DNA of 64,000 nt from an uncultured Actinomycetes bacterium (GCA_963767005.1 CAVYCN010000010.1:64001-128000); one strand, 5' to 3'. Positions 1 through 64,000 are shown, numbered from the stretch's first letter. The notes: generated from the sequence alone by a model not told the origin. Translations and numbers: made by a program.

Positions 1-328
1 CGGTGAAGGGCTCATTGACGTGCAGCGTGTAGGTGCCGGCCTTGAGGCGCGAGCTGTGGCCGTCGAGGCGCGCGCGGATCTCGAAGGCGAGGGCGTGCGG
101 CACGACGTGATGATCCGCGAGGATGTCGGCGATCGCGCCCAGTCCCGAGCCCGCCGGGATCGTGACCGCTACGGGGCCGCCCTCTGGTCCGGTACGAAAG
201 AACGACACGGCGGTGAGGGCGACGAGAACGACCGCGACAAGGGCGATCACCATCGCGGTGAGCGCGGCGAGACGCCGGCGCGCGCGTGCCTTCGCCCTGC
301 TACGCGGCGACTGTCTGTCGGCGGCCAT
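1..328 (-). CDS. mltG: Endolytic transglycosylase MltG/YceG family, N-terminal part (runs off the window edge)
   Basis: Manual translation from ATG 328: MAADRQSPRSRAKARARRRLAALTAMVIALVAVVLVAL (basic + TM), then VAVTIPAGSGLGAIADILADHHVV...RLKAGTYTL, typical of the MltG N-terminal LysM-like subdomain. Not in the ORF track. Confidence 0.8.
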   Translation of the reverse strand, partial: MAADRQSPRSRAKARARRRLAALTAMVIALVAVVLVALTAVSFFRTGPEGGPVAVTIPAGSGLGAIADILADHHVVPHALAFEIRARLDGHSSRLKAGTYTLHVNEPFT

Positions 329-385
329 GCGCGACAGTCTACGGCAAGCGGCCGCGCTCTGCCTGGGAACGGCCGCGAGCCACGG

Positions 386-1345
386 TCAGAGCGGCTCCGC
401 CTCGGGGACCCCGGTCGCGCCGACCGCTTCCTCGCCGCGGCCGAAGACGACGACGAGCAGCCCCGCGCCCAGGATCAGGGCGCCGCCGAGCACGGTCGGG
501 AGCGTGGGGAGCTGACCGACGAGGAAGATGGCGTACAGCGGGCCGGCCACCGGTTCGATGTAGCCGAGGATGGTGACCTGCTCGACCGGCACGCGCCGCG
601 TGCCTTCGATCCACAGCGTGTAGGACACGGCCGTGCAGACCACGCCCATCACGATCGCTCCTATCCAGGCGTGCGCGGTCAGATGGTAGCCGGTGGAGTG
701 GAACTGCCACAGGGCGAGCGGCATCACGATCAGCGTGTCGCCGGCAGCCTCGGCCGTCGAGATCGTCGCCGACGAGACGATCCGCGTGAGGCCCTTCACC
801 GAGATCGTGTACGTCGCATAGCCGAAACCGGTGAACAGCGCGGCGAGCAGGCCGGCCGTCGTGAGGTGCAGGCCGTCGCCGAGCAGGTCGGGCACGACGA
901 TGACCGCAAGGCCGGCGAGAGCCAGGCCGAGAGCCGGCCATACGACGGGCTCCCGCGGCGTGTGGAACACGCGTGGCGCGATGAGCGCGACCCAGAGTGG
1001 CATGAGGAAGAGCAGGAACATGGCAAAGGCGACGCTCGTGTGGCGCACGGCGTAGAAGTACAGCAGCAGGGTGAGCGAGGACATCGCCGCCATGACGAGC
1101 AGGCGCCAGGCGGCGCCCGGCCGCCGCCAGTCCTCGAGCATGGGGCGGCGCAGGAACAGGGCACCCAGCGCGAGCGAAGCGAAGGCCATGCGCAGCACGA
1201 GGATGATGGCCTCGGGAGCGCCGGACCAGGCCACGAGCGGCGCGCTGCCGGCCATGCCGAGGTACGAGGCCAGGACCATCGTGTAGCCGAGCGGGTCGCG
1301 GCGCGGCCGAGCGGTCGCTCCGCGTTCGGCTGTCTCCACGCGCAC
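386..1345 (-). CDS. DMT/EamA family transporter
   Basis: About 10 hydrophobic helices, EamA-type motifs (LRMAFA, ILGYIEPV..., LGGALIL). Start re-assigned to GTG 1345 behind GAAGG; the upstream part of ORF 386..1783 looks non-coding. Confidence 0.85.
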   Translation of the reverse strand: MRVETAERGATARPRRDPLGYTMVLASYLGMAGSAPLVAWSGAPEAIILVLRMAFASLALGALFLRRPMLEDWRRPGAAWRLLVMAAMSSLTLLLYFYAVRHTSVAFAMFLLFLMPLWVALIAPRVFHTPREPVVWPALGLALAGLAVIVVPDLLGDGLHLTTAGLLAALFTGFGYATYTISVKGLTRIVSSATISTAEAAGDTLIVMPLALWQFHSTGYHLTAHAWIGAIVMGVVCTAVSYTLWIEGTRRVPVEQVTILGYIEPVAGPLYAIFLVGQLPTLPTVLGGALILGAGLLVVVFGRGEEAVGATGVPEAEPL

Positions 1346-1418
1346 CGTCACCTTCGTCGCCTGCCCTCGCAGCCTAGCGAGTGGGCGGCGGTGGGCGCAA
1401 GACGGGCGGCTCCCGCCG

Positions 1419-2105
1419 TCAGGCCGTGGGCGACGGCGGAGGGCTCGGCGACGAGGCCGGCGTCTGGGCGGCGCTCGGGCTGGGCGCCGGGCTATCGGTC
1501 GGACTCGACGACGGCGAGGCACTCGGTGCCGGGCTCGGGCTCTCGCTGGGCGACGTACTCGGGGTGGGCGAGGTACTCGCCGTGGGCGAGCTGCTGGGAG
1601 TGGGCGAGGTACTCGCCGTGGGCGAGCTGCTGGGAGTGGGAGATGTGCTCGGCGTGCCCGAGGGCTGGCCGCCCGATCCGCCGGAGCCGGCCGCCGAAGG
1701 CGGCGCGCCTCCCGAGCCGCTCGCCGAGGGGGCGGCCGGGAAGGTGACGGCCGGCAGACCCGGGATCGCGAGCGCCGCCGCAAAGCCGGCTGGACCTACG
1801 ACACGCGGCGCACCGGTCCGCGACGGCGTCGCCCGTCCGTTGGCGGTCGTCGGCGCCGCGCCGGTCGGCGCCGTCGCGCCCCGGCGCGACGCTGTGCTCA
1901 CCGCGGCCGGCGGAACGGCGCCGGCGACGCTGTGAGCGCGGCTGATCATGACCAGGGTCACGACGAGGGCGGCGACGACGGCCGCGGCCACGACGATCGC
2001 CCGGTTGCGACGCCGCCGGCGCAGGAACAGCCAGTAGGGCTCGATGTCGTCGTCTGGCGGCGGCCCGGTTTGCGAGGGGGGCTGGTGCTGCAAGGGTCCG
2101 CTCAC
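1419..2105 (-). CDS. Single-pass membrane protein with Ser/Pro/Thr-rich low-complexity extracellular tail
   Basis: RRRRRNR followed by TM (AIVVAAAVVAALVVTLVMI), then S/P/T repeats. AAGGAG upstream; start GTG 2105 is uncertain. Confidence 0.6.
   Translation of the reverse strand: MSGPLQHQPPSQTGPPPDDDIEPYWLFLRRRRRNRAIVVAAAVVAALVVTLVMISRAHSVAGAVPPAAVSTASRRGATAPTGAAPTTANGRATPSRTGAPRVVGPAGFAAALAIPGLPAVTFPAAPSASGSGGAPPSAAGSGGSGGQPSGTPSTSPTPSSSPTASTSPTPSSSPTASTSPTPSTSPSESPSPAPSASPSSSPTDSPAPSPSAAQTPASSPSPPPSPTA
1564..1640. repeat. 36-bp coding tandem repeat (STSPTPSSSPTA, about 2 copies)
   Basis: gtgggcgaggtactcgccgtgggcgagctgctggga occurs twice in tandem. Confidence 0.8.
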
Positions 2106-2241
2106 GTTCGTTGGATGCCGGCTCCTTGTCCGACGCCGCACCCTCCTTTGGTGCCAAGCTACCCGCGCCGCACGGTCCTACACCCCTGGTCCGATGGCTC
2201 CGTCTCACGATGCGGGGCTCGGCCGGGACGACGCCGGGGGG

Positions 2242-2247
2242 TACAAT
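2242..2247 (+). promoter_or_regulatory. Putative housekeeping sigma -10 box (TACAAT)
   Basis: Near-consensus TACAAT in a GC-rich divergent intergenic region, 7 nt before an ATG. Confidence 0.45.
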
Positions 2248-2310
2248 CGTGGCCATGGTGCTCACGGCGACCTGCCGATCTCTCTCAGGCTCGGACCTGC
2301 TCACGGTGGC

Positions 2311-3903
2311 TTGACGGCCGTGCGTCTGCGGGTCGTGCTCATCGTGATCGCAGTGGTGGCCGCTGTCCTCGCGGCGCTGGCCGGGGCCGCGCTTGCCTTC
2401 TGGCCGCAGGCGCGTCTCGCGCCCGCGGCCGACGCCCTGGTCCATGTATCGCTCACCGGCTTCGCCGGCCACGTGAGCGCGCTCCAGGTGAGCCTGCCCG
2501 ACGGTCGCGAAGTACCGGTCGCGGTACGTCGCGGCGATGTGTGGCCGCTCGTCGGCGTCGCGCCCGCGCAGCGGCTCACGGTCGCGGTGACCGCGCGACG
2601 GCCGCGCTGGATCGGCTGGCTCATCGGGCACGTGCGGCGGCGCACGTTCACGGTGGTCACGCCGAGCGCTCACCTCGAGGGACGGTGGCTCCAGGTCGAC
2701 GCCGGCGCGGCGGTGACGGTGGCCTTCGACCGGCCGGTGTCCCGCCTGTCGGTCGACGGCGCGCCGGTCGTGCTGCCGTCGGCGCGCGCCGTGGTGCCGA
2801 TCAATGTCACCGCGACGGGGTCGGCCGGCTCCGGCACGGTCACCGTCGCCGCCGCCGTGCGACCCTGGGAGCGACTCTCCGACCCGCAGACCGTGAGCTG
2901 GTTTCCGGCACGGCCCTATGCCCAGCTGCTCGCGGTGCCGGCCCCGACCGCGAAGCTCGCCCCGGCCGGTCGTCTCACGCTGACCTTCTCGGAGCCCGTC
3001 GCCGACGTGCTCGGGAGCGCGCGACCGCGCGTCGTACCGGCGGTGGCGGGCGCCTGGGTGCGGCTCGACGCGCACACGATCGCCTTCGAGCCGCGCGGCA
3101 TCGGGTTCGGCCTGGGGGCGAACGTCCGTGTCGAGTTGCCCGTGGGAGTCCATCTCGCCGGGCAGGCCGGCGCCGGGCTCACGCAGACGTTGCATTGGCG
3201 GGTGCCGGACGGCTCGACCCTGCGGCTGCAGCAGCTCCTGGCCGAGCTCGGCTACCTGCCCGTAGGCTGGCTGCCGACCGGTGTCGACCCTGCAACGACC
3301 GCCGGGCAGCTCGAAGACGCCGTCGCGCCGCCGGACGGGCGCTTCGTGTGGCGCTTTTCCGACGACCCGCCCGAGCTGCGCGCGCTCTGGAGTCCCGGGC
3401 AGCCCAATCAGATCACGCGTGGCGCGATCATGATGTTCGAGGACACCCACGACCTGACGGTCGACGGTTTCGCCGGGGCTCACGTGTGGAGCGCCCTCAT
3501 CGCCGATGCGCTTGCCGGGCGCCGTCACCCGGGCGGCTACAACTACGTCTTCGTACACCGCAGCGTGCCGCAGTCACTCAACCTGTGGCATGACGGCCAC
3601 GTCATCCTGAGCTCGCCGGGCAACACCGGCGTGCCGGCCGCCCCGACCGAGCTCGGCACGTTCCCCGTGTTCGAGCATATCCCGGTGGGCACGATGAGCG
3701 GCACCAACCCCGACGGGTCGCGCTACGACGACCCCGGCATCCGCTACATCAGCTACTTCAACCACGGCGAGGCCATCCACTCGTTCAACCGGGCGTCGTT
3801 CGGCACGCCGCAGAGCCTGGGCTGCGTCGAGCTGCCGCTCGCCGCGGCGGCCAGGGTGTGGCCGTACACGCCGATCGGTACGCTCGTCACGATCGAGAAC
3901 TAG
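2311..3903 (+). CDS. L,D-transpeptidase (YkuD family) with N-terminal TM, Ig-like and peptidoglycan-binding segments
   Basis: C-terminal AIHSFNRASFGTPQSLGCV (catalytic His/Cys motif) and PIGTLVTI; PG-binding-like LQQLLAELGY and LTVDGFAG. Start TTG 2311 or GTG 2320. Confidence 0.85.
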   Translation: MTAVRLRVVLIVIAVVAAVLAALAGAALAFWPQARLAPAADALVHVSLTGFAGHVSALQVSLPDGREVPVAVRRGDVWPLVGVAPAQRLTVAVTARRPRWIGWLIGHVRRRTFTVVTPSAHLEGRWLQVDAGAAVTVAFDRPVSRLSVDGAPVVLPSARAVVPINVTATGSAGSGTVTVAAAVRPWERLSDPQTVSWFPARPYAQLLAVPAPTAKLAPAGRLTLTFSEPVADVLGSARPRVVPAVAGAWVRLDAHTIAFEPRGIGFGLGANVRVELPVGVHLAGQAGAGLTQTLHWRVPDGSTLRLQQLLAELGYLPVGWLPTGVDPATTAGQLEDAVAPPDGRFVWRFSDDPPELRALWSPGQPNQITRGAIMMFEDTHDLTVDGFAGAHVWSALIADALAGRRHPGGYNYVFVHRSVPQSLNLWHDGHVILSSPGNTGVPAAPTELGTFPVFEHIPVGTMSGTNPDGSRYDDPGIRYISYFNHGEAIHSFNRASFGTPQSLGCVELPLAAAARVWPYTPIGTLVTIEN

Positions 3904-3919
3904 ACGGAGAGGAACGACT

Positions 3920-4126
3920 ATGGGACCGTGGTTCGGACGCAAGCGCATCGGCTGGGGCTCACGTCCCGTGGCCTGGCAGGGCTGGCTCGTCACGGTCGCC
4001 TACCTGGGCGCCGCCGCGGGGGCTGCGAGCCTGCTGTCCAGGACCGACAAGACACTGTTCGTGGTGGCGCTGGTCGCGCTGACCGCGGTCTACCTGCTGA
4101 TCGTCTGGGCCACGACCGGCGGCTGA
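3920..4126 (+). CDS. Small 2-TM membrane protein (WFGxKxxGWGxxPxxWQGW type), unknown function
   Basis: RBS GGAGAGGA, Trp/Gly-rich N-terminus, two hydrophobic helices, good codon usage. Confidence 0.75.
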   Translation: MGPWFGRKRIGWGSRPVAWQGWLVTVAYLGAAAGAASLLSRTDKTLFVVALVALTAVYLLIVWATTGG

Positions 4127-4151
4127 ACCGGCGGCTCTGCAGCGGCCGTAG

Positions 4152-4196
4152 GAGCGCGACCGGCGGCGGCCGACTCGACCGCCGCCGGTCGCGCTC
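4152..4196. terminator. GC-rich hairpin between convergent genes (18-bp stem, 9-nt loop)
   Basis: gagcgcgaccggcggcgg-ccgactcga-ccgccgccggtcgcgctc, perfect inverted repeat. Confidence 0.8.
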
Positions 4197-4207
4197 TTCT
4201 CCGATCG

Positions 4208-7200
4208 TCAGAAGGATCGCACGGCGCGCACGAGGCAGGTGTCGCTCTTGGCGTGATCGGACTCGCTGCCGTTACCGAAGAGCTCCTGCCACGCATCGAA
4301 GAAGTCGCCCTCCGACGAGCTCCAGTAGTAGGGGGAGGCGGCGAAGGCTGTCCCTCCGTTGGCCGTCGCTGTGGCGTTGATCGCGGCGCGGTACGTGTAG
4401 AGCCAGTTGAGTTCGTCCCTGCTCGGCAGGTACCAGTCGCTGTAGCTGCCCCCGGTGTAGGCTCGGGCGAGGCCCGCGGCGTAGCCGGTGCCGGCGCCGT
4501 TCTGGGCGATGATCGCCGTGGTGTTCGCGAGGCCGGTGCCGAGCGCTGTGCTGGTCGCCCCGACGACCGTGCTCTGATAGGCGGGCAGTGCCCAGACGAT
4601 GCCCGAGCTCTGGTCGGTCAGGGCGGCGATTAGCCCGTGGCATTGCCCGGCAACGTAGCCCGTGTCGCCCGACTGGAAGATGTAGGCGACGACGCCGCCG
4701 CCGTAGAGCGAGCCTACCTGGATCGCGGTGGCGTGGAAGGTCACCGGCGAGCCGCTCAGGCTGCCGCTCGTCGCGGTCAAGGTGCAGGCACCGGCGGTGC
4801 TGCCCAGGGTCCAGCTGCCGACCGTGGCGATGCCGCTCGCGTTCGTTGTCGGCGTGAGGCCCGTGCCCGAGCCGCCGCCGCTGCCGATCGCGAACGTCAC
4901 ACTGGCGCCCGAGACCGGGTTGTTGCCGACGTCGGTCACCAGCACGCTCGGGTTGACGGCGACCGCACTGCCCGGGGAGGCGACCTGGTTGTCGCCGGCG
5001 TTCACCGCGATCTTGCTCGCCGCGCCTACGCTCACCGTGACGTTAGCCGAGACGGCCGAGCTGAGCCCGCTGGAGGCGAAGGTCAGCGTGTAGTTGGTGC
5101 TCACGGTGCCGGCCAGGGTGAGGTTGGTGAAGGTGGCGACACCGCTCGAGGCGGCCACACCGCTCGAGGCCTGGCCGCCGCCCAGCGTGCTGCCGCTCGA
5201 GGAGGTCACGGTGACCGTGGCCGAGCTCGAGGTCACGACGTTGCCGCCCGCGTCCTCGACCTTGACCACGGGCTCGATCGAGAGCAGCGCACCGCAGGCG
5301 CCGCCCACCGGCTGGGTGGTGATCGCCAGCTTGGTGGCCGTCCCGACCGTGACCGTGACGTTAGCCGAGACGGCCGAGCTGAGCCCGCTGGAGGCGAAGG
5401 TCAGCGTGTAGTTGGTGCTCACGGTGCCGGCCAGGGTGAGGTTGGTGAAGGTGGCGACACCGCTCGAGGCGGCCACACCGCTCGAGGCCTGGCCGCCGCC
5501 CAGCGTGCTGCCGCTCGAGGAGGTCACGGTGACCGTGGCGCTGCTGGTCGTCACGTTGCCGGCCGAGTCTTCGATCTTGACCACGGGCTCGATCGAGAGC
5601 AGCGCACCGCAGGCGCCGCCCACCGGCTGGGTGGTGATCGCCAGCTTGGTGGCCGTCCCGACCGTGACCGTGACGTTAGCCGAGACGGCCGAGCTGAGCC
5701 CGCTGGAGGCGAAGGTCAGCGTGTAGTTGGTGCTCACGGTGCCGGCCAGGGTGAGGTTGGTGAAGGTGGCGACACCGCTCGAGGCGGCCACACCGCTCGA
5801 GGCCTGGCCGCCGCCCAGCGTGCTGCCGCTCGAGGAGGTCACGGTGACCGTGGCGCTGCTGCCGGTCACGAGGTTGCCCTGGGCGTCCTGCACCTGGACG
5901 ACCGGCTCGGTGCCGAGCAGGCCGCCGCTCGCGCCGCCCACGGGCTGGGTGGTGATCGCCAGCTTGGCGGCCGCGCCCGGGGTCACCTGCACGTTAGCCG
6001 AGGTAGCCGAGCTGAGCCCGCTGGAGGCGAAGGTCAGCGTGTAGTTGGTGCTCACGGTGCCGGCCAGGGTGAGGTTGGTGAAGGTGGCGACACCGCTCGA
6101 GGCGGCCACACCGCTCGAGGCCTGGCCGCCGCCCAGCGTGCTGCCGCTCGAGGAGGTCACGGTGACCGTGGCGCTGCTGGTCGTCACGTTGCCGGCCGAG
6201 TCTTCGATCTTGACCACGGGCTCGATCGAGAGCAGCGCACCGCAGGCGCCGCCCACCGGCTGGGTGGTGATCGCCAGCTTGGTGGCCGTCCCGACCGTGA
6301 CCGTGACGTTAGCCGAGACGGCCGAGCTGAGCCCGCTGGAGGCGAAGGTCAGCGTGTAGTTGGTGCTCACGGTGCCGGCCAGGGTGAGGTTGGTGAAGGT
6401 GGCGACACCGCTCGAGGCGGCCACACCGCTCGAGGCCTGGCCGCCGCCCAGCGTGCTGCCGCTCGAGGAGGTCACGGTGACCGTGGCGCTGCTGCCGGTC
6501 ACGAGGTTGCCCTGGGCGTCCTGCACCTGGACGACCGGCTCGGTGCCGAGCAGGCCGCCGCTCGCGCCGCCCACGGGCTGGGTGGTGATCGCCAGCTTGG
6601 CGGCCGCGCCCGGGGTCACCTGCACGTTAGCCGAGGTAGCCGAGCTGAGCCCGCTGGAGGCGAAGGTCAGCGTGTAGTTGGTGCTCACGGTGCCGGCCAG
6701 GGTGAGGTTGGTGAAGGTGGCGACACCGCTCGAGGCGGCCACACCGCTCGAGGCCTGGCCGCCGCCCAGCGTGCTGCCGCTCGAGGAGGTCACGGTGACC
6801 GTGGCGCTGCTGGTCGTCACGTTGCCGGCCGAGTCTTCGATCTTGACCACGGGCTCGATCGAGAGCAGCGCACCGCAGGCGCCGCCCACCGGCTGGGTGG
6901 TGATCGCCAGCTTGGTGGCCGTCCCGACCGTGACCGTGACGTTAGCCGAGACGGCCGAGCTGAGCCCGCTGGAGGCGAAGGTCAGCGTGTAGTTGGTGCT
7001 CACGGTGCCGGCCAGGGTGAGGTTGGTGAAGGTGGCGACACCGCTCGAGGCGGCCACACCGCTCGAGGCCTGGCCGCCGCCCAGCGTGCTGCCGCTCGAG
7101 GAGGTCACGGTGACCGTGGCGCTGCTGCCGGTCACGAGGTTGCCCTGGGCGTCCTGCACCTGGACGACCGGCTCGGTGCCGAGCAGGCCGCCGCTCGCGC

Positions 7201-10200
7201 CGCCCACGGGCTGGGTGGTGATCGCCAGCTTGGCGGCCGCGCCGGGCACATAGGTCACGGTCGCCTGTGTCTGGCTGGCGCCGCCGCTCTTGACCGCGTT
7301 GCCGCCGAGGGTGGCGACGAAGACGCCGCTGCCGGTGGCGGTGGGGGCGGTCACGGTCGCGGTGTAGGTGCCGTTGCCGTTGTCGGTGACCGCGCCGATC
7401 GTGCCGGTGCCCGACGACCTCGTGATCGTGACCGTCGCGCCCCCGCTGGTGAGGCTGTTGCCGTTGGCGTCCTTGGCGGTCACAGTCAGCACCTGGGCAG
7501 CCGTGCCGTTGGCGGTGATGCTGGCGCTGGTCGGCGTGAGGGTCGAGTGCGTGGCGTCGGCCGCGCCCGGGGTCACCTGCACGTTAGCCGAGGTAGCCGA
7601 GCTGAGCCCGCTGGAGGCGAAGGTCAGCGTGTAGTTGGTGCTCACGGTGCCGGCCAGGGTGAGGTTGGTGAAGGTGGCGACACCGCTCGAGGCGGCCACA
7701 CCGCTCGAGGCCTGGCCGCCGCCCAGCGTGCTGCCGCTCGAGGAGGTCACGGTGACCGTGGCGCTGCTGGTCGTCACGTTGCCGGCCGAGTCTTCGATCT
7801 TGACCACGGGCTCGATCGAGAGCAGCGCACCGCAGGCGCCGCCCACCGGCTGGGTGGTGATCGCCAGCTTGGTGGCCGTCCCGACCGTGACCGTGACGTT
7901 AGCCGAGACGGCCGAGCTGAGCCCGCTGGAGGCGAAGGTCAGCGTGTAGTTGGTGCTCACGGTGCCGGCCAGGGTGAGGTTGGTGAAGGTGGCGACACCG
8001 CTCGAGGCGGCCACACCGCTCGAGGCCTGGCCGCCGCCCAGCGTGCTGCCGCTCGAGGAGGTCACGGTGACCGTGGCGCTGCTGCCGGTCACGAGGTTGC
8101 CCTGGGCGTCCTGCACCTGGACGACCGGCTCGGTGCCGAGCAGGCCGCCGCTCGCGCCGCCCACGGGCTGGGTGGTGATCGCCAGCTTGGCGGCCGCGCC
8201 GGGCACATAGGTCACGGTCGCCTGTGTCTGGCTGGCGCCGCCGCTCTTGACCGCGTTGCCGCCGAGGGTGGCGACGAAGACGCCGCTGCCGGTGGCGGTG
8301 GGGGCGGTCACGGTCGCGGTGTAGGTGCCGTTGCCGTTGTCGGTGACCGCGCCGATCGTGCCGGTGCCCGACGACCTCGTGATCGTGACCGTCGCGCCCC
8401 CGCTGGTGAGGCTGTTGCCGTTGGCGTCCTTGGCGGTCACAGTCAGCACCTGGGCAGCCGTGCCGTTGGCGGTGATGCTGGCGCTGGTCGGCGTGAGGGT
8501 CGAGTGCGTGGCGTCGGCCGCGCCCGGGGTCACCTGCACGTTAGCCGAGGTAGCCGAGCTGAGCCCGCTGGAGGCGAAGGTCAGCGTGTAGTTGGTGCTC
8601 ACGGTGCCGGCCAGGGTGAGGTTGGTGAAGGTGGCGACACCGCTCGAGGCGGCCACACCGCTCGAGGCCTGGCCGCCGCCCAGCGTGCTGCCGCTCGAGG
8701 AGGTCACGGTGACCGTGGCGCTGCTGGTCGTCACGTTGCCGGCCGAGTCTTCGATCTTGACGACCGGCTCGGTGCCGAGCAGGCCGCCGCTCGCGCCGCC
8801 CACCGGCTGGGTGGTGATCGCCAGCTTGGTGGCGGCGCCGGCGCCCAGCGTGAACGAGCTCGAGGTGACGGCCGCCAGTGATGTCGGCGTGAAGGTCAGC
8901 GTGTGGGATCCGGCCGTACCCGTCAGAATCAGGTTGCTGAAGGTGGCTCGACCGTTTGTGTCCGTGGTGACCGTGGTCGTGCCGCTCAATGCGCCGCCGC
9001 CCGAGGCGATCGAGGCGACCACGGCGACGCCGGCGACGGCGACGTTGTTGCCGCCCGCGTCGCGGAGCTGGACGACGGGCGCTGTGGCGAGGGGCGCACC
9101 GCTGAGCGCGCCGCCGGGCTGGGTGCTCAGTACGCACGCGGCGGCCGCACCGGACGCGATGGCGACGGAGCCGGAGGTCCCCGTCAAGGAGCCGAACTGG
9201 GACGTTGCCGTGAACGTGTGCTGGCCGGCGAGACCGGTGAACGTGAGCTCGTCGCTCAGGTCGGCGACCCCGTTCATGAAGTCGGACGCCTGGTCCAAGA
9301 CATTGAGACCCAGGGAACCGAGGCCGCCGATGGTCCCATCGTTCGGACTGGCGTAGACCGTGACGTGGTTGCCACTGGCGTCGAAGCTGGTGACGGTGTT
9401 GCCAAAGGCGTCTTCTGCGGTGATCGTGTCCGTGCCCGTCAGCGCCACGCCCACGGTCTGGCCGCTGGTGATGCTGACGGCGAACTTGGCCAGGGGGCCC
9501 GGCACGTAGTTGACGGTCGCCTGCGTCTGGGTCGTGCCGCCGTTCATTATCGGATCGTCGTTCAGAGTGGCTTCGAAGACGCCGCTGCCGGTCGCGGTCG
9601 GGGCGGTGACGGTCGCCGAGTAGGTACCGTCGAGGTTGTCGACGACGGGGCCGATCGTGCCTGAGCCGCCCGAAAGCTCCGTGATGGTGACGCTGTCACC
9701 GCCGAGCGTGAGGTCGTTGCCGTAGGCGTCCTTGACCTGCACCGTGATCGTCTGGCTGCTGCTGCCGTCGGCGGTGATCGAGGAGGTCGTCGGGCCGAGG
9801 GTCGACTGGGCTGCGTCTGCAGCGGCGTTGCTCACGCTGATCTGACCGGAGGTGCTGGCGCTGACGAGGCCGTCGGTCACTGTGAGCGAGACGTCGCTGT
9901 CGGCCATTGTCAGCGTCACCTCGGGCGTGGCGACGCCATCTACGAAATCGATCGAGGTGGGCGATACCGTCCCATCTCCGGTGCTGGCCGTCAGCGTCGC
10001 CGGACCGGCGTAGTCGGTCACGACGTTCCCATAGGCATCGTAGGCGGTCACGCTGACGGCGAAGGGGCTGCCGGCCGTCTGGGAACCACTCACCGCTCCG
10101 ATGTCGAAGTGGTCGAGCGGCCCGGGCGAATAGGTCACCGTCAGCTGCGTCTGGCTTGCCTCGCCGCTTTGCACGGCCTCGCCGTTCAGGGTGGCGACGA

Positions 10201-11413
10201 AGACGGCGCTGCCGGTCGCGGTGGGAGCGGTGACCGTGGCCGTGTACGTGCCGTCGCCGTTGTCCGTCACCGGGCTGACGGTGCCGCCGCCGGAGAGCGC
10301 CGCGATCGTCACGTTTGCGCCGCCGACACCCACGGGGTTGCCGTTCGCGTCGGTGACCGTCACCGTGATGACGGTCGTGCTGGTGCCGTCGGCCGTGATC
10401 GTGGTCGTGGCGCTTGTGAGCGTCGATCGGACCGGGTCGGCGGGACCGGGGACCCCGGTCGCGCTGAAGGTCACGGCGGGAAGCCCGGCGCATGACGCCG
10501 TCAGGCTGTTGGCGCCGGCCGCCGTGCCGAGGGTCCAGCTGCCGACCGTCGCCACGCCGCTGGCGTCGGTGACGGCGGCGGCGTCGGTCACGGTGCCGCC
10601 GCCGCTTGCCACGGCGAAGGTCACGGACGCATGGGGCACAGGACGGCCCTTCGCGTCGGTCACGAGGACGCTCGGGAGCACCGCGACGGCGCTTCCGGCG
10701 ACGGCCGACTGCGTGTCACCGGCGTGGGTGGCCACCTGTGCGGGCGGCGCGGCGATCGTGAAGTGGTAGCTCTTGCCCCAGCGGAACACCTTGCGCCCCT
10801 TGCTGCCGCGCACCTTCCAGGTGAGGGCCACGTAGCTCGGCGGCGCGCTGGGGATCTTCCACGACGTCTTGGCGATGCCCGTCTTCCTCATGATCAGCTT
10901 CGCACCCTGGTAGACGCGCAGTTCGTAGCGGTTGGCACCGCTCACCTTCGCCCAGGCGAACGTCGGCTGCAGCGTCGTGATGGTCCCCTGGGGGACGTTC
11001 GGGTCGATCTTGAACGCCGCGCTCGCGCTCCAGGGCCCCGCGCTCTTGCTACCAACGGCCCGGACCTTCCAGGTCAGCTTGGCGTACAGAGGCAGGCTCG
11101 TGGTTGCCTTCCACGTCCATGAAGTCTTTGCGAGCTTCACCTTGTCGAGGAGCAGCTTGCCGCCCTTGTAGACGCGCAGCTCGTACGTACGTGCGCCGGC
11201 GACCTTGCTCCAGCTGAACGTCGGCTTGACTGCCGTGACAGTGCCGGTCGGCGCCTCGACGACGGGCTTGACCAGGGTCGCAGCCAGCGCGGGAGCGGCG
11301 ACGGCGATGGAGCACAGCAGGAGCGCGGCCAGCAGGCCGAGCCCGGCAAGGCCGCGGCGCGTCGCGCACGCGCGAACGCTTCGGCGGCGATCGTCTTGTG
11401 TGTCAGCGTCCAT
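4208..11413 (-). CDS. Giant secreted adhesin-like protein (2401 aa): signal peptide, two Lys-rich FN3/Ig-like domains, invasin/Big_1-like and tandem Ig-like repeats, C-terminal DUF1566 (Lcl-type, C-lectin-like) domain
   Basis: RBS GGGGAG; signal ending APALA; invasin-like STLT..ITADG...VTDNGDGTYTATVTAP; C-terminus GGGVVAY...YSDWYLPSRDELNWLY...YYWSSSE...AW...VRAVRSF. Confidence 0.9.
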   Translation of the reverse strand: MDADTQDDRRRSVRACATRRGLAGLGLLAALLLCSIAVAAPALAATLVKPVVEAPTGTVTAVKPTFSWSKVAGARTYELRVYKGGKLLLDKVKLAKTSWTWKATTSLPLYAKLTWKVRAVGSKSAGPWSASAAFKIDPNVPQGTITTLQPTFAWAKVSGANRYELRVYQGAKLIMRKTGIAKTSWKIPSAPPSYVALTWKVRGSKGRKVFRWGKSYHFTIAAPPAQVATHAGDTQSAVAGSAVAVLPSVLVTDAKGRPVPHASVTFAVASGGGTVTDAAAVTDASGVATVGSWTLGTAAGANSLTASCAGLPAVTFSATGVPGPADPVRSTLTSATTTITADGTSTTVITVTVTDANGNPVGVGGANVTIAALSGGGTVSPVTDNGDGTYTATVTAPTATGSAVFVATLNGEAVQSGEASQTQLTVTYSPGPLDHFDIGAVSGSQTAGSPFAVSVTAYDAYGNVVTDYAGPATLTASTGDGTVSPTSIDFVDGVATPEVTLTMADSDVSLTVTDGLVSASTSGQISVSNAAADAAQSTLGPTTSSITADGSSSQTITVQVKDAYGNDLTLGGDSVTITELSGGSGTIGPVVDNLDGTYSATVTAPTATGSGVFEATLNDDPIMNGGTTQTQATVNYVPGPLAKFAVSITSGQTVGVALTGTDTITAEDAFGNTVTSFDASGNHVTVYASPNDGTIGGLGSLGLNVLDQASDFMNGVADLSDELTFTGLAGQHTFTATSQFGSLTGTSGSVAIASGAAAACVLSTQPGGALSGAPLATAPVVQLRDAGGNNVAVAGVAVVASIASGGGALSGTTTVTTDTNGRATFSNLILTGTAGSHTLTFTPTSLAAVTSSSFTLGAGAATKLAITTQPVGGASGGLLGTEPVVKIEDSAGNVTTSSATVTVTSSSGSTLGGGQASSGVAASSGVATFTNLTLAGTVSTNYTLTFASSGLSSATSANVQVTPGAADATHSTLTPTSASITANGTAAQVLTVTAKDANGNSLTSGGATVTITRSSGTGTIGAVTDNGNGTYTATVTAPTATGSGVFVATLGGNAVKSGGASQTQATVTYVPGAAAKLAITTQPVGGASGGLLGTEPVVQVQDAQGNLVTGSSATVTVTSSSGSTLGGGQASSGVAASSGVATFTNLTLAGTVSTNYTLTFASSGLSSAVSANVTVTVGTATKLAITTQPVGGACGALLSIEPVVKIEDSAGNVTTSSATVTVTSSSGSTLGGGQASSGVAASSGVATFTNLTLAGTVSTNYTLTFASSGLSSATSANVQVTPGAADATHSTLTPTSASITANGTAAQVLTVTAKDANGNSLTSGGATVTITRSSGTGTIGAVTDNGNGTYTATVTAPTATGSGVFVATLGGNAVKSGGASQTQATVTYVPGAAAKLAITTQPVGGASGGLLGTEPVVQVQDAQGNLVTGSSATVTVTSSSGSTLGGGQASSGVAASSGVATFTNLTLAGTVSTNYTLTFASSGLSSAVSANVTVTVGTATKLAITTQPVGGACGALLSIEPVVKIEDSAGNVTTSSATVTVTSSSGSTLGGGQASSGVAASSGVATFTNLTLAGTVSTNYTLTFASSGLSSATSANVQVTPGAAAKLAITTQPVGGASGGLLGTEPVVQVQDAQGNLVTGSSATVTVTSSSGSTLGGGQASSGVAASSGVATFTNLTLAGTVSTNYTLTFASSGLSSAVSANVTVTVGTATKLAITTQPVGGACGALLSIEPVVKIEDSAGNVTTSSATVTVTSSSGSTLGGGQASSGVAASSGVATFTNLTLAGTVSTNYTLTFASSGLSSATSANVQVTPGAAAKLAITTQPVGGASGGLLGTEPVVQVQDAQGNLVTGSSATVTVTSSSGSTLGGGQASSGVAASSGVATFTNLTLAGTVSTNYTLTFASSGLSSAVSANVTVTVGTATKLAITTQPVGGACGALLSIEPVVKIEDSAGNVTTSSATVTVTSSSGSTLGGGQASSGVAASSGVATFTNLTLAGTVSTNYTLTFASSGLSSAVSANVTVTVGTATKLAITTQPVGGACGALLSIEPVVKVEDAGGNVVTSSSATVTVTSSSGSTLGGGQASSGVAASSGVATFTNLTLAGTVSTNYTLTFASSGLSSAVSANVTVSVGAASKIAVNAGDNQVASPGSAVAVNPSVLVTDVGNNPVSGASVTFAIGSGGGSGTGLTPTTNASGIATVGSWTLGSTAGACTLTATSGSLSGSPVTFHATAIQVGSLYGGGVVAYIFQSGDTGYVAGQCHGLIAALTDQSSGIVWALPAYQSTVVGATSTALGTGLANTTAIIAQNGAGTGYAAGLARAYTGGSYSDWYLPSRDELNWLYTYRAAINATATANGGTAFAASPYYWSSSEGDFFDAWQELFGNGSESDHAKSDTCLVRAVRSF
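5030..8830. repeat. Near-perfect coding tandem array: 10 units of 315/318 bp plus 2 units of 324 bp (higher-order periods 633 and 957 bp)
   Basis: Identical antisense ORF starts at 5094, 5412, 5727, 6045, 6360, 6678, 6993, 7635, 7950 and 8592; spacings 318/315/642. Confidence 0.95.
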
Positions 11414-11568
11414 GGCTCCCCCGGGTGATCACGGCGATCGAGGATTCGTCGGCGCATGGACCGCAGGCAGGCAGCAGCGCGCCGCAGACGGACCGGTGCG
11501 ACCGAACCCCTTCGCTCTCGTCAAGGCACGTCATGTATTGGCTCCCGATGGACGGATTCCTACTGGGT

Positions 11569-11596
11569 TCGTCGGCAGGCGGCCCGGCCGACTGGA
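11569..11596 (-). promoter_or_regulatory. Putative sigma-28 (FliA/WhiG)-type promoter for the 2401 aa gene
   Basis: Minus strand TCCAG-N15-GCCGACGA. Confidence 0.5.
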
Positions 11597-11621
11597 TGGG
11601 ACATGTGACTAGCCCCTGGAT

Positions 11622-11670
11622 GCGGAGAGGGCCGGCCGGGCGCACGCGCCGCCCGGCCGGCCCTCTCCGC
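11622..11670 (-). terminator. Hairpin downstream of the 2975 aa gene (21-bp stem)
   Basis: gcggagagggccggccgggcg-cacgcgc-cgcccggccggccctctccgc. Confidence 0.8.
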
Positions 11671-11685
11671 GAGCGCTACCCGGCG

Positions 11686-14600
11686 CTACTTGATGATCAG
11701 TTTCTTGGCGGTGAGCCTGGTCTGCCTGTTGCCGGCGAGGTCGACCGCCGACACCTTCCAGGTGTAGCTGCCCGGCTTGAGCTTCGCCTTGTACTTGTAG
11801 ACGAGGTTGCGGTTGGTCGCGGCCTGCTTGATCACGATGCGCTTCACGACCTTCTTCTTGAGGTAGATCGTGATCGTCACCCTCGCGTAGCCGCAGCTCG
11901 GCGATGCGTCGGTCACGCGGTACGACAGCTTGCCGACCTTGTTGTGCTTGATCGTCACATTCTTCAGGCCCTTGCCCGAGGGCTTGCCCAGGTCGATGCG
12001 CACGGTGGCGGAGCGAGCGGGGTTCTCGATCGTCCCGGCCGTGTTCACCGAGCGATAGAGGATGGTGGTCTGGCCGGCCGTGCTGATCGGGAGCGGTGTG
12101 CCCGCGGCGATCGGCGTCCAGGTGCCGCCGCCGTCGCGCGAGTACTCGGTGTGGTCGATCGGGGCGCCGCTGCCCGGTGTCGCGGTGAAGGTCAGCGAGA
12201 CCGGATGGTTCACCCAGGCGGCCGTCGGCAGGCCGTGGATGATCGTGTTCGGCATGGTCGGGTCGATGTTCACCGTGAAGGTGGCGATCGCCGTCGCGTT
12301 GCCGATGGCGTCGCTCGCCGTGTACTCGTAGGTGGAGCTGTGCGGCTGGCCGTCGGTCGGCAGCGGGACGTTCACAGTGGCCTGGGCGGCGTTCACCGGG
12401 GTCCAGGTCGCGGCGCCCTGCAGCCGGTAGTCGATCTGGCTCACACCGGCGCCGGCGTCGATCGCCGACAGGTGCACGGCAACGGCCGCGTTGTGCCAGT
12501 AGGCGTCGGCGTCGTTTGAGACGACCGGGCCCTGGGTGTCGATCTTCACCGAGCAGGTGCCCGTGGCGCTCGTGTTGCCGGCGTTGTCGGTCGCCTGGTA
12601 TTCGTAGGCGTGCACGCCGTCGTTGGAGCCGTCGCTCGGGGCCGGCACGACGAACTGGCCGTTCGTCGCCGGCAACCACGTCGCCGCGCCCTGCAGGCGG
12701 TACTGCACGCTCGCGATGCCGCTGCCGTTCGCGCCGTCGTCGGCCGTCACCGTGACCGTGACCGGCGCGTTGTACCAGGCGCTGTCGCTGTCGTCGCCCA
12801 CGGTCGGCGGCGTCGCGTCGATGTTGACGTAGCCGACGTTGGCCGGCGCCTCGAGGTTGCCGGCGGCGTCGACCGACCAGTATTCGATGGTATGCGAGCC
12901 GTCGCCGCTCACCTGGAACGAGCCGCTGTAGGTCTGTCGCGTGCCGCCGTCGATCGTGTAGTAGGTGGCGGCCACACCGCCGCTCATGCCCGAGGTCTTG
13001 TCGCTCGGCTCGAGCGTGACGGTCTGCGGCGTGGTCGCCCAGCCGGTCGTGGGGCTGCTCTGCAGGTCCTGGGTGGTCGTGGTCGGGGGTGTCTGGTCGA
13101 CGTTCAGGTAGCAGGTCTGCGTCACGCCGTCCACGTGGTAGCTGTTCTCGGCGTAGAAGACGATCACATGGCTGCCGTCGGTGCTCTCGGGGATCGTCAC
13201 CGTGTTGGCCGCAGTCTGCTGCGCGCCGCCGTCGACCGTGTAGTAGATCGTGAACGGCCCGTTGTCGCCGCCGGCGGTGATCGTCGCCGAAGCCGGCCCG
13301 GTGTGCCAGTCGGAGCTCGCGTCGGCGGTGAGGCCGTTGCTCTGCGCGTACGGGTTGGAGATGTTCACCCAGCCGGTGTGCGTGGCCTCGACGTTGCCGG
13401 CCTTGTCGGTCGCGTAGTAGGTGATCTCGTGCTGACCGTCGCCGCTGACCGTGAACTGGCCGCTGTAGGTCTGGGGACTGCCGGTGTCGAGCGTGTAGGT
13501 GATCGACTGCAGGCCCGAGACGGCACCCGTGCCGTCGCTCGCCGAGAGGCTCACTGTCTGGCTCGTGGTGCGCCAGTCGGAGATCGAGTCGGGGGCGAGG
13601 CCGGGGTCGGTCGAGGTCGGCGGCGTGGTGTCGATGTTCACGTAGCCGTGCTCGATGGCCTCGGTGTTGCCGGCGTTGTCGACCGACCAGTACGTGACGG
13701 CGTGCTGGCCGTCGGCGCTGATCGTGAACGGTCCCGTGTAGGTCTGCTGGGCGCCGCCGTCGATCGTGTAGGAGGTCGTCGCCACACCCGACAGGCCGTC
13801 GCTCGCGGTGAGGCTGACGAGCTGTGGCGAGTTCACCCAGCCCGAGTTGCTCGTGGCTGCGAGGTTGGTCGCCGAGGTGACCGGCGCCACGGTGTCGACG
13901 TTCACAAAGCCGACGTGCGGGGTCTCGATGTTGCCGATCTTGTCGACCGACCAATAGACGATGCGGTGGCTCTTCGAGCCGCTGACCGTGAACGCGGCGG
14001 TGTAGGTCTGGCGCGTCCCGCCGTCGAGGGTGTAGTACGTGACGGCCGCGCCGCCGCTCATGCCTGATCCCGCGTCGGACGCGGTCAGGTGGACGAGCTG
14101 GCTCGTCTGCTGCCAGCCGGTGTCGGCACTCGTCTGCAGATCGCTCGTCGTGGTCTGCGGCGCCTGCGTGTCGATCTTGACCGTGCAGGTGTGCAGTGTG
14201 CTCGTGTTGCCGGCGTTGTCGGTCGCCTGGTACTCGTAGGTCTGGGCGCCGTCGTCGCTGCCGCCAGCCGGCGCCGGCACCGTGAAGGCGTTGTTGGTCG
14301 CCGCGAGCCAGGTCGACGAGCCCTGCAGGCGGTACTGCGTGCTCGCCACGCCCGAGCCGCCGGTGTCGGCCGGCGTGAGCTGCACGACGACGTCGCTGTT
14401 GTGCCAGACAGCGTCGCTGTCGTCGGTCACGGTCGGCGGCGTGGTGTCGATGTTCACGTAGCCGAGCTTGGCCGTCTCGCTGTTGCCGGCGTTGTCGACC
14501 GACCAGTAGCCGACCATCGTGGAGCCGGCCGTCGATACCTGGAACGGCGTAATGTAGCTCTGGGTGCCCCCGCTGTTCAGGTTGTACGAGGTGCTTGCCA

Positions 14601-17600
14601 CACCGGAGCCGGTGCCGTCGCCGCCGGTCAAGGTGACCGTCTGGGGCGTGTTCTGCCAGCCCGAATGGTTGTTGGCCTGCAGGCCGAGGGCGCTCGTGGT
14701 GGGGGCGCGCGTGTCGATGTTCACCGTGCAGATGCCGCTGGCGCCGCCGACCACGCTCGCGTTACCGGCGTTGTCGATCGCCCGGTACTCGTAGGCGTGC
14801 GACCCGTCGTTCGAATGGTCGGACGGGGCTGCCACCGTGAAGCTGTTGCCGCTCGTGACGAGCCAGGTCTGGCTGCCCTGCGGCCGGTACTGGGTGGCGG
14901 CGATGCCCGAACCGCTGCCGTCGCTCGGGGTGAGCGTCACCGTGAACGCGGCGTCGTGCCAGGCGGCGCCGGCGTTGTCGGTCACGGTCGGTGCGGTCGT
15001 GTCGATGTTGACGTAGCCGCTGCCGGGGGCCTCGGTGTTGCCGGCCGCGTCGACCGACCAGTACGTGATGTGGTGCGAGCCCTCGGCGCTCACCGTGAAC
15101 GGCGTGCTGTAGGTCTGCTGGGCGCCATCTACCGTGTAGTAGGTGGTCGCGGCGCCCGAGACAGCGTCGCTCGCCGACAGCGTCACAGTCACCGGAGCGT
15201 TCTGCCAGCCGGTGCTCGCGCTCGCGACCAGGTTGGTCGCCGTCGTGGTGGGCGGCGTCGTGTCGATGTTCACGTAGCCGTTGTTGACCGCCTCGGTGTT
15301 GCCGAGCGCGTCGACCGACCAGTACGTGACCTGGTGCTGTCCGTCGCCGGAGACGGTGAAGGCGCCGGAGTAGGTCGCCTGGTCACTGCCGTCGAGCGTG
15401 TAGTACGTGGCGGCCGAGCCGCCGGTCATGCCGGAGCCGGAGTCGCTCGGGGCGAGGGTCACGCTGATTGGCGTCGCGTTCGTCACCCAGCCGCTGTGAT
15501 CGTCCGCCTGCAGGTTCGTGGCGGTCGTTGTCGGCGCCTGGGTGTCGATGTTCACGTAGCCGGTGTGCGTGGTCTCGGCGTTACCGGCGTTGTCGGTCGA
15601 GAAGTAGGTGACCGGGTGCGAGCCGTTCGCCGAGATCACGAACAGTACGGTGTAGGGGGTGGCGCTGCCGCCGTCGACCGTGTAGGTCGTGCTCGCGAGG
15701 CCCGAGCCACCGGTGTCGCTGGGACTCAGCGTGACGCTCTGGCTCGCGGTCTGCCAGCCGGTGGTCGCGCTGGTCTGCAGGCCGGTGGCCGTGGTCGTCG
15801 GCTTGGTCAGGTCGATGTTGCAGTAGCCGGTCTCGTGGACGCTTTGCACGCTCACGCTGTTCGTCGCGTAGTAGCTGACGGCGTGACTGCCCTGCGTGCT
15901 GAACGTCACGCTGGCGGGGCTGGCAGCGGTCGTCCAGGTGGTGCCGCCGTCGGTGCTGTAGGAGACGGTGATCGGCGTGTGGTCGCCGCTGCCCGTGATC
16001 GTCACCGTGGTGGCCGCCTTCTGCCACCCGGAGCTCGCGTCGGGCGCCAGGTTCGTCGCCTGGGCATTCGGGTTGGAGATGTTCACGTAGCCGGTCTTGT
16101 GGACGGTCACGTTGCCCAGCGCGTCGACTGCCCAGTACACGATCGCGTGCGAGGTGTTGACGGTGTTCGCGACGGTGAACGGGCCGGAGTAGGTGGTCTG
16201 GGCGCCGCCGTCGACCGTGTAGTAGATGTGGACCACGCCCGAGCCGGCATCGGTCGCGGCGAGCGTGACCTGCTGGCTCGCGGTCTGCCAGCCGGTCAGG
16301 TCGTCGACCTGCAGGCCGGTCGGTGTGACGACCGGTCCCTGGGTGTCGATCTTGACCGTGCAGGTGTGCGTCGCGCTCGGGTTGCCGGCGTTGTCGAGGG
16401 CGCGGTACTCGTAGATGCGCGCGCCGTCGTTCGAGCCGTCGCTCGGCGCCGCCACGACGAACTGGTTGCCGGTCGCGTCCAGCCACGTCGACGAGCCCTG
16501 CAGCCGGTACTGGGTGCCCGCGACGCCCGAACCGCCGGTGTCGTGCGGCGTGAGCGTGACGGGCACCGGCTGGTTGTGCCAGGCGTCGTCGGCGTCGTCG
16601 GCGACCGTCGGCGCCGTGCTGTCGATGTTCACGTAGCCGGTGTTCTGGCTTTCGATGTTGCCGGCGGCGTCGACCGACCAGTAGAGGACGGTGTGCGAGC
16701 TCTGGCCCGACACGCCGAACGAGTTCGTGTAGGTCTGCGCGGGCTGCGAGTCGAGCTTGTAGTAGGTGGTCGCCGTGCCCGACAGATCGTCGGTGGCGGC
16801 CAGGCTCACCGTCTGGCTCGTGTTCTGCCAGCCGGTCGTGGCGCTGCTCTGCAGGCCGGTCGCCGCGGTCTGCGGCGCTGTCCAGTCGATGTTCACGTAG
16901 CCGACGTTGGCCGGCGTCTCGATGTTGCCGGCCGCGTCGACCGACCAGTAGGTCACGGTGTGCGAGCGCTCGCCGCTCACCTGGAACGCGCCGCTGTAGG
17001 TCTGCTGGGCGCCGCCGTCGAGCGTGTAGTAGGTGGCGGCGCTGCCGTTGGCCATGCCCGATGTGGCGTCGCCGGCCGACAGGTTCACCGTCACCTGGGC
17101 AGCGTTGGTCCAGCCGCTCGTGGCGCTGCTCTGCAGGCCGGTCGCCGTGGTCGTCGGCGGCGTGGGGTCGATGTTCACGTAGCCGACGTTGGCCGGCGTC
17201 TCGACGTTGCCGGCCGCGTCGACCGACCAGTAGGTCACCCTGTGCGAGCGCTCGCCGCTCACCTGGAACGCGCCGCTGTAGGTCTGCTGGGCGCCGCCGT
17301 CGACCGTGTAGTAGGTCGCCGCGCTGCCGCCGGTCATGCCCGACGTCGCGTCGCTCGCGCTCAGGGAGACGCTCTGCGCGGTGGTCACCCAACCGGAGCT
17401 GCCGGTCGTCTGCAGGCCGGTCGCCGTGGTCGTCGGCGGCGCGCCGTCGATGTTCACGTAGCCGGTGTGCTGCGGCTCGATGTTGCCGACCGCGTCGACC
17501 GACCAGTACTTGACGGTGTGCGAGCGCTCGCCGCTCACCTGGAAGGCGCCGCTGTAGGTCTGCATGTCGCCGCCGTCGACCGTGTAGTAGGTCGCCGCGC

Positions 17601-20600
17601 TGCCGCCGGTCATGCCCGCGCCGCCGTCGCTCGCCGTGAAGCGGATCGTCTGGGCGCCGCTTACCCAGCCGCTCGTACCGGTCGTCTGCAGGCCGGTCGC
17701 CGTGGTCGTCGGTGCCGTGCTGTCGATGTTCACGTAGCCGGTGTTGTGCGTGGCGTCGTGCGCCTCGATGTTGCCGGCCACGTCGACCGACCAGTAGGTC
17801 ACCGGGTGCGAGCCGTCGCCGGTCACGAGGAACGGACCGGTGTAGAGCTGAGCCGAGCCGCTGTCGACCGTGTACCAAGTCGACGAGAGGCCCGAGCCGC
17901 CGGTGTCCGACGCGCTCAGCTTGACGGTGACGCCGGTCGTCGACCAGCCGCTCGCCTGGGTCGACTGCAGGTTCGTCGCCGCGGTCTGCGGCGCGGTCAG
18001 GTCGAGGTTCACGTAGCCGGTCTGGTGCAGGCTGTCGATCCCGACGTTGTTGGTCGCCCAGAAGACGACGGGGTGGCTGCCCTGCGTGCTCACCGTGAAC
18101 GAGGCGGGGTCGCTCGCGGCCTTCTGCGGCGTCGTGCCGTCGATGCCGTAGGTGACCGAGATCGGGGCGTGGTCGCCGGAGCCGGTGATCGTCACCGTGG
18201 CGGCGGTGTCCTGCCAGCCCGAGCTGCCATCGGCGGCGAGGCCGGCGGCCTGGGCGTACGGGTTGGAGATGTTGACCCAGCCGGTGTGCACGGCCTCGAC
18301 GTTGCCGGCCGCGTCGGTGGCCCAGTAGGTCACGGGGTGCTGCCCCTGGCCGGAGACGGTGAAGGGCGTCGAGTAGGTCTGGGTGCCGCCGCCGTCGATC
18401 GTGTAGGAGATGCTCGCCACGCCTGAGCCCAGGCCGTCATCGGCCGACAGGCTCACCGTCTGGCTCGTGGTGCGCCAGCCCGAAAGGTCGTCCGCCGCGA
18501 GACCGACAGCCGTCGTGGCCGGCGCGCTCGTGTCGATCCACACCGTGCAGCTGCCGATCGTGCTCGAGTTGCCGGCGTTGTCGAGGGCGCGGTACTGGTA
18601 GACGTGGACGCCGTCGGCGGAGTGGTCGGCCGGTGCCGCCACGGTGAAGGCGTTGCCGGTCGCCGTGGTCCACGTCGAGCCGCCCTGCAGCCGCTCCTGG
18701 GTGCCGGCCAGGCCGCTGCCGCCGCTGTCGGCGGGCGTCAGGTGGACGGTCACCGCCGCGTGGTGCCACAGGCCGTCGGAGTCGTCGGTGACCGTCGGCG
18801 CCGCCAGGTCGATGTTCACGTAGCCGGTGTTGGTAGCCTCGGTGTTGTTGACCGCGTCGACCGACCAGTACGTGACTTTGTGCGAGCCCTGGGTCGAGAT
18901 CGTGAAGGCGCCCGTATAGGTCTGTTTCGTGCCGCTGTCGATCGTGTAGTACGTGGCGGCCACGCCGGACAGAGCGTCGTTGCCGGCCAGGCTGACGACC
19001 TGGCTCACGTTCTGCCAGCCGGTCGTGCCGCTTGCCTGCAGGCCGGTCGCCGTGGTGGTCGGCGCCGAGGTGTCGATGTTCACGTAGCCGGTGTGGGTGG
19101 TCTCGACGTTGCCGGCGTAGTCGGTCGACCAGTAGGTGACGGTGTGCGAGCCGTTGCCGGAGACCGGGAACGGTCCGCCGTAGAGCTGCGCCGCGCCGCC
19201 GTCGACCGTGTACTTGGTCGTGGCCACGCCGGAGACGGCGTCGGTCGCCGTGAGCGTGACCGTCTGGCCGGCCGTCTGCCAGCCGGTGTTGCTCGCCGTC
19301 TGCAGGCTGCTCGTCGTCGTGGTCGGCGCGGTGGCGTCGATGTTGACGTAGCCGGTGTGGCTGGTCTCGGTGTTGCCGCCCTTGTCGACCGACCAGTATG
19401 TGATCTTGTGCGAGCCCTGGGTCGAGATGGTGAAGGGCGCCGTGTAGGTCGTCTGGGCGCCGCTGTCGATCGTGTAGTAGGTGGCGGACACGCCGGATTG
19501 CGAGTCGGTCGCGTTCAGGATGACCTGCTGCCCCGCCGTCTGCCAGGTGCTGCCTGAGGACTGCAGGCCGGTCGCCGTGGTGACCGGCGGGGTCGAGTCG
19601 ATCAGGTAGGTCTGGCAGGTGCCGCCGGCGCCGCAGGCCCACAGGCTGCCGCCGGCGCCGCAGATGCCGCGCTGGGTCTGCGTGGTCGCCGAGGTCTGCG
19701 TCGCCCACGACGAGCCGCCGTTGGTGGTGCGGTAGATCACGCCACCACCGCCGATCACCCAGGCGTTGTTCGCGTCGGTCGCATATGTGTCGTAGAGCGT
19801 CTGCGTCGTGGTCGGGGTGAGGGTCTGCAGCGTCCAGTTCGTGCCGCCGTTCGTCGTGTGGCTGACGGCGCCGGCGCTGCCGGTCACCCAGCCGACCGAC
19901 GAGTTGACGAAGGAGATGCCGCGGAGCTGCTGCGTGGTGCCCGACGTCTGCGCCGTCCAGTTCGTGCCGCCGTTGGTCGTGTGGCGCACGCCGCCGCCCG
20001 TGGTGATCAGCCAGCCGTTGTTTGTGTCCGTAAAGGCGACGCCGTAGATGGTGCTCGTGATGCCCGTGGTCTGCGCCGTCCAGGTGGTGCCGCCGTTCGT
20101 GGTGTGGCGGACGACGCCGCCGGTGGTGCAGAACCAGCCGTTGTTGGCATCGACGAACGACACGCCGTAGATGGTGCCGGTGACGCCCGAGGTCTGCGTG
20201 GCCCAGCTCGTGCCGCCGTTCGTGGTGTGGTAGACGACCCCGCCGCCGCCGACGGCCCAGCCGTTCTGGTTGCCGACGAAGCAGACGCTGCGCAGGCTCT
20301 GCGTGGTGGTCGGCGTCAGCGTCTGGGCGGCCCAAGTCGTGCCGCCGTTGGTGGTGTGCCTGATGTTGCCGGTGCCGCCGGCCAGCCAGCCGTTGCTGGC
20401 GTCGGCGAACCAGGCGCCATACCAGGTGACGTTGACGCCCGGCGACTGCGCCGTCCAGGCGTTGTAGGTGGCGGCCCGCGCCGTCGTCGCGCCGCAGACG
20501 CCGGCGGCGGCCAGGACGACGAGGACGACAGCTACGCAGGCGCCACACAGGCGGCGGCGGCGGCGTGGCCCGGCGAGCGGACGTCTGCTCGACCACGGGT

Positions 20601-20613
20601 ACGCCTTCATCAC
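11686..20613 (-). CDS. Giant secreted protein (2975 aa): YCF48/BNR-like beta-propeller, roughly 25+ chitobiase-C/OmpL47-like Ig repeats, Lys-rich C-terminal domain
   Basis: Signal peptide; repeats GW.VG.GG.VxHTTNGGTxWxxQTSG; repeats DxTxPTTT...TYYTxDGG.QQTYSG.F.VSG...HxVTYWSVDxAGNxE...GYVNID; RBS AAGGGGG. Confidence 0.9.
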   Translation of the reverse strand: MMKAYPWSSRRPLAGPRRRRRLCGACVAVVLVVLAAAGVCGATTARAATYNAWTAQSPGVNVTWYGAWFADASNGWLAGGTGNIRHTTNGGTTWAAQTLTPTTTQSLRSVCFVGNQNGWAVGGGGVVYHTTNGGTSWATQTSGVTGTIYGVSFVDANNGWFCTTGGVVRHTTNGGTTWTAQTTGITSTIYGVAFTDTNNGWLITTGGGVRHTTNGGTNWTAQTSGTTQQLRGISFVNSSVGWVTGSAGAVSHTTNGGTNWTLQTLTPTTTQTLYDTYATDANNAWVIGGGGVIYRTTNGGSSWATQTSATTQTQRGICGAGGSLWACGAGGTCQTYLIDSTPPVTTATGLQSSGSTWQTAGQQVILNATDSQSGVSATYYTIDSGAQTTYTAPFTISTQGSHKITYWSVDKGGNTETSHTGYVNIDATAPTTTTSSLQTASNTGWQTAGQTVTLTATDAVSGVATTKYTVDGGAAQLYGGPFPVSGNGSHTVTYWSTDYAGNVETTHTGYVNIDTSAPTTTATGLQASGTTGWQNVSQVVSLAGNDALSGVAATYYTIDSGTKQTYTGAFTISTQGSHKVTYWSVDAVNNTEATNTGYVNIDLAAPTVTDDSDGLWHHAAVTVHLTPADSGGSGLAGTQERLQGGSTWTTATGNAFTVAAPADHSADGVHVYQYRALDNAGNSSTIGSCTVWIDTSAPATTAVGLAADDLSGWRTTSQTVSLSADDGLGSGVASISYTIDGGGTQTYSTPFTVSGQGQHPVTYWATDAAGNVEAVHTGWVNISNPYAQAAGLAADGSSGWQDTAATVTITGSGDHAPISVTYGIDGTTPQKAASDPASFTVSTQGSHPVVFWATNNVGIDSLHQTGYVNLDLTAPQTAATNLQSTQASGWSTTGVTVKLSASDTGGSGLSSTWYTVDSGSAQLYTGPFLVTGDGSHPVTYWSVDVAGNIEAHDATHNTGYVNIDSTAPTTTATGLQTTGTSGWVSGAQTIRFTASDGGAGMTGGSAATYYTVDGGDMQTYSGAFQVSGERSHTVKYWSVDAVGNIEPQHTGYVNIDGAPPTTTATGLQTTGSSGWVTTAQSVSLSASDATSGMTGGSAATYYTVDGGAQQTYSGAFQVSGERSHRVTYWSVDAAGNVETPANVGYVNIDPTPPTTTATGLQSSATSGWTNAAQVTVNLSAGDATSGMANGSAATYYTLDGGAQQTYSGAFQVSGERSHTVTYWSVDAAGNIETPANVGYVNIDWTAPQTAATGLQSSATTGWQNTSQTVSLAATDDLSGTATTYYKLDSQPAQTYTNSFGVSGQSSHTVLYWSVDAAGNIESQNTGYVNIDSTAPTVADDADDAWHNQPVPVTLTPHDTGGSGVAGTQYRLQGSSTWLDATGNQFVVAAPSDGSNDGARIYEYRALDNAGNPSATHTCTVKIDTQGPVVTPTGLQVDDLTGWQTASQQVTLAATDAGSGVVHIYYTVDGGAQTTYSGPFTVANTVNTSHAIVYWAVDALGNVTVHKTGYVNISNPNAQATNLAPDASSGWQKAATTVTITGSGDHTPITVSYSTDGGTTWTTAASPASVTFSTQGSHAVSYYATNSVSVQSVHETGYCNIDLTKPTTTATGLQTSATTGWQTASQSVTLSPSDTGGSGLASTTYTVDGGSATPYTVLFVISANGSHPVTYFSTDNAGNAETTHTGYVNIDTQAPTTTATNLQADDHSGWVTNATPISVTLAPSDSGSGMTGGSAATYYTLDGSDQATYSGAFTVSGDGQHQVTYWSVDALGNTEAVNNGYVNIDTTPPTTTATNLVASASTGWQNAPVTVTLSASDAVSGAATTYYTVDGAQQTYSTPFTVSAEGSHHITYWSVDAAGNTEAPGSGYVNIDTTAPTVTDNAGAAWHDAAFTVTLTPSDGSGSGIAATQYRPQGSQTWLVTSGNSFTVAAPSDHSNDGSHAYEYRAIDNAGNASVVGGASGICTVNIDTRAPTTSALGLQANNHSGWQNTPQTVTLTGGDGTGSGVASTSYNLNSGGTQSYITPFQVSTAGSTMVGYWSVDNAGNSETAKLGYVNIDTTPPTVTDDSDAVWHNSDVVVQLTPADTGGSGVASTQYRLQGSSTWLAATNNAFTVPAPAGGSDDGAQTYEYQATDNAGNTSTLHTCTVKIDTQAPQTTTSDLQTSADTGWQQTSQLVHLTASDAGSGMSGGAAVTYYTLDGGTRQTYTAAFTVSGSKSHRIVYWSVDKIGNIETPHVGFVNVDTVAPVTSATNLAATSNSGWVNSPQLVSLTASDGLSGVATTSYTIDGGAQQTYTGPFTISADGQHAVTYWSVDNAGNTEAIEHGYVNIDTTPPTSTDPGLAPDSISDWRTTSQTVSLSASDGTGAVSGLQSITYTLDTGSPQTYSGQFTVSGDGQHEITYYATDKAGNVEATHTGWVNISNPYAQSNGLTADASSDWHTGPASATITAGGDNGPFTIYYTVDGGAQQTAANTVTIPESTDGSHVIVFYAENSYHVDGVTQTCYLNVDQTPPTTTTQDLQSSPTTGWATTPQTVTLEPSDKTSGMSGGVAATYYTIDGGTRQTYSGSFQVSGDGSHTIEYWSVDAAGNLEAPANVGYVNIDATPPTVGDDSDSAWYNAPVTVTVTADDGANGSGIASVQYRLQGAATWLPATNGQFVVPAPSDGSNDGVHAYEYQATDNAGNTSATGTCSVKIDTQGPVVSNDADAYWHNAAVAVHLSAIDAGAGVSQIDYRLQGAATWTPVNAAQATVNVPLPTDGQPHSSTYEYTASDAIGNATAIATFTVNIDPTMPNTIIHGLPTAAWVNHPVSLTFTATPGSGAPIDHTEYSRDGGGTWTPIAAGTPLPISTAGQTTILYRSVNTAGTIENPARSATVRIDLGKPSGKGLKNVTIKHNKVGKLSYRVTDASPSCGYARVTITIYLKKKVVKRIVIKQAATNRNLVYKYKAKLKPGSYTWKVSAVDLAGNRQTRLTAKKLIIK

Positions 20614-20693
20614 CGACCAGCCCCCTTCGCTACGCTCGCGCGCGCGGAAAATCGCTCGTGTTCACCACCACTTCGACCACGCATCGCTCCCAT

Positions 20694-20721
20694 TACTCGG
20701 CATGAGTACGAGGGAAGTTAA
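20694..20721 (-). promoter_or_regulatory. Putative sigma-28-type promoter for the 2975 aa gene
   Basis: Minus strand TTAAC-N15-GCCGAGTA. Confidence 0.55.
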
Positions 20722-20934
20722 TGGGACGTTTGCCTAGGTAGGCGACCCTAGGGGGGTAGGGAACGGTGCCCAGACGGTCTGGGGAAGGGGCCCTATGGCG
20801 CGGCGCTGCGCGGGCGGGCCGCCGGGCGGCTCGCCCGCCCGCGCCGGTCAACGCCGTAGGATGGCCGTGCGGCGGTGGTACGGGTGCTGCGGCGGCGCGG
20901 AGCGCCGCCGCACTCGGGCGAGACGGGAGGCGCG

Positions 20935-21717
20935 ATGGGCGAGGCAGCGGTCGTCACGGGGGCGTCGTCGGGTCTCGGCGCCGAGCTGGCCCGGGTGTCG
21001 GCGGCGGCGGGCTGGGACCTGCTGCTGGTCGCCCGTCGCGAGGAGCGCCTGCGCGCGCTCGCAGCCGAGCTCGAGGCGGCGCACGGCGTCGCCGCGCACG
21101 TGGCGCCGATCGACCTCTCGCGGCCGGGTGCCGCCGCCGAGGTCGTGGCGGCCGCCGAGCGACACGGTCTCGACGTTGCGTGCCTGGTCTGCGCCGCGGG
21201 CTTCGGCACCTACGGCCCGTTCGTGGGGCTCGATCTCGAGCGCGCGCTCGCCGAGCTGCAGGTCAACGCCGCGGCGCCGCTCGCCCTGAGCCGTGCCTTC
21301 CTGCCGCGCATGGTCGCGCGCGGTCGCGGCAGGGTGCTGCTGGTGAGCTCGGTCGCCGGCTTTCAGCCGGGGCCCTACATGGCGACCTACCACGCGAGCA
21401 AGGCGTTTCTCACCTGGTTCGGTGAGGCGCTTGCCGAGGAGCTGCGCGGCACCGGCGTCACGGTCACCGTGAGCTGCCCGGGGCCACTTGCGACGGAGTT
21501 CGACGAGGTGGCCGGCAAGCGGTCGGGTCGCCTGCGACGGGCCGGCTGGGGGCGCCCGACCGCGCGCGTCGCGCGCGACGCCTATGAAGCGATGATGGCC
21601 GGCAGGGTCCTCGTCGTCCACGGCGGCGCCAACCTCGCCGGCGTCGAGGCCCTGCGCCTCGCGCCTCGCGGACTCGTGAGAGCCGCCGTCGCCCTCGTCA
21701 ACCGTCGCGGTCGCTGA
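20935..21717 (+). CDS. Short-chain dehydrogenase/reductase (SDR)
   Basis: VVTGASSGLG (TGxxxGxG) and catalytic YHASK (YxxxK); RBS GGGAGG before ATG 20935. Confidence 0.9.
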   Translation: MGEAAVVTGASSGLGAELARVSAAAGWDLLLVARREERLRALAAELEAAHGVAAHVAPIDLSRPGAAAEVVAAAERHGLDVACLVCAAGFGTYGPFVGLDLERALAELQVNAAAPLALSRAFLPRMVARGRGRVLLVSSVAGFQPGPYMATYHASKAFLTWFGEALAEELRGTGVTVTVSCPGPLATEFDEVAGKRSGRLRRAGWGRPTARVARDAYEAMMAGRVLVVHGGANLAGVEALRLAPRGLVRAAVALVNRRGR

Positions 21718-22699
21718 AGCCGCCGGCCGGGCGCTTGCCGGCGGCGCCCGTCTCTGCCGCGCCGTCCGCGCCGCCCGCGACAGCCGCGCCGCTTCGCCCT
21801 TCGGCCAGGCCCGCGGCGCCGAGCACGGCCAGCGCCCCGACGATCGACGCCATGCCGACCGCCTCGAAGCCGCCCGGCCGTTCGCCGAGCTGCGCCCAGG
21901 CGGCGAGCACGCCGATCGCCGGCACGGCCAGCGTGCCGAGGCCCGCGGCGCCCGCCGAGAGGGCGCGCAGCGCGACGAGCCAGAGCAGCCAGGCGAGGAC
22001 GTTGGCGAGCAGCACCGTGTACGAGAGGGTCGCCGCGAACGGCAGGGTCCAGCGCGGCCCCGCGCTGCCGACGATCAGCGCGACCGCGACGAGTGGCGCC
22101 GTGCCGATCACCATCTGCCAGGTCGTGAGCGACAGCAGGTCGACGTGCTGCTTGCGCTGCAGCAGCTTGACGACGAGCGAACCGGCCGCCCAGGCGATGC
22201 CGCCGGCGACGGCGAGCGTGCTGCTGCGCAGGTCGTGCAGCCGCCAGGGGACGATGACGAGCACGAGGCCGGCCAGCGCCAGGCCGACCGCTACCGTACG
22301 GGTGCGCCCCAGGCGCTCGCCCAGAAAGGCGCGCGCGAGCAGCAGCAGCCAGAACGGCATGGTGTAGGTGAGCACCGCGACCTTGCCGGCGCCGCCCTCG
22401 GCGACCGCCCACACAGAGAGGCCGACGAAGGCGGTGGTCTGCAGGAGGCCGACCACGACGGTGTAGCCGGGGACCGGCAACCGCAGCGAGCGGCGCGTGA
22501 CGAGCAGCACGGCGAACAGGCAGGGCAGGCTGAGGGCGCCGCGCAGCGCGGCGAAAGTGAGCGCCGGGCAGTAGCCGAGCGCGATCTTGCTTGCCACCCA
22601 GCCGTAGCCCCAGATGGGGGCGATCACGGCCAGCGCGACGACCCCGAGGTCGCCTTGGCGGGACCGCGTCCCGCCGGAGACGCTGCGTGAGGTCGACAC
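21698..22699 (-). CDS. DMT/EamA family transporter
   Basis: IWGYGWVASK, LTYTMPFW, LGERL, AWAQLGERP; about 10 TM helices. Confidence 0.88.
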   Translation of the reverse strand: MSTSRSVSGGTRSRQGDLGVVALAVIAPIWGYGWVASKIALGYCPALTFAALRGALSLPCLFAVLLVTRRSLRLPVPGYTVVVGLLQTTAFVGLSVWAVAEGGAGKVAVLTYTMPFWLLLLARAFLGERLGRTRTVAVGLALAGLVLVIVPWRLHDLRSSTLAVAGGIAWAAGSLVVKLLQRKQHVDLLSLTTWQMVIGTAPLVAVALIVGSAGPRWTLPFAATLSYTVLLANVLAWLLWLVALRALSAGAAGLGTLAVPAIGVLAAWAQLGERPGGFEAVGMASIVGALAVLGAAGLAEGRSGAAVAGGADGAAETGAAGKRPAGGFSDRDG

Positions 22700-22711
22700 C
22701 GTGCTCTACCG

Positions 22712-24067
22712 TCAGCGGCCGCTGCCCGGCGTCGCCGTGATCTCGTCGAGGATCGCCGCGAGCTCCCCCGTCAGCCGCCGGCGCTCGTAGCGCTCGAGCC
22801 CGGGTCTCTGCGCCCGGGTGCGCAGCGACCCGTCGGCCTTCGCGGCCGCGAGGGTGGCGAGCCGGCGCGCGATGGCGGCGACGTCGTGCGGGTGTTCGGC
22901 CCAGCCGGCGTCGAGCGCGGCTACGAGGGCCGCGGCCTCGCCGTCGGGCGGCCCCAGGACGAGGGTCGGCAGGCCCATCGCCAGGTACTCGAAGAGCTTG
23001 CCGGTCATCGACGCCTTGGCGCCTGGGCCCTCGGCGATCAGCAGGACGCCGACGTCGGCCGCGGCCACACGCTCGAGCGCGGCGGCGTGCGGCAGGTAGC
23101 CCGGGCAATCGACCGCGTCGCCCACGCCGTGGGCCTGGGCCGCGGCGGTCACGGCGTCGGGCACGTTGCCGATGAACTCGAGTCGCACGTCGACATCGGG
23201 CCGTGTGCGGCGCAGCTCGCCGAGGGCGCGTATGAGGTCCCACGGCTCCGCGTGGTTGGCGTAGATGCGACCCATGAAGGTCAGGCGCAGCGTCGAGTCG
23301 TCGCGCGGCGACCAGGCCGCGGTGATGTCGCTCGGGTCGAAGCCGTTGGGCAGGATGCGAACGTCACGGGCGCCGAGCTGCTCGGCCTCGTCGCGGATCG
23401 GCGCGGTGACGGCCAGCACGACATCGGCGGCCGCGAGCACGCGGCGTTCGACCGCGAGCGCGTGGCGGCGCGCGGCCGCGAGCGGGTACCAGATCGTCGA
23501 GCTGTCGCGCCAGGCGTCGCGGAGGTCGACGATCAGCGGGACGCCGAGCCTGCGCGCCGTGCGGGCACCGGCCACGGTCACCGAGAACGGCGGGCCAGAG
23601 GCGACGACCGCGCTGACGGAATGGGTGCGGCCCAGCGACGCGCCGGCCCGGGCGGCAAGCGGCGACCACCAGGCGGCGTCGTCGAACGATACCAGGCGGG
23701 CGAGCCGGGCCGAGCCGCTGTGGCGTGGCCGAGCCGGCGTCCCCGTCGCCCGACGGGGGTCGGCGCCGGCTCTGGTCGTGGGTGGGGTGCGGCGCGCGTC
23801 GCGCAAGGCGGCGCCTGCCCGCTTGGCCGGCCCCACCGCGCGCGCGACGAGCGCCGAGACGCGCAGCGGTCGCAGGCGGGCGACGCTGAGCCCGGCGACG
23901 CCCTCGAGCAGCGAGTCGTCGCGCGGCTTCCCCGGGATCGGCGAGCTCGTGACCACGACGGGCGTCCAGCCGAAGTCGGGCAGGTAACGGGCGAACTTGG
24001 CGCAGCGCTGTACCCCGCCTCCGCCCGATGGCGGGAACTCGTACGTGAAGATCAGGACAGTTGGCAT
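22712..24067 (-). CDS. Glycosyltransferase family 4 (GT-B)
   Basis: LIFTYEFPPSGGGGVQR, ASGPPFS, DLRDAW, ILPNGFD, TGKLFEYLAMGLP. Confidence 0.88.
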   Translation of the reverse strand: MPTVLIFTYEFPPSGGGGVQRCAKFARYLPDFGWTPVVVTSSPIPGKPRDDSLLEGVAGLSVARLRPLRVSALVARAVGPAKRAGAALRDARRTPPTTRAGADPRRATGTPARPRHSGSARLARLVSFDDAAWWSPLAARAGASLGRTHSVSAVVASGPPFSVTVAGARTARRLGVPLIVDLRDAWRDSSTIWYPLAAARRHALAVERRVLAAADVVLAVTAPIRDEAEQLGARDVRILPNGFDPSDITAAWSPRDDSTLRLTFMGRIYANHAEPWDLIRALGELRRTRPDVDVRLEFIGNVPDAVTAAAQAHGVGDAVDCPGYLPHAAALERVAAADVGVLLIAEGPGAKASMTGKLFEYLAMGLPTLVLGPPDGEAAALVAALDAGWAEHPHDVAAIARRLATLAAAKADGSLRTRAQRPGLERYERRRLTGELAAILDEITATPGSGR

Positions 24068-24249
24068 GGGCGACTCGACAGGGATTTGCGGGACCGTGCA
24101 CGCGGCCGTCCCCGCGGTCGGACACGGGAGCGGCGCAAGTATAGCATCGCCGCGATCGGCGCCTGCCGGAGGGGCGTGCGCCGGGCGGGGGCGCCGCGGT
24201 CGCGCCGCCGTGTTGCCGTTTCTGGGGCGCCCTCGCGCGGGTGCGCGAG

Positions 24250-24277
24250 TCAAGCACCCCCGCTCCGCTGCCGATAG
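24250..24277 (+). promoter_or_regulatory. Putative sigma-28-type promoter
   Basis: TCAAG-N15-GCCGATAG. Confidence 0.65.
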
Positions 24278-24342
24278 CGCTGGTAGCATGACTCGAGCCG
24301 GCCCGCTCCTCGGGGTCGGCGCCGTCAGGGGGAGGTCCCGGG

Positions 24343-26061
24343 TTGAAGCTGCTGAAGAACCTTGTCGGGGCGCACGGCCCCACCGTGCTGGTCGCCACGC
24401 TGGCCGCGGCCGGCGCGCTGCTCGCGGCCGCGCCGGCGGCGCAGGCGACGGTCTGGGCCGCGCACGGCGACACGAGAGTGTTCCCGACCACGGCGCCGGG
24501 CACCACCAGGACCGTCACGCTGGCCGCGGCCGGTGGCGAGTACGTCGGTGAGATCATCGGCCTGCGCGGCGGCTCCACGCGTCACGTGACGGTGACCTGG
24601 GCCGACGGCAGCGACCCGCTGCTGACCGGCAACAGCGTGCTCGACCAGGTCGCCTTCGTGCGCATCACCCACGTCACGACCTACAGCGGCGCCAAGCCCG
24701 GCCTGTACCCCGACCCCCTGTTGCCGCGCGCCTTCGGCCAGACGCTGAGCGCGCCGGCGCGGAGCTCGTCGCTCTACGTCCTGTTCCACGTGCCGTATGG
24801 CACCGCCGCCGGCACCTACACGGGCACGCTGCACGTCGTCAACGGCGCCGGCGAGCAGGTCGACCTGCCGGTGAGCCTGCAGGTCTGGGACTTCGGCTGG
24901 ACCAAGCTGAGCGTGGAGACGCTCTACTCGGCCAACTTCCGCACGATCGTCGATCAGGTCGACACCTACCGGATGCTCCAGCAGCACGGCGTGACGGCGC
25001 TCATGCCGAAGGTCGTCCCCAGGACGTCGTCGAACGGCGCCATCAACGCGACCTCGTACGCGAGCGCCCTCAAGCCCTATCTCGCGAGCGACGGGCTCGA
25101 CCTGCAGCTGACCCGCTTCCCCTGGCTCAACTGGTGGCCCGACTACTCCTGGAAGTGGGCGGCCGGCAACAAGGACCTCATGAACTTCCTGACCAGCGTC
25201 TGCCGCGTCTTCAAGGACAACGGCTGGCAGGACAAGCTCGTCGCCTACCCCATCGACGAGCCCCTCAGCCGAGCGACCGAGCTGCGCGCTCAGGCGCTCG
25301 CGGTGAGCCTGCACAAGGCGAGCGCGAAGGTCGGCTTTCGCGCCAAGTTCCTGCTGACCGACGACCCGCGCACGAGCACGCTCGGGCCCATGCTGCCGGC
25401 CAACACCGAGCTCTTCAACGACGTCGACATCTGGTGCACGCGCTACTACTACTTCTTCGGGCGCGTGCCGCTCCTGCGCAAGCTGCAGCGTACGCGCGGC
25501 GCCCAGGTCTGGTGGTATCCCTACTACAACTCGTCGGTGAAGGTGCTGCCCAACTTCGTGATCGACAAGGGCCTGGCCGACGAGCGTTCCTGGGGCTGGC
25601 TGATGTACCAGTGGAACGTCGACGGCATGCTCTACTGGGGCGTGAACCGCTGGGGCAACGCCCGGACGGGCAAGGGCTACCGCGACCCGTACCAGAACCC
25701 TCTCTCGTTCGAGTATGCGGACGGCCGCGTGGCCAACGGCGAGGCCTGCCTGATCTACCCCGGCTACTATCCGCGCTACGGCCTCGACGACAAGCACGCG
25801 CCGTGCGTCTCGTCGCTACGCCTCGAGGCGCTGCGCGACGGCTTTCAGGACCTCGAGTACTGCCGCATCGCGACCAAGCTGATCGGCGCCACGGCCGTGC
25901 GCGCCATCGTCGCGCGCGTCACCCAGTATCCCTACCCCGTCAAGTACGGCCACATCTTCCGGTTCCCCAAGTACGCGAAGTCGATCTCGACGTACGACTC
26001 GGCGCGTGCCGCCCTCGCCCAGGCGATCGAGCAGGCCGAGCAGGCGCAGTCCGGGTCGTGA
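24343..26061 (+). CDS. Secreted DUF4091 / GH123-like glycoside hydrolase
   Basis: Signal peptide (APAAQA); YPDPLLP, YPIDEP, GMLYWG, NGEACLIYPG, SSLRLEALRDGFQDLEY. TTG start with RBS GGGGAGG. Confidence 0.8.
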   Translation: MKLLKNLVGAHGPTVLVATLAAAGALLAAAPAAQATVWAAHGDTRVFPTTAPGTTRTVTLAAAGGEYVGEIIGLRGGSTRHVTVTWADGSDPLLTGNSVLDQVAFVRITHVTTYSGAKPGLYPDPLLPRAFGQTLSAPARSSSLYVLFHVPYGTAAGTYTGTLHVVNGAGEQVDLPVSLQVWDFGWTKLSVETLYSANFRTIVDQVDTYRMLQQHGVTALMPKVVPRTSSNGAINATSYASALKPYLASDGLDLQLTRFPWLNWWPDYSWKWAAGNKDLMNFLTSVCRVFKDNGWQDKLVAYPIDEPLSRATELRAQALAVSLHKASAKVGFRAKFLLTDDPRTSTLGPMLPANTELFNDVDIWCTRYYYFFGRVPLLRKLQRTRGAQVWWYPYYNSSVKVLPNFVIDKGLADERSWGWLMYQWNVDGMLYWGVNRWGNARTGKGYRDPYQNPLSFEYADGRVANGEACLIYPGYYPRYGLDDKHAPCVSSLRLEALRDGFQDLEYCRIATKLIGATAVRAIVARVTQYPYPVKYGHIFRFPKYAKSISTYDSARAALAQAIEQAEQAQSGS

Positions 26062-26131
26062 GTGCGGCCGCGGGTGCAGGCCGAGGCCGGGAGCGGCTCG
26101 GTCGGGCCGTGAGCGAGGCCGTGGGCGCCGC

Positions 26132-26719
26132 TCACCAGAGCCGGTCGATCGTCCCGGGATAGAGCTCGATCCGCGCCCGCCGGAACGCGGCGGCGTGCCG
26201 GCGGGCGTGATCGCTCAGAAAGGCCGCCATGACGGTCTTGCCGAGCCCGTCGCTGGGCAGCGGCGCGGCCGGCGTGCCGCCGACCAGGACGGCGCCGGGC
26301 AGCGGCGACCAGCCGGCGCGCCCGTAGAACGTCTCGAGCTCGGGATCGCAGGTAAGCAGGCCCAGGTCGGCACCCGACTCCTGCATGAGCTCGCCGGCGG
26401 CCCTGACGAGGTGTGTGCCGTGCCCGCGACGTCGCCAGCGCCCGTCGGTCACGACCGCGCTCAGCCCGCTCGTCTCGAAGCGCTCGCCCGCGTGGACGAG
26501 GCGTTTGGACAGGACCGCGAGCGCGGCCACGACCGTGTCATCCGCGAGCAAGGCCAAGCAGACGGGGCTCAGCGCCTCGTCGTGGGCGAGCTCGGCCGAC
26601 GCTGCGTCGGGCCACGCGCCCCGTTCGAGCACGGCGATCTGCCGGCGCACGGCGGCAGGCACCGCCGCCTGCGGCCAGCAGGCGACGATCGGCGGCGTCG
26701 GGGCGCCGGGGTCGGTCAC
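26132..26719 (-). CDS. GNAT family N-acetyltransferase
   Basis: LSAVVTDGRWRRRGHG (acetyl-CoA motif A) and FYGRAGW; RBS GGAGGAG before GTG 26719. Confidence 0.85.
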   Translation of the reverse strand: MTDPGAPTPPIVACWPQAAVPAAVRRQIAVLERGAWPDAASAELAHDEALSPVCLALLADDTVVAALAVLSKRLVHAGERFETSGLSAVVTDGRWRRRGHGTHLVRAAGELMQESGADLGLLTCDPELETFYGRAGWSPLPGAVLVGGTPAAPLPSDGLGKTVMAAFLSDHARRHAAAFRRARIELYPGTIDRLW

Positions 26720-26843
26720 GGTGCTCCTCCGGGTGGCGGTGTCGGTGCGCACCAAGCTCGACGCGCGCGTGCATGGTACACCCACCGGTCCGTCTGCCGC
26801 GACGCCCGCTGCGGCGGGTCGCAGGCGGGTAGACTGCGAGCCG

Positions 26844-27710
26844 ATGGTGGCGAAGGCAACGCCGATAGAGCAGCGCCCGGCGGTGGGCGACTACCACGTG
26901 CACAGCCGCTTCTCGGACGGCCGGGACGGCGTCGCGGCGAGCGTCGCGCAGGCGGCGCGGCTCGGGCTGCCCGAGATCGGCATCAGCGATCACTTCACGC
27001 CGTCGTGCCTGGCCGCGGCCGGCTGCTACGGCATCACGCGTGACCGTCTGGACGGCTATGTGGATGCCGTACGTGCGGTCGCCGCGACGCACACCCGGCC
27101 GCGCGTGCTGCTGGGTGTCGAGGTCGACTACCTGCCCGAGGCCGTGGGCGAGACGCTCGCGACGCTCTCGCGCTTCCGCTTCGACTACGTCCTGTGCTCC
27201 GTCCACTTCGTCGACGGCTTCGGCATCATCGAGGCGGGCGCGGTCGACGACGAGCGCTGGCGCGACGTCGACCGCGTCTGGCGGCGCTACTACGAGACGC
27301 TGATCGAGGCCGTCGGCCTGGGCGTGTTCGACGTCGTCGCCCACCTCGACCTGCCCAAGAAGTGGGGCTTTCGGCCCGCCGCCGAGCTGGGCGCGCTCGA
27401 GGACCGGGCGCTCGCCGCCATCGCCGCCGCCGGGATGGCCATCGAGATCAACACGTCGGGGCTCGACCGTCACCCCGTCGGCGAGATGTACCCGGCTCCC
27501 GGCCTGCTGCGGCGCGCGCGGCTGGCCGGCATCCCCGTCACCTTCGGCTCAGACGCCCACCGGGCGGCGCGCGTGGGCTCGCGCCTCGACGAGGCGCTCG
27601 CCCTGGCGCGCGTCGCCGGCTACACGTCGTTCCTGCGGCTCTCCGACCGCGCGACGGTGCCGCTGCCGTCGTTGCCGGGCCCGCCGCCGCCCGTGCGGTC
27701 CGCGCTGTGA
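26844..27710 (+). CDS. PHP-family histidinol-phosphatase-like (HisJ/HisK family)
   Basis: DYHVHSRFSDG, GISDH, GVEVDY, SVH, AHLDL, EINTSG, GSDAH. TAGACT 8 nt upstream suggests a leaderless transcript. Confidence 0.85.
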   Translation: MVAKATPIEQRPAVGDYHVHSRFSDGRDGVAASVAQAARLGLPEIGISDHFTPSCLAAAGCYGITRDRLDGYVDAVRAVAATHTRPRVLLGVEVDYLPEAVGETLATLSRFRFDYVLCSVHFVDGFGIIEAGAVDDERWRDVDRVWRRYYETLIEAVGLGVFDVVAHLDLPKKWGFRPAAELGALEDRALAAIAAAGMAIEINTSGLDRHPVGEMYPAPGLLRRARLAGIPVTFGSDAHRAARVGSRLDEALALARVAGYTSFLRLSDRATVPLPSLPGPPPPVRSAL

Positions 27711-28330
27711 TCGGCGCCCTCGTCTCGGCGCGCTCCTTCTGGGGCTCCTCGCTGATCGCGGCCTGCTGGGCGCTCTGGGCGGTCGTCTGGGTCGGGGGCG
27801 CGCTCTACGGCGCCCGGCGCGCGCCGGCCGTCGCTCGTAGGGGACTGCCCAGCACGATGTGGCTCGGCGTCATCGTCGTCGGCTGGCTTCTGCTGCGCGC
27901 CCTGCCGCCGACCGAGTGGAGCTTCCTGACTGTGCGCACGGCCTGGCTGCGCGCGCTCGGCGCGGTCGTGCTCGTCGGTGCGACGGCCTTCACCCTGTGG
28001 GCTCGTGTGGCGCTGGGCCGCATGTGGTCGTCGGCGGCCGTCATCCGCGACGCCCACGAGCTGCGGACCACCGGTCCCTACGCGGTGACCCGGCACCCGA
28101 TCTATACCGGCATGCTCGGCATGCTGCTCGGCAGCGTCGTGGTGGCCGGCCTCGGGCGCTGGATCTGCGTGTTCCTGCTCGGTGTCGTCCTCGTGCTCAT
28201 CAAGGCCCGGGCAGAAGAGCGCCTGCTCGCCGAGGCCTTCGGCGCCGAGTACGCCGCCTACCGTACGCGCACGCCACAGCTCGTGCCCGGCCTGCCTCCG
28301 CCGCGTTCGGCCAGGCGCCGGGAGCCCTGA
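27707..28330 (+). CDS. Isoprenylcysteine carboxylmethyltransferase (ICMT/PEMT) family membrane protein
   Basis: HELRTTGPYAVTRHPIYTG and AEERLL..FG.EY..Y; GTGA overlap with the upstream stop. Confidence 0.85.
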   Translation: MIGALVSARSFWGSSLIAACWALWAVVWVGGALYGARRAPAVARRGLPSTMWLGVIVVGWLLLRALPPTEWSFLTVRTAWLRALGAVVLVGATAFTLWARVALGRMWSSAAVIRDAHELRTTGPYAVTRHPIYTGMLGMLLGSVVVAGLGRWICVFLLGVVLVLIKARAEERLLAEAFGAEYAAYRTRTPQLVPGLPPPRSARRREP

Positions 28331-28435
28331 GGGGCGCCGCCGGGCGACGCCAGGCGCGCAAGCGAAGCCTCGCCCGCCTGAGCGGCGACGACGAAGTCGC
28401 CCGCCGGCGATAGGCAGAAAGGCAGCCGCCGTCCT

Positions 28436-28464
28436 CTAAGCCGCGGGTCGCAACGCGCCGATAC
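28436..28464 (+). promoter_or_regulatory. Putative sigma-28-type promoter
   Basis: CTAAG-N16-GCCGATAC. Confidence 0.65.
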
Positions 28465-28533
28465 AGTCGTCACATACGACGACATCGAAACGTCGCTACC
28501 TACGACTACCGACGCGGAGCGAGGGGCTCGCCC

Positions 28534-31500
28534 ATGAGTCACGAGCAGGTGAACTGCCTGATCATGCTCTGCGCCAGCGTGCTCATGTTCGCAGAGGCGG
28601 TCCTCGCCCTGCGGCGGTTCCGGTTCCCGGGCGGCGTCGCCATGTGCCTCGCCTTCACGGTGGGCGGCGTCGAGTCGCTCTGCTACGCCCTGGTCTTCCT
28701 GCTCGGCAGCGGCGATACCATGGTGCACCTCGCCGCGGTCTACTCGGTGACAGGGCCGGCGATGGGCGCGTTCTGGTTTGCCTTTGCGGCACGCTTCACA
28801 CGGCTGCGCGCGCTGGGGCGCACCTGGGTCGCGGTGGCCCTCGTGGGAGCCGCGCTGTCGCTGATCGTGGCCGTGACATCGGATCCGGCGCTGATCTACC
28901 CGCCGCACAGCACCCTCACCGCGATGGACTTCGCGCACGTCAACGTGCAGGGCAGCGGCGTGCTGTTCACGATCCAGCTCGTGTGGTTCTACGCGCTCGT
29001 GCTGGCCGGCATGGTGATGCTGCTCGGCGAGGCGCTGCGCTCGTGGGACGTGTTCCGCGGCCAGGCCGAGGCGGTGATCGCGAGCATCGGCATCGCCTTC
29101 CTGCTCGACGTCGCCTTCATGGCGGGCTACACGCCGGTGCGCGGTCTGCACCTGGGGCTCGTCGTCCTCTCCGTCGCCATGCTGCCGCTGATCTGGGCGC
29201 TGCCGGGCCTGCGCGCGTCCGACTACTCGGCGGCCTGGCAGCGGCGCATCCTCGAAGGCATGAGCGACGCCGTGCTCGTCACCGACGACGAGGGCCGGAT
29301 CGCGAGCGCCAACCGCGCGGCACAGCGGCTCCTGACGGTCGAGTCGGGGCGCGAGCACATGGCGCCGGTCCTGAGCGCGTATTCGTGGCTGGCCGAGCTG
29401 GGCGAGGAGATCGACGACCTCGACGCCGACACCGGCGCCGGCTGTACCGTCACGCTGCCCGGCGACGCCGGCGACCGGCACTTCGACGCGCGCCGGTCGA
29501 GCTTGCGCGGTCATGGCGGGCGAGAGCTCAGCCGCGTGCTCGTGCTCCGCGACGTCACCGAGCGCGTCGAGACGGCGAGCGAGCTCGACGACGCCAACAG
29601 CCGGCTGCAGTCGCTCGTCGACGCGAGCCTCGAGTTCGGCGGCTCGCTGAACACGGCCGACGTGCTCTCGGTGGCGGGGCGCCGCATGTGTCAGCTGTCG
29701 GGGGCGGACCTGTGCACGATCTACCGCCTGAAGGGCGGCCGCGCGCAGGAGCTCAAGACGACCAGGGGCACGATCATCGCCGACGAGACCGACGAGGGCA
29801 GCTTCGCCCTCAGCGAGTACGACGTCTCCCGGTCGGCCGTCGAGAGCCACAACGTGATCTGCGTGTCGGATACGAGGGCCGACCCCCGCCTGTCCGACCT
29901 CGAGCGCAGCGACGCCGAGCGGTACGGCTACCGGTCGAGCATCGACGTCCCGCTCGTGTCCGAGGGCACCGTGGTCGGACTCGCCGTGCTGACGAGCGCC
30001 GAGCCCCGTGAGTACGGCCCGCTCGTACTCCTGCCGAGCCTCGCCCATAACGCCGCCCAGGCGCTCGTGAACTCCGAGATGTTCGCCGAGCTGCGCCAGA
30101 CCGCCAAGCGCCTGGCGCTCGTGAGTGAATCCGGCGCGCTCTTCTCGTCGACCCTGGCCGTCGACGACGTGCTCGTGACCTCCTGCCGCCGGCTCTGCGA
30201 GATCGCCGACGCCCCGATCTGCAGCGTGTACGTGCTCGACGAGGGGACGCTGCGCTGTCGCGCCGGCGTGCTCGACGGCGAGGTCGACCGGGTCTGGATG
30301 GCGCAGAGCTTCAGCCTCGACCTGTGGCCGACCACGCGTCTCGCGCTCGAATCCCGCACGGTCGTGGCGGTGGCCGACCTCGACGATCCCCGCCTCGGCG
30401 TCGAGCAGCGCGCCTCGATGGCCGAGCGCGGCGAGGTGAGCCTGCTGGTCGTGCCGCTCGTCGCCCGCGGCGAGGCGTTCGGCGTGGTCGAGCTGATCGA
30501 CCGGCGGCCGCGCCGGTATGCCGCCGACGAGCAGACCACCGTCGAGGCGGTCTGCAGCGCGGCGGCTCTGGCCATCCGCAACGCCGACGCCTACCGTAGC
30601 GAGCAGGAGCACGTTGCCCGTCTGGCCTCGTTGCTCGACGCGAGCCGGGCGATCACCTCGACCGTCGTGCTCGACCGAGTGCTGCCCCTCGTGGCGCAGA
30701 AGACCTGCCAGGCGGTGAGCGCCTCGGAGTGCGTCATCTGGGAGTACGACGCCGAAACCGACGCGCTGATCGAGCGCTCCTACTACAGCTCCACCGGTTT
30801 CGACTACACGCCGAATGATCGCATCGACCTGGCCGAAGACGAAGGCCGTCGCGCTACGATCCTCGCCGGTGGGGCGGTCGAGGAGCAGCAGTCCGACCCC
30901 GAGCTGCCGCCGGCCATCCGTGCGGTCATGGAGCAGTGGGGCGAGCAGACCAAGCTGTCGGTACCGCTCATCTTCGACGGCAGGCCGATCGGCATGCTCG
31001 TCCTGATCGAGCTCGAGCACCCTCGCCACTTCCGGCCCGACGAGCTCGATCTCGTGCAGGCGCTGGCCGAGCAGGCCGCGGTCGTCATCCAGAACGCCCG
31101 GCAGTACGAGCGACTCGAGACCACGGGCAAGCTCCTCGAGTCGCAGGTCGAGCTGCAGCAGGTCGTGCTCGAGCTGTCCGGCAGCCTGCTGTCGACGCTC
31201 GACGGCGGCGACGTGTTCGCACGCATCGCCGGCCTCGTGCAGCGCGTGGTCGCCAACGACAACCTCGAGATCCGCCTCGTCGACCGCGAGGCCGGCGAGC
31301 TGTACTGCGCCTACGCGAGCGCCGAAGAGGAAGACTACGTGAAGAACTGGCGCTCCTCGCTCGACGCGGGCGTGAGCGGCTGGGTCGTCCAGCACAACGA
31401 GGCGCAGCTCGTGAACGACATGCCGGGCGACCCGCGCGTCGCCGTCGTACCGGGCACCGACCCCGATCCGCAGGCCTCGATCCTCGTGCCGCTCACAGTC

Positions 31501-33789
31501 GACGGCGAGGTCATCGGCGTGCTCGCGCTCGATCGCATGGAGGGTCGCACGTTCGCCGACCACGAGCTCGAGTCGGCCAGGCTCTTCGCCAATCTGGCGG
31601 CCATCGCCATCCGCAACGCGCAGCAGTACCAGCACGTACGGACGGTCTATGCGAACAACCTGCGGACGCTCTGCATCGCGCTGAACGCCAAAGACCACTA
31701 CACCCTGGGCCACACGGCCCGCGTCGCGGCCTACATGGTCCTGCTGGGCAAGCAGCTCGGCTGGTCGGTGGACATGGTGAGCCGAGTGGGCGAGGCGGCC
31801 TACCTGCACGACATCGGCAAGATCGGCATCCCCGACCGCGTCCTGACCAAGCCCGGCAAGCTCAACCAGCGCGAGTGGGAGATGATGCGCGGCCACCCGG
31901 CTCTCTCGGCCGAGATCATCAAGCCACTCTACGACGACGATGTCGTGCTGGGTGTCCGTCACCACCACGAACGCTACGACGGCCGCGGCTATCCGGACGG
32001 CCTCGCCGGCGGCGACATCCCGCTCGTGGCTCGGGCGATGTGCGTGGCCGACTCCTACGACGCCATGTCGGCCGACCGGCCTTACCATCGCGGGCTCACC
32101 TACACGAACTGTCTCGAGGAGCTCGAGCGCTGCGCGGGGGCGCAGTTCGACCCGGCCATGGTCGACGCCTTCCGGGCCGTCCTTGCGCAGATGGCCGAGC
32201 GCCGCCGCCGGGCTCTGGCTCTCGCCCGGCAGGCGGCGGCGCTGATCGACGGCGACGCCCACGGCGCGCTCGGCGCGGGCGGCTCCGAGACCGACCCCTC
32301 CTACCGCGAGACGGTCGAGATCCTGCGCCAGGTGCGCGACGCGGATCCCGCCGTGCGCTTCGTCACCACCATGGCCCGCCACGGCGCCGGCTACGAGTTC
32401 GTCTGCGACGCCGAAGAGGACGAGACGCTGCGTTCGCGCCTCGGCGACCCCGTCGTCTTCGACCCCGAGCTCAGCCGCGTCTTCGAGGGCGACGATCTCG
32501 ACATCTGCCTGGTGGCGGCCGACCAGTTCGGTATCTGGGTCAGCGCCATGGCGCCCGTGACCGACTCGGCCGGCGACATCGTGGCCGTCGTGAACGTCGA
32601 CTACCCGGCGTACGACACCTCGGTCGACGGCGGCATCGATACGGGCGTCATGTCGCCGGCGCTCACGGCGCTGCTCGAGGGCTCCCAGGAGCGACTCGAC
32701 CGCGTGACCGCCGACGCCGTCACCGACACCCTCACCGGCCTCTACAATCACCGCTACCTGCACGAGAGCCTCGCCAAGGCGCTCGAGACGGCCGTCACCG
32801 ACGCCGCTGAGGTCTCGCTCGTGCTCTGCGACGTCGACCACCTCGAGCGCCTCAACCGCGAGCTGGGCCACTCCCAGGGCGACGACGCGCTGCGCGTCAT
32901 CGGCCAACTCATCGACGGCGCGTCGCGGGGGAGCGACATCTGCGCGCGGTTCGGCGGCGACGAGTTCGCCATCGTGCTCGCGGGCACGGGCGGCGCCGAC
33001 GCCGTGGCGCGCATCGAGGGCGTGCGCGCCGCCGTGGCGGCCGCCGGTCTCGGCCCCGAAGGCCAGACGCTCACCCTGAGCGCCGGCATCGCGACGTTCC
33101 CCTGGGACGGGCGCAGCAAGGACGAGCTGATCGACGCCGCGCGCCGGGCGCTCGCCGTCGCCAAGAACCGCGGCCGCGACCGCTGCGTCGGCTTCGCGTC
33201 GGTCGTCGACGCGGCCGAATCGGAGCGCGCCCGCGACTACCTCTCGATGATGGCCGACCTGGCCGACGCCCGCATGCTCTACCGCGAGCGCCACTCCGAG
33301 GCGGTGGCGCGCCTCGCGCGGCTGCTCTCGGCGGAGCTCGGCTTGGTCGAGCATGTGGCCGATCAGATCAGCCAGGCCGCGCGGCTGCGCGACATCGGCC
33401 AGTTCACCGTGCCCGACGAGGTCCTGCGCAAGCCCGGCGTGCTCACGAGCGAGGAGTGGGACCTGATCAGGGAGCACCCGACGGTGGGCGCGCGTCTTCT
33501 GCGCCGCATGGGCATGGACTCACTGGCCGACGCGGTCGCCTACCATCACGAGCGGTTCGACGGCACCGGCTACCCGGCCGCGCTGCGCGGGGATCAGATC
33601 CCGCTGGCCGCCCGCATCGTGGCCGCGGCGTCGTCGTTCGAGGCGATGCTGAGCAGCCGGCCGTACCGCGAGGCGCACTCGCTGCCCGACGCGCTCGAGG
33701 AGATGCGACGCTGCACCGGCACGCAGTTCGACCCCGAGGTCGTGTCGGCGCTCGAGCGGGTGATGGTCGCGGTCCGCTCCGAGGACTGA
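28534..33789 (+). CDS. Membrane c-di-GMP enzyme: HisKA_7TM-like sensor, PAS, 4 GAF, HD-GYP, Cache-like insert, GGDEF, degenerate HD-GYP
   Basis: LHDIGKIG...HHERYDGRGYP; TDTLTGLYNHRY...RGSDICARFGGDEF; second LRDIGQ...HHERFDGTGYP. Confidence 0.9.
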   Translation: MSHEQVNCLIMLCASVLMFAEAVLALRRFRFPGGVAMCLAFTVGGVESLCYALVFLLGSGDTMVHLAAVYSVTGPAMGAFWFAFAARFTRLRALGRTWVAVALVGAALSLIVAVTSDPALIYPPHSTLTAMDFAHVNVQGSGVLFTIQLVWFYALVLAGMVMLLGEALRSWDVFRGQAEAVIASIGIAFLLDVAFMAGYTPVRGLHLGLVVLSVAMLPLIWALPGLRASDYSAAWQRRILEGMSDAVLVTDDEGRIASANRAAQRLLTVESGREHMAPVLSAYSWLAELGEEIDDLDADTGAGCTVTLPGDAGDRHFDARRSSLRGHGGRELSRVLVLRDVTERVETASELDDANSRLQSLVDASLEFGGSLNTADVLSVAGRRMCQLSGADLCTIYRLKGGRAQELKTTRGTIIADETDEGSFALSEYDVSRSAVESHNVICVSDTRADPRLSDLERSDAERYGYRSSIDVPLVSEGTVVGLAVLTSAEPREYGPLVLLPSLAHNAAQALVNSEMFAELRQTAKRLALVSESGALFSSTLAVDDVLVTSCRRLCEIADAPICSVYVLDEGTLRCRAGVLDGEVDRVWMAQSFSLDLWPTTRLALESRTVVAVADLDDPRLGVEQRASMAERGEVSLLVVPLVARGEAFGVVELIDRRPRRYAADEQTTVEAVCSAAALAIRNADAYRSEQEHVARLASLLDASRAITSTVVLDRVLPLVAQKTCQAVSASECVIWEYDAETDALIERSYYSSTGFDYTPNDRIDLAEDEGRRATILAGGAVEEQQSDPELPPAIRAVMEQWGEQTKLSVPLIFDGRPIGMLVLIELEHPRHFRPDELDLVQALAEQAAVVIQNARQYERLETTGKLLESQVELQQVVLELSGSLLSTLDGGDVFARIAGLVQRVVANDNLEIRLVDREAGELYCAYASAEEEDYVKNWRSSLDAGVSGWVVQHNEAQLVNDMPGDPRVAVVPGTDPDPQASILVPLTVDGEVIGVLALDRMEGRTFADHELESARLFANLAAIAIRNAQQYQHVRTVYANNLRTLCIALNAKDHYTLGHTARVAAYMVLLGKQLGWSVDMVSRVGEAAYLHDIGKIGIPDRVLTKPGKLNQREWEMMRGHPALSAEIIKPLYDDDVVLGVRHHHERYDGRGYPDGLAGGDIPLVARAMCVADSYDAMSADRPYHRGLTYTNCLEELERCAGAQFDPAMVDAFRAVLAQMAERRRRALALARQAAALIDGDAHGALGAGGSETDPSYRETVEILRQVRDADPAVRFVTTMARHGAGYEFVCDAEEDETLRSRLGDPVVFDPELSRVFEGDDLDICLVAADQFGIWVSAMAPVTDSAGDIVAVVNVDYPAYDTSVDGGIDTGVMSPALTALLEGSQERLDRVTADAVTDTLTGLYNHRYLHESLAKALETAVTDAAEVSLVLCDVDHLERLNRELGHSQGDDALRVIGQLIDGASRGSDICARFGGDEFAIVLAGTGGADAVARIEGVRAAVAAAGLGPEGQTLTLSAGIATFPWDGRSKDELIDAARRALAVAKNRGRDRCVGFASVVDAAESERARDYLSMMADLADARMLYRERHSEAVARLARLLSAELGLVEHVADQISQAARLRDIGQFTVPDEVLRKPGVLTSEEWDLIREHPTVGARLLRRMGMDSLADAVAYHHERFDGTGYPAALRGDQIPLAARIVAAASSFEAMLSSRPYREAHSLPDALEEMRRCTGTQFDPEVVSALERVMVAVRSED

Positions 33790-33847
33790 CGGCACCGGGC
33801 GCCCGCCGGAGTCGCGCCCGCCTGAGCGGCAGCGATCCCGGCCCGCC

Positions 33848-34606
33848 TCAGCCGCCGCTCGCGCTCTGTCCCGCGATGTCCTGCAGGAACGCCCGCAGGT
33901 CGGGCGGGACGCTGGGGTCGGCGTACGTCAGGCCGACCGGGTTGCGGCCGATGATCGTCTTGTAGACCACGCACGCGGCCAGGTAGGTACCGGCCGGGGT
34001 CGGATGGCCGTCGGGGTTGTTCAGCACGACGTCCGGGCGCGCGAGCTGCGCCGCCGCGAAGGCCTCGCCGGCGGGTGCGACCCTCGCTTCGAGACCGGCC
34101 GCCACGCCACGGTAGGCCGCCGCGAGGTTCGCCGTGGTCACACCCATGCCGACGCTGTCGGGTCGCTGCCACGTCATGAGCAGGACCGTCCGCGCGCCGG
34201 TCGCCCGGATGGCGCGATCGAAGCGTGCGGCGTAGTCGGCGAACAGGGCGCGGTCGATGACCGGCGTCTGGCTCTGCTCCTGCAGCACGACGTAGTCCCA
34301 GTGGCCGCCGCGGATGGCGCTGAGGGCCGCTCCCGTATCCCACTGCTGGCGCAGCGTCGCGCCGCCCGCGGTGATGCTCGAGGTCGTGCAATCCGGATCG
34401 AGGTGGTGGAGCTCGGCGTCGATGCCGCCGTTGTAGAACGTGAAGCTGTTCCCGATGAACAGCACGCGCGGCCCGGCGTGGCCGCCGCAGCCCGACAGCA
34501 GGGCCGCGGCGGCCACAAGGACGCACGCCGCGGCCACGACGGCCCAGCCGACCAGTGCGGCGGCCGCCGTGCCTCGCCGGCCGCCCCGTCGCTGCAGACC
34601 ACTCAT
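33848..34606 (-). CDS. SGNH/GDSL-type (DUF4886-like) hydrolase lipoprotein
   Basis: Lipobox LLSGC; RVLFIGNSFT, WDYVVLQEQS, DGHPTPAGTYLAA. Start may be 34606, 34624 or 34633. Confidence 0.8.
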   Translation of the reverse strand: MSGLQRRGGRRGTAAAALVGWAVVAAACVLVAAAALLSGCGGHAGPRVLFIGNSFTFYNGGIDAELHHLDPDCTTSSITAGGATLRQQWDTGAALSAIRGGHWDYVVLQEQSQTPVIDRALFADYAARFDRAIRATGARTVLLMTWQRPDSVGMGVTTANLAAAYRGVAAGLEARVAPAGEAFAAAQLARPDVVLNNPDGHPTPAGTYLAACVVYKTIIGRNPVGLTYADPSVPPDLRAFLQDIAGQSASGG

Positions 34607-34642
34607 CTTCCGGCATCCTCTCATGGCCTTCACGCGGAGTCT

Positions 34643-34670
34643 GTATCGGCAGGGTGGGCGGGACGCTCGA
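34643..34670 (-). promoter_or_regulatory. Putative sigma-28-type promoter
   Basis: Minus strand TCGAG-N15-GCCGATAC. Confidence 0.55.
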
Positions 34671-34735
34671 TGGCCTGGGCGGTGGGAGCGACGCCGGGCC
34701 GGTCCGAGACGATGTCGGACCGGCGCGGGGTCCGC

Positions 34736-37000
34736 CTAGCGCGGCGCGAGCCGCAGGCCGTAGCTCACGCCCAGGCTGCGCAGGCGGCCGGCTCGCGCGC
34801 GCAGGCGGCGCCGGAGCGCGTGGTGCAGCTCCGCGAGGTCGGCGAGCTCGCGCTCGCCGACCTCGCGGCCACCATACAGCACCGCTTCGAGACGTTCGGC
34901 GAGCGCCGTCGCGTCGAGGCCGAAGCGCCGCTCGATGTCGACGGCCGTCTCGGTCAGCGTCTGCGACAGGGCCGCCGCCTCTCCGTAGTCGCGCAGGTCG
35001 GCGTGGAGCAGGGCCAGGCCGGCTCGCAGGCGCCGCTCCAGGCCGCCGCCGCGCAGGCGGCGGCGGCGCAGGGCGGCGCGGCCTAGCGGCCAGGCGACGG
35101 CGAACGCCGCCGGGCCGAGCAGCCAGGGCAGCCAGGCGACGCCGTGCCCGGCCGCCACGGCGCTGCCCAGGCCGCCGCTGCGCTGCTTTGCGGCGTTGTC
35201 CCCGGGCATGCCCTGCAGCTTGGGCGCCGCGGTGCCGGACGCGGCGATGTCGCCGCGGCTGGCGTCGCCGGGAAACGGGTCGGAGAAGCCCGCGGTGGTG
35301 CTCGACGCGCCCCTGCCCGGCAGGCCGTCGCCGGGCGTCGGCTCGAACGGCACCCAGCCTACGTCGGGGAAGTAGACCTCGACCCAGGAGTGCGCGTCGT
35401 TGCGGGTCACCGAGTAGGTCTGACGGCCGGTGAGCGTGCCGGTGGTGAAGCCCAGGACGACCCGGGCGGGGATGCCGTTGTAGCGCTCGAGCACGGCCAT
35501 GGCGCCGGCAAAGTGCTGGCAGTAGCCGATGAGCGTGTCGAACAGGAAGGCGGCGTAGGGCGACGCGTACCGCGTCGGCGGCGGCGACAGCGAGTACACG
35601 TAGTGGGCGCGCAGGTACTGCTCGATGCGCAAGGTGACCTGGTACGGGTCGGTCGCGTCGCCCACGATCGCGTGGTCGAGCTGATAGAGCCCGAGCCACT
35701 CGCGATGAGCGGACGTGTCGCTCATGACGCTGCGCCACTGCCGCACCGGGTCGGCGGCCGTCATGTCGGCGGCCGTGGGAAAGGGCAGGGCGAGATCGGC
35801 CGCGACGCCCGCCGGGTAGTCGCGCCCGAGACCGACGAGGTCGGCGGGCCGCACCTGCGGCACGGTGGCGGTCACCTCGTAGGTGGCGTGCGGCCCCGCG
35901 GGGTCGGCCAGGCGGAGAGCTCGCGTGGCGGGCGCGAAGAACGGCGCGCCGCCGCCGATGACCAGACTGCCGGGGTCGCCGCCGACCAGCACGAACTGGG
36001 TCGCGAGTGTCTGCAGCCTGAAGGTCTCGACCGTGCCGGCGCCCGCCGGCGGCAGAGCCGCCGGCGGCACCGTGTACGAGGGCGCGCCGGCCGGCGCGCC
36101 TGCGTGCTGAGCAAGCCGGACCTCGGGCGTGTGGCGCGCCAGCCAGCTCCTTCCGTTGAAGGCGTCGAGCACATTCGCCCGCCAGTACGAGGCCACGGGC
36201 GATTCGACCTGGAACACACGCGCGTTGTTCCGGGGATCGAGCAGGCTGGGGAAGTTGAGCATCCAGTCGAAGCTCACCCGCGACGTCGCCGCGCCGGGCG
36301 CTCCCCAAGTGGTCCAGTCGCGCCAGGGCTTGCCCGCGGCGACCGGCGTGACGGCGAGCAGGAGGAGCGCGCAGCCCATCGCGACCACGGCGAGGCCGGT
36401 CCCGGCGACGGCGCCGGACGGCGCGCCGTCGGTGCGCTGCAGTGAGCGCGAGAGCGCGAGCAGGCAGCCGGCGAGCGGCAGGAAGGCGAGCGGCAGGGCG
36501 ACCACGCTGGCGGCGCCGTCGACCGTGAGGCCGTAGCCCATGACGACGAGGAGGACGACGACGGCCGGCAGGGCGCGCCGCAGGCTGAGGGCAGCAAAGG
36601 CGGCAAGGCCCGTCGTGCCGTAGACGATGAGCGTGAGCAGCAGGCGCAGATCGCCGGCTCCGGTCAGGTCGAAGGGGAACGTGCGCACCGAGTAGTCGTG
36701 GGCGCCGGCGCGCAGGGCGCTCAGATAGAAGCCGATCCTGAGGTCGTAGGCGTGCGCGCCCGTCGCTGGCGGCAGCACGAGCCGGGCGGCCATGTAGGCC
36801 CCGAGCGGCAGCAGGACGAGCGCCACCGGCCAGAGCCGGCGGCGCACGAGACCGGGGGCACCGGCGAGCGTGGCGAGCAGCGCCGTCCAGACCAGGGCGG
36901 GTGCGAGACCCGGGCGGGCGACGCGCGCCATGGCGAGGGCCGCGATGATCGCGAGCGCCGCGAGACAGGCGAGGCAGAGGAAGCGAGCGGTGAGCCTCAT
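34736..37000 (-). CDS. Transglutaminase-like membrane protein (TgpA/DUF3488 type)
   Basis: N-terminal TM bundle, YWR, GYCQHFAGAMAVL, GIPARVVLGF, AHSWVEVYF, WVPFEPTP. Confidence 0.88.
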   Translation of the reverse strand: MRLTARFLCLACLAALAIIAALAMARVARPGLAPALVWTALLATLAGAPGLVRRRLWPVALVLLPLGAYMAARLVLPPATGAHAYDLRIGFYLSALRAGAHDYSVRTFPFDLTGAGDLRLLLTLIVYGTTGLAAFAALSLRRALPAVVVLLVVMGYGLTVDGAASVVALPLAFLPLAGCLLALSRSLQRTDGAPSGAVAGTGLAVVAMGCALLLLAVTPVAAGKPWRDWTTWGAPGAATSRVSFDWMLNFPSLLDPRNNARVFQVESPVASYWRANVLDAFNGRSWLARHTPEVRLAQHAGAPAGAPSYTVPPAALPPAGAGTVETFRLQTLATQFVLVGGDPGSLVIGGGAPFFAPATRALRLADPAGPHATYEVTATVPQVRPADLVGLGRDYPAGVAADLALPFPTAADMTAADPVRQWRSVMSDTSAHREWLGLYQLDHAIVGDATDPYQVTLRIEQYLRAHYVYSLSPPPTRYASPYAAFLFDTLIGYCQHFAGAMAVLERYNGIPARVVLGFTTGTLTGRQTYSVTRNDAHSWVEVYFPDVGWVPFEPTPGDGLPGRGASSTTAGFSDPFPGDASRGDIAASGTAAPKLQGMPGDNAAKQRSGGLGSAVAAGHGVAWLPWLLGPAAFAVAWPLGRAALRRRRLRGGGLERRLRAGLALLHADLRDYGEAAALSQTLTETAVDIERRFGLDATALAERLEAVLYGGREVGERELADLAELHHALRRRLRARAGRLRSLGVSYGLRLAPR

Positions 37001-37007
37001 CGCCGTC

Positions 37008-38327
37008 TCAGCGGCCGCGCACCTGGAGCGCGAGGTCGCCGGCGTCGCGCTCGGCCCGGCCGAGCGAGAGGGCGGTCCGCAGATCGTCGTCGGCGCGCAG
37101 CGTGAGGCAGACCACGCCGGCGGCGGCGAGCGCGACGAGCGCCCCGCGGTCGGGCGGTGCGCCCGGCTGCGTCGCAGCTCCGTGCGTGGCCTCGGTGACC
37201 GCCGCCGCCCGCGCGCCGTCGAACGAGCCGGCATCGACGACGATCGCCCGCGTGTGGACGCCCTCGCGGTGCAGGCCGATGAGCGCGCGCGAGAGGTCGC
37301 GGTCGAGCGTGAGCGCCACGACCACCAGGGTGCGGGTCGGCGTGGCCCGGCCGCCGTTCGTGCGGAGGTGCTGGAGCGACGTGGCAAGCGGCGCCCGGGC
37401 GCTGGGACGCACGGCGGCCAGGGTGTCGAGCAGGCGACGCCGGCCCTGCGCGTCGGCCGCCAGGCGCGTCGGCCGCCAGGCGCCGTCGTGCACGAGCAGG
37501 ACGGCGTCGTGCCCGGCCGACAGCACGAAGTCGGCTACCGAGGCGGCCGCCTGCACGGCGAGCTCGAAGCTCGTGAACGGCTCCGCGCCGGCGACGCCGG
37601 CCGACGTGCCGTCGAGCAGCACGGTGACGTCGCCGCTATCGGGGTCGTCCATCTCGCGCAGCATGAGGGTGGCGGTCTTGGCCGTGGCCTTCCAGTCGAC
37701 GTGGCTCAGGGGTTCGCCCGGCTGGTGGGGCCTGATGCCGCGCAGCTCGGTCGCGCCGCCGCGCGCAAGGCCGCGGCGCGCGAGGCCGCGACGGCTGCCG
37801 AGCTCGGCGAAGAGCGCGCACGAGCCGAGCTCGACGAGCCGGGGGTAGACCGTGACGTCGAGCGAGTCGCCGAGCCGGCGTCGCGCACGCCAGAGGCCGA
37901 GCGCGTCCTCGGCTTCGACGTGCGGCGGCGGCAGGACGTGCACGCCGCGTCGGGCCGGCAGCGGCGGGCTCATGGCGACCCGTTCCTGGTAGGAGCCGAG
38001 GCTCGGGAAGGCGATCGTCGAAGCGGCGGCGTGGATGCCTGCGGTGGCGTCGGGCAGGGTGACTTCGAGCCCGGGGAGCTGGGAGCCGTTGATCGCGCGA
38101 AACGCCACCACGAGGTCGTCGCCGGCGGTCGGGTGACTCGGATGCAGCGTGCGCACGATCAAGAGGCGCCGGCTGGTCGCCAGCACGAGCAGCCACGCGA
38201 CGACCGCGGTGGCGACGAAGGTCAGCGCCACGAAGTACAGCTCCCACGTGCCGACGATGCGGGCGGCCAGGTACGTGGCGACGGCCACGGCGAGCAGGGC
38301 GAGGCCGCGGCGGGTCGGGCGGATGAT
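37008..38327 (-). CDS. DUF58 domain protein
   Basis: DALGL, VTVYPR, LRGIRPHQPGEPLSHVDWKATAK, LMLRE. Start uncertain: first canonical GTG at 38288, but the reading frame and RBS suggest about 38327. Confidence 0.85.
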   Translation of the reverse strand: MIRPTRRGLALLAVAVATYLAARIVGTWELYFVALTFVATAVVAWLLVLATSRRLLIVRTLHPSHPTAGDDLVVAFRAINGSQLPGLEVTLPDATAGIHAAASTIAFPSLGSYQERVAMSPPLPARRGVHVLPPPHVEAEDALGLWRARRRLGDSLDVTVYPRLVELGSCALFAELGSRRGLARRGLARGGATELRGIRPHQPGEPLSHVDWKATAKTATLMLREMDDPDSGDVTVLLDGTSAGVAGAEPFTSFELAVQAAASVADFVLSAGHDAVLLVHDGAWRPTRLAADAQGRRRLLDTLAAVRPSARAPLATSLQHLRTNGGRATPTRTLVVVALTLDRDLSRALIGLHREGVHTRAIVVDAGSFDGARAAAVTEATHGAATQPGAPPDRGALVALAAAGVVCLTLRADDDLRTALSLGRAERDAGDLALQVRGR

Positions 38328-38328
38328 G

Positions 38329-39312
<984 letters not shown>

Positions 39313-39383
39313 GCGACGTCTCCCGCTCCGTCGGGCCGGTCGACGACCGACCGATCCGGCCGGCGACCCTCGCTCGTATCACT

Positions 39384-41405
39384 CTATTCCCACAGCGAAC
39401 GGATGCCCGCACGGATCGCCGCTGTTGCGAGCGGCTCGAGCGGCCTGCCGTCGGCGTCGGCCTGGACGGCGGGCTGGAGCTGCGCGAAGTGGGTGGCGAC
39501 GGCATCGGTGAGAAAGCGCGAGCGCTGGGCGTAGCCGTGCGTGTCGGCTTTGGCCCAGGGCTGGCTGTAGTAGCGCAGTGGATGAGTGACGTAGAGCTGG
39601 TCGCGCGCTCTGGTGCAGGCCACGTAGAACAGGCGGCGCTCCTCGTCGATCTCGGCGTCGGTGCCCGTGGCCATGTCGGACGGCACGTTGCCGTCGGCGG
39701 CGTGGATGACGAAGACGACGTCGAACTCGAGACCCTTGGCGGAGTGCATGGTCGACAGCACGAGGTAGTCCTCGTCGAGCAGGGGCGGGCCGGCGAGGTC
39801 CTGGGCCGAAGACGGCGGGTCGAGCACGAGGTCGGCAAGGAAACGGGCGCGGTCGGCAGAGCGGCCGGCGACGATCTCGATCTGCTCGAGGTCGCGCAGA
39901 CGGGCCGTCGCGTCGTCGTAGCGCCGTTCGAGGAGCGGCTGGTACACGGCTCGCACGGCGTGGATCTGGGCCGGGACGTCGCCTGGCGCGGCGCCCGCGA
40001 GCCGGCGCAGCAGGGCGACGAGCCCGGGCCAGACGGCGCGCGCGGCCTCGGGCACCCGCGCCGGGGCCCAGGCGGCGAAGTCGCCGCTCCCGGCGAGCAG
40101 GGTCTCGCGCAGCGTGGCCGCCGTGGCCGGGCCGATGCCGGGCACGAGACCGAGCACACGCAGGCCCGCCGTGGCGTCGCGCGGGTTTTCGGCGAGGCGC
40201 AGGAAGGCGGCGAGGTCTTTGACGTGGGCCGTCTCGGCGAAGCGCAGGCCGCCGTACTTGCGAAACGGCACGTTGCGCCGCGACAGCTCGATCTCGAGGG
40301 CGAGCGAGTGGTGCTGCGCGCGGAAAAGCACGGCCTGGCGCGTGAGCGGGGTGCCCTGTTCGCGATGCTCGAGGATGCGCTCGCAGACGTAGGCCGTCTG
40401 CTCGTCTTCGTCGCGGCAGGTCACGAGGATGGGGCGGGCGCCGCCCGGTCGCTCGGTCCAGAGCGTCTTGTCGCGGCGCTCGGCGGCCGCGGCCATGATG
40501 GCGTTCGTGGCAGCGAGGATGGGGGCGGTGGAGCGGTAGTTGCGTTCGAGCGTGAGCACGGTGGCGCCCGGGAAGCGCTGCTCGAAGTCGAGGATGTTGC
40601 GCACCGTCGCGGCGCGAAACCCGTAGATCGCCTGCGCGTCGTCGCCGACGCAGGTGACGCCGCGGCCGCCCGGCCGCAGGAACGAGACGATGTCGGCCTG
40701 CAGGACGTTGGTGTCCTGGAACTCGTCGACGAGCACGTGGTCGAAGCGGGCGCGCACTCGGGCGCCGGCCGCGGGGTCGGCGAGCAGCGCGCGCCAGAAC
40801 AGCAGCAGGTCGTCGTAGTCGAGTACCTGTTGCTCGTCTTTGGCGTCGGTGTAGCGCGCGAAGAGGAGCGCGAGCCCCTCGCGGGCCGGCTCGCACCAGG
40901 GGAACGCGACGGGCAGCACCTCGGCGAGCGGCGCCTGCGAGTCGATGCAGCGCGAGTAGATGTCGAGGCAGGTCGACTTCTGCGGGAAGCGTACGCCGTC
41001 GCCCCCCAACCGCAGCGCCGTGCGGGCCACGTGGAGGAGGTCCTCGGCGTCGGCGCGGTCGAGGATGGTGAAGTCGGGCTGCAGCCCCAGGTCGCGGGCG
41101 TGGATGCGCAGCAGGCGGGCGGCGACCGCGTGGAACGTGCCGCCCCAGACACGGCCGCCGGCGCGGCCGCCGCCCGCCTGCCGGTCGGCGAGCAGCGCGT
41201 CGACGCGGCGCAGCATCTCGGCGGCGGCGCGTCGGGTGAAGGTGAGCAGCAGGATGCGCCCAGGGTCGGCGCCGCCTTCGATCAGGCGGGCCACGCGGTG
41301 CACGAGGGTGGCCGTCTTGCCGGTGCCGGCGCCGGCCACGATGAGCAGGGGGTCGTGGCCGAACTCGACGGCGGCGCGCTGTTCGGCGTTCAACTCGAGC
41401 CGCAT
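39384..41405 (-). CDS. UvrD/Rep/PcrA-family ATP-dependent helicase
   Basis: LNAEQ, AGAGTGKT, LTFTRRAA, VDEFQDTN, VGDDAQAIYGFR, LERNYRS, STMHSAKGLEF, EERRLFYVACTRAR. Confidence 0.93.
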   Translation of the reverse strand: MRLELNAEQRAAVEFGHDPLLIVAGAGTGKTATLVHRVARLIEGGADPGRILLLTFTRRAAAEMLRRVDALLADRQAGGGRAGGRVWGGTFHAVAARLLRIHARDLGLQPDFTILDRADAEDLLHVARTALRLGGDGVRFPQKSTCLDIYSRCIDSQAPLAEVLPVAFPWCEPAREGLALLFARYTDAKDEQQVLDYDDLLLFWRALLADPAAGARVRARFDHVLVDEFQDTNVLQADIVSFLRPGGRGVTCVGDDAQAIYGFRAATVRNILDFEQRFPGATVLTLERNYRSTAPILAATNAIMAAAAERRDKTLWTERPGGARPILVTCRDEDEQTAYVCERILEHREQGTPLTRQAVLFRAQHHSLALEIELSRRNVPFRKYGGLRFAETAHVKDLAAFLRLAENPRDATAGLRVLGLVPGIGPATAATLRETLLAGSGDFAAWAPARVPEAARAVWPGLVALLRRLAGAAPGDVPAQIHAVRAVYQPLLERRYDDATARLRDLEQIEIVAGRSADRARFLADLVLDPPSSAQDLAGPPLLDEDYLVLSTMHSAKGLEFDVVFVIHAADGNVPSDMATGTDAEIDEERRLFYVACTRARDQLYVTHPLRYYSQPWAKADTHGYAQRSRFLTDAVATHFAQLQPAVQADADGRPLEPLATAAIRAGIRSLWE

Positions 41406-41557
41406 GAATCGACTCCCGGGTGGCTTGGCCGGCAGGCTATCACGCGGTGGCGACGGCAAAGCCGGTCCTGGACGAGCCCGAGCGACGCGCCCGCGAGGTG
41501 CGGGCGGCGGGACCGCCACACGCGCGTCCGCGCCGGCGAGGCGCTAGAGTGGAGCCT

Positions 41558-43066
41558 GTGAAGCACACTTCGGCCCGCGTCATCATGCTTCAGGGGACGG
41601 CCTCGCACGCCGGCAAGACGGTGCTCGCGGCCGCGTTGTGCCGGCTGTACGCGCAGCGCGGTCTCGCAGTGGCGCCGTTCAAGGCCCAGAACATGGCGCT
41701 GAACTCGGCCGTGACCGCGGCCGGCGACGAGATCGGCCGCGCCCAGGTCTTCCAGGCGGCGGCCGCCGGCGTCGAGCCGGTGGTCGACATGAACCCGGTG
41801 CTGCTCAAGCCGACCACGGGCGGCGCGAGCCAGGTCGTCGTCATGGGCCGTCCGGTCGGCGAGATGGCGGTGCCCGCCTATCAGGCCTACCAGGCGACCG
41901 TCTGGCCCGTCGTGACCGCGGCGCTGGCGCGTCTGCGGGCGACCCACGACCTGATCGTGATCGAGGGGGCGGGCAGCTCCGCCGAGGTCAACCTGCGCCA
42001 CGCCGACATCGTCAACATGCGGCTCGCGCGGCACGCGAGCGCGCCGGTGCTGCTCGTCGGCGACATCGACCGGGGCGGCGTGTTCGCGGCGCTGCTCGGC
42101 CACATGGAGCTCTTCACGCCGGACGAGCGCGCGCTGGTCGCCGGCTTCATCGTCAACAAGTTCCGCGGCGACGCCGCGCAGCTCGCGTCCGGGCTCGAGC
42201 TGCTCGAGGCGCGCACGGGCGTGCCGACGCTCGGCGTTGTGCCGTTCCTCGAGGGCTGGCGCGGCGACGAAGAGGACTCGCTGGCGCTCGACGCGCCGCC
42301 GTCGCGCCGCTCGCGCGACGGCGTCGTGGTCGCCGTGGTGCGGCTCCCGTACCTCAGCAACACGACCGACTTCGACGCCCTGGCCGCCGAGCCCGACGTG
42401 GTCGTGCGCTACGCACGCACGCCCGCCGAGCTGAGCGGGGCGAACCTGATCGTGCTGCCCGGCACCAAGAGTACGATGGCCGACCTCGCCTGGCTGCGCG
42501 AGCGAGCGCTCGACGCGGCGATCCTGGGCGCCGCCCGCGCCGGCGTGCCGGTCGCCGGCATCTGCGGCGGCTACCAGATGCTCGGCCGGCGCCTGCGCGA
42601 CCCCGGGCACGTGGAGTCGCCCGTCGCGCAGTGCGCGGGGCTCGGACTGCTCGACGTGACGAGCACGTTCACCGGCCGCAAGCGGACGATGCGGGTGCAC
42701 GGCAGCACCCGCGGCGGGGGCCTCGTCGCCGAGGGAGCGGAGCTGTGCGGCTACGAGATCCACGTGGGCAGGACGCGGCGGGCCGCCGGGGTCCGCCCGT
42801 TCGCGCGTCTGCGGCCGCGCGGCGGACCGGCCCGCGACGACGGTGCGGTCTCGGCCGACGGGGCGGTCTTCGGTACGTACGTGCATGGCCTCTTCGACGC
42901 GCCCGGGCTGCGAGCCGCGCTGCTGAACCGGTTGCGCGTGGCGGCCGGGCTGCCGGAGCGGCCGCCGGCCGCCGTCGAGTCCGACCTGGACCGGCTCGCG
43001 CGCCACGTCGAGGAGCACCTCGACGTCGGGCGCCTCGATGAGATCGTCGGTATTCGCTCAAACTGA
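41558..43066 (+). CDS. cobQ: Cobyric acid synthase CobQ/CbiP
   Basis: MLQGTASHAGKT, PFKAQNMALNS, MNPVLLKP, EGAGS.AEVNL, GDIDRGG, GICGGYQMLG, GYEIH, GTYVHGLF. Confidence 0.93.
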   Translation: MKHTSARVIMLQGTASHAGKTVLAAALCRLYAQRGLAVAPFKAQNMALNSAVTAAGDEIGRAQVFQAAAAGVEPVVDMNPVLLKPTTGGASQVVVMGRPVGEMAVPAYQAYQATVWPVVTAALARLRATHDLIVIEGAGSSAEVNLRHADIVNMRLARHASAPVLLVGDIDRGGVFAALLGHMELFTPDERALVAGFIVNKFRGDAAQLASGLELLEARTGVPTLGVVPFLEGWRGDEEDSLALDAPPSRRSRDGVVVAVVRLPYLSNTTDFDALAAEPDVVVRYARTPAELSGANLIVLPGTKSTMADLAWLRERALDAAILGAARAGVPVAGICGGYQMLGRRLRDPGHVESPVAQCAGLGLLDVTSTFTGRKRTMRVHGSTRGGGLVAEGAELCGYEIHVGRTRRAAGVRPFARLRPRGGPARDDGAVSADGAVFGTYVHGLFDAPGLRAALLNRLRVAAGLPERPPAAVESDLDRLARHVEEHLDVGRLDEIVGIRSN

Positions 43067-43085
43067 ACGGCCCTGCGGTCGATGA
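43058..43085 (+). promoter_or_regulatory. Possible sigma-28-type promoter variant upstream of the S41 protease
   Basis: TCAAA-N15-GTCGATGA. Confidence 0.4.
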
Positions 43086-43199
43086 TGTGAGCGACGGCGC
43101 CGCCGGCGGCCTCACCGCGGGCAGCTTTGCCGCCGGCCGCCTTGGCCGGGCGCCGCGGTTGCCGGCTGCTATCGGCGCCAAAACGGGAAGAGAGGCTGC

Positions 43200-44354
43200 G
43201 TGATCCGCTCCAGGAGACTGCCGACCGTCCTGCTGCTCGCGCTCGCCTTCGTCGCGGGCTTCGGCCTCGCGACGCTGCTCGCGTCCGTCGGAGGCACCGC
43301 AGGAGCGCGCGGTCAGGAGCGGCTGTATCGCCAGGTCCTGCAGGACGTGCAGAGCGATTACTACCGGCCCGTCGACGTCTCGGGGCTCGGGCAGGCCGGC
43401 ATCGCCGGCCTGCTCGCCTCGCTGCACGACCCGTACACGGTCTACTTCACGCATCAGCAAGCCACCGCCTTCGACCAGGAGCTGAGCGGCACCTACACGG
43501 GCATCGGCACCGAGGTCGATTCGAGCCACGGCCGGCTCGTCATCACGCGGGTCTTCGCCGGCTCGCCGGCGGCGCGCGCCGGCGTGCGCGCCGGCGACGT
43601 GATCGTGTCGGTCGACGGCGTCTCCACCACCGGCCACTCGGTGAACGACGTCGTGAGCCGGATCCTCGGTCCGGCCGGCACGCACGTTTCCGTGCGGCTG
43701 CGCCGCGGCACGAGCTTCGTCGCACTGACGCTGACACGTGGCACGATCACCCGGCCGCTCACCGTGTCGCGCCTGATCGTCGATCACGGTACGAAGGTCG
43801 GCTACGTGTCGCTCTCCGCCTTTGCCTCGGGCGCCGGCCAGCAGGTCGGCCACGACGTCGCGGCGCTGCAGGACGGCGGCGCGCGGGCGATCATCCTCGA
43901 TCTGCGCGACAACGGCGGCGGCCTCGTCGCGGAGGCCGTGAAGGTGGCGAGCGATTTCCTGCCGCCCGGCCGCGTGGTCGCGACCGAGAAGGGCCTGCAC
44001 GTGCCGACGACGGTCCTGAAGACCGTGGCCGGCCACGCCACGAGCCTGCCGCTGGTCGTGCTCGTCAACGGCAACACCGCGAGCGCCTCGGAGATCGTCA
44101 CGGGAGCGCTGCAGGACGACCGGCGAGCCACGGTGATCGGGACGCGGACGTTCGGCAAAGGGGTCGTGCAGACCGTGCTGCCCCTGCCGGGCGGCGCGAG
44201 CCTCAAGATCACGATCGCGGCCTACCTCACGCCGCGCGGGCGCGACATCAACCACAAGGGTCTCCAGCCCGACATTGTGGTCTCCCAGCCCGCCGGCACG
44301 ACCGCCGACCGCGCCCTCCAGCGAGCCCTGCGCTTCATCGCCATCGGACGCTGA
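43200..44354 (+). CDS. ctpA: S41 family C-terminal processing protease with PDZ domain
   Basis: LHDPYT, GIG, GSPAARAG, LDLRDNGGG, TASASEI, GTRTFGKG, TP.GRDIN..GL.PD. Confidence 0.88.
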   Translation: MIRSRRLPTVLLLALAFVAGFGLATLLASVGGTAGARGQERLYRQVLQDVQSDYYRPVDVSGLGQAGIAGLLASLHDPYTVYFTHQQATAFDQELSGTYTGIGTEVDSSHGRLVITRVFAGSPAARAGVRAGDVIVSVDGVSTTGHSVNDVVSRILGPAGTHVSVRLRRGTSFVALTLTRGTITRPLTVSRLIVDHGTKVGYVSLSAFASGAGQQVGHDVAALQDGGARAIILDLRDNGGGLVAEAVKVASDFLPPGRVVATEKGLHVPTTVLKTVAGHATSLPLVVLVNGNTASASEIVTGALQDDRRATVIGTRTFGKGVVQTVLPLPGGASLKITIAAYLTPRGRDINHKGLQPDIVVSQPAGTTADRALQRALRFIAIGR

Positions 44355-44455
44355 CGGCGCTGCTCCCGGCGGCGCGCGCGGCGCACGCTTGGGCCGCCCT
44401 GCTGCGGGGAACGTAGCGGCGACGGTCACGAGCACGCCCCCGGGGTGGAGCCGGC

Positions 44456-45100
44456 GTGGCCGCCTCCGTCGTCGAGGCAGGGGAGGACGCCGTCATGCTC
44501 ACGCGCAGCAGCGTCGGTCTGACCTGGGTGCTCGATGAGCCGCTCGCGCGTGCCTCACATGCCCTCGTCGACGACGGCAGGGTGTGGTTCGTCGACCCGA
44601 CCGACGAGCCCGCGGCGCTCGAAGCGGCGCTCGCGCTCGGCCGGCCGGTCGCCGTGCTGCAGCTCCTCGACCGCCACAACCGCGACTGCGCGCGCCTCGC
44701 CGAGCGCCTCGCCGTCCCTCACCTGAGGGTGCCGGCGGTGGTGCTCGACTCGCCCTTCGAGGTCGTCCCGGTGGTCGACTGGCGGTTCTGGAGCGAGGTC
44801 GCCCTGTGGTGGCCGGCGCGGCGCGCGCTCGTGGTGGCCGAGGCGATCGGGACCTCGCCCGGCTACGCGCCGGCCAGCCTGGGAGCCGGGGTCAGCGTCG
44901 GCCTGCGGCCGTGGCCGCCACGCCGGCTGGCCGCGCTCGAACCCGAGCACCTGCTGGTCGGTCACGGCCCGCCGCTGCACGGGCTGGGCGCGGCGCCGGC
45001 CCTGCGCGAGGCCCTGCGGCGCGCTCGGGTCGATCTGCCGCGCGCCGTCGTCGCCCTGCCGCTGGCGCTGGCCGGGGCGCGGTCGCGACGGCCGGCCTGA
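44456..45100 (+). CDS. Hypothetical protein with degenerate metallo-beta-lactamase-like fold
   Basis: SHAL...VWFVDP, LLDRHNRD (in place of HxHxDH), HLLVGHG. Start 44456 or 44495. Confidence 0.6.
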   Translation: MAASVVEAGEDAVMLTRSSVGLTWVLDEPLARASHALVDDGRVWFVDPTDEPAALEAALALGRPVAVLQLLDRHNRDCARLAERLAVPHLRVPAVVLDSPFEVVPVVDWRFWSEVALWWPARRALVVAEAIGTSPGYAPASLGAGVSVGLRPWPPRRLAALEPEHLLVGHGPPLHGLGAAPALREALRRARVDLPRAVVALPLALAGARSRRPA

Positions 45101-45134
45101 CGACCGGCGCCGCGAAGCGGGTATCACCAGCGTC

Positions 45135-46274
45135 ATGGAGGCAGCCCCAATCAGGGTAGCGACGCCCTCGGCGCGGACCGCTCGCAGCGACGTCGTCGGC
45201 AGCCTGCTGCGCCCGCCCGAGCTCCTCGCCGCGCGCGAGGCCTACGCCGCGGGCCGCCTGTCGGCGGCGGCCTTCAAGGCCGTCGAGGACGCGGCCGTGG
45301 ACCAGGCGATCGCGCTGCAGGTCGAGGCCGGGCTCGACGTGGTGACCGACGGCGAGATGCGGCGTCTCTCGTTCCAGAGTCAGCTTGCCGAGGCCGTCGA
45401 CGGCCTCGGCGACTGGGACATCGACGCGTTCCTGTGGGGCGAGTGGCGCAGCGACGAACTCGGCGAGCGTCACATCGAACGTCCGTCCATGGGGGTGACC
45501 GGCAAGCTCACGCGGCGCCGGTTCCTGTCGGCCGAGGAGCTCACCTACGCGCGCGGCCGCACCGATCGCGTGGTCAAGGTGACGCTGCCCAGCCCCAGCC
45601 TCTTCGCCAACTTCTGGGACCCGCGGGGCTCCCTCGCGGCCTACGCCGACCTCGACGCGTTCCTGGCCGACGTCGCCGACATCCTGCGCGGCGAGGTCGA
45701 CGAGCTCGTGCGTCTCGGCGCCACCTACATCCAGCTCGACGCGCCTCACTACCCGCTGCTCGTCGACCCGTCGTACCGCGCGTTCTACGAGAGCCGCGGC
45801 TGGCCCGCGGAGCGCTGGATCGCGCGCGGCGTCGAGCTCGACAACGAGGTGATCGGCGACCACCCCGGCGTCACGTTCGGCATGCATCTCTGTCGCGGTA
45901 ACCAGATGAGCCGCTGGCTCGCACGCGGCGGCTACGAGCAGATCGCGCGGCAGGTGTTCGGCAGCGTCCACGTGCAGCGGCTGCTGCTGGAATACGACGA
46001 CGCGCGCTCGGGCGGGTTCGAGCCGCTGCGCGAGGTGCCCGACGACGTGGTGGTGGTCCTCGGTCTCGTGACCACCAAGCACGGCGGTCTCGAGCCGGTC
46101 GACGACCTCGTGCGCCGTGTCCACGAGGCCGCGGCGTTCGTGCCGCTCGAGCGGCTCGCGCTCTCGCCACAGTGCGGTTTCGCCACGTCGATCGTCGGCA
46201 ACGACCTGACCGTGGAGCAGCAACGCGCCAAGCTGGGCGTCGTCGCCGAGGCGGCGCGCCTGGTCTGGACTTGA
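45135..46274 (+). CDS. Cobalamin-independent methionine synthase II family protein (single catalytic domain)
   Basis: VGSLLRP, VTDGEMRR, IQLDAP; Zn ligands HLCRGN, LEYD, SPQCGFA. Confidence 0.9.
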   Translation: MEAAPIRVATPSARTARSDVVGSLLRPPELLAAREAYAAGRLSAAAFKAVEDAAVDQAIALQVEAGLDVVTDGEMRRLSFQSQLAEAVDGLGDWDIDAFLWGEWRSDELGERHIERPSMGVTGKLTRRRFLSAEELTYARGRTDRVVKVTLPSPSLFANFWDPRGSLAAYADLDAFLADVADILRGEVDELVRLGATYIQLDAPHYPLLVDPSYRAFYESRGWPAERWIARGVELDNEVIGDHPGVTFGMHLCRGNQMSRWLARGGYEQIARQVFGSVHVQRLLLEYDDARSGGFEPLREVPDDVVVVLGLVTTKHGGLEPVDDLVRRVHEAAAFVPLERLALSPQCGFATSIVGNDLTVEQQRAKLGVVAEAARLVWT

Positions 46275-46302
46275 CGCCGCCAGGTTTCTCACCCGTGACG
46301 CT

Positions 46303-46330
46303 TTGAAACGCCCGCGCTCGCGAGTAGACT
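46303..46330 (+). promoter_or_regulatory. Putative housekeeping promoter
   Basis: TTGAAA-N16-TAGACT upstream of the STAS gene. Confidence 0.45.
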
Positions 46331-46427
46331 CGGCCGGCGGCCGCCGCGGGCAGCGGCGGTCACGGGTGCCGAGGCCGTGCGCAGGCGCCGACGCGACAAG
46401 CGCGACCGCGGGGAAGGGGGAGACGGT

Positions 46428-46787
46428 ATGACCGACGGACAGCAGTTCGCAGTGACGCTCGAACGACCGGCCGAAGGGGTCGCCGTCGTCGTGCTCGAAG
46501 GAGAGGTCGACCTCTACACCGCCCCGCGGTTCAAGGACGTGCTTCTGCAGGCGATCGACGACGGTGCGCGCCACGTGATCGTCGACCTCGCCGACGTCAG
46601 CTTCGTCGACTCGACCGCCCTCGGTGTGCTCGTGAGCGGCGGCAAGCGCCTGCAGCAGTCGTCGGGCACTCTCGCGATCGGCTGTCCGGACCAGAAGATC
46701 CGGCGCATCCTCGAGATCACCGGGCTCGACACCGTGTTCGGCGTTTACGCAAGCCGCGACGAGGCGCTCGCGGCCGACAAGGCCTAG
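46428..46787 (+). CDS. STAS-domain anti-sigma factor antagonist (RsbV/BldG-like)
   Basis: GEVDLYTAP, VDLADVSFVDSTALGVL (phospho-Ser motif), ILEITGL; RBS GGGGAG. Confidence 0.9.
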   Translation: MTDGQQFAVTLERPAEGVAVVVLEGEVDLYTAPRFKDVLLQAIDDGARHVIVDLADVSFVDSTALGVLVSGGKRLQQSSGTLAIGCPDQKIRRILEITGLDTVFGVYASRDEALAADKA

Positions 46788-46941
46788 GTCGACGACCGAC
46801 TTCGGCGCCGGCGCTCGGCCTGGCGTCACGTCGTCGTGCGCCTGAGCCGCTGTCGCACCCCCTGCCGGCGGGCGCCCTCAGAAGGTCTCGACCGCTCCGA
46901 TCAGCCCACCGTCGCGGTGTGACGGCTCGTCGTGGCGTCGG

Positions 46942-47385
46942 TCAGGAAGCGGCGCGGTCGTCGGTCACCGAAGCGACCGCCTCGTCGTCGACGATGGTCG
47001 CCTCGTCGGCCTCGATCGGTGTGACGTCGACCGGCTCGTCGACGATCGTGACATCGCCGGGATCGACGACCTCGTCGACCGGGGTGGTCGCCGCGGGCGG
47101 AAGGCCGTCGTCGGCTGTCGCGGCCGCGTCCGTGTGGGCCGGCGCCGGCGTCGCGGTCGCCGCCTCGACCGGCGTGTCGACCGCCGCCGTTACGGCGGGC
47201 GTCTCGGCCGGCTGCTCGAGCGCATCGGGCTCGTCGTCGCTCAGACCGGCGATGCCGCTGCGGAACTCATGGATGCCGTGCCCCAGCGACTTGCCGAGGC
47301 CGGGCAGGCGCTGGGCGCCGAAGAGGAAGAAGATGATGACGAACAGTATCAGCAGGATCTCGGGCTTGAACAGGTCTTCGATCAC
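46942..47385 (-). CDS. tatA: Twin-arginine translocase TatA/TatE subunit with long acidic tail
   Basis: EILLILFVIIFFLFGAQRLPGLGKSLGHGIHEFR; RBS GGAGG. Confidence 0.85.
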   Translation of the reverse strand: MIEDLFKPEILLILFVIIFFLFGAQRLPGLGKSLGHGIHEFRSGIAGLSDDEPDALEQPAETPAVTAAVDTPVEAATATPAPAHTDAAATADDGLPPAATTPVDEVVDPGDVTIVDEPVDVTPIEADEATIVDDEAVASVTDDRAAS

Positions 47386-47454
47386 CAGGTACCTCCGCGT
47401 GCTCGCGCGCTAGTTGGATTCCTTCCAGCATGGTCGCCCCCACGGCCGGGGCCG

Positions 47455-48360
47455 TCAAGTCTCGCCGGCGTCGACGGTCCGCTCGGTCGCGCCGGGCCGG
47501 CCGCTCGCCGGGTGCCGCGAGGTGCCGAGCAGCGAGCCGCCCAGGATCAGCGGCAGGGCGATGACGATCCCCGCGCCGAGACGCTCGTGCAGGAACACCA
47601 CGCCGAGGAACACGGCGACCAGGGGGTTGACGTAGGTGATGACGGTGGCGCGTCCCGGTCCGACCTCGACGATCAGCGCGAAGAAGAGGATGAAGGCCAG
47701 GGCGGTGCAGACCAGGGCGAGCGTGGCCACCGCCGCGATCGTCTCGCCCGACACCGACGAAGGCAGCTCGGCCAGGCCGAGTGGTGCGTAGAGCAGCGCG
47801 GTGATCACGAGCGAGGCGGCCACCACGGCGAGTCCCGGCAGGTCGGCCAGACGCCGGCTGATGATCAACGGCCCGGTGGCGTAGCCGAGCGCGACCACGA
47901 GGACCTCGGCGACGGCGATCGGGCCGGCTCCGCTCGTGCTGTCGAAGCCGACGAGCGCGGCGACGCCGACGAAGCCGAGCACGAGGCCGGCCAGGCGCCG
48001 GCGGCTCAGGCGCTCGGCGTCGCCGGCTAGGCGGTAGAGCACGGCCCCCATGAGCGGCACGGTGGCGACCAGCAGCCCGGCGATCGAGCTCGACAGACGC
48101 TGTTCGGCGTGTGCCAGCAGCAGCCAGGGTACAGCGAGCTCGGCGATGGAGTAGGCGAACACCCAGCGCCAGCGTCCGCGCAATGCCTCGCGGCCGCCGC
48201 GGCGCACGACGAAGGGCAGCATGAGCAGCGCGACGGGGGCGGTGCGGGCCAGCACCAGCGTGGCGGGCGGCAGCTCGCGTACGGCGATCCTGATCAGCAG
48301 GTAGGGGATGCCCCAGACCAGGCAGAGCGTGCCGAAGAGCAGCCAGCCCTTGCGCGACAC
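47455..48360 (-). CDS. DMT/EamA family transporter
   Basis: VWGIPYLLIR, VCTALAF, RATVITYVNPLVAV; RBS GGAGG. Confidence 0.88.
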   Translation of the reverse strand: MSRKGWLLFGTLCLVWGIPYLLIRIAVRELPPATLVLARTAPVALLMLPFVVRRGGREALRGRWRWVFAYSIAELAVPWLLLAHAEQRLSSSIAGLLVATVPLMGAVLYRLAGDAERLSRRRLAGLVLGFVGVAALVGFDSTSGAGPIAVAEVLVVALGYATGPLIISRRLADLPGLAVVAASLVITALLYAPLGLAELPSSVSGETIAAVATLALVCTALAFILFFALIVEVGPGRATVITYVNPLVAVFLGVVFLHERLGAGIVIALPLILGGSLLGTSRHPASGRPGATERTVDAGET

Positions 48361-48582
48361 GCGTCACCTCCGATGCTGGCCGGAAAGCCGCGGGCGCGGG
48401 GGCGGCCACCGGCGGACGGCCGAACGACGCCGCGACGGCGACGCCTGCACGGCGCGACGGCCGCAGCGTAGCGGCGGGTCGTCCGAGAAGCAAACGGGCG
48501 ACGGCCGGCCGGCGCCGGGCTCGTCTGGCGTTGCGCACTCCCGTAGACTACGAGGCGCGTAGGCGAGCGAGGGGATGGAGTC

Positions 48583-50676
48583 ATGCGAGCAGCGGCCAGG
48601 CACCGGCTGGTCATGGGCGGTCACGTCAGTGTCGTCATCATCGTCTCTCTGCTTGCCCTCGGCGGCACCGCCTGGGCGCTCGCCGGTTGGGTGACGCAGC
48701 CCTCGGGCATGAACACCGGCCTCGCCGCTGTCGCCCTATCCGGGTCGAGCGACGGCTGGGCCGTGGGCGCCGGCGGCGTCATCCTGCATACGACCGATGG
48801 TGGCAGCGCCTGGGCGGCCCAGACCTCCGGGCTGGGCAGCGACCTTGCGGGCGTCGCCTTCGCCGACGCCGCCGACGGCTGGGCCGTGGGCGCCGGCGGC
48901 GTCATCCTGCATACGACCGATGGTGGCAGCGCCTGGGCGGCCCAGACCTCCGGGCTGGGCAGCGACCTTGCGGGCGTCGCCTTCGCCGACGCCGCCGACG
49001 GCTGGGCCGTGGGCGCCGGCGGCGTCATCCTGCATACGACCGATGGTGGCAGCGCCTGGGCGGCCCAGACCTCCGGGCTGGGCAGCGACCTTGCGGGCGT
49101 CGCCTTCGCCGACGCCGCCGACGGCTGGGCCGTGGGCGCCGGCGGCGTCATCCTGCATACGACCGATGGTGGCAGCGCCTGGGCGGCCCAGACCTCCGGG
49201 CTGGGCAGCGACCTTGCGGGCGTCGCCTTCGCCGACGCCGCCGACGGCTGGGCCGTGGGCGCCGGCGGCGTCATCCTGCATACGACCGATGGTGGCAGCG
49301 CCTGGGCGGCCCAGACCTCCGGGCTGGGCAGCGACCTTGCGGGCGTCGCCTTCGCCGACGCCGCCGACGGCTGGGCCGTGGGCGCCGGTGGCGTCATCCT
49401 GCATACGACCGATGGTGGCGCGAGCTGGACCTCGCAGACAGCGCCGGCCGGCACGACCGGCCTCGTCGCGGTGGCGGCGGTGAGCGCGCGACGGGCGAGC
49501 GCGGTCGGCGCGCAGGGGGCGATCTGCGCGACGGTGAGCAGCGGCGAGACCGATGCCACGCCGCCGACGACCGTCGCGACGGGGCTCGAGACCGACGCCC
49601 ACAGCGGCTGGCGCGACACCGCGGCGACCGTGTCCCTGGCCGCCACCGACACCGGCTCAGGCGTCGCCGCCACCTACGTCAGCGTCGACGGCGTCACGGC
49701 CAGGGCCTACGCGGCGCCCTTCACGATCTCGGCAGCCGGGTCGCATACCGTCGCGTACTGGTCGGTCGACGGCGCCGGCAACGTCGAGGCCCGCCAGACC
49801 GGCTACGTGAACATCGACAAGGGTCGCCCTACGTGCCTCGCGATCTCTCGCGTCGACACGCGGCCCGACACGACCGTGAGCTTCGTCTTTCGGGTCAACG
49901 ACCCGCTGCCGAGCTGCGGCAAGGCCGACGTGAAGATCGTGGTCAAGCGCGGCGGCAAGGTGCTCCAGACGATCACCCTGGCCGCTCTGCGCGTCAACGT
50001 GCGGCATACCTACAGCGAGCATCTGCACCTGGGCTACGGCGCCTACACGTGGGTCGTGACCGCGACCGACCTGGCCGGCAACGCCCAGCGCAGGGCCGGC
50101 AGCAACGCGCTACGCATCGTGTTGTGGCCGATCCACACCACGGCCGACGTGCAGCGCTGCCTCGTACACCTCAAGTACCTGCCGTCCGGCGCGGTCAGCG
50201 GTCGGCTCGACTACCGCACCGAGCAGGCGCTCACGGCCTTCCAGGCCTGGACCGGGCTCGTCCGCGACGGGATCGACGGCGTGAAGACGCGCAACGCGCT
50301 CGAGATGGCGAGATCGCCGCAGCCCCGGCGCGAGTCGGCGAGCGGCCACTACGCCGAAGTGTTCCGCAGCCTGGGTGTGCTGATCTGCGTGAACGACGGC
50401 AAGCTCGTCCGGGTCGTGCACTGCTCGACCGGCCGTCCCAGCCTGCCGACGCCTGCCGGGCGCTTCAGCATCTTCGTGAAGTCGCTCGACTGGTGGTCGA
50501 CCGCCTACGGCGACTGGATGCCGTTCGCGAGCTTCTTCTCGGGCGGCGATGCCATCCACGGCTTCCCCTACGTGCCCGCCTATCCGGCGTCGCACGGCTG
50601 CGTGCGCATCTCGATGCCCGAGGCGCCGTGGGTCTACACGTTCATGTACTACGGCGCGGCCGTCTTCGTCTACTGA
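48583..50676 (+). CDS. Secreted multidomain L,D-transpeptidase: YCF48/BNR propeller, Ig repeat, shared basic domain, PG-binding domain, YkuD
   Basis: Propeller repeats; YWSVDGAGNVE; TEQALTAFQAWTGLVRDGIDG; STG...TPAGRF; DAIHG...PAYPASHGCVR. Confidence 0.88.
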   Translation: MRAAARHRLVMGGHVSVVIIVSLLALGGTAWALAGWVTQPSGMNTGLAAVALSGSSDGWAVGAGGVILHTTDGGSAWAAQTSGLGSDLAGVAFADAADGWAVGAGGVILHTTDGGSAWAAQTSGLGSDLAGVAFADAADGWAVGAGGVILHTTDGGSAWAAQTSGLGSDLAGVAFADAADGWAVGAGGVILHTTDGGSAWAAQTSGLGSDLAGVAFADAADGWAVGAGGVILHTTDGGSAWAAQTSGLGSDLAGVAFADAADGWAVGAGGVILHTTDGGASWTSQTAPAGTTGLVAVAAVSARRASAVGAQGAICATVSSGETDATPPTTVATGLETDAHSGWRDTAATVSLAATDTGSGVAATYVSVDGVTARAYAAPFTISAAGSHTVAYWSVDGAGNVEARQTGYVNIDKGRPTCLAISRVDTRPDTTVSFVFRVNDPLPSCGKADVKIVVKRGGKVLQTITLAALRVNVRHTYSEHLHLGYGAYTWVVTATDLAGNAQRRAGSNALRIVLWPIHTTADVQRCLVHLKYLPSGAVSGRLDYRTEQALTAFQAWTGLVRDGIDGVKTRNALEMARSPQPRRESASGHYAEVFRSLGVLICVNDGKLVRVVHCSTGRPSLPTPAGRFSIFVKSLDWWSTAYGDWMPFASFFSGGDAIHGFPYVPAYPASHGCVRISMPEAPWVYTFMYYGAAVFVY
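48751..49420. repeat. 123-bp perfect coding tandem repeat, 5 copies plus a partial sixth
   Basis: Units start at 48751, 48874, 48997, 49120, 49243 and 49366; unit peptide DGWAVGAGGVILHTTDGGSAWAAQTSGLGSDLAGVAFADAA. Confidence 0.95.
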
Positions 50677-50712
50677 CGCGTCCCGGCTACGCGAGGGTGC
50701 AGGCGGCGCCGG

Positions 50713-51033
50713 TCAGGCGACCCGCCGCAGCTCGCGTTCACGCGTGACGAGCGGTACCGCCGGGCGACCATGGCGCGAGGGAGCCGCGACCCAGGTGGGC
50801 TTGTCGGGCACGCGCGCGAGGCATGTCGCGCAGAGCGCGATGTCGCGTTCGAAGCGGCGCACGTGGGCGACCGGCTCGCCCATCACTATGGTCCGTCCGC
50901 AGCGGTCGCATGCCTCGACCGCCCAGCGAGCGGCGAATGCCACCCCCTCGTCGCGTCCTGCCCGGGTCGCGCCGCCCTTGCGGCGTGTGGACCGTTGCTG
51001 GACGTTCGACGGATATCCCCGACCACTACTCAT
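50713..51033 (-). CDS. Small hypothetical protein with CxxC...CxxC zinc-ribbon motif
   Basis: CDRC and CATC; RBS GAGAGAGGG before ATG 51033. Confidence 0.55.
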   Translation of the reverse strand: MSSGRGYPSNVQQRSTRRKGGATRAGRDEGVAFAARWAVEACDRCGRTIVMGEPVAHVRRFERDIALCATCLARVPDKPTWVAAPSRHGRPAVPLVTRERELRRVA

Positions 51034-51124
51034 GACGCCCTCTCTCCCCGTCCCCGCGCATCCCTCCGGCGGGCTGTGATCGCCTGATTCCCAGCGGCGC
51101 GCCGGCAGTAACGCGGAATCGGCG

Positions 51125-52591
51125 CTAGCGTCGCGGGCCGCCGCCGGTCCCGGCGGCGGCCCGCGACGGCCGATCGTCGCGGCACATCCCAGGGGCATCG
51201 ATCGGGCATGAGTAGCGCAGGCTCTCCTGGACCGCGGCCGGGGACGCCGGCGCGCGACGGATGGTGATCGCCGACACCACGCCGCCGAGCGCGCAGGCGC
51301 CCCCGGTCAGCCACATCGCCAGGCGAAAGCCGGCGCCGAAGCTCGCCGGATGCAGGTAGCTCGAGGCCGCCAGTCCGGCCGCGGCCGGCACCACGGCCAC
51401 GGCGATCAGCCCGGCGGCCCGGGCGACGGCGTTGTTGACCGCCGACGCGAGGCCGGCGTGCTCGACCGGAGCGGCGGCCAGCACGGTCGCCGTGAGCGGC
51501 GACACGGTGAGGGCCAGGCCGAGGGAGAACACGACAATGGCCGGCAGGAAGACGCTCGCGTACGAGGTGCCGGCCTGCACACGCGAGAGCGCGGCGAGGC
51601 CGGCGCCGGCGACGATCGGTCCCAGGGTCATGGGCAGGCGTGGGCCGATCCGCTGGGACAGTTTGCCGGCCTGGGGCGACAGCACGAGCATCACCAGCGT
51701 GATGGGCAACAGGGCGGTGCCGGCCTCGAAAGGGGAGTACCCGAGCACCTGCTGGAGCTGGATCGGGATGAGGAACAGCGCGCCGCCGAGGGCGCCGTAG
51801 ACCGCGAAGGTCGCGAGGTTGGCGCCGCTGAACTGGCGGGCGCGGAAGATGCCGAGCGGCAGCATCGGCTGCGCGGTGCGGCGCTCGACGAGCACGAACA
51901 CGAGGGTCGCGACGATGGCGACCGCCAGGGCAGCCACGACGCGGCCCGCCGACCAGCCGGCGGCGGTCCCCTCGATCAAGCCGTAGATCAGCGCGCCGAG
52001 GCCCACGGTGGCAAGAGCGGCGCCGGGCGCGTCGAGCCGGCCGGCCGTCGGGTCGCGCGTCTCCGGCACGTGACGCAGGGCGATCCAGACGACCGCGACG
52101 ACGAGCGGCAGGTTGATCAGGAAGATGAGCCGCCACGACACGGCCTGGATGAGGTAGCCGCCCACGAACGGCCCGACCGCGGTCGCGACGCCGGCGAGGC
52201 CCGACCAGGCGCCGATCGCCTGGGCGCGGTCACGCGGGTCGAAGGTCGCCTGCAGGATCGCGAGGCTTTCGGGCGTGAGCAGGGCCGCGCCGACGCCCTG
52301 CAGGGCTCGCGCGAGGATGAGGACGGCCGGGCTCGGCGCGAGGCCGCAGGCCGCCGAGGCGAGGGCGAACCACACGACGCCGATCACGAAGCCGCGGCGG
52401 CGACCGTACCGGTCGCCGATCGAGCCGCCGACGAGGATGAACGAGGCGAGCGTCAGGGTGTACGCGGTCACCGTCCACTGCAGGGTGGTGAGGCCGCTGT
52501 GGAAGGTGCGCCCGATCGCCGGCAGCGCCACGTTGACGACCGTGCCGTCGAGCATCACGATGCCGGCGCCCAGGACCGCGGCCGCGACCAC
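51125..52591 (-). CDS. MFS transporter, DHA2 (EmrB/QacA) family
   Basis: LDGTVVNVALP, GGSIGDRYGRRR, ARALQGVGAALL, WRLIFLINLP. The true start is probably further upstream (see findings). Confidence 0.9.
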   Translation of the reverse strand: MVAAAVLGAGIVMLDGTVVNVALPAIGRTFHSGLTTLQWTVTAYTLTLASFILVGGSIGDRYGRRRGFVIGVVWFALASAACGLAPSPAVLILARALQGVGAALLTPESLAILQATFDPRDRAQAIGAWSGLAGVATAVGPFVGGYLIQAVSWRLIFLINLPLVVAVVWIALRHVPETRDPTAGRLDAPGAALATVGLGALIYGLIEGTAAGWSAGRVVAALAVAIVATLVFVLVERRTAQPMLPLGIFRARQFSGANLATFAVYGALGGALFLIPIQLQQVLGYSPFEAGTALLPITLVMLVLSPQAGKLSQRIGPRLPMTLGPIVAGAGLAALSRVQAGTSYASVFLPAIVVFSLGLALTVSPLTATVLAAAPVEHAGLASAVNNAVARAAGLIAVAVVPAAAGLAASSYLHPASFGAGFRLAMWLTGGACALGGVVSAITIRRAPASPAAVQESLRYSCPIDAPGMCRDDRPSRAAAGTGGGPRR

Positions 52592-52661
52592 CCAGCGGCC
52601 CTGCGCGCTGTGGAGCCGCAGGCCGGCGGAGCGTGTCTCGCGCTCGATCGGTCTGCCGCGC

Positions 52662-52877
52662 TCAGGCTGCGTCGCGGCCCTCGGCGAGCGGGTCGAGTCC
52701 GAGATGACGGCGGACCGTCACGGCGAGCGCCGCGAGGCGCTCGTCGCAGACGGCGAGCTCGTCGATCACATCGCCGGGCAGCTCCAGCAGGAGCATACCA
52801 GCCACCAGGGCGCGGCAGCCCTCGACGTCCTCGAGGATCTGGGCGAGCAGATACGTGTGGTTGTCGTTGAGACTCAC
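52662..52877 (-). CDS. Small hypothetical protein (71 aa, helical)
   Basis: Good GC3 codon usage and natural amino-acid composition; no clear RBS. Confidence 0.5.
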   Translation of the reverse strand: MSLNDNHTYLLAQILEDVEGCRALVAGMLLLELPGDVIDELAVCDERLAALAVTVRRHLGLDPLAEGRDAA

Positions 52878-53000
52878 AGAAGCACCAACGCCGATGCGAG
52901 CTTTCCGGAGTCGCCGGTCGACGGTCCTCAGCCGATCGCCGGCCGGCTACGGTCTCTTCTTCGCAATACCCCGGCGCCGCGCGGGATAGCCCATTAGCGT

Positions 53001-53040
53001 GGCGGTCGTCGCCCCGGCTGCGGCGGTCGTCGCCCCGGCT
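53001..53040. repeat. 19-bp direct repeat (period 21) at the 3' end of the Mrr-like gene
   Basis: ggcggtcgtcgccccggct at 53001 and 53022. Confidence 0.7.
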
Positions 53041-54073
53041 ACGGCGTGGCGAGATCGGGCAGCGCGTCGGTGAGCGAGCCCAGGCCCGCCGTCAGGGCCT
53101 CTGAGAGCCGGTCGTCGATCTCGCCGGTGGTCGCGTCGACCGCGACCACCCGGCGGGCGGCGCCCTGCCGCAGCACGGCGGCGTAGACGGGCAGGTGGCA
53201 GGCGACGGTCTCGTCGATCGTGAGGGAGTCGGCCGGCAGCGGCAGGCCGAGCTCCTCGGCGGCGAGCTCCCAGCGCCGGCGGGTGGCCTCGCGCGTCACG
53301 GTCCGCCAGCGCGCGAACGTGGTCTCGATCTCGCGGCGCAGCGCCGCCGGCCTGACGCGGGTGGGCAGGCGATGGGCGCCGAGCACGACCTCGCCGGGAC
53401 GGGGGTCGTCGGCGTAGCTTGCCAGCAAACGTCCGTCGAGCGCCTCGTAGAGGTTATAGACGGACGAGTGCCGGGCGTGGCGGCGCAGGCGGCCTTGCTC
53501 ACGCGTGCAGCCCAGCGTGAGCAGCAGGCAGGGCAGCCACAGCAGGTCGAACCACAGGACCTCCTCGGCGCCGAGGCCGAGCACGCCCTTGCCGCGGCGG
53601 CGCTCCGCGAGGCGGGCGGCGCGCTCGGGGGCGACGGTGACGGCGAAGCCGAGCGCCGCCGCCCCCGAGCGCGCCGCCCCGAGCTGGGCGAGGCGCGCCC
53701 GGCCGAGACGCCGCTCGAGCTCGTCCGGTCCCCAGACCTCGACGCCGAGCTCGCTCGCCGACAGCCCGGCGCCGTCGGTCGCGCCGCTCAGGGCGACGAC
53801 GATCGTCTTGTCGGCGCCGACGTCGGCGCTCACGAAGGCCGCCTTGGCCAGCACCTGCTTGTCGACCGGATGGCCCCAGGCCTTGCACTCCACGACGAGG
53901 GAGAAGGACGTGAGGCCGTCGTTCTTCTCGGCGTAGACGTCGATCTCGTGCCGCGCGCCGGAGCGCCCGGTGAGCACGACGTTGCGGCGGGCGGCATAGC
54001 CGCCCGCCGCCAGCGCCTCGGCCACCTCGGCCTCGAGGCGCCGACCCTTCTCTGACTCACGCTCGTCGGACAC
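53039..54073 (-). CDS. Mrr-like PD-(D/E)xK restriction endonuclease domain protein with unknown C-terminal domain
   Basis: KGRRLEAEV, GRSGARHEIDV, VVECKAW, GVEVW. Start re-assigned to GTG 54073. Confidence 0.75.
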   Translation of the reverse strand: MSDERESEKGRRLEAEVAEALAAGGYAARRNVVLTGRSGARHEIDVYAEKNDGLTSFSLVVECKAWGHPVDKQVLAKAAFVSADVGADKTIVVALSGATDGAGLSASELGVEVWGPDELERRLGRARLAQLGAARSGAAALGFAVTVAPERAARLAERRRGKGVLGLGAEEVLWFDLLWLPCLLLTLGCTREQGRLRRHARHSSVYNLYEALDGRLLASYADDPRPGEVVLGAHRLPTRVRPAALRREIETTFARWRTVTREATRRRWELAAEELGLPLPADSLTIDETVACHLPVYAAVLRQGAARRVVAVDATTGEIDDRLSEALTAGLGSLTDALPDLATP

Positions 54074-54239
54074 AGTCGCTCGATGAGAGGGGCAGCGGCC
54101 GGTCTCGCGGTCGTCCCGGATGGAGCGCCGCCCTCGGTCTCGCCTCAGAGTTCGACATCGCCGGAGTCTTTCTTGCCGCCGCCGGCGCTGTAGACTTGGC
54201 GACGGCTCGAGCCAAAACGACTGGTAGCGGAGGGAGCAC

Positions 54240-54848
54240 ATGAGCCTGGCCAAGCGACTCGACGCGCTGCGCGAGCGGGCGCAGCGCGACGTCATCAACT
54301 ACGACGACGATGCGCTGCTGTCGTCTCGTGCGACGGCGATCCCGGGCGAGGTGGCCGACCGGCACTACCTCGCCCCCGTGCGCCTGCGCGGCGTGATGTT
54401 CGACACGCCCCGGTCGGTGCTCATGGGCGTGGCCGGCGAGCCCGGCCTCGAGGCGCCCGGCGGCCAGCCGGTCGTGGTCCGCGGCACCCGCGTGAACCTG
54501 TACGTGACGGTCGACGGCGTCTCGTCGCTCGCCTTCCTGCACGAAGAGGACGAAGACTTCGCGCAGGCCCACATCGAGGTCGAACCCGAAGAGCGGCGCC
54601 TGGTCGTCCGTTACCTCGCCGAGCACCCCGACGCCGCCCAGGCCAACCAGTTCTTCGAGCGCAGCGTCAAGTACATCGAGGCCGAGGTGAAGCGCGCCAA
54701 CGAGGTGGTGCGGGAGTTCAACGACGGCCTCGTGCCGGCCCTGACCGACGCGCTCGAACGGGCCTGTAAGTGGGCCAAGGAGCGCCGCGACTTCGCGAAC
54801 AAGCTCACGCCGCCGCGCCTCCAGGAGGGCATCTGGTCGCGGGGCTGA
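54240..54848 (+). CDS. Hypothetical protein (202 aa)
   Basis: RBS GGAGGGAG, strong coding-like codon usage, C-terminal amphipathic helices. Confidence 0.8.
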   Translation: MSLAKRLDALRERAQRDVINYDDDALLSSRATAIPGEVADRHYLAPVRLRGVMFDTPRSVLMGVAGEPGLEAPGGQPVVVRGTRVNLYVTVDGVSSLAFLHEEDEDFAQAHIEVEPEERRLVVRYLAEHPDAAQANQFFERSVKYIEAEVKRANEVVREFNDGLVPALTDALERACKWAKERRDFANKLTPPRLQEGIWSRG

Positions 54849-54903
54849 CGGGAGCCCGCAGACACCGGCGCCGCGCCGCGCCGCTCTTCTCCGTGCGAGG
54901 CCG

Positions 54904-54931
54904 TTAACCGAACGCCGGTTTCGGCCGATGT
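54904..54931 (+). promoter_or_regulatory. Putative sigma-28-type promoter
   Basis: TTAAC-N15-GCCGATGT. Confidence 0.6.
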
Positions 54932-54999
54932 AGGGACCGTGGGTGACGGACCGCCCGCGCGACGGCGACGGCCCGGCCGGGTCTGCGTGAGGAGAGCGA

Positions 55000-56268
55000 G
55001 TGCTCCTGCAGGGAAATCTCAAGGAATTCAGCCTTCCGAACGTCCTTCAGCTCGTCAAGATGAGCGCCAAGACCGGCGCCCTGTCGATCACGCGGCAGGG
55101 CGAGTCGGGCAAGATCTTCTTCCGCGCGGGCCAGGTCTACTTTGCGACGGCCGATCCGGGCACAATGCCGCTCGGCGAGCGCCTCGTGAAATCCGGCCAT
55201 CTCACGAACAAGCAACTGCGTACCGCGCTCAGCGAGCAGAAGAAGCAGGCGGCCAAGGGGCGGATCGGGGCCATCCTTCTCGAGCACGGCTACATCGACC
55301 GGCCCACGCTCGAGCAGGCCGTGCGCGACCAGATCGAAGACGTCACCTTCAACTTCTTCAGCTGGACCGACGGCGACTTCATGTTCGAGGCCGACGAGGC
55401 CGTGACCGACGAAGACATCTTCGTCGAGATGAACGTCGAATCGGTCATCATGGAGGGCTGCCGGCGCATCGACGAGTGGGAGCTGATCTTCGCGACGCTC
55501 GGCTCGCTCGAGCGCGTGCCGCACCTTGCCTACGACGAGCGGGTCGAGAAGGACGGCGGCGTCGAGCTCACCGCCGACCAGTGGCGCGTCGCCTGCCTGG
55601 TCGACGGACGCCACGACATCAACACGGTGCTCACCGAGTGCGGCCTCGACCGTTTCAACGGCGCCAAGATCATCTACGAGCTGCACCAGTCGGGGCTGGT
55701 CGCCGTCGAGGACTCGGCCATCGAGGAGATCGGCCGCAGCCGCACCATCATGGTGCGCGGCCCGATCGACGTGTACAACCAGGTCTTCATCAACACGCTG
55801 GCCGACAGCAACGTGACCGAGCATCTGCGCGTCGAGCTCGTCAACGACCGCGAGGTCGAGGTGCCGATGTTCGCCGCGAGCTACGCCGGCAACGGTGCGG
55901 GGCACAGCGACGGGTCGCCTGCCGGCGACGGCGACACGCTGGTCGTGACGGCGACCGTGAGCTCGCCTGAAGAGATCTGGCGGCGCTTCGCCGAGCAGAG
56001 CGCCGCCTTCATCGTGCTCGCCAACGCCAACTCGATCGACAGCCTCAAGGCGTCGGTGCGCGACCTGGGCTTCGTGCGCAAGCTCGGCGAGATGCCGATC
56101 GTGGTCGCCACCTACGTGTCGATGGAAGAGGACTTGCTCGAGGCCAGTACCGTGGCCAAGACCCTGGGCCTCGCCGATACCATCCCCGTGCTGTCCTGCG
56201 TCCTGCGCGACCGGGCTTCGGTCGAGGCCGTCGTGCACCGCGCGATCGAGCTCACCGCCGGCGGCTGA
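55000..56268 (+). CDS. DUF4388 (PATAN-like) domain protein with C-terminal degenerate small-GTPase-like domain
   Basis: LQGNLKEFSLPNVLQL..KTGAL, LGERLV..G, RIGAILLEHG, FSWTDGDF.F, IMEGCRRIDEW; RBS AGGAGA. Confidence 0.85.
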   Translation: MLLQGNLKEFSLPNVLQLVKMSAKTGALSITRQGESGKIFFRAGQVYFATADPGTMPLGERLVKSGHLTNKQLRTALSEQKKQAAKGRIGAILLEHGYIDRPTLEQAVRDQIEDVTFNFFSWTDGDFMFEADEAVTDEDIFVEMNVESVIMEGCRRIDEWELIFATLGSLERVPHLAYDERVEKDGGVELTADQWRVACLVDGRHDINTVLTECGLDRFNGAKIIYELHQSGLVAVEDSAIEEIGRSRTIMVRGPIDVYNQVFINTLADSNVTEHLRVELVNDREVEVPMFAASYAGNGAGHSDGSPAGDGDTLVVTATVSSPEEIWRRFAEQSAAFIVLANANSIDSLKASVRDLGFVRKLGEMPIVVATYVSMEEDLLEASTVAKTLGLADTIPVLSCVLRDRASVEAVVHRAIELTAGG

Positions 56269-56342
56269 CCGCGGCCCGGGTCTGCACCCTGCGACCGGCG
56301 CACCAGGCAGAGCCGGTGCCCCCCGCGACATCGGCGGCGGTC

Positions 56343-56372
56343 TTGTCAGCGCGCGCCGGCGGGGAATAGATT
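56343..56372 (+). promoter_or_regulatory. Putative housekeeping promoter for hemB
   Basis: TTGTCA-N18-TAGATT. Confidence 0.5.
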
Positions 56373-56417
56373 CCTGGCAGCCCCGACCGGGCCTCGCCTA
56401 TGGAAGGACCTGATCAC

Positions 56418-57401
56418 ATGTACTACCCCGCCTACCGCATGCGGCGTCTGCGGCGTACGCCCACGATCCGGCGCATGATGCGCGAGACCGCGCTGTCCCC
56501 CGACGACCTCATCTACCCGTTGTTCGTGACGCACGGCGAGAACGTCAAGCGGGCGATCCCCTCGATGCCCGGCTGCGAGCAGCTCTCAATCGGCAACCTC
56601 CTGCCCGAGGTGCGCGAGATCAGCAAGCTCGGCATTCCCGCCGTCCTGCTGTTCGGCATCCCCTCGCACAAGGACTCGGCGGCGAGTAGCGCCTACGATC
56701 CCGAGGGCGTGGTGCAGCTCGCCATCAGGGCGATCAAGGACGAGGTCCCCGACCTCGTCGTCATGACCGACGTCTGCCTGTGCGAGTACATGGACCATGG
56801 CCACTGCGGTGTCGTGCAGAACGGCGAGATCGCGAACGACGTCACTCTCGAGCTGCTCGCCAAGATGGCGGTCAGCCACGTCGAGGCCGGCGCCGACGTC
56901 GTGGCGCCGTCCGACATGATGGACGGCCGCGTCGCGGCCATCCGCGCCGCGCTCGACGACGAGGGCTACACCGACGCCATCATCATGGCCTACTCGGCGA
57001 AGTTCGCGTCGGCCTTCTACGGTCCGTTCCGCGACGCCGCCGAGTCGCCGCCCCTGTTCGGCGACCGCAAGACCTATCAGATGGACATCGCCAACGGCGA
57101 AGAGGCCGTGCGCGAGGCCCTGCTCGACATCGAAGAGGGCGCCGACATCGTCATGGTCAAGCCGGCGCTCTCCTACCTGGACGTCGTCAAGATGGTGAAG
57201 CAGGAGACCAAGTTCCCGCTCGCCGCCTACAACGTGAGTGGCGAGTACGCGATGATCAAGGCGGCCGCCAAGAACGGCTGGCTCGACGAGCGCGCCTGCG
57301 TCATGGAGGCGCTGACGTCGATCAAGCGGGCCGGCGCCGACCTCATCATCACCTATCACGCCAAGGACGCCGTGCGCTGGATGGCAGAGGAGGAGTTCTA
57401 G
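56418..57401 (+). CDS. hemB: Porphobilinogen synthase (Zn-type)
   Basis: [58 protein letters not shown]. Confidence 0.97.
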
Positions 57402-57435
57402 GCGCGGAAGAGAGCGGCCTGGCGCGGCGTGGCCC

Positions 57436-57488
57436 GCGGGCGACGGGGGCGGGCAACGGCCGCGCCGTTGCCCGCCCCCGTCGCCCGC
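57436..57488. terminator. Long perfect inverted repeat (25-bp stem) between hemB and ahbD
   Basis: gcgggcgacgggggcgggcaacggc-cgc-gccgttgcccgcccccgtcgcccgc. Confidence 0.75.
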
Positions 57489-57505
57489 TCCATACTCCCC
57501 TTCGG

Positions 57506-58732
57506 ATGAGCGACACCGCCAGCAGCCAACCCGGCCACGGTCCGGCACCCACCGGGCCCGCTCCCGCCGACGCGAGCGGCGTGGGCAGCGGCCTCGACCC
57601 CACGGCCGACGGCCTCGCCGCCGCCGACGCCGTGGCGCGCGAGCCGCGGCGGCGCCGCGGTCTGCTCGACGCCGGCACCCCGCGCGTCGTCGCCTGGGAG
57701 GTCACCCGCAGCTGCAACCTGTCCTGCGCGCACTGCCGCGCGTCGGCTGCGCACGGGCCGTACGAGGGCGAGCTCTCGACCGCCGAGTGTCTCGAGCTCG
57801 TCGCGCAGATCGCCGCCGTGGGCAAGCCGATCCTCATCCTCACCGGCGGCGAGCCGCTCTTGCGCGACGATGTCTTCACGATCGCCGCGGCCGCCCGCGA
57901 CGCCGGTCTGCGGCCGGTCATGGCGCCCAACGGCACGCTCGTCACGGCCGCCGCCGCGGCCCGCATGAAGGCCGCCGGCATCGGCCGCATCAGCGTCTCC
58001 ATCGACTTTCCCGACGCCGCGGCGCACGACCGCTTCCGCGGCTGTCCCGGCGCCTTCGACGCGGCCCTCGTCGGCATGCGCAACGCCCAGGACGCCGGCG
58101 TCGAGTTCCAGTTGAACGCAACGATCACGCGCCTGAACGTCGCCGAGCTGCCCCGCCTGGTGGCGCTGGCAGAGGAGCTCGGCGCGGTCAGCTTCCACCC
58201 CTTCATGCTGGTGCCGACCGGGCGCGGCAAGGAGCTTGCCGAGCAGGAGCTCGCGCCCGACGACTACGAGGCCGCGCTCAACTGGATCTACGACGCGCAG
58301 CGCTCGTCGCCGCTGTTCTTCAAGCCCACCGACGTGCCGCACTACTGGCGCGTCATGCGCCAACGGGCGCGGGCCGACGGCATGGCGCTCCAGGTCCATC
58401 CGCACGCCCACGGCGGCCTGGACACGCTGAGTCGCGGCTGCCTCGCCGGCGTGGGTTTCTGCTTCGTGTCGCACGTCGGCGACGTGCAGCCCTGCGGCTA
58501 CTTCGACCGGTCGGCCGGCAACGTGCGGCGCGCCTCGTTCGGCGACATCTGGCGGGACTCCGCTTTGTTCGCCGACCTGCGCGACCTGGCGGCGCTCAAG
58601 GGCAAGTGCGGCGCCTGCGACTTCAAGCGCGTCTGCGGCGGCTGCCGGGCGCGGGCCTACGAGCGTACCGGCGACTACCTGGCCGAGGAGCCCTACTGCG
58701 CCTACCTGCCGCCGGGCTGGCCACCGGCCTGA
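57506..58732 (+). CDS. ahbD: Radical SAM/SPASM heme b synthase (Fe-coproporphyrin III decarboxylase), AhbD-like
   Basis: PRVVAWEVTRSCNLSCAHCRA..GPYEGELST, ILTGGEPLLR, HPFMLVPTGRG; SPASM cysteines RGCLAG, QPCGY, GKCGACDFKRVCGGCRARA, EEPYC. Confidence 0.78.
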   Translation: MSDTASSQPGHGPAPTGPAPADASGVGSGLDPTADGLAAADAVAREPRRRRGLLDAGTPRVVAWEVTRSCNLSCAHCRASAAHGPYEGELSTAECLELVAQIAAVGKPILILTGGEPLLRDDVFTIAAAARDAGLRPVMAPNGTLVTAAAAARMKAAGIGRISVSIDFPDAAAHDRFRGCPGAFDAALVGMRNAQDAGVEFQLNATITRLNVAELPRLVALAEELGAVSFHPFMLVPTGRGKELAEQELAPDDYEAALNWIYDAQRSSPLFFKPTDVPHYWRVMRQRARADGMALQVHPHAHGGLDTLSRGCLAGVGFCFVSHVGDVQPCGYFDRSAGNVRRASFGDIWRDSALFADLRDLAALKGKCGACDFKRVCGGCRARAYERTGDYLAEEPYCAYLPPGWPPA

Positions 58733-58759
58733 GGCGCGCCGCACGACGCGGCGCCCGCC

Positions 58760-59212
58760 TCAGAAGTGGTACTCGAGCTGGAGCGACTCGTCGACGAAGC
58801 CGTGCTTGCGATACAGCGCGGCCGCAGGGTCGTTGCCGAACATGGTCGAGACGGCCGCCTCGCGGCAACCGGCGGCGCGGAACCGCCGCAGCGCCTCGAG
58901 CAGCAGGGCGTCGCCGACGCCGCGGCCGCGGGCGCTCGCCGTCACGATGAGCTCGTCGACGTAGCCCCAGCGGCCGCCGTGGAACAGGCCGGGGCGCATG
59001 AAGTAGGTGAGGGCGCCGATCGTGCGGCCGCCGAGCTCGGCCACGAGCACGCCGCTGTCGGGGTGGTCCTGGTAGGCCAGCACCTGCGCGGCGTCGACGC
59101 CGCTCTCGACGTCTTCGCCTTCGGCCAGCTCGCGGATGAGCTCGGCGACGGCCGCGGCCTCGTCGCCGCGGGCGTCGCGCACCAGGATGTCAGACGGCGA
59201 CGAACCGGCCAT
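58760..59212 (-). CDS. GNAT family N-acetyltransferase
   Basis: VDELIVTASARGRGVG and N..AAALYRKHGF. Confidence 0.85.
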   Translation of the reverse strand: MAGSSPSDILVRDARGDEAAAVAELIRELAEGEDVESGVDAAQVLAYQDHPDSGVLVAELGGRTIGALTYFMRPGLFHGGRWGYVDELIVTASARGRGVGDALLLEALRRFRAAGCREAAVSTMFGNDPAAALYRKHGFVDESLQLEYHF

Positions 59213-59264
59213 GGGCGCCCTCCAACAGCGGGGAATCATGGTTGCCGTGGCCCGGCACAGTAAT

Positions 59265-59282
59265 ATGTACTCTAAATCACAA
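59265..59282. promoter_or_regulatory. Possible imperfect Rex operator
   Basis: aTGTactctaaaTCACAA versus consensus TTGTGAA-N4-TTCACAA, in an AT-rich patch upstream of hemL-rex. Confidence 0.4.
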
Positions 59283-59420
59283 GTCCGCCAAGGAACTACG
59301 TTACTGGCGCTCAGGCTTGCGTGACTTCGTTGCGCGCCTGGTCCGCCAAAGGACTACGTCGATGGCGCTCGGGCCGGGAGTGACCTGATCGAGCGCCTGG
59401 TCCGCCGCTTGGGGAGGGGT

Positions 59421-60707
59421 GTGGGCACCGACACGTCGGCGCGCCTGTTCGACGAGGCCAGGCGCTTCATTCCGGGTGGGGTCAACTCGCCCGTCCGCGC
59501 GATGCAGGGCGTCGGCATGCCGCACCCCCTGTTCATCGAGCGGGCGAGCGGCGCGCACGTGTGGGACGCCGACGGCAACGAGCTCGTCGACCTCGTCTCG
59601 TCGTGGGGTCCCATGATCCTGGGCTGGGGCCGGCCCGAGGTCGTCGCCGCGCTGCACGAGCAGGTCGAGCGCGGCACCAGCTTCGGCGCGCCGACCGCGC
59701 TCGAGGTCGAGCTCGCGCGGCTCGTCTGCGAGGCGGTGCCCTCGGTCGAGCTGGTGCGCATGGTCAACTCGGGCACCGAGGCGACCATGAGCGCGCTGCG
59801 CGTCGCGCGGGGCTTCACCGGCCGCGACAAGGTGGTCAAGTTCGTGGGCTGCTACCACGGCCACGCCGACCCGTTCCTCGCGGCCGCCGGCAGCGGCGTG
59901 CTCACGCTGGCGCTGCCCGACAGTCCCGGCGTGACCAAGGGCACGACCGAGGACACCCTGCTCGTCGAGTTCAACGACGCGGCCGGCCTGAGCGAGCTCT
60001 TCGCCGCGCGTGGCGACGAGATCGCCTGCGTGATCGTCGAGCCGGTCGCCGGCAACATGGGCGTGGTACCGCCCGAGCCCGGCTTTCTCGAGACCGCCCG
60101 CCGGCTGTGCACCGACGCCGGCGCCCTGCTTATCTTCGACGAGGTCATCACCGGCTTCCGCGTGGCCTGGGGCGGCGCCCAGGCGCGCTTCGATGTGACG
60201 CCCGACCTGACGACGCTCGGCAAGATCATCGGCGGCGGCCTGCCGGTCGGCGCCTTCGGCGGCCGGCGCGAGATCATGGAGACGGTGGCGCCGCTCGGCG
60301 CCACCTACCAGGCAGGCACGCTGTCGGGCAACCCGCTCGCTATGGCGGCTGGCGTCGCCACGCTGCGCGTGCTGGCCGAGCCCGGCACCTACGAGCGCCT
60401 CGAGACGCGCGCCCTGCAGCTCTGCGAGCCGCTCGTCGAGGCCGCGCTCGCGGCCGGCGCGGCGGTCACGCTCAACCGCGTCGGCGCGATGATGACGCTG
60501 TTCTTCTGCGAAGGTCCGGTGCGCGATTTCGCCGGCGCGCGGCGCGCCGACACGGCGCTCTACGCGCGCTGGTTCCGGCACATGCTCGCGCACGGCGTGT
60601 ACGTGGCGCCCTCGCAGTTCGAGGCGGCGATGGTCTCGCTCGCCCTGACCGACGCCGACACGGCCGCCGTGGCGGACGCGGCGGCGTCGTTCTTCGCGGG
60701 CCTGTAG
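59421..60707 (+). CDS. hemL: Glutamate-1-semialdehyde 2,1-aminomutase
   Basis: [64 protein letters not shown]. Confidence 0.97.
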
Positions 60708-60709
60708 CG

Positions 60710-61366
60710 GTGGCGCGCCCCCTCGACAAGAGCCTTGTGCCGGCGGTCACCGTGCCGCGCCTCAGCATGTACCTGCGCAAGCTGCGCGAGCTGCAGGCGC
60801 GCGGGGTCGAGCGCGTGTCGTCGAAGCAGCTCGCCGAGATGATCGACCTGAACGCCGCCCAGATCCGCAAGGACTTCTCGTACTTCGGCGAGTTCGGGAC
60901 ACGCGGCGTCGGGTACGAGGTCGAGCGCCTGGTCGACGAGATCAAGCGCTGCCTGGGCCTCGAGCGCTCCTGGAACGTGATCATCGTCGGCGCCGGCTCG
61001 CTGGGCACCGCCCTCGCCCGCTACCGGGGCTTCGCCGAGCAGGGCTTCCGCCTGATCGCCATGTTCGACGCCTCGCGCCGCAAGGTGGGAGCGAGCTTCG
61101 GCGACGGGCGCACGGTGCGCGACGTCGCCGGCCTCGAGGCCTTCTGCCGCGAAGAGCCGGTCGACATCGCGATCGTGGCCGTGCCGGCCCACGCCGCCCA
61201 GTCGATCATCGACCGCCTCACCGGCCTCGAGCCCGAGCGTCGCGTGCGCGCCGTCCTCAACTTCGCGCCGGTCAAGGTGTTCGCGCCGCGCGACGTCGTC
61301 GTGCGCCAGGTCGACTTCTCGAGCGAGCTCATGTTCCTGTCGTTCTACCTCGACCGCGAGGCCTGA
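60710..61366 (+). CDS. rex: Redox-sensing transcriptional repressor Rex
   Basis: RLSMYLR, VSSKQLA, AQIRKDFSYFGEFGTRGVGY, VGAGSLG.AL, LNFAP. Confidence 0.95.
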   Translation: MARPLDKSLVPAVTVPRLSMYLRKLRELQARGVERVSSKQLAEMIDLNAAQIRKDFSYFGEFGTRGVGYEVERLVDEIKRCLGLERSWNVIIVGAGSLGTALARYRGFAEQGFRLIAMFDASRRKVGASFGDGRTVRDVAGLEAFCREEPVDIAIVAVPAHAAQSIIDRLTGLEPERRVRAVLNFAPVKVFAPRDVVVRQVDFSSELMFLSFYLDREA

Positions 61367-61370
61367 GGCC

Positions 61371-62018
61371 GTGGACGAGCAGGCGATCCGCGAAGCGCTG
61401 CGGGCGGCGGCGGCGCCGTTTGCGACGGCGCCGCCGCCGCCCGCCCTCGATCTCGTCTACGCCCCGCTGTTCCGCGCCCTGGCTCCGACGGGCGCCGCGG
61501 CGCACGCGCTGGCCCTCGAGTTCGTCTACGAGGGCTACCTCGCCCACTACCGCGCGCCGCGCGTGCTCGCGCCCGGCACGACGCTCTCCACCCGACTGCT
61601 CGCCGGCGACCACTTCGACGCGAGCGGCTTGCGCCTGGTCGCCCGTCAGGGCGACCTCGACGCGGTCAAGCTGCTGACGAAGCTGATGGCGAGCCTGTCC
61701 TGGCTGCGCGCCGAGCAGCATCCGTTCGCCTACGACGACGACCTGTGGGCGCTGTGCGTGGCCGGCATCGCGTCGGCCGCGGCGGGCGGCAACGCGGTCG
61801 CCGCGCTGCACGCCTTCGGCGAGGTCGGCCGGCTCTACGAGCGCGACCGCGTCCAGCGCCTGCCCGATCTGGTGCGGCGCTCGGCGGCGTCGCTGTGGCT
61901 GCGCGACCCGGCGCCGCTGCGCGCCGCGCTGCGACTCGACGACGCCGAGAGCGCCCCGCCGGCCGGCCCCGAGCCGCCGGCCGCCGACGACGTCCTGCCC
62001 GGCGAGGCGGCGCTGTGA
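61371..62018 (+). CDS. Hypothetical protein with degenerate trans-prenyl-diphosphate synthase-like motifs
   Basis: ALEFVYEGYLAHY...LLAGDHFDASGL; GTGA overlap with the downstream decarboxylase gene. Confidence 0.65.
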   Translation: MDEQAIREALRAAAAPFATAPPPPALDLVYAPLFRALAPTGAAAHALALEFVYEGYLAHYRAPRVLAPGTTLSTRLLAGDHFDASGLRLVARQGDLDAVKLLTKLMASLSWLRAEQHPFAYDDDLWALCVAGIASAAAGGNAVAALHAFGEVGRLYERDRVQRLPDLVRRSAASLWLRDPAPLRAALRLDDAESAPPAGPEPPAADDVLPGEAAL

Positions 62019-63490
62019 GCCTGCGCGACTTCGTCGAGCTGCTGCGCCGCGAGGGCGAGCTCGCCGTCGTGTCGGCGCCGGTCGACCCCTACCTCGAGAT
62101 GGCCGAGATCGCCGACCGGGCAAGCAAGGCGCAGGGGCCGGCGCTGCTCTTCGAGCGGCCCGAGCCCGCGACCGCGACCGGCGGTTCGCCGCCGGCCAAC
62201 GCCCACCGCGCGCGCGGGCCACTCCCGCCGGTGCTCATGAACCAGTTCGGCTCGTACCGGCGGCTCGAGCTCGCCCTGGGCGCGCCCCTCGACGAGATCG
62301 CCGGCCGCATCGCCGGGCTCGTCGAGCTCCAGGTCCCGCGTGGCCTCGTCGGCAAGGTCAAGGCCCTCGGTCAGCTCCGCGAGCTCGCCTCGTTCACGCC
62401 GAAGGTCGTCGGCAAGGCGGCGTTTCGCGAGGTCGTGGTCGAGCCGCCCGACCTCGCGCGCCTGCCGGTGCTCACCACCTGGCCGGGCGACGGCGGACCG
62501 TTCGTCACGCTGCCGGTCTGCGTCACCAAGGACGCCGAGGGCCGCCGCAACGCCGGCATGTACCGCCTGCAGGTCTACGACGGGCGCACGACCGGCATGC
62601 ACTGGCACGTGCATCACGACGGCGCCGCCAACTTCCGCGAGGCCGACGGCCGCCTCGAGGTGGCCGTCGCCCTGGGCACCGACCCGGCCGTCACCTACGC
62701 GGCCACGGCGCCGCTGCCGGCCGGCATCGACGAGCTCATGTTCGCCGGCTTCCTGCGCGGCCGGCCGGTCGAGCTTGCGGCCTGCTCCACGGTCGACCTC
62801 GAGGTGCCGGCCGACGCCGAGATCGTGCTCGAGGGCTACGTCGACAAAGGCGAGCTGCGTCGCGAGGGACCGTTCGGCGACCACACCGGGTACTACTCGC
62901 TCGCCGACGACTACCCCGTCTTCCACCTCACGGCGATGAGCATGCGGCGCGACGCGACCTACCCGGCGACGATCGTGGGGCGGCCGCCCATGGAGGACTG
63001 CTTCCTGGGCAAGGCCACCGAGCGCCTCTTCCTGCCGCTGCTGCGCCTGACCCTGCCCGAGATCGTCGACCTCGAGCTGCCCATCGAGGGCGTCTTCCAC
63101 GACTGCGCCGTCGTCTCGATCCGCAAGGCCTACCCGGGGCACGCGCGCAAGGTGATGAGCGCCGTCTGGGGCATGGGGCAGATGATGTTCACCAAGTTCG
63201 TCGTCGTGGTCGACGAGCACGTCGACGTGCACGACCCGCGCGAGGTCGCCTGGCGGGTCTTCAACAACGTCGACCCGCGGCGCGACACGATGATCGTCGA
63301 CGGGCCGCTCGACGTGCTCGACCACTCGAGCCCGACCGCCGGCCACGGCGCGAAGATGGGCATCGATGCCACCAAGACCTGGCCCGACGAGGGCCACCCG
63401 CGCGAGTGGCCCGACGAGCTCACCATGGACCCGGCGGTGAAGGCCCGGGTCGAGGCGCGCTGGGCGGAGCTCGGCCTGGACTTCCGGTAG
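62015..63490 (+). CDS. mqnL: UbiD-family menaquinone biosynthesis decarboxylase (futalosine pathway)
   Basis: VDPYLE, GPALLFE, WPGDGG, NAGMYRLQ, MHW, EGPFGDHTGYY, YPGHARKV, DVLDHS, KMGIDAT. Confidence 0.85.
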   Translation: MSLRDFVELLRREGELAVVSAPVDPYLEMAEIADRASKAQGPALLFERPEPATATGGSPPANAHRARGPLPPVLMNQFGSYRRLELALGAPLDEIAGRIAGLVELQVPRGLVGKVKALGQLRELASFTPKVVGKAAFREVVVEPPDLARLPVLTTWPGDGGPFVTLPVCVTKDAEGRRNAGMYRLQVYDGRTTGMHWHVHHDGAANFREADGRLEVAVALGTDPAVTYAATAPLPAGIDELMFAGFLRGRPVELAACSTVDLEVPADAEIVLEGYVDKGELRREGPFGDHTGYYSLADDYPVFHLTAMSMRRDATYPATIVGRPPMEDCFLGKATERLFLPLLRLTLPEIVDLELPIEGVFHDCAVVSIRKAYPGHARKVMSAVWGMGQMMFTKFVVVVDEHVDVHDPREVAWRVFNNVDPRRDTMIVDGPLDVLDHSSPTAGHGAKMGIDATKTWPDEGHPREWPDELTMDPAVKARVEARWAELGLDFR

Positions 63491-63496
63491 GCCGTC

Positions 63497-64000
63497 GTGG
63501 CGTCCGCGTCCCACTCGTCCGGCGCCCTGCGGCCGGCCCTGTTCGCCCGTCTCGTCAAGGTCGAGCACAGCGTCTACGCGCTGCCCTTCGCCTACGCCGG
63601 CGCCTTCCTCGCGGAGCGGCGCGTGCCGTCGTGGCAGACGCTCGTCTGGATCACGGTGGCGATGGTCGCGGCGCGCAGCGCGGCGATGGCCCTGAACCGC
63701 CTGATCGACGCCGGCATCGACGCCCGCAACCCGCGCACGGCACAGCGCGAGCTGCCCACCGGCCTGCTGTCGAAAGCCGAGGTCGTCGGCTTCACGGCCG
63801 CCTCGCTCGGCGTGCTCGTGCTGGCCGCCTTCTACCTGTCGCCGCCCTGCCGCTACCTGTGGCCGATCGTCGTCGTGGCTTTCATCGTCTACCCGTACAC
63901 CAAGCGCTTCACCTGGTTCTGCCACTACGCGCTCGGCCTCACCGACGGTCTCGCGCCGGCCGCCGCCTGGGTCGCGGTCTCGGGCCACATCGCGCTCGCG
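63497..64000 (+). CDS. mqnP: UbiA-family prenyltransferase (MqnP-like), truncated by the window end
   Basis: Manual translation: LVKVEHSVYALPFAY, AMVAARSAAMALNRLIDAGIDARNPRTAQRELP, YPYTKRFT. Not in the ORF track. Confidence 0.85.
   Translation, partial: MASASHSSGALRPALFARLVKVEHSVYALPFAYAGAFLAERRVPSWQTLVWITVAMVAARSAAMALNRLIDAGIDARNPRTAQRELPTGLLSKAEVVGFTAASLGVLVLAAFYLSPPCRYLWPIVVVAFIVYPYTKRFTWFCHYALGLTDGLAPAAAWVAVSGHIALA

What the first reader, a model, noticed from the sequence alone, without database searches (positions are those of the whole stretch)
11686..12005. Shared basic ~100 aa domain links the 2975 aa protein to an L,D-transpeptidase: candidate undescribed surface-anchoring system
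Seen: the C-terminus of the 2975 aa protein (VRIDLGKP...LSYRVTDASPSCGYARVTITI..KKKVVKRI...N....Y...LKPGSYTWKVSAVDLAGNRQ......LIIK) aligns with an internal domain of the 697 aa protein at about 49807-50120 (VNIDKGRP...FVFRVNDPLPSCGKADVKIVV..GGKVLQTI...N....Y...LGYGAYTWVVTATDLAGNAQ......LRIV). The 697 aa protein looks like a miniature of the giant (same propeller, one copy of the same Ig repeat, same domain) plus PG-binding and YkuD domains. Neither giant protein has an LPxTG, SLH or C-terminal TM anchor. Known: some L,D-transpeptidases attach proteins covalently to peptidoglycan. Inference: this Lys/Arg-rich domain with conserved PSCG and DLAGNxQ is a lineage-specific wall/S-layer targeting or sorting module, and the YkuD fusion may tether that layer to the wall.
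Basis: partly seen in the sequence, partly recalled or inferred. Interest (0 to 1): 0.7.

Follow-up and report, generated by a model that had tools for sequence, protein, structure and literature searches.

The report
Basic Ig tail on exported proteins
A giant surface protein and a cell-wall cross-linking enzyme of an uncultured actinobacterium share a positively charged, uncatalogued immunoglobulin-like domain found on 19 predicted exported proteins in this genome; it likely holds them on the negatively charged cell wall, and the enzyme is likely just one more carrier, not the machine that attaches the others.

Summary
In detail: the two domains are 36% identical, their subfamilies are sister clades, and the 697-aa protein matches the giant's propeller plus first repeat at 44%. 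The domain is a basic, single-copy offshoot of Big_13-type Ig repeats, and the two window copies fall below the Pfam cut-off. It occurs once in each of 19 proteins of this Thermoleophilia genome, 13 at the very C-terminus, all with signal-peptide-like starts. It is multicopy in 35 of 35 family genomes and in a second actinobacterial lineage. PSCG is not a family motif (3 of 19) and D-x-x-G-N is generic Ig. The L,D-transpeptidase (LDT) tether is not supported: the fusion is in 23 of 81 family genomes, one relative has a 58%-identical giant and no fused LDT, and the terminal residue is Arg as often as Lys. Best reading (about 0.6, untested): a non-covalent, charge-based cell-surface anchor, with the LDT as a passenger. 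The scan noted this domain before in other genomes; the LDT test and internal copies appear new.

The parts
11686..20613 (-). Giant exported protein, 2975 aa from the first GTG (2974 aa from ATG at 20610): signal peptide, propeller, 28 acidic Ig repeats, basic terminal Ig domain
   Evidence: 57.7% identical over 2949 aa to a G013 protein
20473..20613 (-). Predicted signal peptide of the giant (Arg-rich start, hydrophobic core, A-x-A at about residue 47)
   Evidence: sequence; heuristic only
19609..20466 (-). Ycf48/BNR-type beta-propeller, inferred distal tip
   Evidence: PSII_BNR 96 bits; 123-bp repeats
12010..19608 (-). Stalk of 28 acidic Ig-like repeats (Big_13 / CHB_HEX_C_1 hits); net charge of the mature protein without the terminal domain is -151
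11689..12009 (-). Basic terminal Ig-like domain, 107 aa, net +23, computed pI 10.7
48583..50676 (+). 697-aa exported fusion: signal peptide, propeller, one stalk-type Ig repeat, basic domain, PG_binding_1, YkuD
48583..48678 (+). Predicted signal peptide of the LDT fusion
   Evidence: sequence; heuristic only
48688..49542 (+). Ycf48/BNR-type propeller homologous to the giant's
49552..49803 (+). Single acidic stalk-type Ig repeat
49804..50121 (+). Internal copy of the basic domain, 106 aa, net +8; its subfamily is sister to the giant's
50146..50301 (+). PG_binding_1 domain
   Evidence: 33.3 bits, cut-off 23
50380..50670 (+). YkuD L,D-transpeptidase domain with the His and SHGC catalytic motif intact
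   Evidence: 50.6 bits; motif; PG_binding_1+YkuD part matches PDB 4lpq, E 2e-24

Best explanation
The shared unit is a positively charged, single-copy Ig-like domain related to Big_13 repeats that likely works as a non-covalent cell-surface anchor, binding an anionic wall polymer by charge, and the L,D-transpeptidase is likely one of its passengers. Shown: one copy per protein; mostly terminal; basic, while stalk repeats are acidic; carried by proteins with signal-peptide-like starts and very different cargo (propellers, A4 and C1 proteases, an amidase, a beta-lactamase-like enzyme, an LDT). Predicted: beta-sandwich fold. Inferred steps: Sec export; folding outside the membrane; the basic domain sticks to an LCP-attached anionic glycopolymer or other polyanion; the acidic stalk is held away so the propeller tip is displayed. 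The 697-aa gene likely arose when a PG_binding_1-YkuD cassette was appended to a short paralogue of the giant, which turned a terminal domain into an internal one. The ligand is not identified.
For: 19 copies, one per protein, cleanly separated from other Ig domains (CTD-profile score 79-129 vs at most 37 bits). Median net charge +8 (1 to 23) vs -6.5 for 64 other Ig domains. 14 of 19 pass a signal-peptide heuristic vs 321 of 3033 other proteins, p 2e-10; four more show the signal upstream of a miscalled start and one in an upstream frame. Terminal in 13 of 19 here, 25 of 29 in G013+G043 and 10 of 11 in G505. Charge is kept at about 40% GC in G505 (+10 to +33), so it is not a GC artefact. The invariant residues look like Ig core positions (P, G-x-Y, D-x-x-G-N, L), while K/R swap freely at many sites. 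Internal copies lie in front of enzymes expected to act on the wall: LDT, beta-lactamase-like, and by eye a deacetylase-like and a PG-binding-like segment. Other basic Ig-like ends occur on acidic exported proteins of the same genome, including the N-terminal end of the neighbouring invasin-like giant. The genome has no Omp85 and four LCP proteins. Precedent: the basic TAB domain of Lactobacillus SlpA binds teichoic acid and also occurs on hydrolases (PMC11181022, passages).
Against: No binding data. No ligand pathway tracks with the domain: no TagF/TagB-type polymerase in G000; pyruvyltransferase in only 10 of 35 family genomes, 0 of 5 other carriers, and 24 of 35 genomes of a family that mostly lacks the domain. 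Some copies are barely basic (+1 to +3 in this genome; beta-lactamase-like subfamily median +1.5). Many known wall-binding modules come in tandem (own knowledge), whereas this one was single in 67 of 67 homologues, as a sorting signal would be. Signal peptides rest on a heuristic and on reading by eye.
Confidence: 0.6

Rival explanations
1. The domain is a fold-based C-terminal sorting signal, a monoderm analogue of the T9SS CTD, read by an unknown export or processing machine and possibly cleaved.
For: Single copy, terminal, after a signal peptide and Ig stalk, on unrelated cargo, as for the T9SS CTD (PMC4804311, passages). Conserved last strand L-x-V-x. The C-terminal 110 residues of PorU align at Z 9.4-9.6, rmsd 4.3, 98-99 residues.
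Against: Conserved internal copies in front of catalytic domains (24 LDT loci, 6 beta-lactamase-like) and a 19-72 aa tail in a propeller subfamily. No Omp85. Exosortase 0 of 41 family genomes. The PorU match is tied with PKD, CARDB and other unrelated Ig folds. No candidate machinery seen next to the genes in the four clusters inspected.
Confidence: 0.14
2. One reading: an L,D-transpeptidase, fused or free-standing, links these proteins covalently to peptidoglycan through a lysine of the domain.
For: The LDT has intact catalytic residues and its domain subfamily is sister to the giant's, 100/96. The giant ends in Lys. All five carrier genomes tested have 3-6 YkuD proteins and G000 has 8. LDTs attach proteins by a C-terminal Lys, an N-terminal Ala/Gly or an internal residue, and the Lpp-like box tolerates substitutions (PMC12274547, passages).
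Against: Fusion in 23 of 81 family genomes. 0 of 22 YkuD proteins in five domain-rich genomes carry the domain (best 15 bits), including G013 with its 58%-identical giant. Terminal residue is Lys in 4 of 13 (G000), 18 of 47 and 7 of 25, Arg in 5, 18 and 13; the G011 copy that is 82% identical to the giant's domain ends in Arg. No position exceeds 53% Lys. The two genes lie 28 kb apart on opposite strands.
Confidence: 0.1
3. The domain binds an external polyanion (EPS, extracellular DNA, humic or mineral surfaces), or is only a capping or folding unit of Ig stalks with no anchoring role.
For: Fold and core motifs are generic Ig. No wall-polymer gene tracks with it. Charge alone does not name a ligand.
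Against: It also ends proteins with no stalk. It lies opposite the propeller tips. It is kept on enzymes expected to act on the cell's own wall.
Confidence: 0.16

Closest known systems
Pfam Big_13 (PF19077) / BIg repeats of giant adhesins (PDB 2yn3, 6xi3)
   Same: Ig beta-sandwich with D-T-x-x-P start, G-x-Y and D-x-x-G-N hairpin; all 19 copies match weakly; the profile finds 6xi3 and 2yn3 at E about 1e-9 to 1e-8.
   Different: The best generic repeats are tandem, acidic or near neutral, and score at most 39 bits on this family's profile. This domain is single, basic and mostly terminal. The two window copies score 24.5 and 20.3 bits, below the 27-bit cut-off.
T9SS C-terminal domain (type A PF18962; PorU C-terminal region)
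   Same: One Ig-like domain at the end of signal-peptide proteins with varied cargo; PorU 1047-1156 aligns at Z 9.4-9.6.
   Different: Host lacks Omp85; conserved internal copies exist; the structural match does not stand above unrelated Ig folds.
FlgD Ig-like domain (PF13860)
   Same: 11 of 19 copies match weakly, best E 1.9e-4; true FlgD-Ig domains precede one copy in the amidase.
   Different: The W-D-G loop typical of FlgD-Ig (recalled; visible in the amidase's FlgD domains) is missing from the alignment.
Lactobacillus SlpA TAB domain (teichoic-acid-binding C-terminal domain)
   Same: Basic terminal module that holds different exported proteins on an anionic wall polymer without covalent linkage (PMC11181022, passages): the closest functional model.
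   Different: TAB is two SlpA motifs with a defined phosphate-binding motif; this is one Ig sandwich. No sequence match was listed, and G000 has no TagF/TagB-type polymerase.
LDT-anchored proteins (Braun lipoprotein Lpp, OutB, tethered beta-barrels)
   Same: An intact YkuD enzyme is present; some carriers end in Lys.
   Different: Described in diderms (PMC12274547, passages). Here terminal Lys is not conserved and the fused LDT is missing from most carrier genomes.

Membership tests
Pfam Big_13 (PF19077) | Score at or above the gathering cut-off (27 bits) | tested here: not met
   24.5 and 20.3 bits for the two window copies; best E among 19 copies 2.3e-6, bits not shown
Pfam Big_13 (PF19077) | Ig beta-sandwich with G-x-Y and D-x-x-G-N core motifs | tested here: met
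   AlphaFold2 pLDDT 85.4, all-beta; invariant columns
FlgD_ig (PF13860) | Score at the cut-off, and the W-D-G loop (recalled) | tested here: not met
   best E 1.9e-4 among 19, no match listed for the giant's copy; loop absent from alignment A1
T9SS CTD | Terminal Ig-like sandwich on a signal-peptide protein | tested here: met
T9SS CTD | Specific structural or sequence kinship to solved CTDs | tested here: inconclusive
   PorU C-terminal region Z 9.4-9.6, rmsd 4.3, tied with unrelated Ig folds; PF18962 0 in G000 but no control genome rang
T9SS CTD | Outer membrane to cross | tested here: not met
   Omp85 0 in a 100%-complete genome, 7 of 14 controls rang
T9SS CTD | PorU-type C25 peptidase in the genome | tested here: inconclusive
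   0 of 41 genomes, but no control rang
T9SS CTD | Domain cleaved off during surface attachment | not testable with these tools
   needs proteomics
LDT-anchored proteins (Lpp type) | Conserved C-terminal Lys acceptor | tested here: not met
   Lys in 4 of 13, 18 of 47 and 7 of 25 terminal copies
LDT-anchored proteins (Lpp type) | LDT present wherever the substrates are | tested here: inconclusive
   fused LDT in 23 of 81; free-standing YkuD proteins in 5 of 5 genomes tested
LDT-anchored proteins (Lpp type) | Covalent protein-muropeptide link | not testable with these tools
   needs sacculus mass spectrometry
Sortase (LPxTG) substrates | LPxTG motif, hydrophobic segment, basic tail | tested here: not met
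   none of the 19 carriers in the heuristic scan; one sortase gene is present
SLH-anchored proteins | SLH repeats (PF00395) | tested here: not met
   0 in G000, 4 of 14 controls rang
SlpA TAB domain | Two SlpA motifs | tested here: inconclusive
   not among the Pfam matches shown (25 of 38 families displayed) or the fold matches listed
SlpA TAB domain | Binding to an anionic wall polymer | not testable with these tools
   needs a binding assay
YkuD L,D-transpeptidase (697-aa protein) | PF03734 above cut-off with catalytic His and SHGC motif | tested here: met
   50.6 bits vs 23.4; motif

The most novel reading that the evidence does not exclude
Deep-branching, uncultured Actinomycetota use this Ig-like domain as the address label of an undescribed surface-sorting system: a monoderm counterpart of the T9SS CTD that is read by a dedicated receptor or covalently fixed to peptidoglycan by free-standing L,D-transpeptidases.
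Probability: 0.2. Interest if true: 0.8.

Novelty: new variant of a known kind. Interest (0 to 1): 0.42.

Why it matters
The family has no SLH here, and its one sortase has no obvious LPxTG substrates, yet it exports giant Ig-stalk proteins and many hydrolases. This domain offers a candidate for how they stay on the cell, and its profile is a marker for surface proteins in a lineage known from metagenomes (3 to at least 24 hits per genome). A 105-aa single-domain wall anchor would be easy to test and could serve as a display tag. If the sorting or covalent reading held, it would be a new protein-anchoring route in monoderms. As it stands it is a basic variant of a very common fold with an inferred function.

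Tried and rejected
Unrestricted profile iteration drifted into stalk repeats (19 to 83 hits); I kept the 19-seed model. The search of 1.84 billion representatives was swamped by giant tandem-Ig proteins (150 of 150 listed had no domain at 45 bits or more), so it gave no count or range for the family. In one search, 25 of 92 hits lacked a full domain and were dropped before counting. Viral contigs: 17 pattern matches, none confirmed. NCBIfam: best E 7.8e-6 (OmpL47-type), no clear family. ESM Atlas: only generic Ig clusters at 0.83-0.84, leads only. A single-sequence fold of the LDT's C-terminal 375 aa failed (pLDDT 31.9). Pyruvylated-polymer ligand rejected on distribution. Classical teichoic-acid polymerase not found in G000. 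PF18962 and PF01364 searches were blank with silent controls, so uninformative. No RNA holder was listed. No TAB, SLH or FlgD structure among the listed fold matches. The PorU structure paper was not held, so reading residues 1047-1156 as its CTD is recalled. No complex prediction was run, since no protein-protein binding is claimed. Literature searches listed no paper that, by title or abstract start, describes this domain; subscription journals and supplements were not seen.

Full report
Observation. The window holds the 2975-aa ORF at 11686-20613(-) and the 697-aa ORF at 48583-50676(+). The last 107 residues of the first and residues 408-513 of the second are 36% identical, E 3e-19. The small protein also matches the giant's propeller and first Ig repeat at 44% over 381 residues, then continues into PG_binding_1 and YkuD domains, both above their cut-offs, with the catalytic His and SHGC motif intact.

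Host. Record titles of close relatives name Thermoleophilia and uncultured Actinomycetes; the family is not named by any search. The genome (3.4 Mb, about 71% GC, rated 100% complete) has no Omp85 and no SLH, one sortase, eight YkuD proteins and four LCP proteins, as expected for a monoderm.

A family, not a pair. A profile of the two copies found 19 copies in the genome, one per protein, and a profile of those 19 separates them from other Ig domains (79-129 bits vs at most 37). Thirteen are at the very C-terminus, four are followed by a 53-68 aa tail, and two are internal (the LDT and a beta-lactamase-like protein). Cargo includes Ycf48-type propellers, three A4 proteases, a C1 protease, an amidase and pure Ig stalks. 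A signal-peptide heuristic on my own gene calls (3052 proteins) passed 14 of 19 carriers against 321 of 3033 others, p 2e-10. Four of the five misses show a signal upstream of a miscalled start; the fifth is the second half of a frameshifted gene whose first half has one. The position bias holds elsewhere: 25 of 29 copies within 8 residues of the stop in G013 and G043 (30 loci fetched, 29 scored). Among 67 database homologues with a full domain (of 92 hits) 29 were terminal, 32 tailed and 6 internal, always one per protein; this set is skewed towards the query's subfamilies.

Range. Matches were found in 18 of 18 and 35 of 35 other genomes of the family, 3 to at least 24 per genome with the profile, against 19 of 165 genomes of other families in the class with one or two mostly weak hits (only 24 candidates scored per genome). 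In five such genomes examined in full, several weak hits are basic terminal Ig domains of more distant type and one is a clear member. Across the phylum 2 of 300 other genomes matched. One, G505, of another class and about 40% GC, has 11 copies, 10 terminal, net charge +10 to +33; 4 of 48 genomes of its class carry it.

What it is. AlphaFold2 gives an all-beta model (pLDDT 85.4). The best structural match is a PKD domain (Z 11.8, rmsd 2.2, 94 residues); collagenase PKD, CARDB and the C-terminal region of PorU follow at Z 9-10, tied. All 19 copies match Big_13 weakly and 11 match FlgD_ig weakly; the window copies are below cut-off. The best generic repeats among 150 giant proteins score at most 39 bits, and the 15 best are all acidic or near neutral. 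In 112 copies the near-invariant residues are Ig-core-like (D6, P10, D34, G80, Y82, D90, G93, N94, L104). PSCG is confined mostly to one branch (26 of 112, in a set enriched for it; 3 of 19 in the genome), where its Cys usually has a partner near residue 12 that the giant's copy lacks. What marks the family is Gln96, the last strand, and charge: median +8 vs -6.5 for other Ig domains, and +23 against -151 for the rest of the giant.

The LDT link. A 45-row tree, chosen from the 112 copies plus the G013 giant and five G505 copies as outgroup, puts the giant-type and LDT-type domains as sisters (100/96), nested among terminal copies (LG+G4, 108 columns). With the continuous propeller-repeat homology and the match of the PG_binding_1-YkuD part to free-standing enzymes (PDB 4lpq), I infer that an LDT cassette was appended to a short paralogue of the giant. 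A second fusion outside this clade exists in G015 (L047). This explains the resemblance by descent. It does not make the LDT the anchoring machine: the fusion is in 23 of 81 family genomes (checked; at most 30 candidates scored per genome); none of 22 YkuD proteins in five domain-rich genomes carries the domain, and one of these, G013 (94% complete), has a 57.7%-identical full-length giant. Known LDT substrates are linked through a C-terminal Lys, an N-terminal Ala/Gly or an internal residue (PMC12274547, passages seen). Here terminal copies end in Lys 4 of 13, 18 of 47 and 7 of 25 times and in Arg 5, 18 and 13 times (these sets overlap in part), and no column exceeds 53% Lys. Free-standing LDTs are present in every genome tested, so promiscuous covalent attachment is unlikely but not excluded.

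Mechanism. Most likely (0.6) the proteins are exported by Sec, and the basic domain binds an anionic wall polymer non-covalently while the acidic stalk projects the propeller. Support is indirect: charge kept across GC regimes with free K/R exchange; tolerance of internal positions in front of wall-acting enzymes; and other basic Ig-like ends on acidic exported proteins of the same genome, including two at the N-terminus of the neighbouring 2401-aa invasin-like protein, where invasins have their anchor (own knowledge). The functional precedent is the basic TAB domain of Lactobacillus SlpA (PMC11181022, passages). In the passages I saw of a review of monoderm wall-attachment domains, none of this kind was named (PMC5817068; table seen only in part). 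Against: no ligand pathway tracks with the domain, some copies are almost neutral, and strict single copy recalls the T9SS CTD (PMC4804311, passages). A sorting signal (0.14) is weakened by internal copies, the lack of an outer membrane and exosortase 0 of 41. Covalent LDT attachment gets 0.10, and an external ligand or a mere cap 0.16.

Novelty. No family model names the domain, and seven searches listed no paper describing it (listings and abstract starts only). Earlier notes of this scan describe what appears to be the same domain in other genomes with the same reading; my reading was recorded before I saw them, and they are not independent evidence. One note calls it strictly C-terminal, which the internal copies here contradict. 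Verdict: a new, lineage-expanded variant of a common Ig fold, probably a non-covalent surface anchor; the LDT tether is not supported. Interest 0.42.

Noticed in passing
window 4208-11413 (-): 2401-aa invasin-like protein (Big_1/Invasin_D3 stalk, C-terminal Lcl_C) lacks the domain but starts with two basic ~90-aa repeats (net +12, +14; rest -55) found nowhere else in the genome; possibly an N-terminal anchor.
   Followed up: partly
G000 C4:530244-533225(-) and C16:5614-8211(-): Two acidic exported proteins end in a second, different basic ~100-aa beta domain (net +16, +20; 13 bits on the main profile).
   Followed up: partly
L014 (G000 C2:152835-157830, +): A signal-peptide, repeat-propeller and Ig-stalk gene ending in the domain is split over two frames; assembly error or real frameshift not resolved.
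   Followed up: partly
L006, L008, L012, L015: A twin-propeller subfamily carries a tail after the domain (53-68 aa here, 19-72 aa in homologues) with a conserved Pro/Trp-rich start, then a variable segment; function unexplained.
   Followed up: no
window 48750-49419 (+): The LDT's propeller blades are 123-bp repeats, 5.4 copies at 99% identity: recent homogenisation or a collapsed assembly.
   Followed up: no
window 2320-3903 (+): A second YkuD protein without the domain lies beside the two giants; its motif reads SLGC, not SHGC.
   Followed up: no
L015 and L017 (G000 C4:556659-558098, C4:9460-11064): Two exported deacetylase-like proteins (by eye) carry a basic FlgD-like domain that scores 27-30 bits on the family profile, an intermediate between FlgD-Ig and this family.
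   Followed up: partly
L079-L087 (G505): A small, ~40% GC genome of another actinobacterial class has 11-12 copies, including on 3099- and 3262-aa proteins, one followed by a PG-binding-like segment.
   Followed up: partly
window 28534-33789 (+): 1751-aa signalling protein with 7TM, PAS, four GAF, GGDEF and two HD domains.
   Followed up: no
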